NCBI RefSeq assembly: GCF_902713615.1
Contig: NC_052168.1
Span: 2,914,001-2,978,000 of the forward strand
Origin: Scyliorhinus canicula
Lineage: Eukaryota
Reading direction: 5' to 3'
DNA length: 64,000 nucleotides
Made by a program: the position numbers and the translations under genes. The notes under the pieces are model-generated. The model saw nothing but the letters and a program-made list of their open reading frames with translations, did no database searches and had not been told where the DNA came from. Of this stretch, positions 1 through 64,000 are shown one piece after another (positions within the stretch are counted from its first letter, which is position 1; every line of letters starts with the position of its first letter).

Positions 1-158
1 GAGAATTTTTGCGACTGGGCCCAATGAAAGAGATATTGCGACAGAGGATCAGAAGCTTTCGCAGAGGTAAATATTTAGGAAGGTAGGGAGGTGGAGATGT
101 GCAGGCGAAGGAATTGCAGAGCAGATGAGGCAGCTGGAGACACAGCCACCAGTGGTTA

Positions 159-491
159 GGGCACCACGGTAGCACAGTGGTTAACACAATTGCTTCACAG
201 CTCCAGGGTCCCAGGTTCGATTCCGGCTTGGGTCACTGTCTGTGTGGAGTCTGCACGTCCTCCCCGTGTGTGCGTGGGTTTCCTCCAGGTGCTCTGGTTT
301 GCTCCCACAGTCCAAAGATGTGCAGGTTAGGTGGATTGGCCATGCTAAATCTCCCTTAGTGTTGGGTGGGGCTACTGAGTTATGGGGATAGGGTGCAGGT
401 GTGGGCTTGGGTAGGGTGCCCTTTCCAAGAGCCGGTGCAGACTCGATGGGCCGAATGGCCTCCTTCTGCACTGTAAATTCTATGATTCTAT
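159..491 (+). mobile_element. tRNA-derived V-SINE (HE1-like) with CR1/HER1-type tail
   Basis: A/B boxes (GTGGTTAA, GGTTCGATTCC), V-domain GTGGGTTTCCTCC.GGTGCTC.GGTTT.CTCCCACAGTCCAAAGA, tail GGGCCGAATGGCCTCCTTCTGCACTGTAAATTCTATG. Similar copies at ~13622-13940, 24731-25050, 39655-39970, 40550-40905 (+) and 51774-52112 (-). Confidence 0.9.
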
Positions 492-707
492 GGTGGAGCG
501 AATAATATCGGGTTGCGCAAGAGACCATGATCAGGGAACTGCTTAGGTTTCAGAAAGCTGTAGAGCCGGAGGAGATTTTAGAGATAGGGATGGGCGGAGA
601 CCACCGAGAGATTTGAAAACTAAAGATGAGAATTTGAATTGCTGATTAGGCATGGTACAGCCCTCAGGACTCAGCGAGTTGAACAACTTTAGACTGCGAC
701 CATCCTT

Positions 708-1557
708 CGAACATAGAACAGTACAGCACAGAACAGGCCCTTCGGCCCTCGATGTTATGCCGAGCAATGATCACCCTACTCAAGCCAACGTATCCACCCT
801 ATACCCGTAACCCAACAACCCCCCCCCTCCCCAACCCAACCTTATTTTTTAGGACACTAAGGGCAATTTCGCATAGCCAATCCACCTAACCCGCACATCT
901 TTGGACTGTGGGAGGAAACCGGAGCACCCGGAGGAAACCCACGCACACACGGGGAGGACGTGCAGACTCCGCACAGACAGTGACCCAGCCGGGAACCGAA
1001 CCTGGGACCCTGGAGCTGTGAAGCATTTATGCTAACCACCATGCTACCGTGCTGCCCCAATCCTCCATCTTCAACCCTTTTGTTTATATCCCGTACATTT
1101 TTCTGTCTCAAAGCAAACCATTGGTACCCTCCCCCATTTCACACCCCCTCCCACACACCAGGCCATCTGTCCCTTGTTCTAAAGTTGTAATGTCCCTTGG
1201 TTACAGTACAATATCCAACACATTTATATCATAGAATTTACAGTGCAGAAGGAGGCCATTCGGCCCATCGAGTCTGCACCGGCTCTTGGAAAGAGCACCC
1301 TACCCAAGGTCAACACCTCCACCCTATCCCCATAATCCAGTAACCCCACCCAACACTAAGGGCAATTTATCATGGCCAATCCACCTAACCTGCACATCTT
1401 TATGACTGTGGGAGGAAACCGGAGCACCCGGAGGAAACCCACGCACACACGGGGAGGATGTGCAGACTCCGCACTGACAGTGACCCAAGCCGGAATCGAA
1501 CCTGGGACCCTGGAGCTGTGAAGCAATTATGCTGTCCACAATGCTACCGTGCTGCCC
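708..1557 (-). mobile_element. Two antisense HE1-like V-SINEs (~708-1058 and ~1229-1557)
   Basis: Reverse complements of the consensus above. Confidence 0.9.
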
Positions 1558-2289
1558 TCTCTTTCCCCTCTCTTTAACTCTGATGAAGAGTCAAACGGGC
1601 TCGAACCGCCCCCTCTGTTTTCTCGCCCTACGGTTTCACAGCATCTTGTCTCGTTTCAGATTCCAGCTCAAACAGTATTTCGCTCCTGACGAGAATTTGA
1701 AAATTGATGGCGTGGCTTCACTGGGCGCCAGTGTGGGTCAACCAATAGCAGGAAAATCGGCGGCGGAGGCAAAATACCACAGATGCTGGCACCCTGAAAC
1801 AAAAAAAAACAAGCTGGGAATCGGCGGGAAGAGAAACTGGTGGATGGCTTTCCGCGAGAATAAGGGGGTCAAGGGTTTACGGGGAGAAGGCAGGAAGATT
1901 GGGGTGAGGAAAGAATCAGCCATGGTCGAATGGCGGAGCAGACCCGATGGGCCGAACGGCCTAATCCTGCTCCTGTATCTTATGGACTGCCCGATCCGCT
2001 GAGGGTTTCCACCTCGTTCTGTTTTTTGCTTAAACAGACAACCCCGGTCACGGTTGCCTGACTGTTGGTGGGATCTTGCTATGCACAAATGGCCTGCTGC
2101 CTTTCCTCGATGGCAATGGTGACTTTGTGGCGAGAGGTACTTCATTGGCTTTAAAGCATTTTGGGAATGATTTGGGAATTATGTGAGATCCCCCCCTTTC
2201 CCAGCTGATGGTTTAGACTCCCCCCCGCCTCTTTGCCCAGGCTGGACCATTCCCCCTTCCTCCCCGGGATCTGGAATGCAGAATGCTGC

Positions 2290-3400
2290 CATTCCGCCTC
2301 CGGCCAGCGGGTGGCGATAGGAGTGGGAGGTCAGTCTCAATGACACCGGCGGCCCCTCCTGCCGCCACTCACAGACTCATTGGTCTTTGGAACCGTCACC
2401 GCCACGTTGCCGCACTGCCATAAAACAGATTCACTGTCGCGAAACATCAGAGAGCAGGAACCGCGAATATTTGATTTCTTTAGTTCGGTCTGGTGTAAAA
2501 CCCGGATTTAAATCTGGTCCAGGCCTCGAGCGGAGTTGAAATATTCATTTAAAAACAGTGAAGGCGAGGTTTAATTTTATGACAGTGGTCCGATCTGCTT
2601 TCTGACAGTGTGGCGGCAGGGCCGTAAAGTGGATTTGGGGAGGCACCTTTTAACCGAAAGGAAGTTACATTTGGAGCCCACAGGCATCCCTGCCTCAATT
2701 TATATCCTGGGTCAGTCGAAAAGCCGACGTTTGAACGACGCAACGGCGAGGGGTTGTTCACGACAGTGTGGGGCGGCGGACGGGCAGCGTTTACGACAGT
2801 GTTGCACAACAAGACCGGTTTACGGCAGTGCCGTACAGCAGGCGGGCCTGATTTACGGCAGTACCGCACAGCGGGCGGGCCGGGGTTTACGGCAGTGCCG
2901 CGCAGCGGGCGGGCCCGGGTTACGGCAGTGTGGCAGAGCGGGCCCGGTTTACGGCAGCGCCGCACTGAAGGCTCGGTTTACGGCAGCGTGGCAGAGCGGG
3001 GCCCGATTCGCGGCAGTGCCGCACAGAGGGTCTAGTTTACGGCAGTGTCGCACAGAAGGCCCGGTTTACGGCGGTGTGGCAGAGCGGGGCCCGGTTTACG
3101 GCAGCGTGGCAGAGCGGACGGGCCCGGTAGGTTTGTGGAGTGTTTCTCCGCGTTCCCAATCCGGCGGCATCGGGCCCGGAGGAGCCGCGGGACCGGGAAC
3201 CCGGCGCGGGGGCGGCTCGGGGCGGCTCCCCCAGTTCCCAGAGCCGGAAATTCCCGCCGGCGGGGGCGTCAAACCGGCAAAAATCCCCCCTCCCTCCCCC
3301 CCCCCCCCCTGGGCCGCAGCGATCCCCGTTTGTCAGGGAATTCCCACCCGGACCCGAGATTCCCGGCTGGGCTCCGACAGTCTGACCATCGGATCAGCCA
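2290..3400. promoter_or_regulatory. CpG-island-like region upstream of EIF3D (probable promoter / non-coding first exon region)
   Basis: Visibly GC- and CpG-rich sequence 1.5-2.5 kb upstream of the first coding exon. The non-coding exon itself could not be delimited. Confidence 0.5.
2780..3128 (+). repeat. GC-rich minisatellite, ~30-34 bp unit (GCCCGGTTTACGGCAGTGCCGCACAGAGCGG-like), ~10 degenerate copies
   Basis: Recurrent TTTACGGCAG core at regular spacing. Confidence 0.85.
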
Positions 3401-3600
3401 CTCCCCAGACAGACAGGCTGCTCACACCCAGAATCAGCTCCCAATTCAGCCAAATCCACCTGCCCTGCACGGGGAGAATCTGCAAACTCCACACGGACAC
3501 TGACCCGGGATCGAACCCGGGACCTCGGCACCGTGAGGCAGCAGTGCTAACCCACCGTGCCCCCGTGCCGCCCCATCCAACTGCCCAAAGCTGTGCAGGT

Positions 3601-4352
3601 CGGGGCCTCACGGTAGCATGGTGGTTAGCATAAATGCTTCACAGCTCCAGGGTCCCAGGTTCGATTCCCGGCTTGGGTCACTGTCTGTGCGGAGTCTGCA
3701 CGTCCTCCCCGTGTGTGCGTGGGTTTCCTCCGGGTGCTCCGGTTTCCTCCCACAGTCCAAAGATGTGCAGGTTAGGTGGATTGGCCATGCTAAATTGCCC
3801 GTAGTGTAAGGTTAATGGGGGGATTGTTGGGATACGGGTTACGTGGGTTTGAGTAGGGTGATCATTGCTCGGCACAACATCGAGGGCCGAAGGGCCTGTT
3901 CTGTGCTGTACTGTTCTATTCTATTGGCCGCGATAAATTACCCCTTAATGTCCAACAGTTAAGTGGGGTTACTGGGATATGCTGGAGGTACGGACGTAAG
4001 TAGAGTTGCTCTTACCAAGGGACGGTGGTTAGCATCAATGCTTCACAGCTCCAGGGCCCCAGGTTCGATTCCCGGCTTGGGTCACTCTGTGCGGAGTCTG
4101 CACGTCCTCCCCGTGTGTGCGTGGGTTTCCTCCGGGTGCTCCGGTTTCCTCCCACAGTCCAAAGATGTGCGGGTTAGGTGGATTGGCCATGCTAAATTGC
4201 CCGTAGTGTCCTAAAATGTAAGGTTAAGGGGGGGGGGGTTGTTGGGTTACGGGTATAGGGTGGATACGTGGGTTTGAGTGGGGTGATCATTGCTCGGCAC
4301 AACATCGAGGGCCGAAGGGCCTGTTCTGTGCTGTACTGTTCCATGTTCTATG
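3601..4352 (+). mobile_element. Two tandem HE1-like V-SINEs (~3601-3923 and ~4022-4352)
   Basis: Head, V-domain and tail GAGGGCCGAAGGGCCTGTTCTGTGCTGTACTGTTC. Confidence 0.9.
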
Positions 4353-4520
4353 TATTTTCTTTTCATGTATGGAATGATCTGTTTGAATTGCATGCAGAAC
4401 AATACTTTTCACTGTACCTTGGTGCACATGACAATAAACTAATACAATCCAATCTGACCTGCCCATCTTTGGGTTGTGGGGGTGTCTCTGTGCGAGTGAG
4501 TGCTGCACAGAGAGTGAGTG

Positions 4521-4646
4521 AGTACTGTGCGAGTGCCGCAGGGGCTACCTATAGAAAGCAATGTCTCCGTGTGGAGTTTGCACATTCTCCCAGTGTCTGC
4601 GTGGGAGACTTTCTATAGGTAGCCCCTGCGGCACTCGCACAGTACT
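4521..4646. repeat. Perfect 38-bp inverted repeat enclosing a 50-nt V-SINE fragment
   Basis: 4521-4558 AGTACTGTGCGAGTGCCGCAGGGGCTACCTATAGAAAG is the exact reverse complement of 4609-4646. Confidence 0.95.
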
Positions 4647-4856
4647 GCCGTGGGAGTTTCGGCCTGGATTTTACGGTTAGAGTGGAGTGGGAATTGAATG
4701 CACAATCTTCCGGTGAGAGGATTGTCCAGCGACATTCAGGGTGGGGGCAGTGGCGTAAGGGGGACTGTGAGTGAGGACGTTCGGGGCGGACGCTGCTCTC
4801 TCCCTCCTCTTTGTTCATTTATTCTTTGGGTGTCTCGTTGCAGCTGATCGTAGAAG

Positions 4857-4979
4857 ATGGCGAAATTCCTGACCCCTGTGATCCAGGATAATCCGTTCGG
4901 ATGGGGACCGTGCGCAGTCCCAGAACAGTTCAAGGATATGCCCTACCAGCCATTCAGTAAGGGCGATCGTCTGGGGAAG
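4857..4979 (+). CDS. EIF3D: eIF3 subunit D, first coding exon (exon starts 4844)
   Basis: [41 protein letters not shown] matches the vertebrate eIF3d N-terminus. Acceptor ttgcag ends 4843; donor GT at 4980. Confidence 0.98.
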
Positions 4980-5664
4980 GTACGCTGCCACCTTGGGGGC
5001 CACCTCTGGAGCAACAAGGGCCTGTGTGCACTGGCTGACTGATCAAGAACATGTGTATGAACAAGAAGTGTATAAATATTAGGTTTAGGAAACTGTCATT
5101 GTCATCTGCTCAGATACACACTGCAAAAAACTAGCAGATCTGTGCCATTGCCCCTGGGGTGGCTGGGAGGGTAGAATTGGCATGCGTGTTCTGGGAGGTG
5201 GAGGGAGCCGGGAGGAATGAAGCAGAGGGGATTGGGGTCAAGGCAGTCATTTACAGCACAAAAGAAGGCCATTTGGCCCACTGGGTCCATACTAGCTCCC
5301 CGCAGAGCAGTCAAGTCCGTCCACCCCTCCACTTGATCTCTGTAACCCTGCAAGCTTATTTCCAAGTCATCACAGAATCCCTACAGTGCAGAAGAAGGCC
5401 ATTCAGCCCAACAAGCCTGCGCCGACCCTGCGAAAGAGCATTCCACCTAGGCCAACTCCCCTGCCCTCTCCCCGTAACCCAACCTAATCTCATTTTTGGA
5501 CACTTAAGGAGTAATTTAGCGTCGCCAATCCACCTACCCTGCGCAGCTTTGGACAGTGGGAAGAAACCGGAGCACCCGGAGGAATCTCACGGGGAGGACG
5601 TGCAAACCTCACACAGTCGCCCAAGGCTGGAATTGAACCCGGGTGCTGTGAGGCAGCTGTGTGA

Positions 5665-5955
5665 AGTTAGCACTGTTGCTTCACAGTGCCAGGGCCCCAG
5701 GTTCGATTCCCGGTTCGGGTCACTGTCTGTGCAGAGTCTGCATGTTCTCATCGTGTCTGCGTGGGTTTCCTCCGGGCGCTCCGGTTTCCTCCCACAAGTC
5801 CCAAAAGACGAGCTTGTTAGGTGGATTGGACATTCTGAATTCTCCCTCTGTGTACCTGAAAAGGCGCCGGAATGTGGCGACGAGGGGATTTTCACAGTAA
5901 CTTTATTGCAGTGTTAATGTAAGCCTACTTGTGACAACAATTAGGATTATTATTC
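5665..5955 (+). mobile_element. V-SINE with alternative (L2-like) tail ending (ATT)n
   Basis: V-domain followed by GGACATTCTGAATTCTCCCT...CACAGTAACTT..TTGCAGTGTTAATGTAAGCCTACTTGTGACAA. Related copies at ~30490-30772 and 34475-34773 (-) and 43790-44160 (+). Confidence 0.85.
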
Positions 5956-6940
5956 AGTGATTAGGCAGGCAAATGAGAGGTTGTTGTTTATTGCGAGGTG
6001 GGGGGGTGGGGGGCGGTGGAATATAAAAGTTGGGAAGTTTCGCTACAGTTGTACAGGGCGTTAGTGAGACCACATCTGGAATACTCTGGACAGTTGGAAT
6101 CTCCTTATTGACGAAAGGATATAAATGTGTTACAAGTTGTTCAGACAAGGCTCACTCGACTGATACCCGGCTGAGGGTGGCTCTATCTAATGAGGAAAGT
6201 TTGACCGGCCGAGCCTGTATTGAGTGGAGTTTAGGAGATCGAGAGGTGATCTTATTGAAACATGTAAGATCCTGTAGGGACTTGACAGGGTGGGTGCTGG
6301 GAGGATGTTTGCTCTTGTGGGAGAAACGAGGGGCACAGTTTCACAGAATTGCAAATAATATTTTCCCCTGATGGTCGTGGGTCTTTTGGAAGGCTTTCCC
6401 GGAGAGGCTGTGGCAATGAATATTGTTAAGGTGGGGGTAGCTAGATTCCTGAGTTAAAGATCATCGGGAGGAGGTGGGAATGTGGTGCTGAGGCCACAAT
6501 CCGCTCAGCCAATGTCTTGTTGAGCAGTGGAGCTGTCTCGAGGGCGTTGAATGGCCTCCCCCCTAATCTGCACGCTCGTGGACAGCACGTTCAGGTCACG
6601 ACCACTCGCTGCGTTAAAGAACCATTCGTCCCCTTATTACCTCGCATCTACTGCCCCAAATCCTAAATCTGTGTCCCTGGAGTTGCTGCGAGTGAGACAG
6701 GCTGTTGCGGTCGTTGAAGGAGTGTGACAGGGACAGTGTTGTAAGCAGCGTGTGCTGTAGGTGCAGCCTCAGCTCCCGATTAGCAGCAGAGCTTTGTATT
6801 TTCTCCTTGACCAGCTTTGGGAGAGTCCGATCAAGGGGGTGAAGTGGTTCATTTAGACAGTGTCACTTCAATGTGAATGTAATAATTGAGAATGTGGCGA
6901 GTTACACTCTCTCAGCGTGTGTAACAATTTATATTTGCAG

Positions 6941-6986
6941 GTTGCTGATTGGACAGGAGCAACGTATCAAGATAAGCGATACACCA
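6941..6986 (+). CDS. EIF3D: EIF3D coding exon 2 (46 nt)
   Basis: VADWTGATYQDKRYT; tttgcag|...|gtaagt; phase consistent with neighbours. Confidence 0.97.
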
Positions 6987-7894
6987 GTAAGTATGAGTGT
7001 GTACAAGAGGATGTTTTCTAGAACCCGGGGTCTCGTTGAAAATAAGTGGGCGCCCATTTAAAACTGAGATGAGGTGAAATGTTTTCACTGAGGGCAGTTT
7101 GTCTCCAGAACTCTTCCTGAGAAGGCGATGGAAACCGAGCCTTTGAATGTTTTAAGGCGAGGTGGATGTCTTGGTTAACAAGGGTGAAAAGTTATTGGGG
7201 AGGGGGGAGGTGGAATGCAGAATTGAGGTTACAATCAGATCAGTCAAGATCTTAATAAATGGCGGTGCAAGCTCGAGGGGCCGAATGGCCGCCTCCTGCT
7301 CCTGGTTTGTGTGCCATTTCTTGCTGCTGACTATCTCAGCAAACAGCCGCCTGGGCCCGTTCAACGTCCTGTGGGTGAGTTGGCTGTGCAGACCCTGTCA
7401 GTATTGTGTCCTGACTTTGAGCTGCTCTCTCTCTTTGTTTTGGAGTTTGGTGGCTATCGATCAGGAGCGGAAACCCAGGCTGTCCAACCTCTCTTCCCCC
7501 ACCACCCATTCTATTGTAGCTCCTCTGCACAATTGATCCTGGGGTTTTTTGCGCGTGTGTGTGTGTGAGAGCGAGAGTCTGCGTGTTTGTGTACGGCTAC
7601 GTACAGCCCATCAGCGAATGCTTTCGGATTTGTGAACCCTGGTCAATGCCTCAACCAGCATCGATGCTCTGGTCATTATCACAAATTGTTGTGGGATCTT
7701 GCTCTGTACAAATTGGTTGCCGCGTTTCCTACATTACAGCAATGGCTTTGAGAAGTATTTCCTTGGTTGCAGAGTGCTTTGAGGTGCCCTGAGGTTGTGC
7801 TATAGGAATCCAGATTCTTTCCAATGTCCCGACGGTTTCGTGCAGCTTAACTGTTCCTGCTAACATGCCACCTCCTCCTCCCTCCCTCCCGCAG

Positions 7895-8031
7895 ATAAAT
7901 ACTCCTCCCAGTTCGGAGGCGGCAGCCAGTACGCTTACTTCCACGAGGAGGATGAGACCAGCTTCCAGCTCGTCGATACCGCCCGCACGCAGAAGACCGC
8001 GTACCAGAGGAACCGCATGAGATTCGCTCAG
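7895..8031 (+). CDS. EIF3D: EIF3D coding exon 3
   Basis: [46 protein letters not shown]; ccgcag|...|gtaagc. Confidence 0.97.
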
Positions 8032-9035
8032 GTAAGCGCCTGGCTCTGCCTGTGTTATCAGGTGGGGAGGGGCTTCTTGACGCAGCGCACGCAGGCGAGG
8101 GTGGGAGCCCTGCATCAGATCCGAGCCTGTCCGACCGGCAGCACAAAAAAACGGGGAGAGCCGAGAGACCCATCTACTTAAACAGCATCGGTGAAGAGCG
8201 AAGGTTTCAGCTCCGTGACCTTAAGAGATGTTATGGTGTTCGGGCCGGAAAGTGGAGCTGAGTCCACAAAGGATCAGCCGTGATCTCATTAAATGGCGGA
8301 GCAGGCTCGAGGGGCCATATGGCCGACTCCTGCTCCTAGTTCTTGTGTTGGCGCAGTGGTTAGCACTGCTGCCTCATGGCATCGAGGACCTGGATTCGAT
8401 CCGGGCCCTGGGTCACTGCGGAGTTTGCGGGGCAGATGTGCTGGGTAGGTGGATTGGCCACGCTCAATTGCACTTTAATTAGAAACATTTTTTTTTAAAG
8501 AGAGATGGGGCATGTCTTAAGTGAGTGCAGAATCAGTGATCTTTTTGCTTGTGTGATTCATCAATGACAGACAAGGTTGTGGTTCGGATTCACGTTGTGT
8601 TTGGTTGGACAGTGCAGACTAGCCTGGGTAAAGGAGGTTTAACAAAGACACAGGGAGGCCTTCCTGAGCGAGAGCTGAGCTGATTAGCAGGAGGGAAGCT
8701 CGTCTTCAGATATTCCCAATGAGAAATGTCCCTCCCACTCTCCTCTAACTCATTTAAAATTCTTGTTCTGGGACCCAACCCTAACCAGAATGTGAACAAG
8801 TCCCTGTTTCCATCATTATTGACCCATGCATTTCTTTTGGGAAGAAGGGACTGCTGTCTGCATGATTTATGAAGAGGTTTTGAGAGATTAAAACTGGGCG
8901 TCTTGTCAGTACGGGAGACCTGCGGGTCGTATGTGTTACTGAACAATTTGTCCACGAGTAAAATGGCTTTTCCCGACAGATTGTACATGCTGCTGTTGAT
9001 TCAGCGCAGGTTTAACTCTGCTTTCCTTATCGCAG

Positions 9036-9124
9036 CAAAGAAACATGCGACGGGAGAAGGATCGTCGTCAGCTGCTGCAGTTTAACATGCAGACGCTGCC
9101 GAAAAGTGCCAAGCAGAAGGAAAG
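9036..9124 (+). CDS. EIF3D: EIF3D coding exon 4
   Basis: QRNMRREKDRRQLLQFNMQTLPKSAKQKER; tcgcag|...|gtgagt. Confidence 0.95.
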
Positions 9125-10194
9125 GTGAGTACACGAGTGCCGTTGCTGTTTGTCCAATCCCCTGTTCATTGCTGTCCTATTCTCCTTTCCAAAAGAAGTC
9201 CAACATTGCCATCTCTAGCCATCGCGAGTCGATAAACTCAGCTTCCCATCGAGTAATGCCCCTCCCACTATCCTCTAACTCACTTAAATGTCTTGTTCTA
9301 TGATCCAACCCTCTTTTTAATAAATTTAGAGTACCCAATTCATTTGTTCCAATTTAAGGGGCAATTTAGCGTGTTCAATCCACCTAACCTGCACATCTTT
9401 GGGTTGTGGGGGCGAAACCCACGCAGACACGGGGAGAATGTGCAAACTCCACACGAACAGTGACCCAGAGCCGGGATCGAACCCGGGACCTCGGCGCCGT
9501 GAGGCAGCAGTGCTAATCACTGCACCACCGTGCTGCCCTTACGATCCAACCCTAACCAGGATGTGAATAAGTGTAACATTGTCCCTGTTTCCATCATTAT
9601 TGACACATGCGTTTCTTTTGGGAAGAAGGGAATTTTTAAAAAATATGAATTTAGAGTGTCCAATTAATTTTTTCCAATTAAGGGGCAATTTAGTGTGGCC
9701 AATCCACCTACCCTGTACATAGAACATAGAACAGTACAGCACAGAACAGGCCCTTCGGCCCTCGATGTTGTGCCGAGCAATGATCACCCCACTTAAACCT
9801 ACGTAACCCGTATACCCGTAACCCAACAATCCCCCCCATTAACCTTACACTATGGGCAATTTAGCATGGCCAATCCACCTAACCCGCACATCTTTGGACT
9901 GTGGGAGGAAACCGGAGCACCCGGAGGAAACCCACGCACACACGGGGAGGATGTGCAGACTCCACATGTTTGGGTTGTGGGGGTGAAACCCACGCAAACA
10001 CGGGGAGAATGGCAAAACATTCCCTTCGCACAATGTGAGCTGGTATGGCGGGTGGTGCGTTGAGACTGCTGGATGCTACCTACCGCTGTTGGAAGAACAT
10101 TTATTTTTGAAATGTTGACGTGCTCCGTTTATGTGTTAATAACTCTGGGTTAATGTAGATTTTCCCCAACCTCGGCTGTGTCTCCCAATGCTTT

Positions 10195-10935
10195 TGTAAA
10201 AGATGTATTTTATTACCAGCATGGATCAAAACAGGTTACGACACATAAACACCCCGGGAAACATACTTCCCAGCAATCAACTATACACAGTACAAATTTT
10301 CCCCCTTTTTCATCCTTCACCCCCCCCCCCCCCCCCCCCCACTCCCTGTGACAAACTGCCCCTCAAACACAGTCACAAACATCCCCACCTTTCCTTAAAC
10401 CCCCGTGAAGAGCCCCTTAACTCATACTTTATCTTCTCCAACCGCAGGAAGTCATCCAGGTCACCCAACCAAGCTGCTACCCCCGGTGGTGATGCCGACC
10501 GCCACTCCAACAAAATTCGCCACCGTGCAATCAGAGAGGTGAAGGCCAAGACATCGGCCTTCCTCCTCTCCATGAGCTCCGGCTTCTCTGAAACCCCAAA
10601 TATCGCCACCAAAGGGTCCGGGTCCACCTCCTCCTCCACTATCCTGGCTAAGACCGCAAACACTCCCGCCAGAATCTTCCCAAATTTCCACAACCCCAAA
10701 ACATGTGGGCGGGGCCAGCGACTCGCACGCACATGGGGAAAGCGTGCGTCGCTGGCCCCGCCCACACCTCTCACACTCATCTGCTACCCCCTGAAAGAAC
10801 CCACTCGTTCTCACTCAAGTCGTATGCACCCTGTGCACCACCTTAAACTGTATCAGGCTCATCCTTGCACAGGAGGAGATCCCGTTTACCCTACGCAGTG
10901 CCTCACTCAGTACTCCCCAATTGATGTCTCTCCCA
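10195..10935 (-). mobile_element. 5'-truncated L1-clade LINE (ORF2 C-terminus + 3'UTR), decayed
   Basis: ORF fragments SLIQFKVVHRVH and LIARWRILLEWRSASPP..AAWL..L..FLRLEKIKY.LRGS...F..RW; AATAAA on the minus strand near 10208. Confidence 0.85.
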
Positions 10936-11141
10936 ATGCTGGGTCCTCGAGAGCGACAAACAGCATTGGGCCTTTGATCGTGAGGCTTTTTTTGGGTTGA
11001 ATAAGCCAGCTGATGCGTGGACACGAAGCTACCCAGGCAGCTCAGCCACCGGTCGGCATTTTCTTTTATCGGGAATTTTAATGGCGCACTTTGGGATGTT
11101 CCTTTCCACCTGAGCAAGTTCTGTTCCTCATCTCATTCCAG

Positions 11142-11214
11142 GGATCGCTTGCGTCTGCAGAAGAAATTTCAGAAGCAGTTTGGCGTGCGGCAGAAATGGG
11201 ACCAGAAGAATCAG
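11142..11214 (+). CDS. EIF3D: EIF3D coding exon 5
   Basis: DRLRLQKKFQKQFGVRQKWDQKNQ; ttccag|...|gtcaga. Confidence 0.96.
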
Positions 11215-11227
11215 GTCAGACTCTTAA

Positions 11228-11408
11228 TGAAATGAAAATCGCTTATTGTCACAAGTAGGCTTCAATGAAGTTACCGTGAAAAGCCCCTAGTCGCCACATT
11301 CTGGCGCCTGTTCAGGGAGGCTGGTACGGGAATTGAACCGTGCTGCTGGCCTGCCTTAGTCTGCTTTAAAAGCCAGCGATTTAGCCCAGTGTGCTAAACC
11401 AGCCCCAT
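11228..11408 (-). mobile_element. Short tRNA-derived SINE lacking the V-domain, with the same L2-like tail
   Basis: Head GGGGCTGGTTTAGCACACTGGGCTAAA...GGTTCAATTCCCGTACC; related copy at ~28330-28495 (+). Confidence 0.8.
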
Positions 11409-11880
11409 AAAACATTAGCAGAACGAGTCCCCGTCTGTGTGAAATACACAAAGTGTCTGAGTATGGGGTCACTGAGGGAGAGGGGCGCGCCGCACACTTC
11501 ACACACCAGCTGCTTGTGTGTGGCTGGTATCCGGCTTTTATCAAGTTGTGGCAGCCATCGCCACCATTATTATTCTGTGGCTCTGGATGTTTTTTGTCTG
11601 ACAACAAAATGTAAGACACCTCCAGAATGTTTAAGTACAAGTTGTTCTAAGACATGTCTTCAGCACGGGAATTATGGGAAAGTATCCACAGAAGACGGAT
11701 TTCCAATAGCATCCTGCTGAAATATTTTCCTGATGTGTTTTATTTTGTTGTGGCAATTAAGTGAGAGATCTCCAGCTGCCTCTGTTTCAATGTTTGATCC
11801 CTCCAAGAGGATCGCACGGGTTCAGTTACAATCCCCCTTTGCTGGGGTTACTAACACATCCCCCTGTTTGTCACGTACAG

Positions 11881-11996
11881 CTGAAGCCGAGAGATTCCTC
11901 TGTTGAAGTGCGGAGTGATTGGGAGGTGAAGGAAGAGATGGACTTTCCTCGGCTGATGAAGATGAGATACATGGAAGTGGCTGATCCCAGCGACAT
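11881..11996 (+). CDS. EIF3D: EIF3D coding exon 6
   Basis: LKPRDSSVEVRSDWEVKEEMDFPRLMKMRYMEVADPSD; tacag|...|gtgagt; branch-like ctaac at 11851. Confidence 0.95.
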
Positions 11997-12228
11997 GTGA
12001 GTGTTTCCCCAATAGATTTCTCCCCTTTCCCCGAGCTCCCCACCCACCCTGCCCAGGCCCAGTCACCGCAGGGTGGGCTGTATCTGCGTGCCGTATTGCC
12101 TCTGCAAACCACCTCTGCAGCTCTGCCTTTTGAGGTCTTGAGGCTCCAAAGGTGCCCTGAAGGAAAAACAACCTGCCTTTGTTTTGGCTGCAATTTCAAA
12201 ATCTCTGCTCTCATACGCACTATAGTGG

Positions 12229-12627
12229 AGTACTGAGGGAGTGCCGCACTGTCAGAGGGTCAGTACTGAGGGAGTGCCGCACTGTCAGAGGGTCAGTACT
12301 GAGGGAGTGCCCCACTGTCAGAGGGTCAGTACTGAAGGAGCGCCGCACTGTCAGAGGGTCAGTACTGAGGGAGTGCTGCACTGTCAGAGGGTCAGTACTG
12401 AGGGAGTGCTGCCCTGTCAGAGGGTCAGTACTGAGGGAGTGCTGCCCTGTCAGAGGGTCAGTACTGAGGGAGTGCTGCACTGTCAGAGGGTCAGTACTGA
12501 GGGAGTGCCGCACTGTCAGAGGGTCAGTACTGAGGGAGTGCCGCACTGTCAGAGGGTCAGTACTGAGGGAGTGCCGCACTGTCAGAGGGTCAGTACTGAG
12601 GGAGTGCTGCACTGTCAGAGGGTCAGT
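12229..12627 (+). repeat. 33-bp minisatellite GAGGGAGTGCCGCACTGTCAGAGGGTCAGTACT, ~12 copies
   Basis: Near-perfect tandem unit; 11-aa periodicity in the ORF track. Confidence 0.97.
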
Positions 12628-13064
12628 GCCGCGCTGCCAGTTTAGCTCAGTTGGCTGGACAGCTGGTTCCTGACGCAGAGCGAGGCCAGCACCGTGGGTT
12701 CAATTCCCGCACCGGCTGAGGTTATTGATGGCGGCTCCACCTTCTCAATCTTGTTCCCTGCCTGAGGTGGTGTGACCCTCGGGTTAAATCACCACCAGTC
12801 AGCTCTCCTCCTCAAAGGGAGAAAAGCAGCCTACGGTTATCTGGGTCTGTGGCGACTTTAACTTGCTGAGGGAGTGCTGCACTGTCACTTCGGATAAGAT
12901 ATTCTACGGTTAAACTTGATTCCTGTCTGCCCCATGCGGTGCACCCTTTGAAGCAGAGTCTCACAATTCTCCCAGGTGTCCAGATATTTTTCCCTTCTCC
13001 CATTCCACTAGAACAGACGAGCTGGTCACTGTCTGATTGCTGTGTTGGGTTCCTGTTCCCTCAG

Positions 13065-13197
13065 AGAGTGCTGTGGTACACTGGAGTACTATGACAAGGC
13101 GTTCGACCGAATAACAACCCGGAACGAGAAATCACTGAGAAGCATCAAGAGGATTTTCCACACTGTGACCACCACTGACGACCCTGTCATCCGTAAG
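13065..13197 (+). CDS. EIF3D: EIF3D coding exon 7
   Basis: [44 protein letters not shown]; ctcag|...|gttagt. Confidence 0.97.
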
Positions 13198-13484
13198 GTT
13201 AGTTCACAGATCAGAGCTCGTTGTAAGAGGTGTTGGGGCAGTAATGCTCGGCCAGTTAATCTTAAACCTCGCACTGATGGATGTTTGCTGGAGCTGAAAC
13301 CCATGAAGGGAGATGGAGCCGAGGTACGTGGTCGGCCCCACAATCTAACTGAAGAGCAGAGAAGGTGCTGAGTGAGTTCCCCCCTGTTCTACCTTGTGCA
13401 GTGTGGCCAGTCTTCATTTGAGTGTCGTTTTTTTGCTGTGCAAGCTCCAGTCAGCATTACTGCGTGACAGGATGGTCATCCTTC

Positions 13485-15190
13485 TAGTAACGTAGAAAAT
13501 GGGAGCAGGACGAGGCCTTTCTGTCTTTCGAGCCTGTTCAGCCGTTCATTATCATCATGGCTGATCATCTAACTCAATAGCCAAATCCCGCCTTCCCCCT
13601 CCATATCCTTTGATCCCCTTTGGGCAGCACAGTAGCACAAGTGGCTAGCACTCTGGCTTCACAGTGCCAGGGTCCCAGGTTCGATTCTCGGCTTGGGTCA
13701 TTGTTTGTGCGGAGTCTGCACGCTCTCCCCGTATCTGCGTGGGTTTCCTCCGGGTGCTCCGGTTTCCTCCCACGGTCCAAAGAAGTGCAGGTTAGGTAGA
13801 TTGGCCATGATAAATTGCCCTTAGTGACCAAAACCGTTAGGAGGGTTTATCGGGTTACGGGGATAGGGTGGCAGTGAGGGCTTAAGTGGGTTGGTGCAGA
13901 CTCGATGGGCTGAATGGCCTCCTTCTGCACGGTATGTTCTCTGTTTGCCCTAAGTGCTGTATCTCACTGCTTCTTGAAAACATACAATGTTTTGGACTCA
14001 ACTATTTCCTGTGGTAACGAATTTCACCAGCTCACCACTCTCTGGGTGAAGAAATTTCTCCTCGTCTCTGTCCTAAATGGTCTACCCCATATCCTCAGAC
14101 TGTGACCCCTGGTTCTGGACGCCCCCGCCATCGGGAACATCCTTCCAGCATCTACCCTGTCCAGTCCGATTAGAATTTTCTAGGTTTCTATGAGATTCCC
14201 CCCTCATTCTTCTGAACTCCAGCGAGAACAATCCTAACCGATTCAATCTCTCCTCGTACGTCAGTCCTGCCATCTCAGGAATCAGTCTGGTAAACCTTGG
14301 TTGCACTCTCTCTAGCGCAGATAAGGAGACCAAAACTGCCCACAATACTCCATGTGTGGCCTCACCAAGGCCCTGTATATTTGCAGCAAGACATCCCTGC
14401 TCCTGTACTCTAATCCTCTCGCTATGAAGGTCAACATACCATTGGCCTTCTTTACCGCCTGCTGTACCTGCATGCTTACCTTCAGTGACTGGTGTACGAG
14501 GACACCCAGGTCTCGTTGCACATTCCCCTCTCCTAATTTATGATCATTCAGATAATCTGCCGCCTTGTTTTTGCTACCAAAGTGGATAACCTCGTATTTA
14601 TCCAAATTATACTGTATCTGCCATTCATTTGCCCACTCGCTCAACTTGTCCAAATCACATTGAAGCATCTCTGCATCCTCCTCACAGCTCACCCTCCCAC
14701 CCAACTTGGTGTCATCTGCAAATTTGGAGATATTTCATTTTGTTCCATCATCTAAATCATTAATATAAATTGTGAATAGCCAGGGTCCCAGCACCGATCC
14801 CTGCGGTACCCCATTAGTCACTGCCTGTCATTTGGAAAAGACCTGTTAATTCCTACTCTTTGTTTCCACTGCCAACCAGTTTTCTATCCATCCCCACACA
14901 CTACCCCTAATCCCATGCGATTTAATTTTACACATTAATCTCTTATGCGGAACTGTGTGAAAAGATTGCTGAAAATCCAAATAAAGCACATTGGCTGGCT
15001 CCCTCTTGTCAACTTTCCGAGTCACATCCTCAAAAAATTCCAATCTATTTGTCAAGCATGATTTCCCTTTCGTAAATCCATGCTGACTCTGTCCGATCCT
15101 GCCTCTGTTTCCCAAGTGCTCTGCTATAAAATCTTTGATTAATGGATTCGAGAATTTTCCCCACTACTGACATCAGGTAGTGCTGGTCTA
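13485..15190 (-). mobile_element. CR1/HER1-like LINE, decayed ORF2 3' half, interrupted by a SINE
   Basis: SQHGFTKGKSCLTN, LQCDLDKLSEWANEWQ, RDLGVLVHQSLK, LVRPHMEYCGQFWSPYLR. Confidence 0.92.
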
Positions 15191-15536
15191 TAATTTATCA
15201 TTTGTCCACTCGGTGTGCATGAAGCTGTGTGCAATGTCCAGAACAGTCAGCCATCTGTTTGCACTGTTGCAGTCTCCGCTGATGGCGTTTCCTTGATAGT
15301 GTTAGGTTGATGTTGCTGCACTTGTCCTCCGGAACCCTGGCTGTCTTGCGTCTCCGTTTATTTGTGCTCTGTCAGAAACTGGAATTAGTGTGCTGGCCAA
15401 AGTCCGAACTCCGTGATCTCCCTCCCTCCCGTAAACGGAGTTTGAGGTTGTTGGCTGTTTCTGTCTAATTGAACGAGAGCTATTCCCTGTGCCGTGGTTT
15501 TGGAGTGAGTGGTTGATTGTCTCCGTGTGTTAACAG

Positions 15537-15684
15537 CTGGCCAAGTCTCAGGGGAATGTGTTTGCAACAGACGCCATCCTGGCCACTCTGATGTGCTGCA
15601 CCAGATCCGTCTATTCCTGGGACATCATCGTGCAACGGGTCGGATCCAAGCTCTTCTTCGACAAACGTGACCACTCGGACTTTG
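15537..15684 (+). CDS. EIF3D: EIF3D coding exon 8
   Basis: [49 protein letters not shown]; aacag|...|gtaagg. Confidence 0.97.
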
Positions 15685-15722
15685 GTAAGGAGAAAATTGC
15701 CAATGCAGGCATTGTGTCAGAT

Positions 15723-16545
15723 AACATAAGAACTAGGAGCAGGAGTAGGCCATCTGGCCCTTCGAGCCTGCTCCGCCATTCAATGGGATCATGGCTGATC
15801 TTTTGTGGATTCAGCTCCACTTTCCGGCCCGAACACCATAACCCTTAATCCCTTTATTCTTCAAAAAACTATCTATCTTTACCTTAAAAACATTTAATGA
15901 AGAAGCCTCAACTGCTTCACTGGGCAAGGAATTCCATAGATTCACAACCCTTTGGGTGAAGAAATTCCTCCTAAACTCAGTCGTAAATTTACTTCCCCTT
16001 ATTTTGAGTCTATGCCCCCTAGTTCTGCTTTCACCCGCCAGTGGAAACAACCTGCCCGCATCTATCCTATCTATTCCCTTCATAATTTTACATGTTTCTA
16101 TAAGATCCCCCCCTCATCCTTCTAAATTCCAACGCGTACAGTCCCAGTCTACTCAACCTCTCCTCATAATCCAACCCCTTCAGCTCTGGGATTAACCTAG
16201 TGAATCTCCTCTGCACACCCTCCAGTGCCAGTACGTCCTTTCTCAAGTATGGAGACCAAAACTGAACACAATACTCCAGGTGTGGCTTCACTAACACCTT
16301 ATACAATTGCAACATAACCTCCCTAGTCTTAAACTCTATTCTTCTAGCAATGAAGGACAAAATTCCATTTGCCTTCTTAATCACCTGTAAGCCAACTTTC
16401 TGTGACTCATGCACTAGCACACCCGGGTCTCTCTGCAGAGCTGCATGTTTTAATATTTAATCATTTAAATAATAATCCCGTTTGCTGTTATTCCTACCAA
16501 AATGGATAACCTCACATTTGTCAACATTGTATTCCATCTGCCATT
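15723..16545 (-). mobile_element. CR1/HER1-like LINE 3' end
   Basis: LVKPHLEYCVQFWSPYLRKD, RTRGHRLK, FRRNFFTQRVVNLWNSLP; tail repeat TTCTTATGTTA. Confidence 0.92.
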
Positions 16546-16687
16546 GCATTTTACCCCTCCCCCTCTGTGCCGTGCACAATAAAATATCCCAGCACTGAGA
16601 ATCTTTTTTTATTGTCCGGCTGATGATTGGGTCTGATGGTCAGAGGGTGCCGCGGCTGCTTGTTAACTTGCTCTTTTTATCATCCAG

Positions 16688-16818
16688 ACCTCCTAACGGT
16701 CAGCGAAACCGCGAACGAGCCCCCACAAGATGAAGGGAATTCTTTCAATTCTCCCCGTAACTTGGCCATGGAGGCCACTTACATCAACCACAACTTTTCT
16801 CAGCAATGCCTGAAGATG
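16688..16818 (+). CDS. EIF3D: EIF3D coding exon 9
   Basis: [44 protein letters not shown]; tccag|...|gtgcga. Confidence 0.97.
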
Positions 16819-17034
16819 GTGCGAAAAGGGACACCAAGCGACGTAAGCAACTGGTCTGTAAACCCTCGAGGTTTAGCTTAAAAGGTGCCAAAGCGGCTGC
16901 GCTCCCATCCACCCCCGCCAAACCCAGTGATAGTTGCCACGCTAAGAGGGAGGAGCCAACTCCGACAACACGATGCACTAGTGGCAATGTCCGCCATGGT
17001 GACATTGGATACCTCCTTCAAAACCTGGAGACAT

Positions 17035-17262
17035 AGGACAGCACGGTGGCGTTGTGGTTAGCACTGCTGCCTCACAGCGCTGAGGTCCCAGGTTCGACCC
17101 CGGCTCTGGGTCACTGTCCGTGTGGAGTTTGCACATTCTCCCCGTGTCTGCGTGGGTTTCGCCCCCACAACCCAAAGATGTGCAGGGTAGGTGGATTGGC
17201 CACACTAAATTGCCCCTTAATTGGAAAAAATGAATTGGGTACTCTAAATTTGTTTTTTAAAA
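17035..17262 (+). mobile_element. Short V-SINE with A/T-rich tail and target-site duplication
   Basis: Internally shortened V-domain (GGGTTTCGCCCCCACAACCCAAAGA) and tail CCCCTTAATTGGAAAAAATGAATTGGGTACTCTAAATTT. Other copies at ~9313-9538, 29417-29652, 42283-42509, 47725-47952 (-) and 30958-31187, 39262-39485, 46481-46705, 54379-54588, 56121-56335 (+). Confidence 0.9.
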
Positions 17263-17559
17263 AGCTGGAGACAGGACGGTACGTGCGACTAAGAAACTTC
17301 CTCCTCAAGAAGGCAGCACAACACTCCCTGCTGGACAGACTTCTGACCAAGGGCGGACTAAGGGACAGTAACTACATCAAATGCAAGGTTTTGTTCCTGT
17401 GTTTCACGGGCTTTTTTTGGGATTAGGCAGTTTCTCCGGTTCGGTCATTTTTGACAAGCGGAGCCTTTCCTGGGTTTGGAAAGGGTGAAATATTATCTGG
17501 CGTTTGGGTCCTTTGGTTATGTGGGTGTTGGAGGGACTCGCTGTCCTCGGGGTGGTCAG

Positions 17560-19612
17560 CACGGCAGTCAGCGCAACATCCCAGTGGCGGTCAGCGCGGA
17601 GTCCCAGTGGCGGTCAGCGCGGAGTCCCAGTGGCGGTCAGCACGGAGTCCCAGTGGCGGTCAGCGCGGAGTCCCAGTGGCGGTCAGCGCGGAGTCCCAGT
17701 GGCGGTCAGCGCGGAGTCCCAGTGGCGGTCAGCGCGGAGTCCCAGTGGCGGTCGGCGCACCGTCCCAGTGGCGGTCGGCGCAGCGTCCCAGTGGCGGTCG
17801 GCGCAGCGTCCCAGTGGCGGTCAGCGCAGCGTCCCAGTGGCGGTCAGCGCAGCGTCCCAGTGGCGGTCAGCGCAGCGTCCCAGTGGCGGTCAGCGCAGCG
17901 TCCCAGTGGCGGTCAGCGCAGCGTCCCAGTGGCGGTCAGCGCAGCGTCCCAGTGGCGGTCAGCGCAGCGTCCCAGTGGCGGTCAGCGCAGCGTCCCAGTG
18001 GCGGTCAGCGCAGCGTCCCAGTGGCGGTCAGCGCAGCGTCCCAGTGGCGGTCAGCGCAGCGTCCCAGTGGCGGTCAGCGCAGCGTCCCAGTGGCGGTCAG
18101 CGCAGCGTCCCAGTGGCGGTCAGCGCAGCGTCCCAGTGGCGGTCAGCGCAGCGTCCCAGTGGCGGTCAGCGCAGCGTCCCAGTGGCGGTCAGCGCAGCGT
18201 CCCAGTGGCGGTCAGCGCAGCGTCCCAGTGGCGGTCAGCGCAGCGTCCCAGTGGCGGTCAGCGCAGCGTCCCAGTGGCGGTCAGCGCAGCGTCCCAGTGG
18301 CGGTCAGCGCAGCGTCCCAGTGGCGGTCAGCGCAGCGTCCCTGCGGCTGTCAGCGCAGCGTCCCTGCGGCAGTCAGCGCAGCGTCCCTGCGGCAGTCAGC
18401 GCACCGTCCCTGCGGCAGTCAGCGCACCGTCCCTGCGGCAGTCAGCGCACCGTCCCTGCGGCTGTCAGCGCACCGTCTCTGTGGCGGTCAGCGCGGCGTC
18501 CCTGCGGCGGTCAGCGCACCGTCTCTGTGGCGGTCAGCGCACCGTCCCTGCGGCGGTCAGCGCGGCGTCCCTGCGGCGGTCAGCGCACCGTCTCTGTGGC
18601 GGTCAGCGCACCGTCCCTGCGGCGGTCAGCGCGGCGTCCCTGCGGCGGTCAGCGCACCGTCCCAGCGGCGGTCAGCGCACCGTCTCTGTGGCGGTCAGCG
18701 CACCGTCCCTGCGGCGGTCAGCGCACCGTCCCTGAGGCGGTCAGCGCGGCGTCCCTGAGGCGGTCAGCGCACCGTCCCTGAGGCGGTCAGCGCGGAGTCC
18801 CAGCGGCGGTCAGCGCACCGTCCCTGAGGCGGTCAGCGCGGCGTCCCTGAGGCGGTCAGCGCGGCGTCCCAGCGGCGGTCAGCGCACCGTCCCTGCGGCG
18901 GTCAGCGCACCGTCCCTGAGGCGGTCAGCGCGGAGTCCCAGCGGCGGTCAGCGCACCGTCCCTGCGGCGGTCAGCGCACCGTCCCTGCGGCGGTCAGCGC
19001 ACCGTCCCTGAGGCGGTCAGCGCGGAGTCCCAGCGGCGGTCAGCGCACCGTCCCTGAGGCGGTCAGCGCGGCGTCCCTGAGGCGGTCAGCGCGGCGTCCC
19101 TGAGGCGGTCAGCGCGGCGTCCCTGAGGCGGTCAGCGCGGCGTCCCTGAGGCGGTCAGCGCGGCGTCCCTGAGGCGGTCAGCGCACCGTCCCTGCGGCGG
19201 TCAGCGCACCGTCCCTGCGGCGGTCAGCGCACCGTCCCTGCGGCGGTCAGCGCACCGTCCCTGCGGCGGTCAGCGCACCGTCCCTGCGGCGGTCAGCGCA
19301 CCGTCCCTGCGGCGGTCAGCGCACCGTCCCTGCGGCGGTCAGCGCAGCGTCCCTGCGGCGGTCAGCGCACCGTCCCTGCGGCGGTCAGCGCACCGTCCCT
19401 GCGGCGGTCAGCGCACCGTCCCTGCGGCGGTCAGCGCACCGTCCCTGCGGCGGTCAGCGCACCGTCCCTGCGGCGGTCAGCGCACCGTCCCTGCGGCGGT
19501 CAGCGTGGCGGTCAGCGCACCGTCCCTGCGGCGGTCAGCGCACCGTCCCTGCGGCGGTCAGCGCGGCGTCCCTGCGGCGGTCAGCGCGGCGTCCCAGTGG
19601 CGGTCAGCGCGC
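17560..19612 (+). repeat. 23-bp GC-rich minisatellite GTCCCAGTGGCGGTCAGCGCAGC, ~89 copies, in an EIF3D intron
   Basis: Direct inspection; variant units occur in blocks. Confidence 0.98.
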
Positions 19613-19707
19613 TGTCTCTTGGGCCCGGGTATTTTTCTTCAGTTATTTTAGCTGCTGCCTTGTCATGTGACCCGGTTTACACTCTCCTTTATCTCTCTCT
19701 CCTCTAG

Positions 19708-19793
19708 GGCATTGAGAAATACAAGTTCCCAAATCCAAACCCTTTTGTGGAGGACGATGTGGACAAGAATGAGGTGGCTTCAGTGGGATACAG
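19708..19793 (+). CDS. EIF3D: EIF3D coding exon 10
   Basis: GIEKYKFPNPNPFVEDDVDKNEVASVGYR; ctctag|...|gtggga. Confidence 0.96.
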
Positions 19794-20269
19794 GTGGGAA
19801 AGGAAGCTGCTCACTCCGAGAGCACGTGAATGGAGTTTGTGTGAACTCACTGGATTTGATCCTCTGATTAATAACAATGTGAAGGATGGTTTGGGCAAGT
19901 GACTTAATGCGATACAAGATGATGCTACCAGCAGCAAATCCATAGAATCCTTACAATGCAGAGGAAGGCCAATCGGCCCATCGAGTCTGCACCGACCCTG
20001 CGAAAGAGCATCCTACCTAGGCACACTCCCCCGCCCTATCCCTGTAACCCCACGCAGACACGGGAGAATGTGCAAACTCCACGCGGACAGTGACCCGGGG
20101 CCAGGATCGAACCTGGGTCCTTGGCGCTGTGAGGCAGCAGTGCTAACCACTGTGCCACCGTGCTGCCCCATAGGACTTTCGAAATGGAAAGAAAAGTACA
20201 GGGGGTGCCTGTAGAGAGACTTTCGGGTTCAGGTTCAAAGATTTTTAAAATGCCAGGAACAAATGTAGA

Positions 20270-20885
20270 AAGTAATCAAAAACGCTAATGGCTTTTATAT
20301 CGAGAGCATTGGAATATAAAGACACGGGTGATGCTGCAACTTTACAAAACCCTGGTTAGACTCCACTTGGAGTCACTGGGAGCAGTTCTGGGCGCCGCAC
20401 CTTAGGAAGGATATTTTGGCCTTGGAGGGAGTGCAAGGCAGGTTTACAAGAATGATACCTGGACTAATGGGGTTGTTACAAAGAGAGATTACACAAATTA
20501 GGCCTGTTTTCGCTAGAATTTAGAAAGTTACGGTGATCTGATCGAAGTATTCAAGATATTAACAGGGAAAGACAGGGTGGATAAAGATAAACTATTTCCA
20601 CTGGGTGGAGATTCTAAAACTCGGGGACAGAGTCTAAAAATTAGGACCAGTCCGTTCAGGGGAGATGTTGGGAAGAACTTCTTCACTCAAAGGGTGGTAG
20701 AGGTTTGGAATTCTCTCCCACACACGGCAGCTGAAGCTGGAACAGTTGCTCATTTTCAATCTGAGATTTTTGTTAAGCGAAGATATTAAGGGATATGGGC
20801 CAACGGCAGGTCTATGGAGTTGGGTCACAGATCAGCCACAATCTCATTGAATGGCGAGACGGGCTCGAGGGGCTGTTCCTATGAG
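20270..20885 (+). mobile_element. CR1-like LINE 3' fragment
   Basis: KTRGQSLKIR..FRGDVGKNFFTQRVVEVWNSLP. Further decayed CR1 pieces at ~5960-6560, 7020-7305, 24300-25225, 33390-33960 and 50860-52860. Confidence 0.85.
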
Positions 20886-21454
20886 ACACCTGTGTGCAGC
20901 AATGGGTGCTGAGGTCCTGAGTAGGGACAGCATCATGTGACGATAAGGACTGGTGCCTTGGATCAAACGGCTCTGAGACTCACGATGGAATCCACCACCT
21001 GCCGGCAGTCCCACAATGTTTTTAAGATATTCATTCTCGAGATGTGGGCGTCGCTGGCTCGACCAGCATTTATTACACCTCCCTGGTTGCCCTAAGCTGC
21101 GGCTATTTCAGGGGACAGTTAAGATTCGGTCACGCTGGTGTGGACCCAGCATCACTCTTGGGCCCATACTGGGTAAAGGAAGGCAACTTCCCTTACCGCC
21201 ATTTTCTTAATGATCATGGACACTTTACTAATCCCAGCCTTGTATTTCCCCATTTTGAGTTCACATACCCCGCAGAGATGGCGGGATTTAAACTCTTGCT
21301 TTCTGATCTATTTGTTCTGTATCCTGACCACACCTTTGGTGTGGTCGTTATAATCCCACTGACTACGTTGATTAAATCTCAAGTGGCTGATGTCCTTTTG
21401 ACTGTTGCAGCGTGTCTCCGCCTCACTCAGTTCCCTCTGAATCGCTTCCTGCAG

Positions 21455-21584
21455 GTATCGGAGGTGGAAGCTGGGAGAGGACATCGACCTGATTGTGCGA
21501 TGTGAGCATGATGGAGTCATGACGGGTGCCAACGGCGAAGTGTCTTTCATCAATGTCAAAACTCTGAACGAGTGGGACTCACGG
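21455..21584 (+). CDS. EIF3D: EIF3D coding exon 11
   Basis: YRRWKLGEDIDLIVRCEHDGVMTGANGEVSFINVKTLNEWDSR; ctgcag|...|gtaggg. Confidence 0.97.
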
Positions 21585-21651
21585 GTAGGGACCAAGATCT
21601 CACACGGTACTGCAATCTCCGAGTGATTGCCGTAAAAGCTGCTGTCACCAA

Positions 21652-22320
21652 AGAGTGTCAGTATTTACAGGGAGTCCCCGGGGAGTGTGTCAGTGTTTAC
21701 AGGGGGTCCCCGGGGAGTGTGTCAGTATTTACAGGGGGTCCCGGGGAGTGTGTCAGTATTTACAGGGGGTCCCCGGGGAGTGTGTCAGTATTTACAGGGG
21801 GTCCCGGGGAGTGTGTCAGTATTTACAGGGGGTCTCCGAGGAGTGTGTCAGTATTTACAGGTGGTCCCCGGAGAGTGTGTCAGTATTTACAGGGGGTCCC
21901 CGGAGAGTGTGTCAGTATTTACAGGGGGTCCCCGGAGAATGTGTCAGTATTTACAGGGGGTCCCCGGGGAGTGTGTCAGTATTTACAGGGGTTTGCCGGG
22001 GAGTGTGTCAGTATATACAGGGGGTCCCTGGGGAGTATGTCAGTATATACAGGGGGTTCCCCGGGGATGGTGTGTCAGTATTTACAGCGGACCCCCCGGG
22101 GATGGTGTGTCAGTATTTACAGGGGGGGGGGGGTCCCCGGGGATGGTGTGTCAGTATTTACAGGGGGTCCCCGGGGAGTGTGTCAGTATTTACAGGGAGT
22201 CCCCGGGGAGTGTGTCAGTATTTACAGCAGGTCTCCCGGGGTTGGTGTGTCAGTATTTACAGGGGATCTCTGAGGAGTGTGTCAGTATTTACAGGGGGTC
22301 CCTGGGGAGTGAGTCAGAAT
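21652..22320 (+). repeat. 31-34 bp minisatellite GAGTGTGTCAGTATTTACAGGGGGTCCCCGGG, ~21 copies
   Basis: Direct inspection. Confidence 0.95.
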
Positions 22321-22558
22321 TATCAGGGGGCCCGGCTTGAATGGTTGGTGAGTGAGCTCTTGGCTGGGTAATCCAGCAGTTTCCATGTTTGGATCATTTG
22401 TTAAGTGTTTGTAAGAACATGTCTGGCCTCTTCGAGTCGGTTGTGGAGTTGATGTTAATAGTAAGGTCGGGGGCTCCTGGTGTATTGCTGCGAGCTGTAG
22501 TCTATCTGGGGAGCTGCAGACTATCTGGGGGACATTGTATTTCTGTTTCCCTGTGCAG

Positions 22559-22701
22559 TACTGTAATGGGGTGGACTGGCGGCAGAAACTGGATTCACAG
22601 AGGGGGGCAGTCCTTGCCACGGAGTTGAAGAATAACAGCTACAAGCTCGCTCGATGGACCTGCTGTGCATTGCTGGCTGGAACGGAGTATCTGAAACTCG
22701 G
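22559..22701 (+). CDS. EIF3D: EIF3D coding exon 12
   Basis: [48 protein letters not shown]; gtgcag|...|gtaagg. Confidence 0.97.
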
Positions 22702-22947
22702 GTAAGGATGCTGGACTTTGGCGCGTGAGATTTGGAAATTTCGAACAGTTTTTTTTTTTAAAGTTCTGAATGTAGATGGATTTTGGTCCACGAGTTTCAA
22801 TTAATTGTGTTTAATCCCAAACTTCATGTCTGAGATATGGTTCCTCTTTGCTGCAAATATTCTTCTCAGCCGCGGCTAAGTCTAAGATATTGGGTTCAAG
22901 CCCCATCCAGGGCCAGAACCACAGACTGTCAGACCCAGTGCATTATG

Positions 22948-23264
22948 GAGGGCTCGCTGCACTGTCAGAGGGTCAGTACTGAGGGAGTGCCGCACTGTCA
23001 GAGGGTCAGTACTGAGGGCTCGCTGCACTGTCAGAGGGTCAGTACTGAGGGAGTGCTGCACTGTCAGAGGGTCAGTACTGAGGGAGTGCTGCACTGTCAG
23101 AGGGTCAGTACTGAGGGAGTGCCGCACTGTCAGAGGGTCAGTACTGAGGGAGTGCTGCACTGTCAGAGGGTCAGTGCTGAGGGAGTGCCGCACTGTCAGA
23201 GGGTCAGTACTGAGGGAGTGCTGCACTGTCAGAGGGTCAGTACTGAGGGAGTGCCGCACTGTCA
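22948..23264 (+). repeat. Same 33-bp minisatellite, ~9.5 copies, inside a Deu-domain-like SINE remnant
   Basis: Tandem unit as at 12229, flanked by TGGGTTCAAGCCCCA and GGGGAGTTCCTGCTGATGTCCTGGGGTCAATATT. Confidence 0.95.
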
Positions 23265-23559
23265 GTTTTTCAGGTAGATGCAAAAGACCCGGTTGTTATC
23301 GGAGGAAGATTTGGGGAGTTCCTGCTGATGTCCTGGGGTCAATATTTAGATTTTTGTATGAAACAAAATTTCAGTATCTTGTTCCCATCTGCAGCCGTCG
23401 CTTCCTCCTACAATTCACAAACTCTTAAAATACCAGCAATAGTTGGGCTGTAGATGCCGACTCTGACCTGTCCTTATTCGGTCAGTGCAGTGTGGATCAC
23501 AACGGTGAATGTGTGACTGTTGGCTAGTGGATCCGTGCTCTCACTCCCTCTCTCTGTTT

Positions 23560-23659
23560 TTTTTTAATAAACAATTTTATTGAGGTAGTTTTTGGCTTTA
23601 TAAACAGTTACAGACATCATCAGAAAGGAAGCAAAAAAGGCAAAAATGTGCAAACATCT
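23560..23659 (-). mobile_element. 100-nt antisense retroposed insert (L1-type 3' end) with 16-bp TSD in the polypyrimidine tract of an EIF3D acceptor
   Basis: TSD CTCCCTCTCTCTGTTT at 23544-23559 and 23660-23675; minus strand ends AATAAAATTGTTTATT(A)n. Confidence 0.88.
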
Positions 23660-23679
23660 CTCCCTCTCTCTGTTTGAAG

Positions 23680-23872
23680 GTACGTTTCCCGATTCCACAT
23701 CAAGGACTCCTCTCGTCACGTGGTCCTGGGCACCCAACAGTTCAAGCCCAACGAGTTTGCCAGTCAGATTAACCTGAGTATGGAGAACGCCTGGGGAATC
23801 CTGCGCTGTGTCATTGACATCTGCATGAAGTTGGAGGAGGGCAAATACCTTATCCTGAAAGACCCTAACAAG
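23680..23872 (+). CDS. EIF3D: EIF3D coding exon 13
   Basis: [64 protein letters not shown]; ttgaag|...|gtgagc. Confidence 0.97.
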
Positions 23873-25495
23873 GTGAGCTCTGCTGGGGTGGGTGTGTGTG
23901 TGTGAGTGGCTCCACCTCTGGGTCATACAGGAGGGACCAGTTGCTACAGCATCTGGTTTATGCTGTGCACCGACCGGTTTAAGGAGAAGCTGCATGAAAG
24001 AGGGATAGACGGTTAGGCGCGAGGCAGTAGAGTGGGTCATGAGGCTCGTGGAGAATAAACATTGACCCATTGGCTCGAATGGCCTGTGACGTGAATTCTG
24101 TGCCCTGTATTCGCCGGGGAACTGCGCGCAGGGGTTTTTCACTGTGGGTCCAATTTCAGTAGGAAGCTGAATGATCCGGCACATTGGATGTAGTTATCTG
24201 CATCCTCTTGTCAGTTTTAATTCTGCGCAGCCTTGCACTCTGTAACAATTGGAACGCTGAGCTGTGAATTCAGAGGCCGAAAAAGCATCTGCAGTTCATG
24301 CTTGCCTTCATCGGACGGGGCATTGAGTTTAAAAATTAGCAAGTCATGTTGCAGCTTTATAGAATATAGTGTTCAATTCTGGTCGCCACACTACCAGGAG
24401 GATGTGGAGGCTTTGGAGAGGGTGCAGTAAAGATTTACCAAGATGTTGCCTGGTTATGGAGGGCATTAGCTATGAGGAGAGGTTGAATAAACTCGCAACG
24501 ATGTAGGTTGAGGGGCGACCTGATAGAGGTCTACAAGATTGAGGGGTATGGACAGAGTGCATAATCAGAAGTTTTTTCCCAGGGTGGAAGAATCAATTAC
24601 TAGGGGGCGTAGGTTTACGGTACGAGGGGCAAGGTTTACAGGGGATGTACGAGGGAAGTTTTCTTTTACACAGAGGGTAGTGGGAGCCTGGAACTCGTGG
24701 CCGGGGGAGGTGGTAGAAGCAGATGCGATAGGGCAGCACGGTAACACAGTGGTTAGTACCGTTGCTTCACAGCAGCAGGGTCCTAGGTTCGATTCCCGGC
24801 TTGGGTCACTGTCTGTGCGGAGTCTGCATGTTCTCCCCGTGTCTGCGTGGGTTTCCTCCGGGTGCTCCGGTTTCCTCCCACAGTCCAAAGATGTGCGGGT
24901 TAGGTGGATTGGCCGTGATAAATTGCCCTTGGATTAGGTGGGGTTGCTGGGTTACAGGGATAGGGTGGAAGTGTGGGCTTAAGCAGGGTGCTCTTTCTGA
25001 GGGCTGGTGCAGACTCGATGGGCTGAATGGCCTCCTTCTGCACTGTTTTGTTTTTTAAAATTCTAGTGACTTTTAAGGGGTGTCTTGACAAATACATGAA
25101 TAGGGTGGGAATAGAGGGATAGGAACTCTGGAAGGGTAGGGGGTTTGAGTGCAAGCGGGCAGCATGGTCCATGCAGGCTTGAAGGGCCGTAGTGCCTGTT
25201 ACTGTGCTGTAACTTTCTTGTTTATATGACTGAGGCAGGAATGAATGGCGGTGGGTGGGGGGTTGGGTGGGGTGGGGGGATGTGCCTGGTTTATTTTTTG
25301 GCAGTAGGCTGTGATCGTTGGGAGTGGTGGTGAGGGTTCCCACCTGTGGCCATGGTGTGTGCAGGCGAGGTGAGAGCCACTGTGTTGAGTGGAAGCTCCC
25401 TCCTGGTGCTGTGAACACTGGCTGGTGTGTTGATCTGTTTGAGCTGTGCTGGTTTGCTGCTGAACCCGTCCTTCCGTCTCTCTCCCTGTCCGCAG

Positions 25496-25600
25496 CAAGT
25501 CATCCGTGTCTACAGCCTCCCCGATGGCACCTTCAGCTCTGAAGAAGATGAGGATGATGATGATGACGATGACGACGAAGAGGAGGATGGCGCGCAGTGA
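25496..25600 (+). CDS. EIF3D: EIF3D coding exon 14 (acidic tail); ends at TGA 25598-25600 if not spliced further
   Basis: QVIRVYSLPDGTFSSEEDEDDDDDDDDEEEDGAQ*; acceptor ccgcag. The 14 exons sum to 1653 nt (550 aa plus stop). The 3' boundary is uncertain (possible donor GTGAGG at 25597). Confidence 0.85.
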   Translation, partial: QVIRVYSLPDGTFSSEEDEDDDDDDDDEEEDGAQ

Positions 25601-26173
25601 GGGGCATTGAAACCCCCCCCCACCCCCCTCAATGGGAAACTCATAGAATTGACCAGGTCTTACCAGCACCACACTCGGGCCAGCATTTTACAGCCCCTCC
25701 TGTCCCGTGGGATGTTCTGCTCCCTTAGAACTAGAATTTAAATGTCCCAACACATTCGCCGGGGAGCCGCACAGTGGAGGGGCCCTAACAACCTGGTCAT
25801 AAGGTTCACTCAGTGTAGCAAGGGGAGGCATGAATACAAGTCATTCATTGTACACCCACTCAAACAAAACTCTGCTCGAGTCCTGCCCCCCAGTCATTTT
25901 TATCCAGAAACCCTAACTCCAGTTGGGGTGGCGATTCTCTGCTACATCTTTCCAAGTGTCGTTACTCCAGTGTCAGACTGTGGGACTTGTCACAGCTGAC
26001 CCAACCAGCAAAGGGCTACCCTCAGAACTACTGACCCCATGTCCTCCCTTTACAGCCCCTGGTGGACCTCCTGTGAGTTTCCAGCAATTTCTGTCATTAC
26101 TCCTGCCCTCCGCTGAAATTCACTCAAACGCTTTGCAATTGGAGCCAGCTGGAAGTAGAAATTCGTACTGATG

Positions 26174-27065
26174 TCTCTGCCTTGCTCTCTCTCTCGGTCT
26201 CTGCCTCCCTCTCTCTCTCTGCCTCCCTCTCTCTCTCGGTCTCTGCCTCCCTCTCTCTCTCGGTCTCTGCCTCCCTCTCTCTCTCGGTCTCTGCCTTCCT
26301 CTCTCTCTCTCGGTCTCTGCCTTCCTCTCTCTCTCTCGGTCTCTGCCTTCCTCTCTCTCTCTCGGTCTCTGCCTTCCTCTCTCTCTCTCGGTCTCTGCCT
26401 TCCTCTCTCTCTCTCGGTCTCTGCCTTCCTCTCTCTCTCTCGGTCTCTGCCTTCCTCTCTCTCTCTCGGTCTCTGCCTTCCTCTCTCTCTCTCGGTCTCT
26501 GCCTTCCTCTCTCTCTCTCGGTCTCTGCCTTCCTCTCTCTCTCTCGGTCTCTGCCTTCCTCTCTCTCTCTCGGTCTCTGCCTCCCTCTCTCTCTCTCGGT
26601 CTCTGCCTCCCTCTCTCTCTCTCTCGGTCTCTGCCTCCCTCTCTCTCNNNNNNNNNNNNNNNNNNNNNNNNNNNNNNNNNNNNNNNNNNNNNNNNNNNNN
26701 NNNNNNNNNNNNNNNNNNNNNNNNNNNNNNNNNNNNNNNNNNNNNNNNNNNNNNNNNNNNNNNNNNNNNNNNNNNNNNNNNNNNNNCTCTCTCGGTCTCT
26801 GTCTCTGCCTCCCTCCCTCTCTCTCTCGGTCTCTGTCTCTTCCTCGCTCTTTCTCTCTCGGTCTCTGCCTCCCTCTCTCTCTCTCTCGGTCTCTGCCTCC
26901 CTCTCTCTCTCTCTCTCTCGGTCTCTGCCTCCCTCTCTCTCTCTCTCGGTCTCTGTCTCTGCCTCCCTCCCTCTCTCTCTCGGTCTCTGTCTCTTCCTCG
27001 CTCTTTCTCTCTCGGTCTCTGCCTCGCACTTTCTCTTGCTCTGCATCGCTCTCTCTCTCTCGGAC
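26174..27065 (+). repeat. CT-rich compound micro/minisatellite (CGGTCTCTGCCTTCC(TC)n) with a 139-N gap at 26648-26786
   Basis: Direct inspection. Confidence 0.97.
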
Positions 27066-29994
27066 TCCCTCAGGGCTATTAACACCAGTTGCAAACCCCC
27101 CCCCCCCGGGCTATTTCCCACCGGTCTCTCCTTGTACAATAGCGAGTGACGTTTGATCAGTCTGTGATCGTCTGTGCACCAGGCTTGGACGACATGTTAT
27201 TTAAATTCAAATCCTGACGGCTGAATCTTCATATAGCAATAAGTAAGAAAAAACCCCAGAATATTATTACAAACTGATACAAGGGAGCACACATTTAAAG
27301 AACTGCAAAGTAAACTTAAAACTGACGTTGAGATGAAGAATCTAACCTGCTAAATGGGTCAGACTGTAGCGATGTTTAAAATTGCGGGTTGGGTGTCGGG
27401 TTGTGAGTTACGGAGCAACAATATCACCTGGGGAGATTCATCACTCCCTTTCTTGCTGTTTCAAATTTCTTCGCCAATTTGTCTTATTCCTCGCCACCCC
27501 ATCCCTTAACTTCTCCAATCCCAAAAGAGAGCCAGACAGTGTGGCCTTGACTGTCTCCTGAGTTGCAGATTGGCCAGTCTTTCTCCAATTACAGTGTGTG
27601 AACAATGTGTAAGTCAAACGCCCGTCTCTAATGAGGATCCTCGTTTGAAATGTGTTCGGGAAGGTAATTCCGATTTGAAGTTTTGCGGGAGGGGATGAGT
27701 TGTGTACAACGGAAATGAGAATAAAAATTCCACTTTGAAGAGAGGTTTTTATCGTCCGTGATTTTTAATCCCACCACACGTTCCCTGCTGTTTGTGAACA
27801 AGCATTGTCCCCCTCGGGTTCAAAGGAGTGGGTGTCTGGTAGGTATGGGATCTGAGTCTGTCACCACGATGCCACAGCTGCCATGTTCCCCTCTGTCCTT
27901 GTCAATGCTGCTACTGCCGGACAGGTGAATCCAGTGGGAATGTACAAGGCACAAGTCAGGAGTGTGATGGAATACTCTCCACTTGCCTGGGCAATAGCAC
28001 TCAAGAAGCTCAACACCAATCCAGCACAAGGCAGCTCGCTTGATCAGCACCCCTTCCACCATCTTAAAACATCCACTCCCTCCGCCACTGATGCGCAGCA
28101 GCAGCAGTCTGTACCCTCTACAACTCCTCAAGGCTCCTTCAACAGCATCTTCCCAAATGTGTGATCTCTGACTTAGGACAAGGGCAGCAGATACACCACC
28201 ACGTGGAGGCTCCCCTCCCAAGTTGAGTTTCCAGTTCTGTCCCTCCCTCAACCACATTTCCGTGGTGGCAACGATATCACAATTTCACGTGTCAATCCCC
28301 ATCCTTCACTCATCAGTCTTACCTATAATAGGGAGCTGGTTTAGCACAGTGGGCTAAACAGCTGGCTTGTAATGCAGAACAAGGCCAGCAGCGCGGGTTC
28401 AATTCCCGTACCGGCCTCCCCCAACAGGTGCCGGATTGTGGCGACAAGGGGCTTTTCACTTAATTGATGCTTACTTGTCACAATCAGTGATTATTAATAC
28501 TCATGGCTTTAAAGAGGCCATCCAGCCTCTCCTTCGTCCCTTGGAACTCAACACGGCTGATCTCCATCTGTCTTGGTTCCTTTACTGTAGTATGCAGTGT
28601 CCCTATTGTACTAATGCTCTGTGACCCTCCCCCTGCCCAACTAATTAAACTCCCCAACAGCACTAGCTGTATTTTAAAAAAATATTTAGCTTTAAAATCA
28701 TTCGCTTTCGGAGCGCAGCCCCTTCCTCAAGTGACTTGCCTTAGGAAGGAGCAGTGCTCCGAAAGCTCGTGATTCCAAATAAACCTGTTGGACTTTAACC
28801 TGGTGTGGTAAGACTTCTTACTGTGCCCACCCCAGTCCAACACCGGCATCTCCACATCTTCAAATGATGCCACTGAGCATTCGAAGCTCACCTGAACAAG
28901 TAAGGTGTCTGCTACGCTGTGGCCCACATTTTCTCAGCTGGCCTCCACTGGGACAAACACTGTCAAAATCACCAACAAGACAGTGATGGCTGTTTTAAAC
29001 ACTAATGCTAATTTTAGTGTAAAAAAATAAATATAACTCCCATACCCAACATTTATTGACCACTCCTAATTGCGTCTGAGAAGATTGAAGTGAGCTGCCA
29101 CTTTGAATAGAACAAGGCCGTTTCAATGGCGGGGCAGTCAAGCGTCAACCGCATCGCTGTTTATTTGCTGGACGGAATTGAACTATCTCAGCTGACGAGG
29201 TGAACCCTTGTCTCAGAATTACTAGTCCAGTTCCTTAACAGCGTAGCCAAACTCCACACATAATACCTGATTGCTGTCGGTCAGAGACCTAAGGAGTGAA
29301 GCAGTCGGGAGCGTATTCTCTACTTTTCATCTGGCCCTGAAAGGTAATGTTCACACGCTCCCACCACGTGAATATCAGAATTGAGATCACTCGACCAATG
29401 AGGCCGTTACTCATTTATTTTAGAATTTTTAAAAATAAATTTTAGATTAGCCAATTATTTTTTCCAATTAAGGGGCAATTTAGCATGGCCAATCCACCTA
29501 CTCTGCTCATTTTTGGGTTGTGGGGGCAAAACCCACGCAGACACGGGGAGAATATGCAAACTCCACACGGACAGTGACCCAGAGCCGGGATCGAACCTGG
29601 GACCTCAGCGCCGTGAGGCGGTTGTGCTAACCACTAGGCCACCGTGCTGCCCCCGTTACTCATTTATTGCTGACAGACCGGGAACGTGATTAATCAAAGC
29701 TGGATTCCTAGTCGCAATGTGCCAATCATATTGGACTGTGCTGTACCAGACCAGAGCTCAGGACGTTTACCCTGAATTAGCCACGTGAGCACCAGCTCAT
29801 AGGGAAGAGTCAGACCAGTGTTAGGGTTTTGGCCGATTCTAGATGCTTTTACCGGCCCAAAATAAGGAAGTCGGTTAAAGCAGCAGAGACGGGTTCAGCG
29901 TTTGCGACATCACAACCCATCTACCTCCGCTTATACTGCTTGTTCCAATACTATCACCGCAATCCCAATAAACAAAAGCATTATTTGTTCACAG

Positions 29995-30415
29995 AACGGC
30001 CAGGCCCAGCATTTATTGTCCATCCCTAATTGCCCTTGAGAAGGTGGTGGTGAGCCGCCGCCTTGAACCAGCTGCAGTCCATGTGGTGTAGGTACACCCA
30101 CAGTGCTGTTAGGGAGGGAGTTCCGGGATTTGGACCCAGCGACAGTGAAGGAACGGCCAATATATTTCCAAGTCAGGGTGGTGAGTGACTTGGAGGGGAA
30201 CCTCCAGGTGGTGGGGTTCCCAGGTATCTGCTGCTCTTGTCCTTCTAGAAGGTAGAGGTCGTGGGTTTGGAAGGTGCTGACTAAGGAGCCTTGGTGAGTT
30301 GCTGCAGTGCTTCTTGTAGATGGTACACACGGCTGCCACTGTGCGTCGGTGGTGGAGGGAGTGAATGTTTAAGTTGGTGGGTGGGGTGATGATCAAGTGG
30401 ACTGCATTGACCTGG
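29995..30415 (-). mobile_element. Non-LTR retrotransposon (CR1/L2 group) 3' fragment
   Basis: SLHHRRTVAAVCTIYK.HCSNSPRLL.QHLPNPRPLPSRRTRAA; a related decayed piece lies at ~27940-28225 (+). Confidence 0.7.
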
Positions 30416-31363
30416 ATAACTTTAAAGCTATTAAAAGTGATGTTATTGGGAACTCATAGTCTGAGCTTAGTACTGGAAGCATTAGAAATATTAATAATCT
30501 TTATTAGTGTCTCAAGTAGCCTTACATTAACACTGCAATGACGTCACTGTGAAAATCCCCTTGTCACCACACTCTGGCGCCTGTTCGGGTACACAGAGGG
30601 AGAATTCAGAAAGTCCAATTCACCTAACAAGCACGTCTTTCGGGAGGAAACCCACACAGACACGGGGAGAACGTGCAGACTCCACACAGACAAGTCACCC
30701 AAGCCGGGAATCAAACCCGGGTCCCTGGCGCTGTGAAGCAACAGTGTTAACCCATTGTGCTACCGTGACGCCCACAGGTAGAATCAACAGGTGAAATGCA
30801 TGCCTGTTCAGAGACTGGAGGCAAAAACTGTGGAACCTTCCAAGGAACAGTTGTTGGGGCAGAGAGAGGGTGGTGGGGACTGTAAACTGCGTGTGGATGA
30901 GCTGTGATGTTTTAATCGCTCTGTGTCCCCGGCTCACTCGTATCATTGTTTCACAGAGGGCGGCATGTGGCGCAATGGTTAGCACTGGGATTGTGGAGCT
31001 GAGGACCCGGGTTCGAATCCCGGCCCTGGGTCACTGTCCGTGTGGAGTTTGCACATTCTCCCCCTGTCTGCGTGGGTCTCACCCCCACAACCTAAAGATG
31101 TGCAGGGTAGGTGGATTGGCCGCACTAAATTGCCCCTTAATTGGGAAAAAAATGAATTGGGTGCTCTAAATTTATTTATTTTTTAAAATCATTGTTTCAC
31201 AGATGTTTTGAGGTTTTGTCCCCACTGTCAATAAATTCACATCAACCCGAGTCTAAACAATATATAAGACATTGAAGAGCGAATATTCTGTTTCCCTCTC
31301 TAACCTGCCCAACTGGAGAAGCTGCTTACAGGCTGCTGCAGACGCCAGAGCTCAGTACAGCAA

Positions 31364-31389
31364 CGTCACTGTGAGGAGGGAGATATAAA
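31364..31389 (+). promoter_or_regulatory. Core promoter of the NPB/W-like gene: CRE half-site CGTCA (31364-31368) and TATAAA (31384-31389)
   Basis: Motifs seen directly; the TATA box begins 56 nt upstream of the ATG at 31440. Confidence 0.7.
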
Positions 31390-31439
31390 GAGCTCCTGCC
31401 TGTCGGACTGTGAGAGACACAACTTGCCACTGCTGCGGG

Positions 31440-31712
31440 ATGGCTCACCTCGGCCTGCCAATGATCATTGGGGTGACTGTGATTTTCTACCTTCTGTCCA
31501 ACACGCCAGCCTGCGGCTGGTACAGGCAGGCATCCAGCCCTCGTTATTACTCAGTTGGGCGAGCATCTGGGCTACTGCAGGGCATCCGCCGGTCTGCATA
31601 CGTCCGGCGAGGGGGCGTCAAAGAGGGCAGCACCCGAAACCCAGCAAAGCTTGGAGACTTCTTGGCAGAGGCTTGGAAGCGCCCGCTGATTGCGGAATGG
31701 GACTCTGCGACG
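31440..31712 (+). CDS. Neuropeptide B/W-family precursor, coding exon 1 (signal peptide + mature peptide)
   Basis: [26 protein letters not shown]|[31 protein letters not shown]: a hydrophobic signal peptide, then the WY..Y.VGRA.GLL.G.RRS.Y motif of NPB/NPW with two dibasic sites. Phase-0 donor GTGAGA at 31713. Confidence 0.95.
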
Positions 31713-32191
31713 GTGAGATTTCCCTCTCTTGCCTGCCCAGGTTAATAATGCCTGGCACAGTAACACCGACAGTCCCAGGTATTGAGTAGCACAGAGAGTC
31801 CCAGGGACTGGAATGTGTGGGTTCTGCTGATTCGGGGCAGTAGCCGCTGTTCACTGTTACTGCCTCCAGCATCCCGGGATTAGTGAAGGAGGATAGATCC
31901 TGCCCACTGTCAGAATAGAATGTGTGCATCTTTGCACGAGAGTTTGCACTTTTTTGCCTGTGCGTGTCTGCATGAGTGTGTGCACAAGAATCCGTGTATG
32001 CATGATTATCCCTAGGAGCAAATCAAACTGCCCCATGTTCAGGGGAGTGAAGGCAGATTGCAGGGGGAAGTAGGGGCACTGGTTGTGAATGAGTTAACTC
32101 CGTGAGGATAATGTTAACTCCCGGTTTGTGTATCCTAGATCTCGAGAGTGAGCACTTATGTATTTTTTAATAAGAGAACGTTTTATTGTAG

Positions 32192-32323
32192 ATGTGTGTG
32201 AAGGATGTCACTCCCCAGTTAAGCAGCTGTGCAGCCATCACTGAAGACCCATTGATCTTCAACTGTAAGGCCAATGTCCGCCTGACCGTGGATGTCAGTG
32301 GCTGCAACCCCATGGACCCATGA
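32192..32323 (+). CDS. Neuropeptide B/W-family precursor, coding exon 2 (4-Cys C-terminal domain)
   Basis: ttgtag|MCVKDVTPQLSSCAAITEDPLIFNCKANVRLTVDVSGCNPMDP*, resembling the NPB C-terminus (CV.DV.PNL..C...CKANV.L....C). In phase with exon 1; precursor is 134 aa. Missed by the ORF track (<60 aa). Confidence 0.93.
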   Translation: MCVKDVTPQLSSCAAITEDPLIFNCKANVRLTVDVSGCNPMDP

Positions 32324-32495
32324 GCAGACGAGGGGAAGGATTCGGAAATGGAGGTGGAAGAACAGAACAAGATGCAAAGAGCATGAAAAATGCCAACCTG
32401 TAAACCACTGTCACGCAAATCCCCAAAACAAGTCTGCATGTCTGATGTGAAATTTGTAATTAATTGTGACATATAATAGTGGAACTTCCACCTGC

Positions 32496-32536
32496 ATTAA
32501 AAGGGAATATTGAATATTCAGTTTATGTGAAATAAA
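32496..32536 (+). terminator. Polyadenylation signals of the NPB/W-like gene (ATTAAA 32496, AATAAA 32531)
   Basis: Hexamers ~170-210 nt after the stop codon in an AT-rich 3'UTR. Confidence 0.7.
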
Positions 32537-32613
32537 ATTAAATGTCAAATAAGATTGACTGTAAAACAGTGACTGATAAATCCAACGGGGAATTCAGGAG
32601 AAACTTCTTCACC

Positions 32614-33212
32614 CAGAGAGTGGGGGAGAATGTGGGACTCGCTCCCACAGGGAGTGGGGAGAATGTGGGACTCGCTCCCACAGGGAGTGGGGAGAATGTG
32701 GAACTTGCTCCCACAGGGAGTGGGGAGAATGTGGAACTTGCTCCCACAGGGAGTGGGGGGAATGTGGGACTCGCTTCCACAGGAGTGTAGAGAATGGGGG
32801 ACTCGATCCCACAGGGAGTGGGGAGAATGGGGGACTCGATCCCACAGGGAGTGGGGAGAATGTGGGACTCGCTCCCACGGTGAGTGGGGAGAATGTGGGA
32901 CTCGCTCCCACGGAGAGTGGGGAGAATGGGGGACTCGCTCCCACAGGGAGTGGGGAGAATGTGGGATCGCTCCCACAGGGAGTGGGGAGAATGTGGAACT
33001 GGCTCCCACGGAGAGTGGGGAGAATGTGGCATCGCTCCCACAGGGAGTGGGGAGAATGTGGAACTCGCTCCCACGGGGAGCGGGGAGAATGTGGGATCGC
33101 TCCCACAGGGAGTGGGGAGAATGTGGAACTCGCTCCCACGGGGAGCGGGGAGAATGTGGGATCGCTCCCACAGGGAGTGGGGAGAATGTGGAACTAACTC
33201 CCACAGGCAGTG
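32614..33212 (+). repeat. 33-bp G-rich minisatellite CAGGGAGTGGGGAGAATGTGGGACTCGCTCCCA, ~18 copies, inside a CR1 3' fragment
   Basis: Preceded by CR1-type FRRNFFTQRV coding sequence and followed by a CR1 tail (GATGGGCCAAATGGCCT at ~33347). Confidence 0.93.
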
Positions 33213-36200
33213 GGCGAGGTGAATCATACAGAGACACTGAGAAGCTGGAGAAACACGAGTGAGAGAGGAACCAAGAATATATTGATTGGGCAAGATGACA
33301 AATGGTGGGACGAGATTGGTGTGGAGCATAAACACTCACAGATTTGATGGGCCAAATGGCCTTTTTCAGTTCCATAAACTCAATGTAGCTAAATGAAATT
33401 TAATACAGAGGAAACATTAAGTCAATAAATTTGGTTGGATGACAAGGAGAGACAACATAAAATAAAAAGGGTCCAATTCTTCAGGGGGACCTGAGGGTAT
33501 ATCTGCAGAAGTCATTGAAGGTGGCAGACAGATTGAGAGAGTGGTTAATAAAACATCCAGTATTCTAGATTTTATTAATAGGGACGTGGAGTACAAAAGC
33601 AAGGAAGTTCTGATAAACCTCCATAAAACCCTGGGTTGGTGTCAACTGGTGTCCAGTTGTGGGCCCGCACTTTCGGAAGGATGTGAAGGTGTTCAAGGAG
33701 ATGGGGTGGACAGATCGAGAACGGGAGGCCGCAGATTTAAGATGATTGACAAAAGTTGTGCGGCAAGGTGGTTGGGGCCTGGAATGTGCGAGGAAGGCAG
33801 CTTCACTCGAAGCTTTCAAAAGGAATTTGGTGATAAACTGAAGCAAAAAGACTCACGCAGGGGGTGGGGGGGTTGAGTGACGCGAGGTGAGTTACTCTTC
33901 CAGAGGGCTAGCACAGACATAATTGGCTGAATGGCCTCCTTCAGTGCTGCAACCACTCTCCGATTCTCTGATGGCGTCACGTTTGCAGAAGATATCAGAT
34001 AATTCCTCCAACAACAAAAAAACGCCAGGAAATTACAATTCTTCAAGGTTGTTGATTTAATCTGGGCCGAAGACGGAGTTTCCACTGTCAGATTTTGAAG
34101 GGAGAGGTCAGCCAGGGTTGGCTGTGATTGGCCACTCGTGGTCCGATGGGGGCCCAGTGGGTCGCTGGTGAAGAGATTTGCCCCAGCGACAGCCAGCAGG
34201 AAGCAGGAGGAGCTTAGGGTTTTCCCCCAGTGCGTCAATGTGTCTTGTTGGTTCGAGCTGCGGGGGACAATGGCTATAGACAACACCTTGAAACACAATC
34301 TCGCTGGACAGAACAGGCATGGGATGGGACCAAATTGGGGCCTCGACCATCACTATCCATAGCTCCAGACGTACAGCATGAAAATACCACAGTGACTCGG
34401 ACATCCCGGGTGACAGACCACCCCCCAACCCCATCTGTCCCGACCTCTTTACAAAGAACTGCATTTATATATAATAAATAATAATAATCTTTATTAGTGT
34501 CACAAGTAGGCTTACATTAACACTGCAATGAAGTTATTGTGAAAATCCCCCAGTTGCCACACTCCGCCGCCTGTTCGGGTACACTGAGGGATAATTCAGA
34601 ATGTCCAATTCACCTAACAGCACGTCTTTTGGGACTTGTGGGAGGAAACCGGAGCACCCGGAGGGAACCCACGCAGACACGGGGAGAACGTGCAGACAGT
34701 GACCCAAGCCAGGACTGGAACCTGGGACCCTGGCGTCGCGAAGCAATAGTGCTAACCACTGTGCTACCATGCTCAGTTAGGGCAGCACAGTGGTTAGCAC
34801 AATCCCACAATCCAAAGATGTGCGGGTTAGGTGGATTGGCCATGATAAATTGCCCTTAGTGTCCAACAAAAGGTCAGGTGGGGCTTACTGGGTTACAGGG
34901 ATAGGGTGGAGGCGTGGGTTTAAGTAGGGTGCCCTGGGGCAGCACGATGACACAGTGGTTAGCATTGCTGCCTCCGGCGCTGAGGACCTAGGTTCGAATC
35001 CCGGCCCTGGGTCACTGTCCGTGTGGTGTTTGCACATTCTCCCCGTGTGCGTGGGTTTCACCCCAACAACCCAAAGATGTGCAGGGTAGGTGAATTGGCC
35101 GGGCTAAATTGCCCCTTAATTCGAAAAAATAATTGGGTACTATAAATAAATAAATAAATAAATAAATAGGGTGCTCTTTCCAAGAGCCGGTGCAGACTCG
35201 ATGGGTCGAATAGCCTCCTTCTGCACTGTAAATTCTATGATTCAATGATTCTATGCTGCCCCTATAGTGCCTTTCGTAACCTCCGAATTTAAGAAGCTGC
35301 TTAATAGCCAATGAAGTAGTTTAGTGAAGTGTAGTCCCTGTTGCGATGTCGGAAACATGGCTGCCAATTTGTGCACAGCAAGATCCCGCAATCTGATCAC
35401 GAGAAGATCGACTGCTTTCGGGGTGTTGATTGTGGGATGAAATGAAAAATGAAAATGGCTTATTGTCACGAGTAGGCTTCAATGAAGTTTCTGTGAAAAG
35501 CCCCTAGTCGCCACATTCCGGCGCCTGTCCGGGGAGGCTGGTACGGGATGGGTATTGGCCGGGACGCTGAGGTTCCCGACCCTGCTGTCCTGCAAACTGG
35601 TGGCCACCCAACCTGTCACCTCAGCCCAGGCAGGCAGTCCGGGACCGAGTTTCACTTCCCACCTGAAAGACGGCACCTCCAACCCTGCAGCCCCCCCCCC
35701 CCCCCCCCCCCCCCGCCCCAGTGGTGCCCCGGGCGTGTCCGCCCCCGTTATTTTATTTTTTGCCGGGGAACCCCGGTCTTTCCCGGAGCCACCGCTCCAG
35801 GCCTGAGGCACTCCGAGGAGACCGATCACCGAGGGGCAATCATATTCCCGCTCTGATTGGCTGGCGCCCCCACTTCCATTTGCAACCCTGTCACTCTCAA
35901 GCTCTTTGGTGGTTGAAAATGTGTCATCGCCCCAGGGCCGGGCACGCCAGGCGTGGAACAGGTTCTGACTAACACCATCTCTCAACTGCAAAGCTGTGAT
36001 AAAAACAGACAACCCAAATCAAACGGGAACCATTTATTCCAACACAAAGATAATTATATTCACACCAGAACTCAACCAGTCGATACCGCTGAGTTTTTCT
36101 GAAATATTTCCCTTGAACTCTTCTCTGCTTTCCTGAAAACCCAGATGATCACTCCGACAAGGATAACAAGTTATCTCACACAGCAGCTATCTTCACCGTT

Positions 36201-36301
36201 AACCCGTGACACTCCACTCCTGTCCACAGTCAGTGCGACTCGGGCATTTGCACATTCACAGCGAGACATTTCGGCCCGTAATCCAGGCTGATACTCAGTT
36301 C

Positions 36302-37552
36302 AATACTGAGGGAGTGCTGCACTGTCAGAGGGTCAGTACTGAGGGAGTGCCGCACTGTCAGAGGGTCAGTACTGAGGGAGCGCTGCACTGTCAGAGGGTC
36401 AGTACTGAGGGAGTGCTGCGCTGTCAGAGGGTCAGTACTGAGGGAGTGCTGCACTGTCAGAGGGTCAGTACTGAGGGAGTGCCGCACTGTCAGAGGGTCA
36501 GTACTGAGGGAGTGCTGCACTGTCAGAGGGTCAGTACTGAGGGAGTGCCGCACTGTCAGAGGGTCAGTACTGAGGGAGTGCCGCACTGTCAGAGGGTCAG
36601 TACTGAGGGAGTGCCGCACTGTCAGAGGTCAGTACTGAGGGAGTGCTGCCCTGTCAGAGGGTCAGTACTGAGGGAGTGCTGCACTGTCAGAGGGTCAGTA
36701 CTGAGGGAGTGCCGCACTGTCAGAGGGTCAGTACTGAGGGAGTGCTGCACTGTCAGAGGGTCAGTGCCGAGGGAGTGCCGCACTGTCAGAGGGTCAGTAC
36801 TGAGGGAGTGCAGCACTGTCAGAGGGTCAGTACTGAGGGAGTGCTGCACTGTCAGAGGGTCAGTACTGAGGGAGTGCCGCACTGTCAGAGGGTCAGTACT
36901 GAGGGAGTGCCGCACTGTCAGAGGGTCAGTACTGAGGGAGTGCCGCACTGTCAGAGGGTCAGTACTGAGGGAGTGCCGCACTGTCAGAGGGTCAGTACTG
37001 AGGGAGTTCTGCACTGTCAGAGGGTCAGTACTGAGGGAGTGCCGCACTGTCAGAGTGGAGGGTCAGTACTGAGGGAGTGCTGCACTGTCAGAGGGTCAGT
37101 ACTGAGCGAGTGCTGCACTGTCAGAGAGTCAGTACTGAGGGAGTGCTGCACTGTCAGAGGGTCAGTACTGAGGGAGTGCTGCACTGTCAGAGGGTCAGTA
37201 CTGAGGGAGTGCTGCACTGTCAGAGGGTCAGTACTGAGGGAGTGCCGCACTGTCAGAGGGTCAGTACTGAGGGAGTGCTGCACTGTCAGAGGGTCAGTAC
37301 TGAGGGAGTGCCGCACTGTCAGAGGGTCAGTACTGAGGGAGTGCCGCACTGTCAGAGGGTCAGTACTGAGGGAGTGCTGCACTGTCAGAGGGTCAGTACT
37401 GAGGGAGTGCTGCACTGTCAGAGGGTCAGTACTGAGGGAGTGCTGCACTGTCAGAGGGTCAGTACTGAGGGAGTGCCGCACTGTCAGAGGGTCAGTACTG
37501 AGGGAGTGCCGCACTGTCAGAGGGTCAGTACTGAGGGAGTGCTGCACTGTCG
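36302..37552 (+). repeat. Same 33-bp minisatellite, ~38 copies
   Basis: Tandem unit as above, preceded by AATCCAGGCTGATACT (DeuSINE-like). Confidence 0.97.
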
Positions 37553-37944
37553 GATGTTTAAACTATTAAACCCAATCCCAAGATCCTGTTCAGTGGCTGG
37601 AGAGTAAAATGTACCATGTAGCCTTTGGAAGAAAAGGAATTCTGGAAATATTAATTCCTCTCTCAACAACAATAACAGATTATTTTTTCACTGTCGGTTT
37701 TGCCATCTTGGTTTGTAAAATCTTTCCACCTTGTTCTCACTCCAGAAAGATTTTGTTGACTGAGAAACGCTTTGCGACATCCCGAGGTTGTGAAAGGCGC
37801 TATATAAACGCTGACTTTTTCTGTTCTTTCAAAGACACGTCACAGAAAAACTGCCAAACTTGTTTTCCGGGTTCTGCTCCGTCCAACTTTCATTTCACTT
37901 CACGAAACGGTCCATTGCAGCGCGACTGCTTAATCCGACTCTGT

Positions 37945-38444
37945 NNNNNNNNNNNNNNNNNNNNNNNNNNNNNNNNNNNNNNNNNNNNNNNNNNNNNNNN
38001 NNNNNNNNNNNNNNNNNNNNNNNNNNNNNNNNNNNNNNNNNNNNNNNNNNNNNNNNNNNNNNNNNNNNNNNNNNNNNNNNNNNNNNNNNNNNNNNNNNNN
38101 NNNNNNNNNNNNNNNNNNNNNNNNNNNNNNNNNNNNNNNNNNNNNNNNNNNNNNNNNNNNNNNNNNNNNNNNNNNNNNNNNNNNNNNNNNNNNNNNNNNN
38201 NNNNNNNNNNNNNNNNNNNNNNNNNNNNNNNNNNNNNNNNNNNNNNNNNNNNNNNNNNNNNNNNNNNNNNNNNNNNNNNNNNNNNNNNNNNNNNNNNNNN
38301 NNNNNNNNNNNNNNNNNNNNNNNNNNNNNNNNNNNNNNNNNNNNNNNNNNNNNNNNNNNNNNNNNNNNNNNNNNNNNNNNNNNNNNNNNNNNNNNNNNNN
38401 NNNNNNNNNNNNNNNNNNNNNNNNNNNNNNNNNNNNNNNNNNNN
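37945..38444. other. Assembly gap (500 N)
   Basis: Run of exactly 500 N, suggesting a fixed-size scaffolding join. Confidence 0.99.
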
Positions 38445-38760
38445 TCCATCCTCAACCTCCCCTCCCCATCCTCAACCTCCCCTCCCCATCCTCAACCTCC
38501 CCTCAACCTCCCCTCCCCTCCCCTCAACCTCCCCTCCCCTCCCTCAACCTCCCCCCTCCCTCAACCTCCCCTCCCTCAACCTCCCCCTCCCCCAACCTCC
38601 CTCAACCTCACCTCCCCTCCCTCAACCTCACCTCCCCTCCCTCAACCTCACCTCCCCTCCCTCAACCTCACCTCCCCTCCCTCAACCTATCCTCCCCTCC
38701 CTCAACCTATCCTCCCCTCCCTCAACCTATCCTCCCCTCCCTCAACCTATCCTCCCCCCC
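38445..38760. repeat. C-rich ~20-bp repeat (CCTCAACCTCACCTCCCCTC) at the start of SYNGR1 intron 1
   Basis: Direct inspection; G-rich on the transcribed strand. Confidence 0.92.
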
Positions 38761-39040
38761 CGGCACTCACCCAGCTGACGGCCCTGGCTATGGTCTGCGG
38801 CTGCCGGATGAAGGTGAGCGGGTCGAAGGCTCCCCCGGCCCTGCCGGCTCCATAAGCCGCTCCTGGTGCAGTCTCCATCTTCCTGCAGCCTCCTCCTGGC
38901 GGCGGGCACAGCGAGGGGGGGCGAGCGGGGCGGGAGCGCGCAGGCGGCGCGCGCCGAGAGGCGGGGCCGGGGCCGAGGGGGGCGTGGCCCGGGCGGGGCC
39001 GGCACCGACGGGAGCCGCGCGGTGCCGAAGGGGCTGGGGT
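38760..39040 (-). promoter_or_regulatory. CpG island / GC-box promoter of SYNGR1
   Basis: Very GC-rich, with several GGGCGG/GGCGGGG boxes around exon 1. Confidence 0.75.
38771..38878 (-). CDS. SYNGR1: Synaptogyrin (most like synaptogyrin-1), coding exon 1 only
   Basis: METAPGAAYGAGRAGGAFDPLTFIRQPQTIARAVSW then phase-0 donor GTGAGT. Resembles SYNGR1 AYGAGKAGGAFDP...RQP.TILR.VSW and is divergent from RPL3 as in human. Later exons were not found. Confidence 0.88.
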
Positions 39041-39974
39041 GGGAAAAGGCGATTGAGAAACAGAATTCAAAACTGACCAAATCTGCAAGGAAACCTCCAA
39101 TAATTAATCCCAATCTGTTTAATTTCAATTGTCCCCAGTTAGAGTGTTCAAAATTACACAGCTGATAAATTAATCTGACTGAAAAATTATATTCATGTTA
39201 ACTATAAAAATTTAAATATTGTACATATTTATTTAACATATTTGACCTAAAGATAAGCAATCGGCAGCACGGTGCTGCAGTGGTTAGCACTGCTGCCTCA
39301 TGGCGCCGAGGTCCCAGGTTCGATCCCGACTCTGGGTCACCGTCCGTGTGGAGTTAGCACATTCTCCCCGTGTTTGCGTGGGTTTCGCCCCCACAACCCA
39401 AAGATGTGCAGGGTAGGTGGATTGGCCACTCTAAATTGCCCCTTAATTGGAAAAAATGAAATGGGTACTCTAAATTAAAAAAAATATATAAACAATCATT
39501 GTCACATTGATGTTTATATTAAATACAGATTATTTATTGTTTCAACATTATTGTAATATTCATATTTATATTATATAATGTTCAAATCATATGATCTGGA
39601 TCTTTTTAGCTGTCCAGATCACCAACAAGCTGTCCTGGTTCCCCCCGTGCTTTTGGGCAACACGGCAGCACAGTGGTTAGCACTGTTGCTTCACAGCTCC
39701 AGGGTCCCAGGTTCCATTCACGGCTTGGGTCACTGTCTGTGCGGAGTCTGCACGTTCTCCCTGTGTCTGCATGGGTTTTCTCCGGGTGCTCCGGTTTCCT
39801 CCCACAGTCCAAAGATGTGCAAGTTAGGTGGATTGTCCGTGCTGAATTGCCCTTAGTGTCCAAAAAAAGGTTAGGAGGAGTTATTGGGTTGGGGGATAGG
39901 TGGGAATGAGGGCTTAAGTGGGTCAGTGCAGAGGCGATGGGCCAAATGGCCTCCTTCTGCACTGTATGTTCTCT

Positions 39975-40535
39975 GCCGATACTATAGTTAAGAAAGCCCA
40001 CCAACGACTACTTTCTCAGAAGAATAAGGAAATTTGGCATGTCAGCTATGACTCTCACCAACTCTTACAGTTGCACCATAGAAAGCATTCTTTCTGGTTG
40101 TATCACAGCTTGGTATGGTCCCTGCTCTGCCCAACATCGCAGGAAACTACAAAAGGTTGTGAATGTAGCCCAAACCATCACGCAAACCAGCCTCCCATCC
40201 ATTGACTCTGTCTACAATTCCCGCTGCCTCGGAAAGGCAGCCAGCATAATTAAGGACCCCACGCACCCCGGACATACTCTCAACCACTTACTTCCGTCAG
40301 GAAAAAGATACAAAGGTTTGAGGTCACGTGCCAAGCGACTCAAGAACAGCTTCTTCCCTGCTGCCATCAGACTTTTGAATGGACCTACCTCGTATTAAGT
40401 TGATCTTTTCTCTACACCCTTGCTATGACTGTAACATTATATTCTGCAGTCTCTCCTTCCTTCCCTATGCATTGTCTGTATAGCATGCAAGAAACAATAC
40501 TTTTCACTGTATACATGTGACAGTAATAATAATAA
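39975..40535 (+). mobile_element. Rex1/Babar-like LINE 3' end
   Basis: CTIESILSGCITAWYG.CSAQ.R.KLQ.VV...IIKDPTHPGH...LLPSGKRY.....RLKNSFFP. Confidence 0.82.
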
Positions 40536-43500
40536 TTGAAATCAAATTTGGGGCAGCGCGGTAGCATTGTGGATAGCACAATCGCTTACCAGCTCCAGGG
40601 TCCCAGGTTCGATTACGGCTTGGGTCACTGTCTGTGTGGAGTCTGCACATCCTCCCCGTGTGTGTGTGGGTTTCCTCCGGGTGCTCCGGTTTCCTCCCAC
40701 AGTCCAAAGATGTGTAGGTTAGGTGGATTGGCCATGATAAATAGCCCTTAGTGTCCAAAATTGCCCTTAGTGTTGGGTGGGGTTACTGGGTTATGGAGAT
40801 AGGGTGGAGGTGTTAACCATGGGTAGGGTGCTCTTTCCAGGAGCCAGTGCAGACTCGATGGGCCAAATGGCCTCCTTCTGCACTGTAAATTCTATGTAAA
40901 TTCTATATGTAATATATAAGATAATTACAAGTTAAATATATATTTAAACTATTATTACTCAAGTTACACAGTCTGGTAAATACATTTTAAATATTAACAT
41001 TCACGTTAAACTTGTAAATGTATCAAAAATATTAATTTTCATATCACGTAATCTAAGTGCATTAAAAACATAACCACGCCTATTCAATAATCCTTTAAAC
41101 GTATTTAAAATAATGCACAGCGTTCTCAATAACCTTGTAATTGTAATTAAAAATGATCATGTTTCATCTTGTGATGGTGTCAGGAATGTTAATCCAAGTA
41201 TATTAAAAGCATAGCTATCCCTCTGAAATTATCATTTAAATACGTATCAAAATATTTGTTAAATAATCTCATATATATCAAAAACTCACATATTGCATGG
41301 TAAATAATCATGTAAATACCGTTAAAATATTACCGTGCATTCCAAATAATCTTGTAAATATATTTAAAACATCATGACTATATTAAATGGCATGTTGAAA
41401 GGATTGAATTTGTATTACATCCATCCGCAAGATGCCATATTGTAACGGGTAAGTGATTTTTGACAGGTTAACTGATGATCAGTGAAAGGAATTATTATAA
41501 TTTGTTGTATCACTACAAAGTGAAATCACCTTCTTTTTGCTCCCTCTCTCAATGCTGTGGACATGGCCCCACATATCAGTGAGGCTTGAATTCGGAGTAA
41601 GACGGTCAGTCAGGTTGACCAGTGGATAGCTGACATGTACAGACCAGGAAGGTCATAGGTTCAATCCCTGATCTATCCAGAACCAAGCCGAGTGGTTCCG
41701 GAGGAGCAATGATTGATTCCCAGGTTAGACAAAGGAAAAATCAATCATTGTTGTTTCTACATGTGCTGGTGTGTGTTGTGAATATGTTGTTCAGGGCAGA
41801 TTTAGGGTTAGAACGTGATACCTGCCAATGTCAAACAGCTGCCAATTCTCTTTTTTTTTAAATAAAAATAGAGTACCCAACTTTTTTCCAATTGAGGGAC
41901 AATTTTGTGTGGCCAATCCACCCACCCTGCACACTTTGAGTTGTGGGGGTGAGACCCACGCAGACACGGGGAGAATGTGTAAACCCAAACGGGCAGTGAC
42001 CCGGGGCTGGGATCGAGTGATGGGACATTAAACTAAGGCCATGGCTGCCTTTCCATCCTAGAGATGGCACATCTGACATTGCAGAACTCCTTCAATACTG
42101 TTAAATTGATTCTGGACCAGTCGGTGAATTATGAAGCTGGACATCAATATCTACTTTTTGATAATGGGCTTATTCACAAATACTGCATTTCACCTGCTTG
42201 CTGCCTGCAATCCAGTGCCCCAGCAGTTTCTCTTTGTAAATGCTCTAAGTACTCATGAAACAATGCCCTTCACCTGTATACCTTTTTTTTTTAAATTTAG
42301 AGTAACCAATTCATTTTTTCCAATTAAGGGGCAATTTAGTATGACCAATCCACCTACCCTGCACATCTTTGAGTTGTGGGGGCGAAACCCACGCAAACAC
42401 GGGGAGAATGTGTAAACTCCACCCGGACAGTGACCCAGAGCCGGGATCGAACCTGGGACCTCGGCGCCATGACGCAGCAGTGCTAACCACTGCGCCACCG
42501 TGCTGCCCCAGACTGTATAGTTGATCACTGGGAAGTATGTTTCCCAAGGTGTTTATTTGCTGTAACCTGTTTTGATACATGTTTGTAATAAAATACATTT
42601 TTCTAAAAATTAACCTATGGAGTCAGCACCCAATAATCGGCATTGTGGTCTATTGCACATGAGTTAGTGGAGGACTAGGGCGTTAGTTCCCAACTTGACA
42701 AGGTAGAGGACAGAGTAGCTGGCATCATTTCTGTTGCAACCCCATAGATAGGGGGGGGGGGTGGATTTTCTGCCCCCCCAACCCCCCCAGCATTTTTCTT
42801 GGCAGCGGGTGCTGACCAGCCATTGGTTGATGACAGAATCTTCTCTCAATGGGATTGCCCATTGAATCCACCCCAGCCGTCCCCCACCCCCTGCTGTCAG
42901 GAAACCTTTCGTTTTAAAATAAGTTTACATCACCCAATTTTTTTCCATTTAAGGGGCAATAAAGCATGGCCAGTTCACTTGCCCTGCACATCTTTGGGTT
43001 GTGGGGGGTGAGAATATGCCAACTCCACACGGACGGGCAGCACGTGGCGGAGTGGTTAGCACTGGGACTGCGGCGCTGAGGACCCGGGTTCAAATCCTGG
43101 CTCTGGGTCACTGTCCGTGTGGGGTTTGCACATTCTCCCCGTGTCTGCGTGGGTTTCGCCCCCACAACCCAAAGACGTGCAGGCTAGGTGGATTAGCCAC
43201 GCTAAATTGTCCCTTAATTGGGAAAAAAAGTTAGGTACTCAAAATTTTTTTTTTAAAGACTCCACACGGACAGTGACCCGCCCGGGGCCGGGATCGAACC
43301 TTGGTCCTCGGCGCCGTGAGGCAGCAGTGCTAACCCACTGCGCCACCGTGACACCCCTCCAATATCATATTCTAACTATATTCTGGGTATTGCCACCCTC
43401 CCTGGTCCCAATGTCCTAGGGTTGTGGGTTCAGAGGAGGTTACGGTGAGAAGGATGGGAATTTGAAAATGAAGCTGCTTCCAGACCAGAAGCCAAACCTG

Positions 43501-44502
43501 TGATCGAGCAGAGGGGTAATGGGACAGGGTGTGAGCTTGGATATGGGACAACCGATGGTGGAAGGTGTGAGGCTGGCCAGGAGTGGGTAACAAAGGCATG
43601 GATGAAGGTTTCAGCAGCAAACAACCTGGAGTAAGGGTACGGTCCACTTTTTCATCCGACGCTCCATCTGGCCTGAAATTTGAAAGGTTTGAATTGACCT
43701 GTTCTTGGCACTGTTGTCTTATTGATCGATGAACCCTCCCGAACATCTGCAGTCTAAGACATGTGCAAATGATGGGTTCAAACCTTCTATACTGTTGCTT
43801 CACAGCGCCAGGGTCCCAGGTTCGATTCCCGGCTTGGGTCACTGTCTGGGCGCAGCCTGCATCATAATAATAATTGTTGGCTTCAATTAAGTTACTGTGA
43901 AAAACCCCTAGTCACCACATTCCGGCGCCTGTTCGGGGAGGCATGGTACGTTCTCCCCGTGTCTACGTGGGTTTCCTCCAGGTGCTCCGGTTTCCTCCCA
44001 CAAGTCCTGAAAGATGTGCTGTAAGGTGAATGGGACATTTCGAATTCTCCCTCCGTGTACCCGAACAGACGCCGGAATGTGGTGACTAGGGGCTTTTCAC
44101 AGGAACTTCATTGCAGTGTGAATGTCAGCCTACCTGTGACAATAATGCAGATTATTATTATAGTGCCTCATAGCTCACAACAAGGTAGCCCATGAAGGCA
44201 AGAGGTTTGGGCACCGTCTCGCATCATGAAATAATTTTGCTGTGAATTGCTTTTGAAACAATATAATTCCCAATCTCCTCTTTATGCTGGAGGTGTCCCT
44301 TTAATTGTCCATCATTTGTTGCATTTTTGATCATCCATAATTGGATCTTATCGAGTTTCCTCATTAATAAAACAACAGCACTTCAACAGGCAAGTGAAGG
44401 TCAGGAGTATCACAAAGTGAACAGTAGGTCTGGTTGTTCGGAAACATATCGGGCACATCATGGGTTGAAGGTGCAGCGTCTGGTTCAGGCAATGTGACCT
44501 TC

Positions 44503-44726
44503 AGGGCGGCAGGGTGGTGCAGTGGGTTAGCACTGCTGCCTCACGGCGCCAAGGTCCCCAGGTTCGATCCCGGCTCTGGGTCACTGTCCATGTGGAGTTT
44601 GCACATTCTCCCCGTGTTTGCGTGGGTTTCGCCCCCAAAGATGTGCAGGGTGGGTGGATTGGCCACGCTAAATTGCCCCTTAATTGGAAAAAATTAATTG
44701 GGTGCTCTAAATTTTTTTTTTAAAAA
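44503..44726 (+). mobile_element. Short V-SINE with perfect 16-bp TSD
   Basis: AGGCAATGTGACCTTC at 44487-44502 and 44727-44742. Confidence 0.93.
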
Positions 44727-45834
44727 AGGCAATGTGACCTTCTAACAAAATCAGGAAATGAAGATTTAATTATAATACATTCCAGTGGGAATTGGTTGAT
44801 CAGGTCTGTGTGTGTGCGTGTGGGTCTGTGTGTGTGTGCGTGTGGGTCTGTGTCTGTCTGTGTGAGTAAGTGTGAGAGAAAGACTGCGTGTGGATTGGTA
44901 GCTTTACTTGCTGTCACGTCATGTTAAAATTAATTTGCCCGCCTCTCAAAATAATAGTTCTTCCGTCACCATCAATCTATCAGCCCCTCCTGAGCAATTT
45001 ACACAATTTGTATTTCTGGTTGAAAAATGTTTTTGGAGGGAGAGCAGGGAGTTCTCCCCGGTGTCCTGGATCAATATTAATCCCGCAATCAAAATCACTG
45101 AAACATTTTAAAACAACAAAGTCTTGGGAGTACTCAGCAGGCCTGACAGCAGCGTGGAGACAGAAACAGAGTTAACGATTCGAGTCCAATACGGCTCTTC
45201 AGAACAAAAACATTTCACAATAAATCATTATGGGGGCAGTAAGAGGGTGCAGTGGTTAGCCCTGCTGCCTCATGGCGGCGAGGACCCAGGTTTGATCCTG
45301 GCCCTGGGTCAATGTCCGCGTGGAGTTTGCATGTTCTCCCCATGTCTAATTGGGTCTCACACCCACAACCCAAAGATGCGGACGGTAGGTGGATTGGCCA
45401 CGCTAAATTGCCTCTTAATTGGGGGGGAAAAAAATTGGGCACTTTAAATTTATTATTTAAAAAACTCCTCAGTGTTGCGAGAGATCGGGATGTCATTTAA
45501 AAATAGAGCCCCCGAAGCGACCCCTGACCCTCGTCTAGTTCCAATCAACTATGAGGAGGAAACCAGGCCACAGCCTCCTCTCACACCCACAAGGGGCCCT
45601 ATTGCAACTGTGAAAAATGTATCTGCCACCTTGGCAATGCCAACCTGGTACCCTGGCAGTACCCATGCCAGCTGGCAGTGCCACCTGGGCAGTGTCAGGC
45701 TGGGGCTCAGGTGGCAGTGCCAGGTAACCATCCTGCCCAAAGGGTATGCACCTGGGGGCCTCCGTTACCTTGGAAGATCCCCATCAGTGCTGTTTGCCTG
45801 GTCCCCATTTGTGGAGGCTGGTACTGAACAATGA

Positions 45835-58586: not shown

Positions 58587-61500
58587 GGACTTCCTGGGGA
58601 AAACAAATAGACGGTCGTGAGGGGTCTCGTTTGAGGCTGTACAGAGGAGCGACCGAATGGAGTGGAGGGCGTCTGGGAGGACCTCCTGCCAACGGGAAAC
58701 CGGGAGACGTCTAGACCATACGGCCAGAAGGACGGCCTTCCATACCGTCATGTTCTCCCTCTCCACCTGTCCGTTTCCCCGGGGGGGGTTGTAGCTGGTA
58801 GTCCTGCTCGAGGCAATGCCCTTACCGAGCAGGTACTGACGCAGCTCATCGCTCATAAACGAGGCGCCCAGTCACTGTGGACGTAAGTGGGGAAACCGAA
58901 CAGGGTGAAGATGCTGTGCAGGGCCTTAATGACAGCGGCCGTGGTCATGTCGGGACATAGGACGGCGAAGGGGAAATGGGAGTACTCGTCAACGACGTTG
59001 GGAAATTACATGTTGTGGTCAGTGGCGCTCAAAGGGGCGGGAGGCCTTCACCAGGTGGGCCTTGATGCGGCTGAAGGCCAGACGGGCCTCAATTGTCAGG
59101 GGAAAGATGGTGGCTTTGATAAGTGGGCGGGCTTTGTCCGCATAGTTGGGGACCCACTGGGCATAATATGAGAAGAACCCCAGGCATCTTTTCAGGGCCT
59201 TGGGGCAGTGGGGAAGGGGGAGTTGCAGGGGGGGGTGCATGCGGTCTGGGTCGGGCCCTAGGACTCTGTTTTCCATGACATAGCCGAGGATGGCTAGTCG
59301 GGTTGTGCAGAAAACGCATTTCTCCTTGTTGGAGGTGAGATTAAGGGTTTGGGCGGTTTGGAGAAACTTCTGGAGGTTGGCGTCGTGGTCCTGCTGATCA
59401 TAGCCGCAGATGTTGACATTATCCAAGTACAGGAACGTGGCCCGCTGCCAGTGCTGGTCAACCATTCGGTCCATCGTTCTTTAGAAGACCGAGACCCCAT
59501 TGGTGACGCCGAAGGGGACCCTGAGGAAGTGGAAGAGGCGGCCATCTGCCTCAAAGGGGGATCGGAAGCCGGTGGTACGCGGACTTCAGATCTACTGTGG
59601 AGATAACCTGGTAGTGTGCAATTTGCTTAACCGTATCCGCTATGCGGGGAAGGGGGTACGCATCGAGTTGCATGTACCGATTTATGGTCTGGCTGTAGTC
59701 TACAACCATCCAGTTCTATTCCCCGGTCCTGACGACCACCACTCGGGCTCTCCAGGGGCTAATACTGGCCTCGATGACCCCCTCCCTCAAGAGCCGCTGG
59801 ACCTCCGACTTGATAAAAGTCCTGTCCTGGGCACTGTACCGCCTGCTCCAGGTGGCGACGGGTTTACAATCGGAGTCGAGGTTCACGAAGAGCGAGAACC
59901 TTACGGGTTGCGAGGCTACATACGGTGAGAGGTGGTAGGGGTCCGCCGAACTTCAGGGTCAGGCTTCTGAGGTTGCACTGGAAATCCAGTCCTAACAAGA
60001 GAGGAGCGCAGAGATGGGGGAAGGACATAGAGTTTAAAATTGGCGTACTCGGCGATCCTGTATCGCGAGATTCGCGATGCAGTACCCCCGGATCTGCACT
60101 GAATGTGATCCGGAAGGGAGATTGTTTGGGATGCGGGAGAAATCTGGAGGGAGCAGCGCCTTACCGTGTCCGGATGGATGAAACCCTCCGTGCTCCCGGA
60201 GTCGAACAGACAGGGCGTTTCGTGCCCATTGACCCGCACGGTCATCATGGAGTTCTTGAGGTGCTTGGGCCGTGACTGGTCGAGAGTGACCGCACCGAGC
60301 TGCGGGTAGTCGGCGTGGTCGGTGGTAGCGAGGTGGTCCCAAGATGGCAGCCAAGATGGCGACCCTCGTCAGTTGCACGTGTCAGGTGGCGTTGAAGATG
60401 GTGGCCCCCATGAGTCGTACGTGTTGGACGGAGTTAAAGATGGTGGTCCCCACGGATAGCATGAGGCGGATGATGCGTCAGAACAGGGCGATACTGGCAG
60501 GCACGCAGCCACACTGAGGGGTCTGCGATTTTGGAACTTTGGGTCGGCCCAAGCAGGCTTTGGCAAAATGTCCTTTCTTGCCGCAGTTGCTGCAGGTTGC
60601 TTTCCGAGCTGGGCAACGCTGTCTGGAGTGCTGGTTCTGACCGCAGAAATAGCAAGACGGCCCCCCGGGTTGGGGAGGCAGCCGCGCAGTACAGGCCTGG
60701 GACACCCTCGGGTCGGGTAATGGCCGCGCCTCAAGCGCCCACGATGAAATTGCGTGGTCGGAGGGGAATGCATTTAGGCTCTGGGAGGCTACCTCTAACG
60801 AGGTGGATAGTTTTACCGTCTCTTCTAGGTCGAGGGTGCCCTTTTCGAGCAGGCGCTGTCTGACATAGCTGGACCGGACTCCAGCCACAAAGGTGTCACG
60901 GATGGCGAGTTCCATGTGCTGCGAGGCCTTGACATCCTTGTAGTCACAGTTCTGAGCGAGTAGCCTCAAGTTGTGTAGATATTCCTCCAGTGATTCCCCG
61001 GAGCGTTGACGGCGTGTGGTGAGGAGATGCCGCGCCAACACTTCGTTCACCGGCTTCACGTGATGTCTTTTCAGGATCGCAATCGCATCTGCATACGTGG
61101 TCGCGTCCTCAATTAGTGAAAAGATTCTGTGGCTCACCCGGGCGTGGAGGAGTCTCAGTTTCTGTACCTCGGTGATGGCGGGCGAGGAGAAGGAGGCGAG
61201 GTAGGCCTCAAAGCAGCGGAGCCAATGTGGGAAGGTTCCTTTGGCTTCAGCTGCCTGTGGGTCGAGTTCCAGTAGATCAAATTTGAGGGCAGCTTCCATT
61301 GCAATGTCGAGGGCGCCCTTTTCGAGCAGGTGCTGTCTGACATAGTTGGACCGGACTCCAGCCACATAGGTGTCCCGGATGGCGAGTTCCATGTGCTGCG
61401 AGGCCGTGACGTCCTTGTAGTCACAGTTCCAAGCGAGTACCCTCAGGTTGTCTAGATATTCCTCCAGTGATTCCCCGGGGCGTTGACGACGTGTGGCGAG

Positions 61501-61967
61501 GAGATGCCGCGCCAACACTTCGTTCACCGGCCTCACGTAATGTCTTTTCAGGATCGCGATCGCGTACGTGGCCGCGTCCTCAATTAGTGAAAAGATTCTG
61601 TGGTTCACCCGGGCGTGGAGGAGTCTCAGTTTCTGTACCTCGGTGATGGCGGGTGAGGAGAAGGAGGCGAGGTAGGCCTCAAAGCAGCGGAGCCAATGTG
61701 GGAAGATTCCTTTGGCTTCAGCTGCCTGTGGGTTGAGTTCCAGTCGATCAGGTTTGAGGGCGGCTTCCATTGCGATATCGTAGCTTATTAAATTGATGCG
61801 ACCATCAATTCGCACGAGACGATTAGTAGAGGTGAACAGTGGTTTTAATCAGCTAGATCTGTGGCTGCCCCACCCCCGAGGGTGCACAGACACAGGCAGA
61901 GCCCTCAAGGGTATCAAGATAATACAATACAATAGTGGTGACTTGTAGTAGCAACACGTTCACCACA
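58587..61967 (-). mobile_element. Ty3/Gypsy (Mag-like) LTR retrotransposon with decayed pol; 5' LTR 61794-~61965, 3' LTR remnant 57042-57076
   Basis: Gag with double zinc knuckle CYFCGQNQHSRQRCPARKATCSNCGKKGHFAKAC, protease LFDSGST, RT YLDNV, integrase GNGQVERENM. LTR end TGATGCGACCATCAATTC occurs at both 61794 and 57042. Confidence 0.9.
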
Positions 61968-62171
61968 CTGGACATAAATGTCAGGTTTTTGGTCAGTTGA
62001 GAGTTCAAGGAGGATAAAGGAAGTGAGGTATGTTTAATGGCAGAGATGGAGAATGAATTTTAATAAATGGTAAAGTAATGTATTTTAAATGAGTAGAAGG
62101 TAATTGTAAATTAAAGAGAGTAATTTTTATGATGGAATTAATGATTAAAGTGAAGGAGAGACTGTGGTTGC

Positions 62172-62232
62172 CAGGAAGTGACGTCTTATCCCAGTATAAA
62201 AGGGTAGCTCCAGTCCACTTGCGCCCTCTTTC
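62172..62232 (+). promoter_or_regulatory. RPL3 core promoter: ETS/GABP CAGGAAGT, CRE-like TGACGTC, TATAAAA (62195), TCT/5'TOP initiator CCCTCTTTC (62224-62232)
   Basis: Classic ribosomal-protein promoter layout; TATA ~30 nt before the pyrimidine initiator. YY1-type AAAATGGCG at 62424 in intron 1. Confidence 0.85.
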
Positions 62233-62247
62233 AGGCCAACTTCAGTG

Positions 62248-62250
62248 ATG
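62248..62250 (+). CDS. RPL3: RPL3 exon 1 coding part (ATG only)
   Basis: ATG|GTGAGT after a short TOP 5'UTR, joining in phase 0 to SHRKF. Confidence 0.92.
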
Positions 62251-62830
62251 GTGAGTTGTCGCTTTTGATCCGATCGCTATCACAGCCATCCGCGGGCGTA
62301 GCGCTTTACTGCGGCCGCATACGTGTCCACGACCTCATTAGCGACAGAATCTATGTTGTATTGATCGGATATTTTGAGGACGATGCGGGGGAAAGCGGAT
62401 AAAGCGCTTTTGCGACTGGACACAAAATGGCGACGGCCGGCAAGCCGGCTCGGGTGGGTGCAATCCGAGTAACATCGGAGCCATCCTGCGCCATCACGCT
62501 ACGACAGCGGCCGAGATCGCTGCTGTGCTAGTCGCGTTTCGGGTTCCTGCCGCTATTTCCATGCGTTCCATCCGGATAAGATGTTCAAGAACCGATGCGA
62601 CGTCTAGAGGGGCGCCGAAACATGCTTCCCAAAATGGAGTCCCAGTTTCTAGGCAAGGTGGGAGGGAGTCGAGCGCTAAATTCAAATCTACACCAATGCA
62701 GAATTCAAACTTGGCAGGGTGTAGCAATAAAGATCATTGCAATGCCAAGTATAGGTTTGTGGCTTCTAACGGCATTTAAGCAGCTTTTTAAAAATACGTT
62801 ATTATTTAGATGCTATTTTCCCACCTGTAA

Positions 62831-63082
<252 letters not shown>

Positions 63083-63765
63083 TAACGTTTGAATTCATCA
63101 AGAATGCTACACGTGGCACCCATGCCTATACATGTCTCCACTGAGGGGCGAGGGCTACTATGATCTTGATGCTTTTGACATTGGCCTTTGATGTTAGGGT
63201 TAGGGCTGATTTGGTTGCCTTTTTTTCCCTGGAACGGATTCTCATTTCTAAAAAATTTAGATGAATCCATCGTCTGACAGCATGGTGCCACAGTGGGTTA
63301 GTCCTGCAGCCTCACGGCGCCGAGGTCCCAGGTTAGATCCCGGCTCTGGGCGTTTTGGGTTGTGGGGATGACACCCAAGCAGACACTGGGAGAATGTGCA
63401 AGCTCCACATGGACAGTGACCTGGGTAGGAGCAGATACGGTCATGGCTAATCTGATTGGCTGTGACCCCACCCCCCATAACATTTTCTCTCGTAGGCTAA
63501 AGATTTGAGGGGCTAAGCCGAGTAAACTTGACAAATTATTAAAGCATGTGCCTTGGATCCAAGAAGTCTTGGCAGTGATTTGGTTCACGAAGGTTCCTTT
63601 CATGCTTTCACAACATAGCAGCTTTAATTTAATAAACCCTACTCTAGACTGGGTGTAAGCCATGTCTTAGAGAGGGGATGCTGGAGATGTAAACTTAGTA
63701 AAATTTTTAATTTCTTACCTCTGCATGCCTCTGGGCCTGTGCAGGCAATGAAGTAAAGTTCAGCA

Positions 63766-63849
63766 ACTACACGTGATGATATCCTCGACGGGCGGTCATA
63801 ATTATCACCTCGGTGATTTTTGCTGAATGTCGAGTTTTCTGACTGTAGT
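63766..63849 (+). ncRNA. SNORD43: Box C/D snoRNA, SNORD43/U43 orthologue (guides 18S Cm1703-equivalent)
   Basis: C box GTGATGA 63773; guide CGACGGGCGGT 63786-63796 complementary to 18S ACCGCCCGUCG; D' CATA; C' TGCTGA; D box CTGA 63839; terminal stem ACTACA/TGTAGT. RPL3 is the known host gene. Confidence 0.9.
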
Positions 63850-64000
63850 GCAATAAAGGCTAGACTTGCAGGGATGTCATGCTTTTCGGAATGATAGGAA
63901 GCAGGTTTGAGCTTGTAATTGTTCCTATGCCAGAGCATGGAGCTAGTATTTAGTTTGTCAGTTGCATTCTCTTCTGTAGCAGTGTGACTGATTAAACCAG

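Follow-up and report, generated by a model that had tools for sequence, protein, structure and literature searches.

The NPB/NPW system is implicated in feeding, pain and stress and, in fish, in female mating behaviour. It has been described as consisting of two ligands and two receptors (PMC5207463, PMC4992253, PMC6684226). In gar and teleosts, the NPB gene is surrounded by the slc26a11/sgsh/gnav1/pcyt2 block, and the teleost genes npba and npbb are teleost-specific genome duplicates of one NPB locus (PMC6684226). On a larger scale, the regions carrying SSTR2 (17q), SSTR3 (22q) and SSTR5 (16p) constitute a 2R paralogon (PMC3560075).

Here we analyse a neuropeptide gene, referred to by the working name NPX, located at 31440-32323 on the plus strand of a 64-kb stretch of Scyliorhinus canicula DNA (the window, meaning the whole stretch that was analysed). 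No description of a third NPB/NPW-family member was found in the openly available full texts that we searched, and NPX seems to be undescribed in the literature. Our main reading, to which we assign a probability of roughly 0.7, is that NPX is a functional third gene of the NPB/NPW family whose ancestral position is downstream of EIF3D, and that its most likely origin is as a 2R ohnolog, which tetrapods and other sampled lineages have since lost.

Gene structure and likeness to NPB and NPW

Translation of the two NPX exons yielded a 134-aa prepropeptide with no frameshift or internal stop, in which the cysteines of the C-terminal tail occupy residues 93, 104, 116 and 129 (Table 1). The initial annotation of this DNA had described a complete two-exon precursor of this length, with a signal peptide, a Trp-initiated mature peptide, two RR sites and a four-Cys tail, together with a GT-AG intron, a TATA box and a polyadenylation signal; all of these elements were found in the sequence, the intron exactly where it had been placed. 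Both exons passed the 27-bit gathering cutoff of the Pfam family NPBW (PF15180), exon 1 with 69 bits and exon 2 with 30.3 bits over model positions 79-117, and these matches far exceed chance. A tBLASTn search with the 134-aa product found no second copy of NPX in the 64-kb window, and the 4.6 kb upstream contained no oestrogen-response element of the kind reported from NPB promoters of fish, even with up to one mismatch allowed. About 45 bp after the polyadenylation signal begins a minisatellite with a unit of ~33-36 bp (GGGAGAATGTGGGACTCGCTCCCACAGGGAGTG-like), which spans 32580-33340 of the window.

Table 1. Positions of NPX, its predicted peptide elements, its neighbours and the assembly gaps in the window
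Feature	Coordinates	Strand	Basis
EIF3D, multi-exon, upstream neighbour	7864..25597	+	ORF listings; Pfam eIF-3_zeta (PF05091) on exons 15534-15683 and 23678-23872
Assembly gap of 139 N separating EIF3D from NPX	26648..26786	.	both flanks collinear with S. torazame
TATAAA box, ~50 bp 5' of the start codon	31384..31389	+	sequence reading; putative function
NPX coding exon 1 (91 codons, from the signal peptide through the mature peptide to the linker)	31440..31712	+	translation; Pfam NPBW E 4e-19
Signal peptide, residues 1-26, ending P-A-C-G before Trp27	31440..31517	+	hydrophobic core, small residues at -1/-3; predicted cleavage site
Predicted mature peptide, 23-mer (31518-31586) or 29-mer (31518-31604), start Trp-Tyr-Arg	31518..31604	+	alignment with NPB and NPW peptides
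Two dibasic RR sites, 31587-31592 and 31605-31610 (residues 50-51 and 56-57)	31587..31610	+	alignment
Phase-0 GT-AG intron, 479 nt	31713..32191	+	donor GT at 31713, acceptor AG ending 32191
NPX coding exon 2 (43-aa C-terminal domain, four Cys, stop included)	32192..32323	+	translation; Pfam NPBW E 3.9e-7
AATAAA polyadenylation signal, ~210 nt 3' of the stop	32531..32536	+	sequence reading; putative function
500-N scaffold gap between NPX and the SYNGR-like/RPL3 part	37945..38444	.	preceded by 33-bp tandem array
Synaptogyrin-like first exon, 36 aa, putative SYNGR1	38771..38878	-	ORF
RPL3 exon, N-terminal 64 aa	62888..63079	+	Pfam Ribosomal_L3 E 2.4e-30; best PDB matches vertebrate uL3, 127-130 bits

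The position of the intron and its phase, 0, are common to shark NPX, bichir NPX, NPB (Callorhinchus, S. canicula and Polypterus), cichlid npbb and NPW (Callorhinchus and Discoglossus), and in three other sharks exon 1 likewise comprises 273 nt and is followed by a phase-0 intron. In every aligned member of the family the mature peptide begins right after the signal peptide, as it does in NPX with Trp27-Tyr28 after PACG, and the family core x-V-G-R-A-[AS]-G-L-L is present in NPX as well.

NPX and NPB have the same two coding exons with the intron just before the Cys domain, the same arrangement of signal peptide and Trp-Tyr, the same peptide core, the same RR sites giving 23- and 29-residue forms (predicted for NPX) and the same C-terminal CVKD...C...C...C domain. 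At 22 of the 29 mature residues NPX is identical to the NPB of catshark, chimaera, bichir, gar or coelacanth. In contrast, all shark NPX sequences contain LLQG, with Gln, where NPB has LLSG; residues 5-10 of NPX look NPW-like; and NPX evolves much faster than NPB. With NPW, NPX has in common membership of PF15180, the intron position and, at NPX residues 7-10, the S-P-R-Y of tetrapod NPW. The two differ in the residues before VGR, which are H-T in NPW and Y-S in NPX, and in the segment that is LL[MLI]G in NPW, usually accompanied by Trp30, whereas NPX has LLQG and lacks Trp30. NPW precursors are also longer, ranging from 193 to 295 aa in chimaera, lungfish and coelacanth, compared to 134 aa for NPX.

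NPX orthologs and the canonical NPB and NPW loci

A protein search with exon 1 returned proteins named 'neuropeptide B-like' in S. torazame (95% identity), Mustelus, Heterodontus and Hemiscyllium, and a profile search added Cetorhinus and Rhincodon, bringing the NPX orthologs to six other shark species. The initial annotation had allowed for an automated label of this name, which indeed already exists, on the NPX orthologs of relatives; in sharks and reedfish such labels conceal a distinct orthology group. No protein identical to the window product was returned, though S. canicula proteins are part of the searched collection, and NPX may be unannotated in the window's own genome.

The NPX orthologs occupy a conserved position. 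In S. torazame, Heterodontus and Rhincodon, NPX comes directly after EIF3D (558 aa) and shares its strand; the Mustelus gene is on a small unplaced contig. In the window, the last coding exon of EIF3D ends near 25597 and the NPX start codon follows ~5.8 kb further on, also on the same strand, a measured distance that agrees with the ~6 kb first proposed, with Pfam confirming the EIF3D exons. The linkage of the two genes across the 139-N gap is upheld by the collinear S. torazame chromosome assembly, one continuous stretch of which aligns to both gap flanks at 85-87% identity.

Outside the sharks, an exhaustive profile search of cluster representatives, combined with cluster look-ups, revealed a divergent NPX relative in the reedfish Erpetoichthys, and the same 90% cluster contains a Polypterus model of 696 aa that bears the name 'EIF3D factor'. 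In Polypterus the locus has the order CutA, EIF3D fused to an NPBW domain, and ADSL, and the Erpetoichthys gene adjoins ADSL. On Polypterus senegalus CM029064.1 (L010 10001-40621) the gene model thus joins EIF3D to the downstream NPBW-domain gene and hides the neuropeptide gene; this fusion is probably a read-through or an annotation artefact.

Since the adjacency and orientation of EIF3D and NPX are common to sharks and to the earliest-branching ray-finned fishes, the arrangement predates the split between them, and NPX was already present in the jawed-vertebrate ancestor, directly downstream of EIF3D. The proposal that the gene was retained in cartilaginous fish consequently holds for sharks but needs widening, since bichirs carry NPX too. 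The protein and profile search matches included no NPX from rays, chimaera, gar, sturgeon, teleosts or sarcopterygians, so that the model calls for several independent losses.

A search seeded with skate NPB returned canonical 'neuropeptide B' in many cartilaginous fishes, among them S. canicula, S. torazame, Mustelus, Carcharodon, Stegostoma, Chiloscyllium, Pristiophorus, several rays and Callorhinchus, as well as in Polypterus. Both NPX and canonical NPB are therefore present in S. torazame, Mustelus and Polypterus; in S. torazame NPB is on a 170-Mb record and NPX on a 43.5-Mb record, and in Polypterus the two are on CM029071 and CM029064, respectively. The NPB locus of Callorhinchus reads SLC26A11-SGSH-NPB-G-alpha, in agreement with the block known from gar and teleost NPB (PMC6684226), and a G-alpha gene adjoins NPB in S. 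canicula and Rhinoraja as well. NPX, in contrast, lies beside EIF3D and away from the SLC26A11-SGSH-NPB-GNAV1/PCYT2 block.

The Callorhinchus NPW-type gene encodes a 193-aa precursor and has as its downstream neighbour a gene of PDZ-PDZ-EBP50_C architecture, whose first PDZ domain best matches human NHERF2 (108 bits, compared to 100 bits for NHERF1). In human, NHERF2 (SLC9A3R2) is the downstream neighbour of NPW. NPX adjoins EIF3D rather than NHERF2 and is placed outside the NPW clade. At the Discoglossus NPW locus there was no neighbouring gene within 10 kb.

The three loci with distinct synteny that were anticipated for cartilaginous fish are thus present: NPB at SLC26A11-SGSH-G-alpha, an NPW-type gene beside an NHERF2-like gene (in Callorhinchus) and NPX at EIF3D. 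The broader suggestion of a three-ligand NPBWR system was borne out as far as these three loci across cartilaginous fish are concerned; no single species was seen to hold all three genes, as no shark NPW and no chimaera NPX appeared among the search matches.

These comparisons also bear on whether NPX could be a relocated shark ortholog of NPW or NPB, moved by translocation and adding no member to the family. Such a history would be in keeping with the lack of a shark NPW among the matches, with the NPW-like peptide residues 5-10 and with the NCBI label 'neuropeptide B-like', yet we consider it highly improbable. Its NPB version is already contradicted by the canonical NPB that these shark genomes carry in its usual place, and the simple translocation that the initial annotation had named as a possible refutation finds no place beside NPB genes on another chromosome in S. 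torazame and Polypterus and an NPX outside the NPB clade of the best tree. As for NPW, the Callorhinchus gene beside the NHERF2-like gene groups with NPW (97/90) and NPX does not. Moreover, the EIF3D adjacency recurs in bichirs, which have NPB, indicating that it is the ancestral position.

A resemblance exists to teleost npba and npbb, which likewise provide an NPB-type ligand gene beyond the mammalian set, and the cichlid npbb protein is among the closest non-shark matches to NPX. NPX differs in being much older and in lying in a different member of the paralogon. Teleost 'neuropeptide B-like' matches were considered as NPX orthologs and rejected; the cichlid gene, the nearest teleost match to NPX, adjoins G-alpha (gnav1), which identifies it as npbb.

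Extending our main reading, we tentatively picture a jawed-vertebrate ancestor with NPB, NPW and NPX, followed by independent losses of NPX in several lineages. In elasmobranchs, NPX might possibly replace a lost NPW and might pair with an NPBWR-type receptor of its own that was retained and has gone unrecognised.

Sequence constraint, transcripts and the predicted peptide

Seven sharks and two bichirs have kept an intact NPX reading frame with its splice sites, as well as the Trp-Tyr start of the peptide, its VGR-x-SGLL core and the four cysteines. The mature peptide is nevertheless far more variable than the almost invariant NPB peptide, which is identical across bichir, gar and coelacanth. 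The first dibasic site is missing from the NPX of Hemiscyllium, Cetorhinus, Rhincodon and the bichir, and the second from that of Heterodontus; at least one of the two is kept in each species with an ortholog, and both are never lost. Judged from the aligned sequences, the lower conservation of the mature peptide and the dibasic losses suggest relaxed constraint.

Values of dN/dS ranged from 0.27 to 0.59 among four sharks and were below 1 everywhere, being lowest over the mature peptide (0.24), 0.75 over the C-terminal tail and 0.5-0.6 in comparisons with Rhincodon. Between S. canicula and S. torazame, the NPX coding sequence is 96.3% identical and the intron 84.6%. NPX is shown by these data to be under purifying selection.

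Word-index searches with the whole locus and with the intron alone provided indirect evidence that spliced NPX RNA exists. Three runs that we guess to be RNA (X5, X10 and X11) contained 0.37, 0.21 and 0.16, respectively, of the words sampled from 31300-32600, and for the intron words the fraction was 0.00 in all three. In other runs, locus words and intron words were both present.

The variability of the peptide relative to NPB, the disappearance of one or the other dibasic site in several species, the dN/dS values for the tail and against Rhincodon, and the lack of an identical protein from the window's own genome in the protein search might be expected of a decaying or non-functional gene, one that is still transcribed but has a peptide without signalling activity. 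We give this view very little credence, given that frame, splice sites, Trp-Tyr, VGR-x-SGLL and four cysteines remain intact over more than 400 My of divergence, that dN/dS stays below 1 throughout and is lowest over the mature peptide itself, and that some RNA runs contain the exons without the intron.

With NPX read as a functional gene, we infer the processing of its peptide and its receptor from the likeness to NPB and NPW. The 134-aa precursor would enter the secretory pathway, where signal peptidase would expose the N-terminal Trp-Tyr, and prohormone convertases would then cut at RR50-51, at RR56-57 or at both, releasing a 23- or 29-residue peptide; the C-terminal four-Cys domain would be made alongside it, as happens with NPB precursors. 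From the conserved N-terminal half of the peptide we predict that it is most likely an agonist of NPBWR-type, Gi-coupled receptors. The gene thus gives a concrete peptide to synthesise and to try on shark and bichir receptors.

Phylogeny, paralogon and surroundings of NPX

A maximum-likelihood tree of 59 sequences was built from 136 kept alignment columns without an outgroup, and in it the stems of the NPX groups are long. An NPW clade that includes the Callorhinchus gene (97/90) and a clade of all gnathostome NPB and cyclostome sequences (91/80) both exclude NPX, and shark NPX (99/99) and bichir NPX (100/100) each form a well-defined clade. The two NPX clades are not sisters in the best tree and were joined in only 6% of bootstrap trees, and forcing them into a single clade costs 0.43 lnL (p-AU 0.41). 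Forcing shark NPX together with chondrichthyan NPB costs 10.6 lnL and is not rejected by the AU test (p 0.165). The precursor tree envisaged in the initial annotation accordingly agrees with it in placing NPX outside the NPB and NPW clades, but does not unite shark and bichir NPX and leaves room for a link of shark NPX to chondrichthyan NPB. Sequence phylogeny is compatible with a third group and not decisive, and synteny carries the argument. In the same tree, NPB-like sequences from lamprey and hagfish fall among those of gnathostome NPB, the hagfish pair inside chondrichthyan NPB, probably as an effect of extreme NPB peptide conservation and long branches.

We take the human map to place EIF3D, RPL3, SYNGR1 and ADSL at 22q12-q13, SGSH and SLC26A11 at 17q25, and NHERF2 at 16p13.3. 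Given these presumed positions of the neighbouring genes, NPX, NPB and NPW each lie in a different member of one 2R paralogon, which is the signature expected of ohnologs, and we infer that a 2R whole-genome duplication is the likeliest, though not proven, origin of NPX. NPX occupies the chr22-type copy of the paralogon, NPB the 17q25-type copy and NPW the 16p13.3-type copy; sharks and bichirs have kept NPX, and tetrapods and other sampled lineages would have lost it. Of the claim that NPX is the third ohnolog from a SYNGR1/RPL3 block, the distinct EIF3D locus and the coexistence with NPB stand firmly, and the 2R origin stands as likely, given the AU p of 0.165 for the link to chondrichthyan NPB.

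On the far side of NPX, the surroundings are less complete than the EIF3D-SYNGR1-RPL3 block that had been proposed. EIF3D and an RPL3 exon are both present, and SYNGR1 is represented by one putative first exon that matched no entry in the tools used, giving no Pfam match and no useful ESM Atlas match. This open reading frame resembles the first exon of human SYNGR1. Synaptogyrin exons 2-4 were found neither in the window nor in the 10 kb downstream of the NPX orthologs; either the exons that should accompany this lone synaptogyrin-like exon fall in the unassembled sequence that the 500-N gap stands for, or the scaffold was joined incorrectly here. The PDB matches of the RPL3 exon include no vertebrate RPL3L chain and thus do not separate RPL3 from RPL3L; we take the exon to be RPL3 from its very high uL3 similarity and from the known differences of RPL3L. 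As measured across the 500-N gap, NPX is ~6.5 kb from the synaptogyrin-like exon and 30 kb from RPL3, and since both lie beyond this gap, their linkage to NPX depends on scaffolding. A synaptogyrin and an RPL3 paralog are presumably also part of the NPW neighbourhood, human NPW lying near SYNGR3 and RPL3L.

Another possible origin of NPX is an ancient small-scale or transposed single-gene duplication of NPB or NPW that preceded the split of cartilaginous and bony fishes, its chr22-type position being due to chance and not to 2R. The phylogeny is too weak to order NPB, NPW and NPX; the mature NPX peptide is nearer to NPB (22/29) than to NPW (19-21/29); and in the tree the NPX genes of sharks and bichirs emerge beside the NPB clade rather than as a symmetric third group, all of which would suit such a duplicate. 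We regard this origin as unlikely, however, since the copy would have had to land in the third member of the very paralogon that already held NPB and NPW (PMC3560075). The nearness of NPX to a synaptogyrin-like exon and to RPL3 also corresponds to the pattern expected if a whole block had been duplicated.

If NPX is indeed a 2R ohnolog, the SSTR2/3/5 paralogon gains a clear example of ohnologs being lost differentially. With a third ancient ligand, the ancestral state reconstructed for the NPB/NPW system changes.

Several repeats are distributed over the window. A 33-bp tandem repeat family, whose translation reads repeated ...CQRVSTEGV[PL]H..., is present three times, in EIF3D introns at 12161-12700 and 22834-23425 and downstream of NPX at 36203-37944. 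A very GC-rich tandem array at 17427-19700, also in an EIF3D intron (GC 0.71 over 18-20 kb), is open in several frames purely through repetition. The interval between the synaptogyrin-like exon and RPL3 contains, at 57800-62000, a retroelement whose minus-strand open reading frames are of reverse-transcriptase, integrase and Gag-like type. The third of the 33-bp arrays reaches up to the 500-N gap, and an expansion of it is seen at the corresponding position in S. torazame too (L001 15.1-17.4 kb).

Follow-up and report, generated by a model that had tools for sequence, protein, structure and literature searches.

The predicted mature peptides of a catshark neuropeptide B-like precursor, an EIF3D-linked member of the NPB/NPW family in sharks and bichirs

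Structure of the gene and of its precursor

The window analysed here is a stretch of 64,000 nucleotides of the Scyliorhinus canicula genome (contig NC_052168.1, positions 2,914,001 to 2,978,000 of the forward strand), and all coordinates given below are positions within it. On the + strand of the window lies a gene of two coding exons (31440-31712 and 32192-32323), and the joined product of exon 1 and exon 2 is, by sequence comparison, residue for residue the Scyliorhinus canicula RefSeq protein XP_038639548.1, "neuropeptide B-like". The gene is already present under that name in the automatic annotation. Upstream of it a CRE half-site (ACGTCA, 31362-31367) and, ~ 50 bp 5' of the ATG, a TATAAA box (31383-31388, +) can be read directly, and both may belong to the promoter.

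Translation of exon 1 gives an open exon of 91 residues (31440-31712, +). It begins with 26 hydrophobic residues ending in Ala-Cys-Gly (31440-31517, +), the predicted signal peptide, and continues with residues 1 to 23 of the core peptide, from Trp1 to Ile23 and with Gln21 included (31518-31586, +), a first Arg-Arg pair at residues 24-25 (CGC CGG, 31587-31592, +), the Ser-Ala-Tyr-Val which makes up the C-terminal tail of the 29-mer (31593-31604, +), a second Arg-Arg pair at residues 30-31 (CGG CGA, 31605-31610, +) and a linker propeptide which occupies the remainder of the exon (31611-31712, +). The 23-mer and the 29-mer had previously been delimited by a sequence-only reading of this DNA, and these limits are exact: Trp1 (TGG) starts at 31518 and the two peptides end at 31586 and 31604, each with Arg-Arg behind it. 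A phase-0 intron follows (31713-32191, +), with a GT donor at 31713 and an AG acceptor before 32192, and exon 2 (32192-32323, +) encodes a 43-residue C-terminal domain with four Cys and the stop codon. An AATAAA signal, which would serve for polyadenylation, is read at 32531-32536 (+). Cichlid npbb has an intron in the corresponding position, and in Callorhinchus NPW one precedes the same domain.

The precursor was compared with a panel of 290 family proteins gathered by two word-indexed searches, one exhaustive profile search and cluster look-ups. The Pfam NPBW family (PF15180) matches it with 69 bits against a curated cut-off of 27 (E 4e-19). In the catshark precursor WYR stands directly after ...PACG, and the same layout is found across the panel, where the residues before W-[YF]-[KR] are mostly small at -3 and -1; cleavage is predicted at this junction. 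The catshark core V13-G-R-A-S/A-G-L-L20, x-G22 matches columns which are invariant or nearly so in the 100 NPB and 23 NPW variants described below, and both basic-pair sites expected of the family, after residues 23 and 29, are present. Given the Pfam NPBW match, the identity of the joined exons with the RefSeq protein and the occurrence of orthologues in six other sharks, a chance open reading frame is excluded. Taken together, the stretch very probably (we would put the probability at about 0.85) encodes the mature peptides of the catshark prepro-"neuropeptide B-like", a member of the NPB/NPW family and an EIF3D-linked copy common to sharks and bichirs.

Neighbouring genes and the three loci

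The upstream neighbour of the neuropeptide gene is EIF3D (4854-23878, +), located by tblastn with the EIF3D part of Polypterus P0272 through 11 exon matches at 59-98% identity, and in the assembly annotation an eIF-3_zeta gene ends ~ 5.8 kb upstream of the neuropeptide gene. Within an EIF3D intron there is a 2-kb stretch of 71% G+C (18001-20000), and long open reading frames are seen in three frames at 17451-18781. No NHERF-type gene is found within 10 kb of the neuropeptide gene, and downstream an early exon of RPL3 (62831-63082, +; Pfam Ribosomal_L3, E 6.8e-31, profile positions 2-66) follows at ~ 30 kb. A crude screen of the interval between 33.4 and 62.5 kb, which combined short motifs with a filter on hydrophobicity and Pfam scans of 20 open reading frames, returned no synaptogyrin-like frame (SYNGR1). 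The same interval (33400-62500) contains transposon remains, for example an RVT_1 open reading frame at 49019-49417 (-) and long frames at 36-39 kb and 57.8-61.8 kb.

In S. torazame, Hemiscyllium and Cetorhinus the orthologue also has EIF3D directly upstream, and in the 696-aa protein P0272 of the bichir Polypterus senegalus EIF3D runs directly into a homologous neuropeptide precursor. P0272, which was deposited as "EIF3D factor, partial", is a read-through fusion, that is, an annotation artefact which documents the adjacency. In the other bichir, Erpetoichthys, P0179 adjoins the adenylosuccinate lyase (ADSL) gene. We take EIF3D, RPL3 and ADSL to lie all on human 22q12-q13, which would make the catshark block human-22q-like.

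The loci of NPB and NPW are found elsewhere. In gar and teleosts NPB sits with sstr2, sox9, rnf213, pcyt2 and mafg, and the teleost duplication gave rise to npba and npbb (PMC6684226). The catshark gene, with EIF3D and RPL3 as its neighbours, lies outside this sstr2/sox9/pcyt2/mafg block. The cichlid "NPB-like" protein, the best non-shark match, adjoins a G-alpha gene, which would agree with the place of gnav1 in the block of npbb, and human NPB is, from its presumed map position, in a SOX9/PCYT2/MAFG block. As for NPW, the chimaera protein Callorhinchus P0177 has Thr12, Leu21 and an ending of 29 residues plus Arg-Arg-Arg, and its gene lies 4 kb upstream of a PDZ-PDZ-EBP50_C (NHERF-type) gene, just as human NPW presumably adjoins SLC9A3R2 (NHERF2). 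Given these residues and a NHERF-type neighbour as in human, chimaeras have a true NPW.

The peptide compared with NPB and NPW

Positions 1-31 were counted in 100 distinct NPB-type peptides, in 23 distinct NPW-type peptides and in eight members of the gene's own group, namely seven sharks and the bichir Erpetoichthys. The counts agree with the mixture of NPB and NPW residues proposed by the sequence-only reading. Indeed, two catshark states are NPW-type, Ser7 (19/23 NPW vs 6/100 NPB) and Arg9 (23/23 vs 7/100), while Gln4, Tyr11 (92/100 NPB vs 1/23 NPW) and Ser12 (91/100 vs 0/23) are NPB-type. Where the NPB consensus is Gly7 (90/100), Ser9 (64/100), Ser21 (94/100) and Pro27 (77/100), the catshark peptide has Ser7, Arg9, Gln21 and Ala27, and in place of the NPW states His11-Thr12, a hydrophobic residue at 21 and Trp30 it has Tyr11, Ser12, Gln21 and Arg30. 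Hence the contrasts named earlier (Arg3, Ser7-Pro8-Arg9, Tyr11-Ser12, Gln21, Ala27 and a 29-mer instead of a 30-mer) are all borne out by the position counts. The length of 29 residues had also been read as NPB-like, and it is NPB-type when set against a 30-mer, but chimaera and lungfish NPW likewise end at 29 plus Arg-Arg(-Arg) and the length is thus not diagnostic of NPB. Hagfish homologues display the NPB-type Gly7, Ser9 and Ser21, and the ancestral states are therefore ambiguous.

What does not hold is the idea that the changes at conserved positions are peculiar to the catshark. Position 21, which is Ser in 94 of the 100 NPB variants and hydrophobic in all 23 NPW variants, is Gln in 7/7 sharks, and the resulting GLLQG is restricted to these seven orthologues, being found in none of the 283 other proteins of the 290-protein panel. 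Arg3 occurs in 5/8 orthologues, four of the sharks having Arg and three Lys, and it is also present in the bichir, in a clingfish and in several other NPB representatives; the count over the NPB variants is 7/100. Sharks have Ala, Gly, Glu or Gln at position 27, and the RRSAYVRR tail of the catshark is identical to that of cichlid npbb. Furthermore, SPRY itself is seen in only 3/7 sharks (the two Scyliorhinus species and Cetorhinus), positions 7 and 9 being variable in this group. Within the gene's own group of orthologues the residues are thus ordinary; by the standard of bony-fish NPB they are not.

On these alignments Gln21 is a fixed shark-wide signature, Arg3 appears to be a recurrent conservative variant within a neutral Lys/Arg alternation and Ala27 part of an unconstrained tail, and the mixed NPB/NPW look seems to be due to segment 5-10, which is variable in this lineage. 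The mosaic peptide would accordingly be the normal form of the shark/bichir copy and no oddity of one genome.

Constraint among the shark orthologues

Orthologues are present in seven sharks of four orders, the catshark included, and residues 1-23 are the most conserved part of their precursors, with 84% mean pairwise identity and 15/23 invariant columns. Identity is 55% in the signal peptide (5/26 invariant columns), 58% in residues 24-31 (2/8), 52% in the linker (5/34) and 58% in the C-terminal domain (10/44), all as means over pairs of the seven sharks. Constraint within the peptide region is thus confined to the 1-23 core, and the tail evolves about as fast as the linker. In the Rhincodon typus orthologue the residue at -1, just before the predicted cleavage of the signal peptide, is Val, and the VGRAS core, invariant elsewhere, contains Pro16; both could be either sequencing or model errors or genuine changes.

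The basic pairs are labile as well. Indeed, Arg24-Arg25 is replaced by Trp-Ser in Hemiscyllium, Gln-Arg in Cetorhinus, Arg-His in Rhincodon and Gly-Arg in the bichir, and while all 8 orthologues have Arg30, Heterodontus has Pro in place of Arg31. One or the other site is therefore missing in four of the seven shark orthologues and in the bichir, so that some species could make the long form only and one the short form only.

Predicted processing and receptor action

In the catshark, signal peptidase would cut after Gly26 and expose Trp1 as the precursor enters secretion, prohormone convertases would cut at Arg24-Arg25 and at Arg30-Arg31, and carboxypeptidase E would then trim the basic residues. 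The expected products are a 23-mer (monoisotopic 2614.34) and a 29-mer (3346.74), both non-amidated since neither basic pair has a Gly before it, and both are predicted agonists of Gi-coupled NPBW-type receptors. These processing and receptor steps are proposed by analogy with established prohormone biochemistry and with the mammalian and medaka systems. The shark pattern, with constraint on the 1-23 core, has its match in mammals, where purified NPB and NPW start at Trp1, the removal of which abolishes activity, and bovine, rat and mouse NPB are without Arg24-Arg25, NPB29 being the sole form purified (PMC3600615). Trp1 of the catshark peptides may be brominated as in mammalian NPB, of which the des-bromo form is equipotent with the brominated one in vitro (PMC3600615).

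Given that the basic pairs are labile in sharks and that the short and long mammalian forms have similar affinity (PMC3600615), a finely tuned ratio of the 23-mer to the 29-mer is unlikely. The tail and the 23/29 cleavage pattern look evolutionarily loose and would be poor candidates for a tuned function. Gln21 is the single candidate for a pharmacological difference.

Expression, variants and flanking sequence

Four public runs were compared with the interval 31200-32700 and no spliced joint was seen in them. In the contig runs the depth over the intron and upstream of the gene is similar to that over the exons, and since a second index search located the intron in the same runs, they look like DNA. 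A single oligo-dT RNA run yielded about three reads confined to exons, a number too small to judge expression. Two coding variants are present in the public contigs, at 31598 and 32251, and both are synonymous.

No Rfam family was found in 30000-33600, and a search of the PDB matched no NPB/NPW chain of at least 20 residues, the single match being due to chance. An oestrogen response element (ERE) has been reported for gar and teleost npb promoters (PMC6684226); no ERE-like site, at up to two mismatches, lies within 1 kb upstream of the catshark gene, and matches over the whole window are below chance expectation. Just 5' of the proximal promoter of ~ 250 bp there are two tRNA-derived SINE-like copies (30520-31170). 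On the 3' side a tandem array with a 33-bp unit (32614-33214; 18 copies, 89% matches) starts ~ 80 bp after the AATAAA. Public reads pile onto this array at thousands-fold depth, which indicates that it is a genome-wide repeat.

Origin of the EIF3D-linked gene

In a maximum-likelihood tree of 40 rows and 132 columns the sharks group together (97/95) and branch outside the NPBs of bony vertebrates (83/89), and NPW makes up a group of its own (92/89). The sharks are nearer to NPB than to NPW, and this topology fits either orthology with NPB or a separate paralogue. In the best tree sharks and bichir are joined weakly (52/36), and forcing the bichir among the ray-finned NPBs costs 4.8 log-likelihood units, which is not rejected (p-AU 0.31). 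The tree was accordingly set aside as proof of a shark and bichir clade. With such weak support, the case for a third paralogue rests on synteny and not on the tree.

On that synteny we lean towards a third paralogue of the NPB/NPW family. Indeed, the position beside EIF3D is common to sharks and bichirs while NPB lies elsewhere in ray-finned and lobe-finned vertebrates, which implies that the ancestor of bony vertebrates already had both loci, the sole alternative being two independent moves to the same spot. This shared adjacency, set against gar, teleost and human NPB in the sox9/pcyt2/mafg block, is what speaks against a simpler history, in which the gene would be the shark orthologue of NPB proper, moved beside EIF3D or left there by rearrangement of the NPB locus, with differences that reflect ~ 450 million years of divergence. 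Such a history would predict what the tree displays, with sharks as sister to bony-vertebrate NPB or in a trichotomy with it, and it is consistent with the presence of the four-Cys domain, Tyr11-Ser12 and the 29-mer, with a bichir gene placed among the ray-finned NPBs (p-AU 0.31) and with the fact that among the best 120 matches no shark shows a second NPB-type protein; we nevertheless regard it as rather unlikely. Family searches returned no canonical elasmobranch NPB or NPW, a blank which does not show absence, and Callorhinchus P0177 as query returned Callorhinchus only and no elasmobranch NPW, which again is not evidence of absence. The shark gene could thus be the only NPB-type gene of these animals.

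A third paralogue would also fit the wider map. We assume from map positions that the three blocks hold the SOX9/SOX8/SOX10, SSTR2/SSTR5/SSTR3 and SYNGR2/SYNGR3/SYNGR1 triplets, and blocks of this kind are in keeping with a third ohnologue that arose in the two genome duplications of early vertebrates. The fuller proposal, that the EIF3D-RPL3 gene is a third 2R ohnologue kept only in elasmobranchs and bichirs and that the Gln21 peptide is a separate class of ligand with its own receptor preference, is speculative and we hold it to be doubtful. A third paralogue in a human-22q-like block of both sharks and bichirs would in itself give the family a third ancient gene for a ligand, one which most bony vertebrates have lost, and would help to explain ligand-receptor co-evolution. 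The searchable literature describes a family of two ligands, NPB and NPW, with npba and npbb as later NPB duplicates (PMC5207463, PMC6684226), and our literature search found no paper on NPB or NPW of cartilaginous fishes.

The remaining readings concern the unusual residues themselves. Gln21, perhaps together with Arg3 and Ala27, might be adaptive and alter receptor-subtype preference or the 23/29 ratio, as the sequence-only reading had suggested. Position 21 does tell the paralogues apart (94/100 NPB have Ser, 23/23 NPW a hydrophobic residue and 7/7 sharks Gln), and a lineage-specific state fixed within a constrained core is compatible with receptor co-evolution. However, closely related species differ in having Arg3 or Lys, the free variation of position 27 and of both basic pairs in sharks speaks against a tuned ratio, and the mammalian short and long forms are of similar affinity (PMC3600615), so that an adaptive origin is to be considered improbable. 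Far less credible still is that the locus is a decaying or non-functional copy with residues drifting under relaxed constraint. The lack of a spliced transcript in the public runs checked would agree with decay, but the gene retains an intact frame with its splice sites, TATA box and poly(A) signal, 15/23 core positions are invariant in seven sharks of four orders, and both coding variants in the public contigs are synonymous. A pseudogene is ruled out by the intact frame and signals together with the conserved core.

Comparison with known systems

The closest likeness of the EIF3D-linked catshark gene can be examined against NPB, NPW and the bichir gene. With NPB (npba and npbb, gar, coelacanth and tetrapod) it shares the Trp-Tyr start after the signal peptide, Gln4, Tyr11-Ser12, the VGRASGLL-x-GI core, the 29-residue long form before Arg-Arg, the four-Cys domain in exon 2 and the division into two coding exons. 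It differs by its place at EIF3D-RPL3 instead of sstr2/sox9/pcyt2/mafg, by Ser7, Arg9 and Gln21 where NPB has Gly7, Ser9 and Ser21, by the lack of the conserved Pro27, by its position outside the bony-vertebrate NPB group in the tree and by the lack of an ERE-like site within 1 kb upstream.

With NPW (tetrapods, coelacanth, lungfish and Callorhinchus P0177) it has in common the core, the two basic-pair sites and, as in tetrapod NPW, Ser7-Pro8-Arg9-Tyr10. In contrast to NPW, it is without His11-Thr12, a hydrophobic residue at 21, Trp30 and a NHERF-type neighbour, and it has a full C-terminal four-Cys domain, a pattern found in 149/210 non-NPW-type proteins and in 0/49 NPW-type proteins. In NPB-type proteins this domain is conserved from hagfish to mammals, and a two-Cys remnant of it is kept in coelacanth, chimaera and frog NPW.

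Finally, with the bichir "neuropeptide B-like" gene (Erpetoichthys P0179, Polypterus P0272) the catshark gene shares the place directly downstream of EIF3D, Arg3, Gln4, Ser6, the 29-residue long form before Arg-Arg and the four-Cys domain, whereas the bichir gene differs by Gly7, Ser9 and Leu21, by the loss of the first basic pair (Gly-Arg) and by its long branch.
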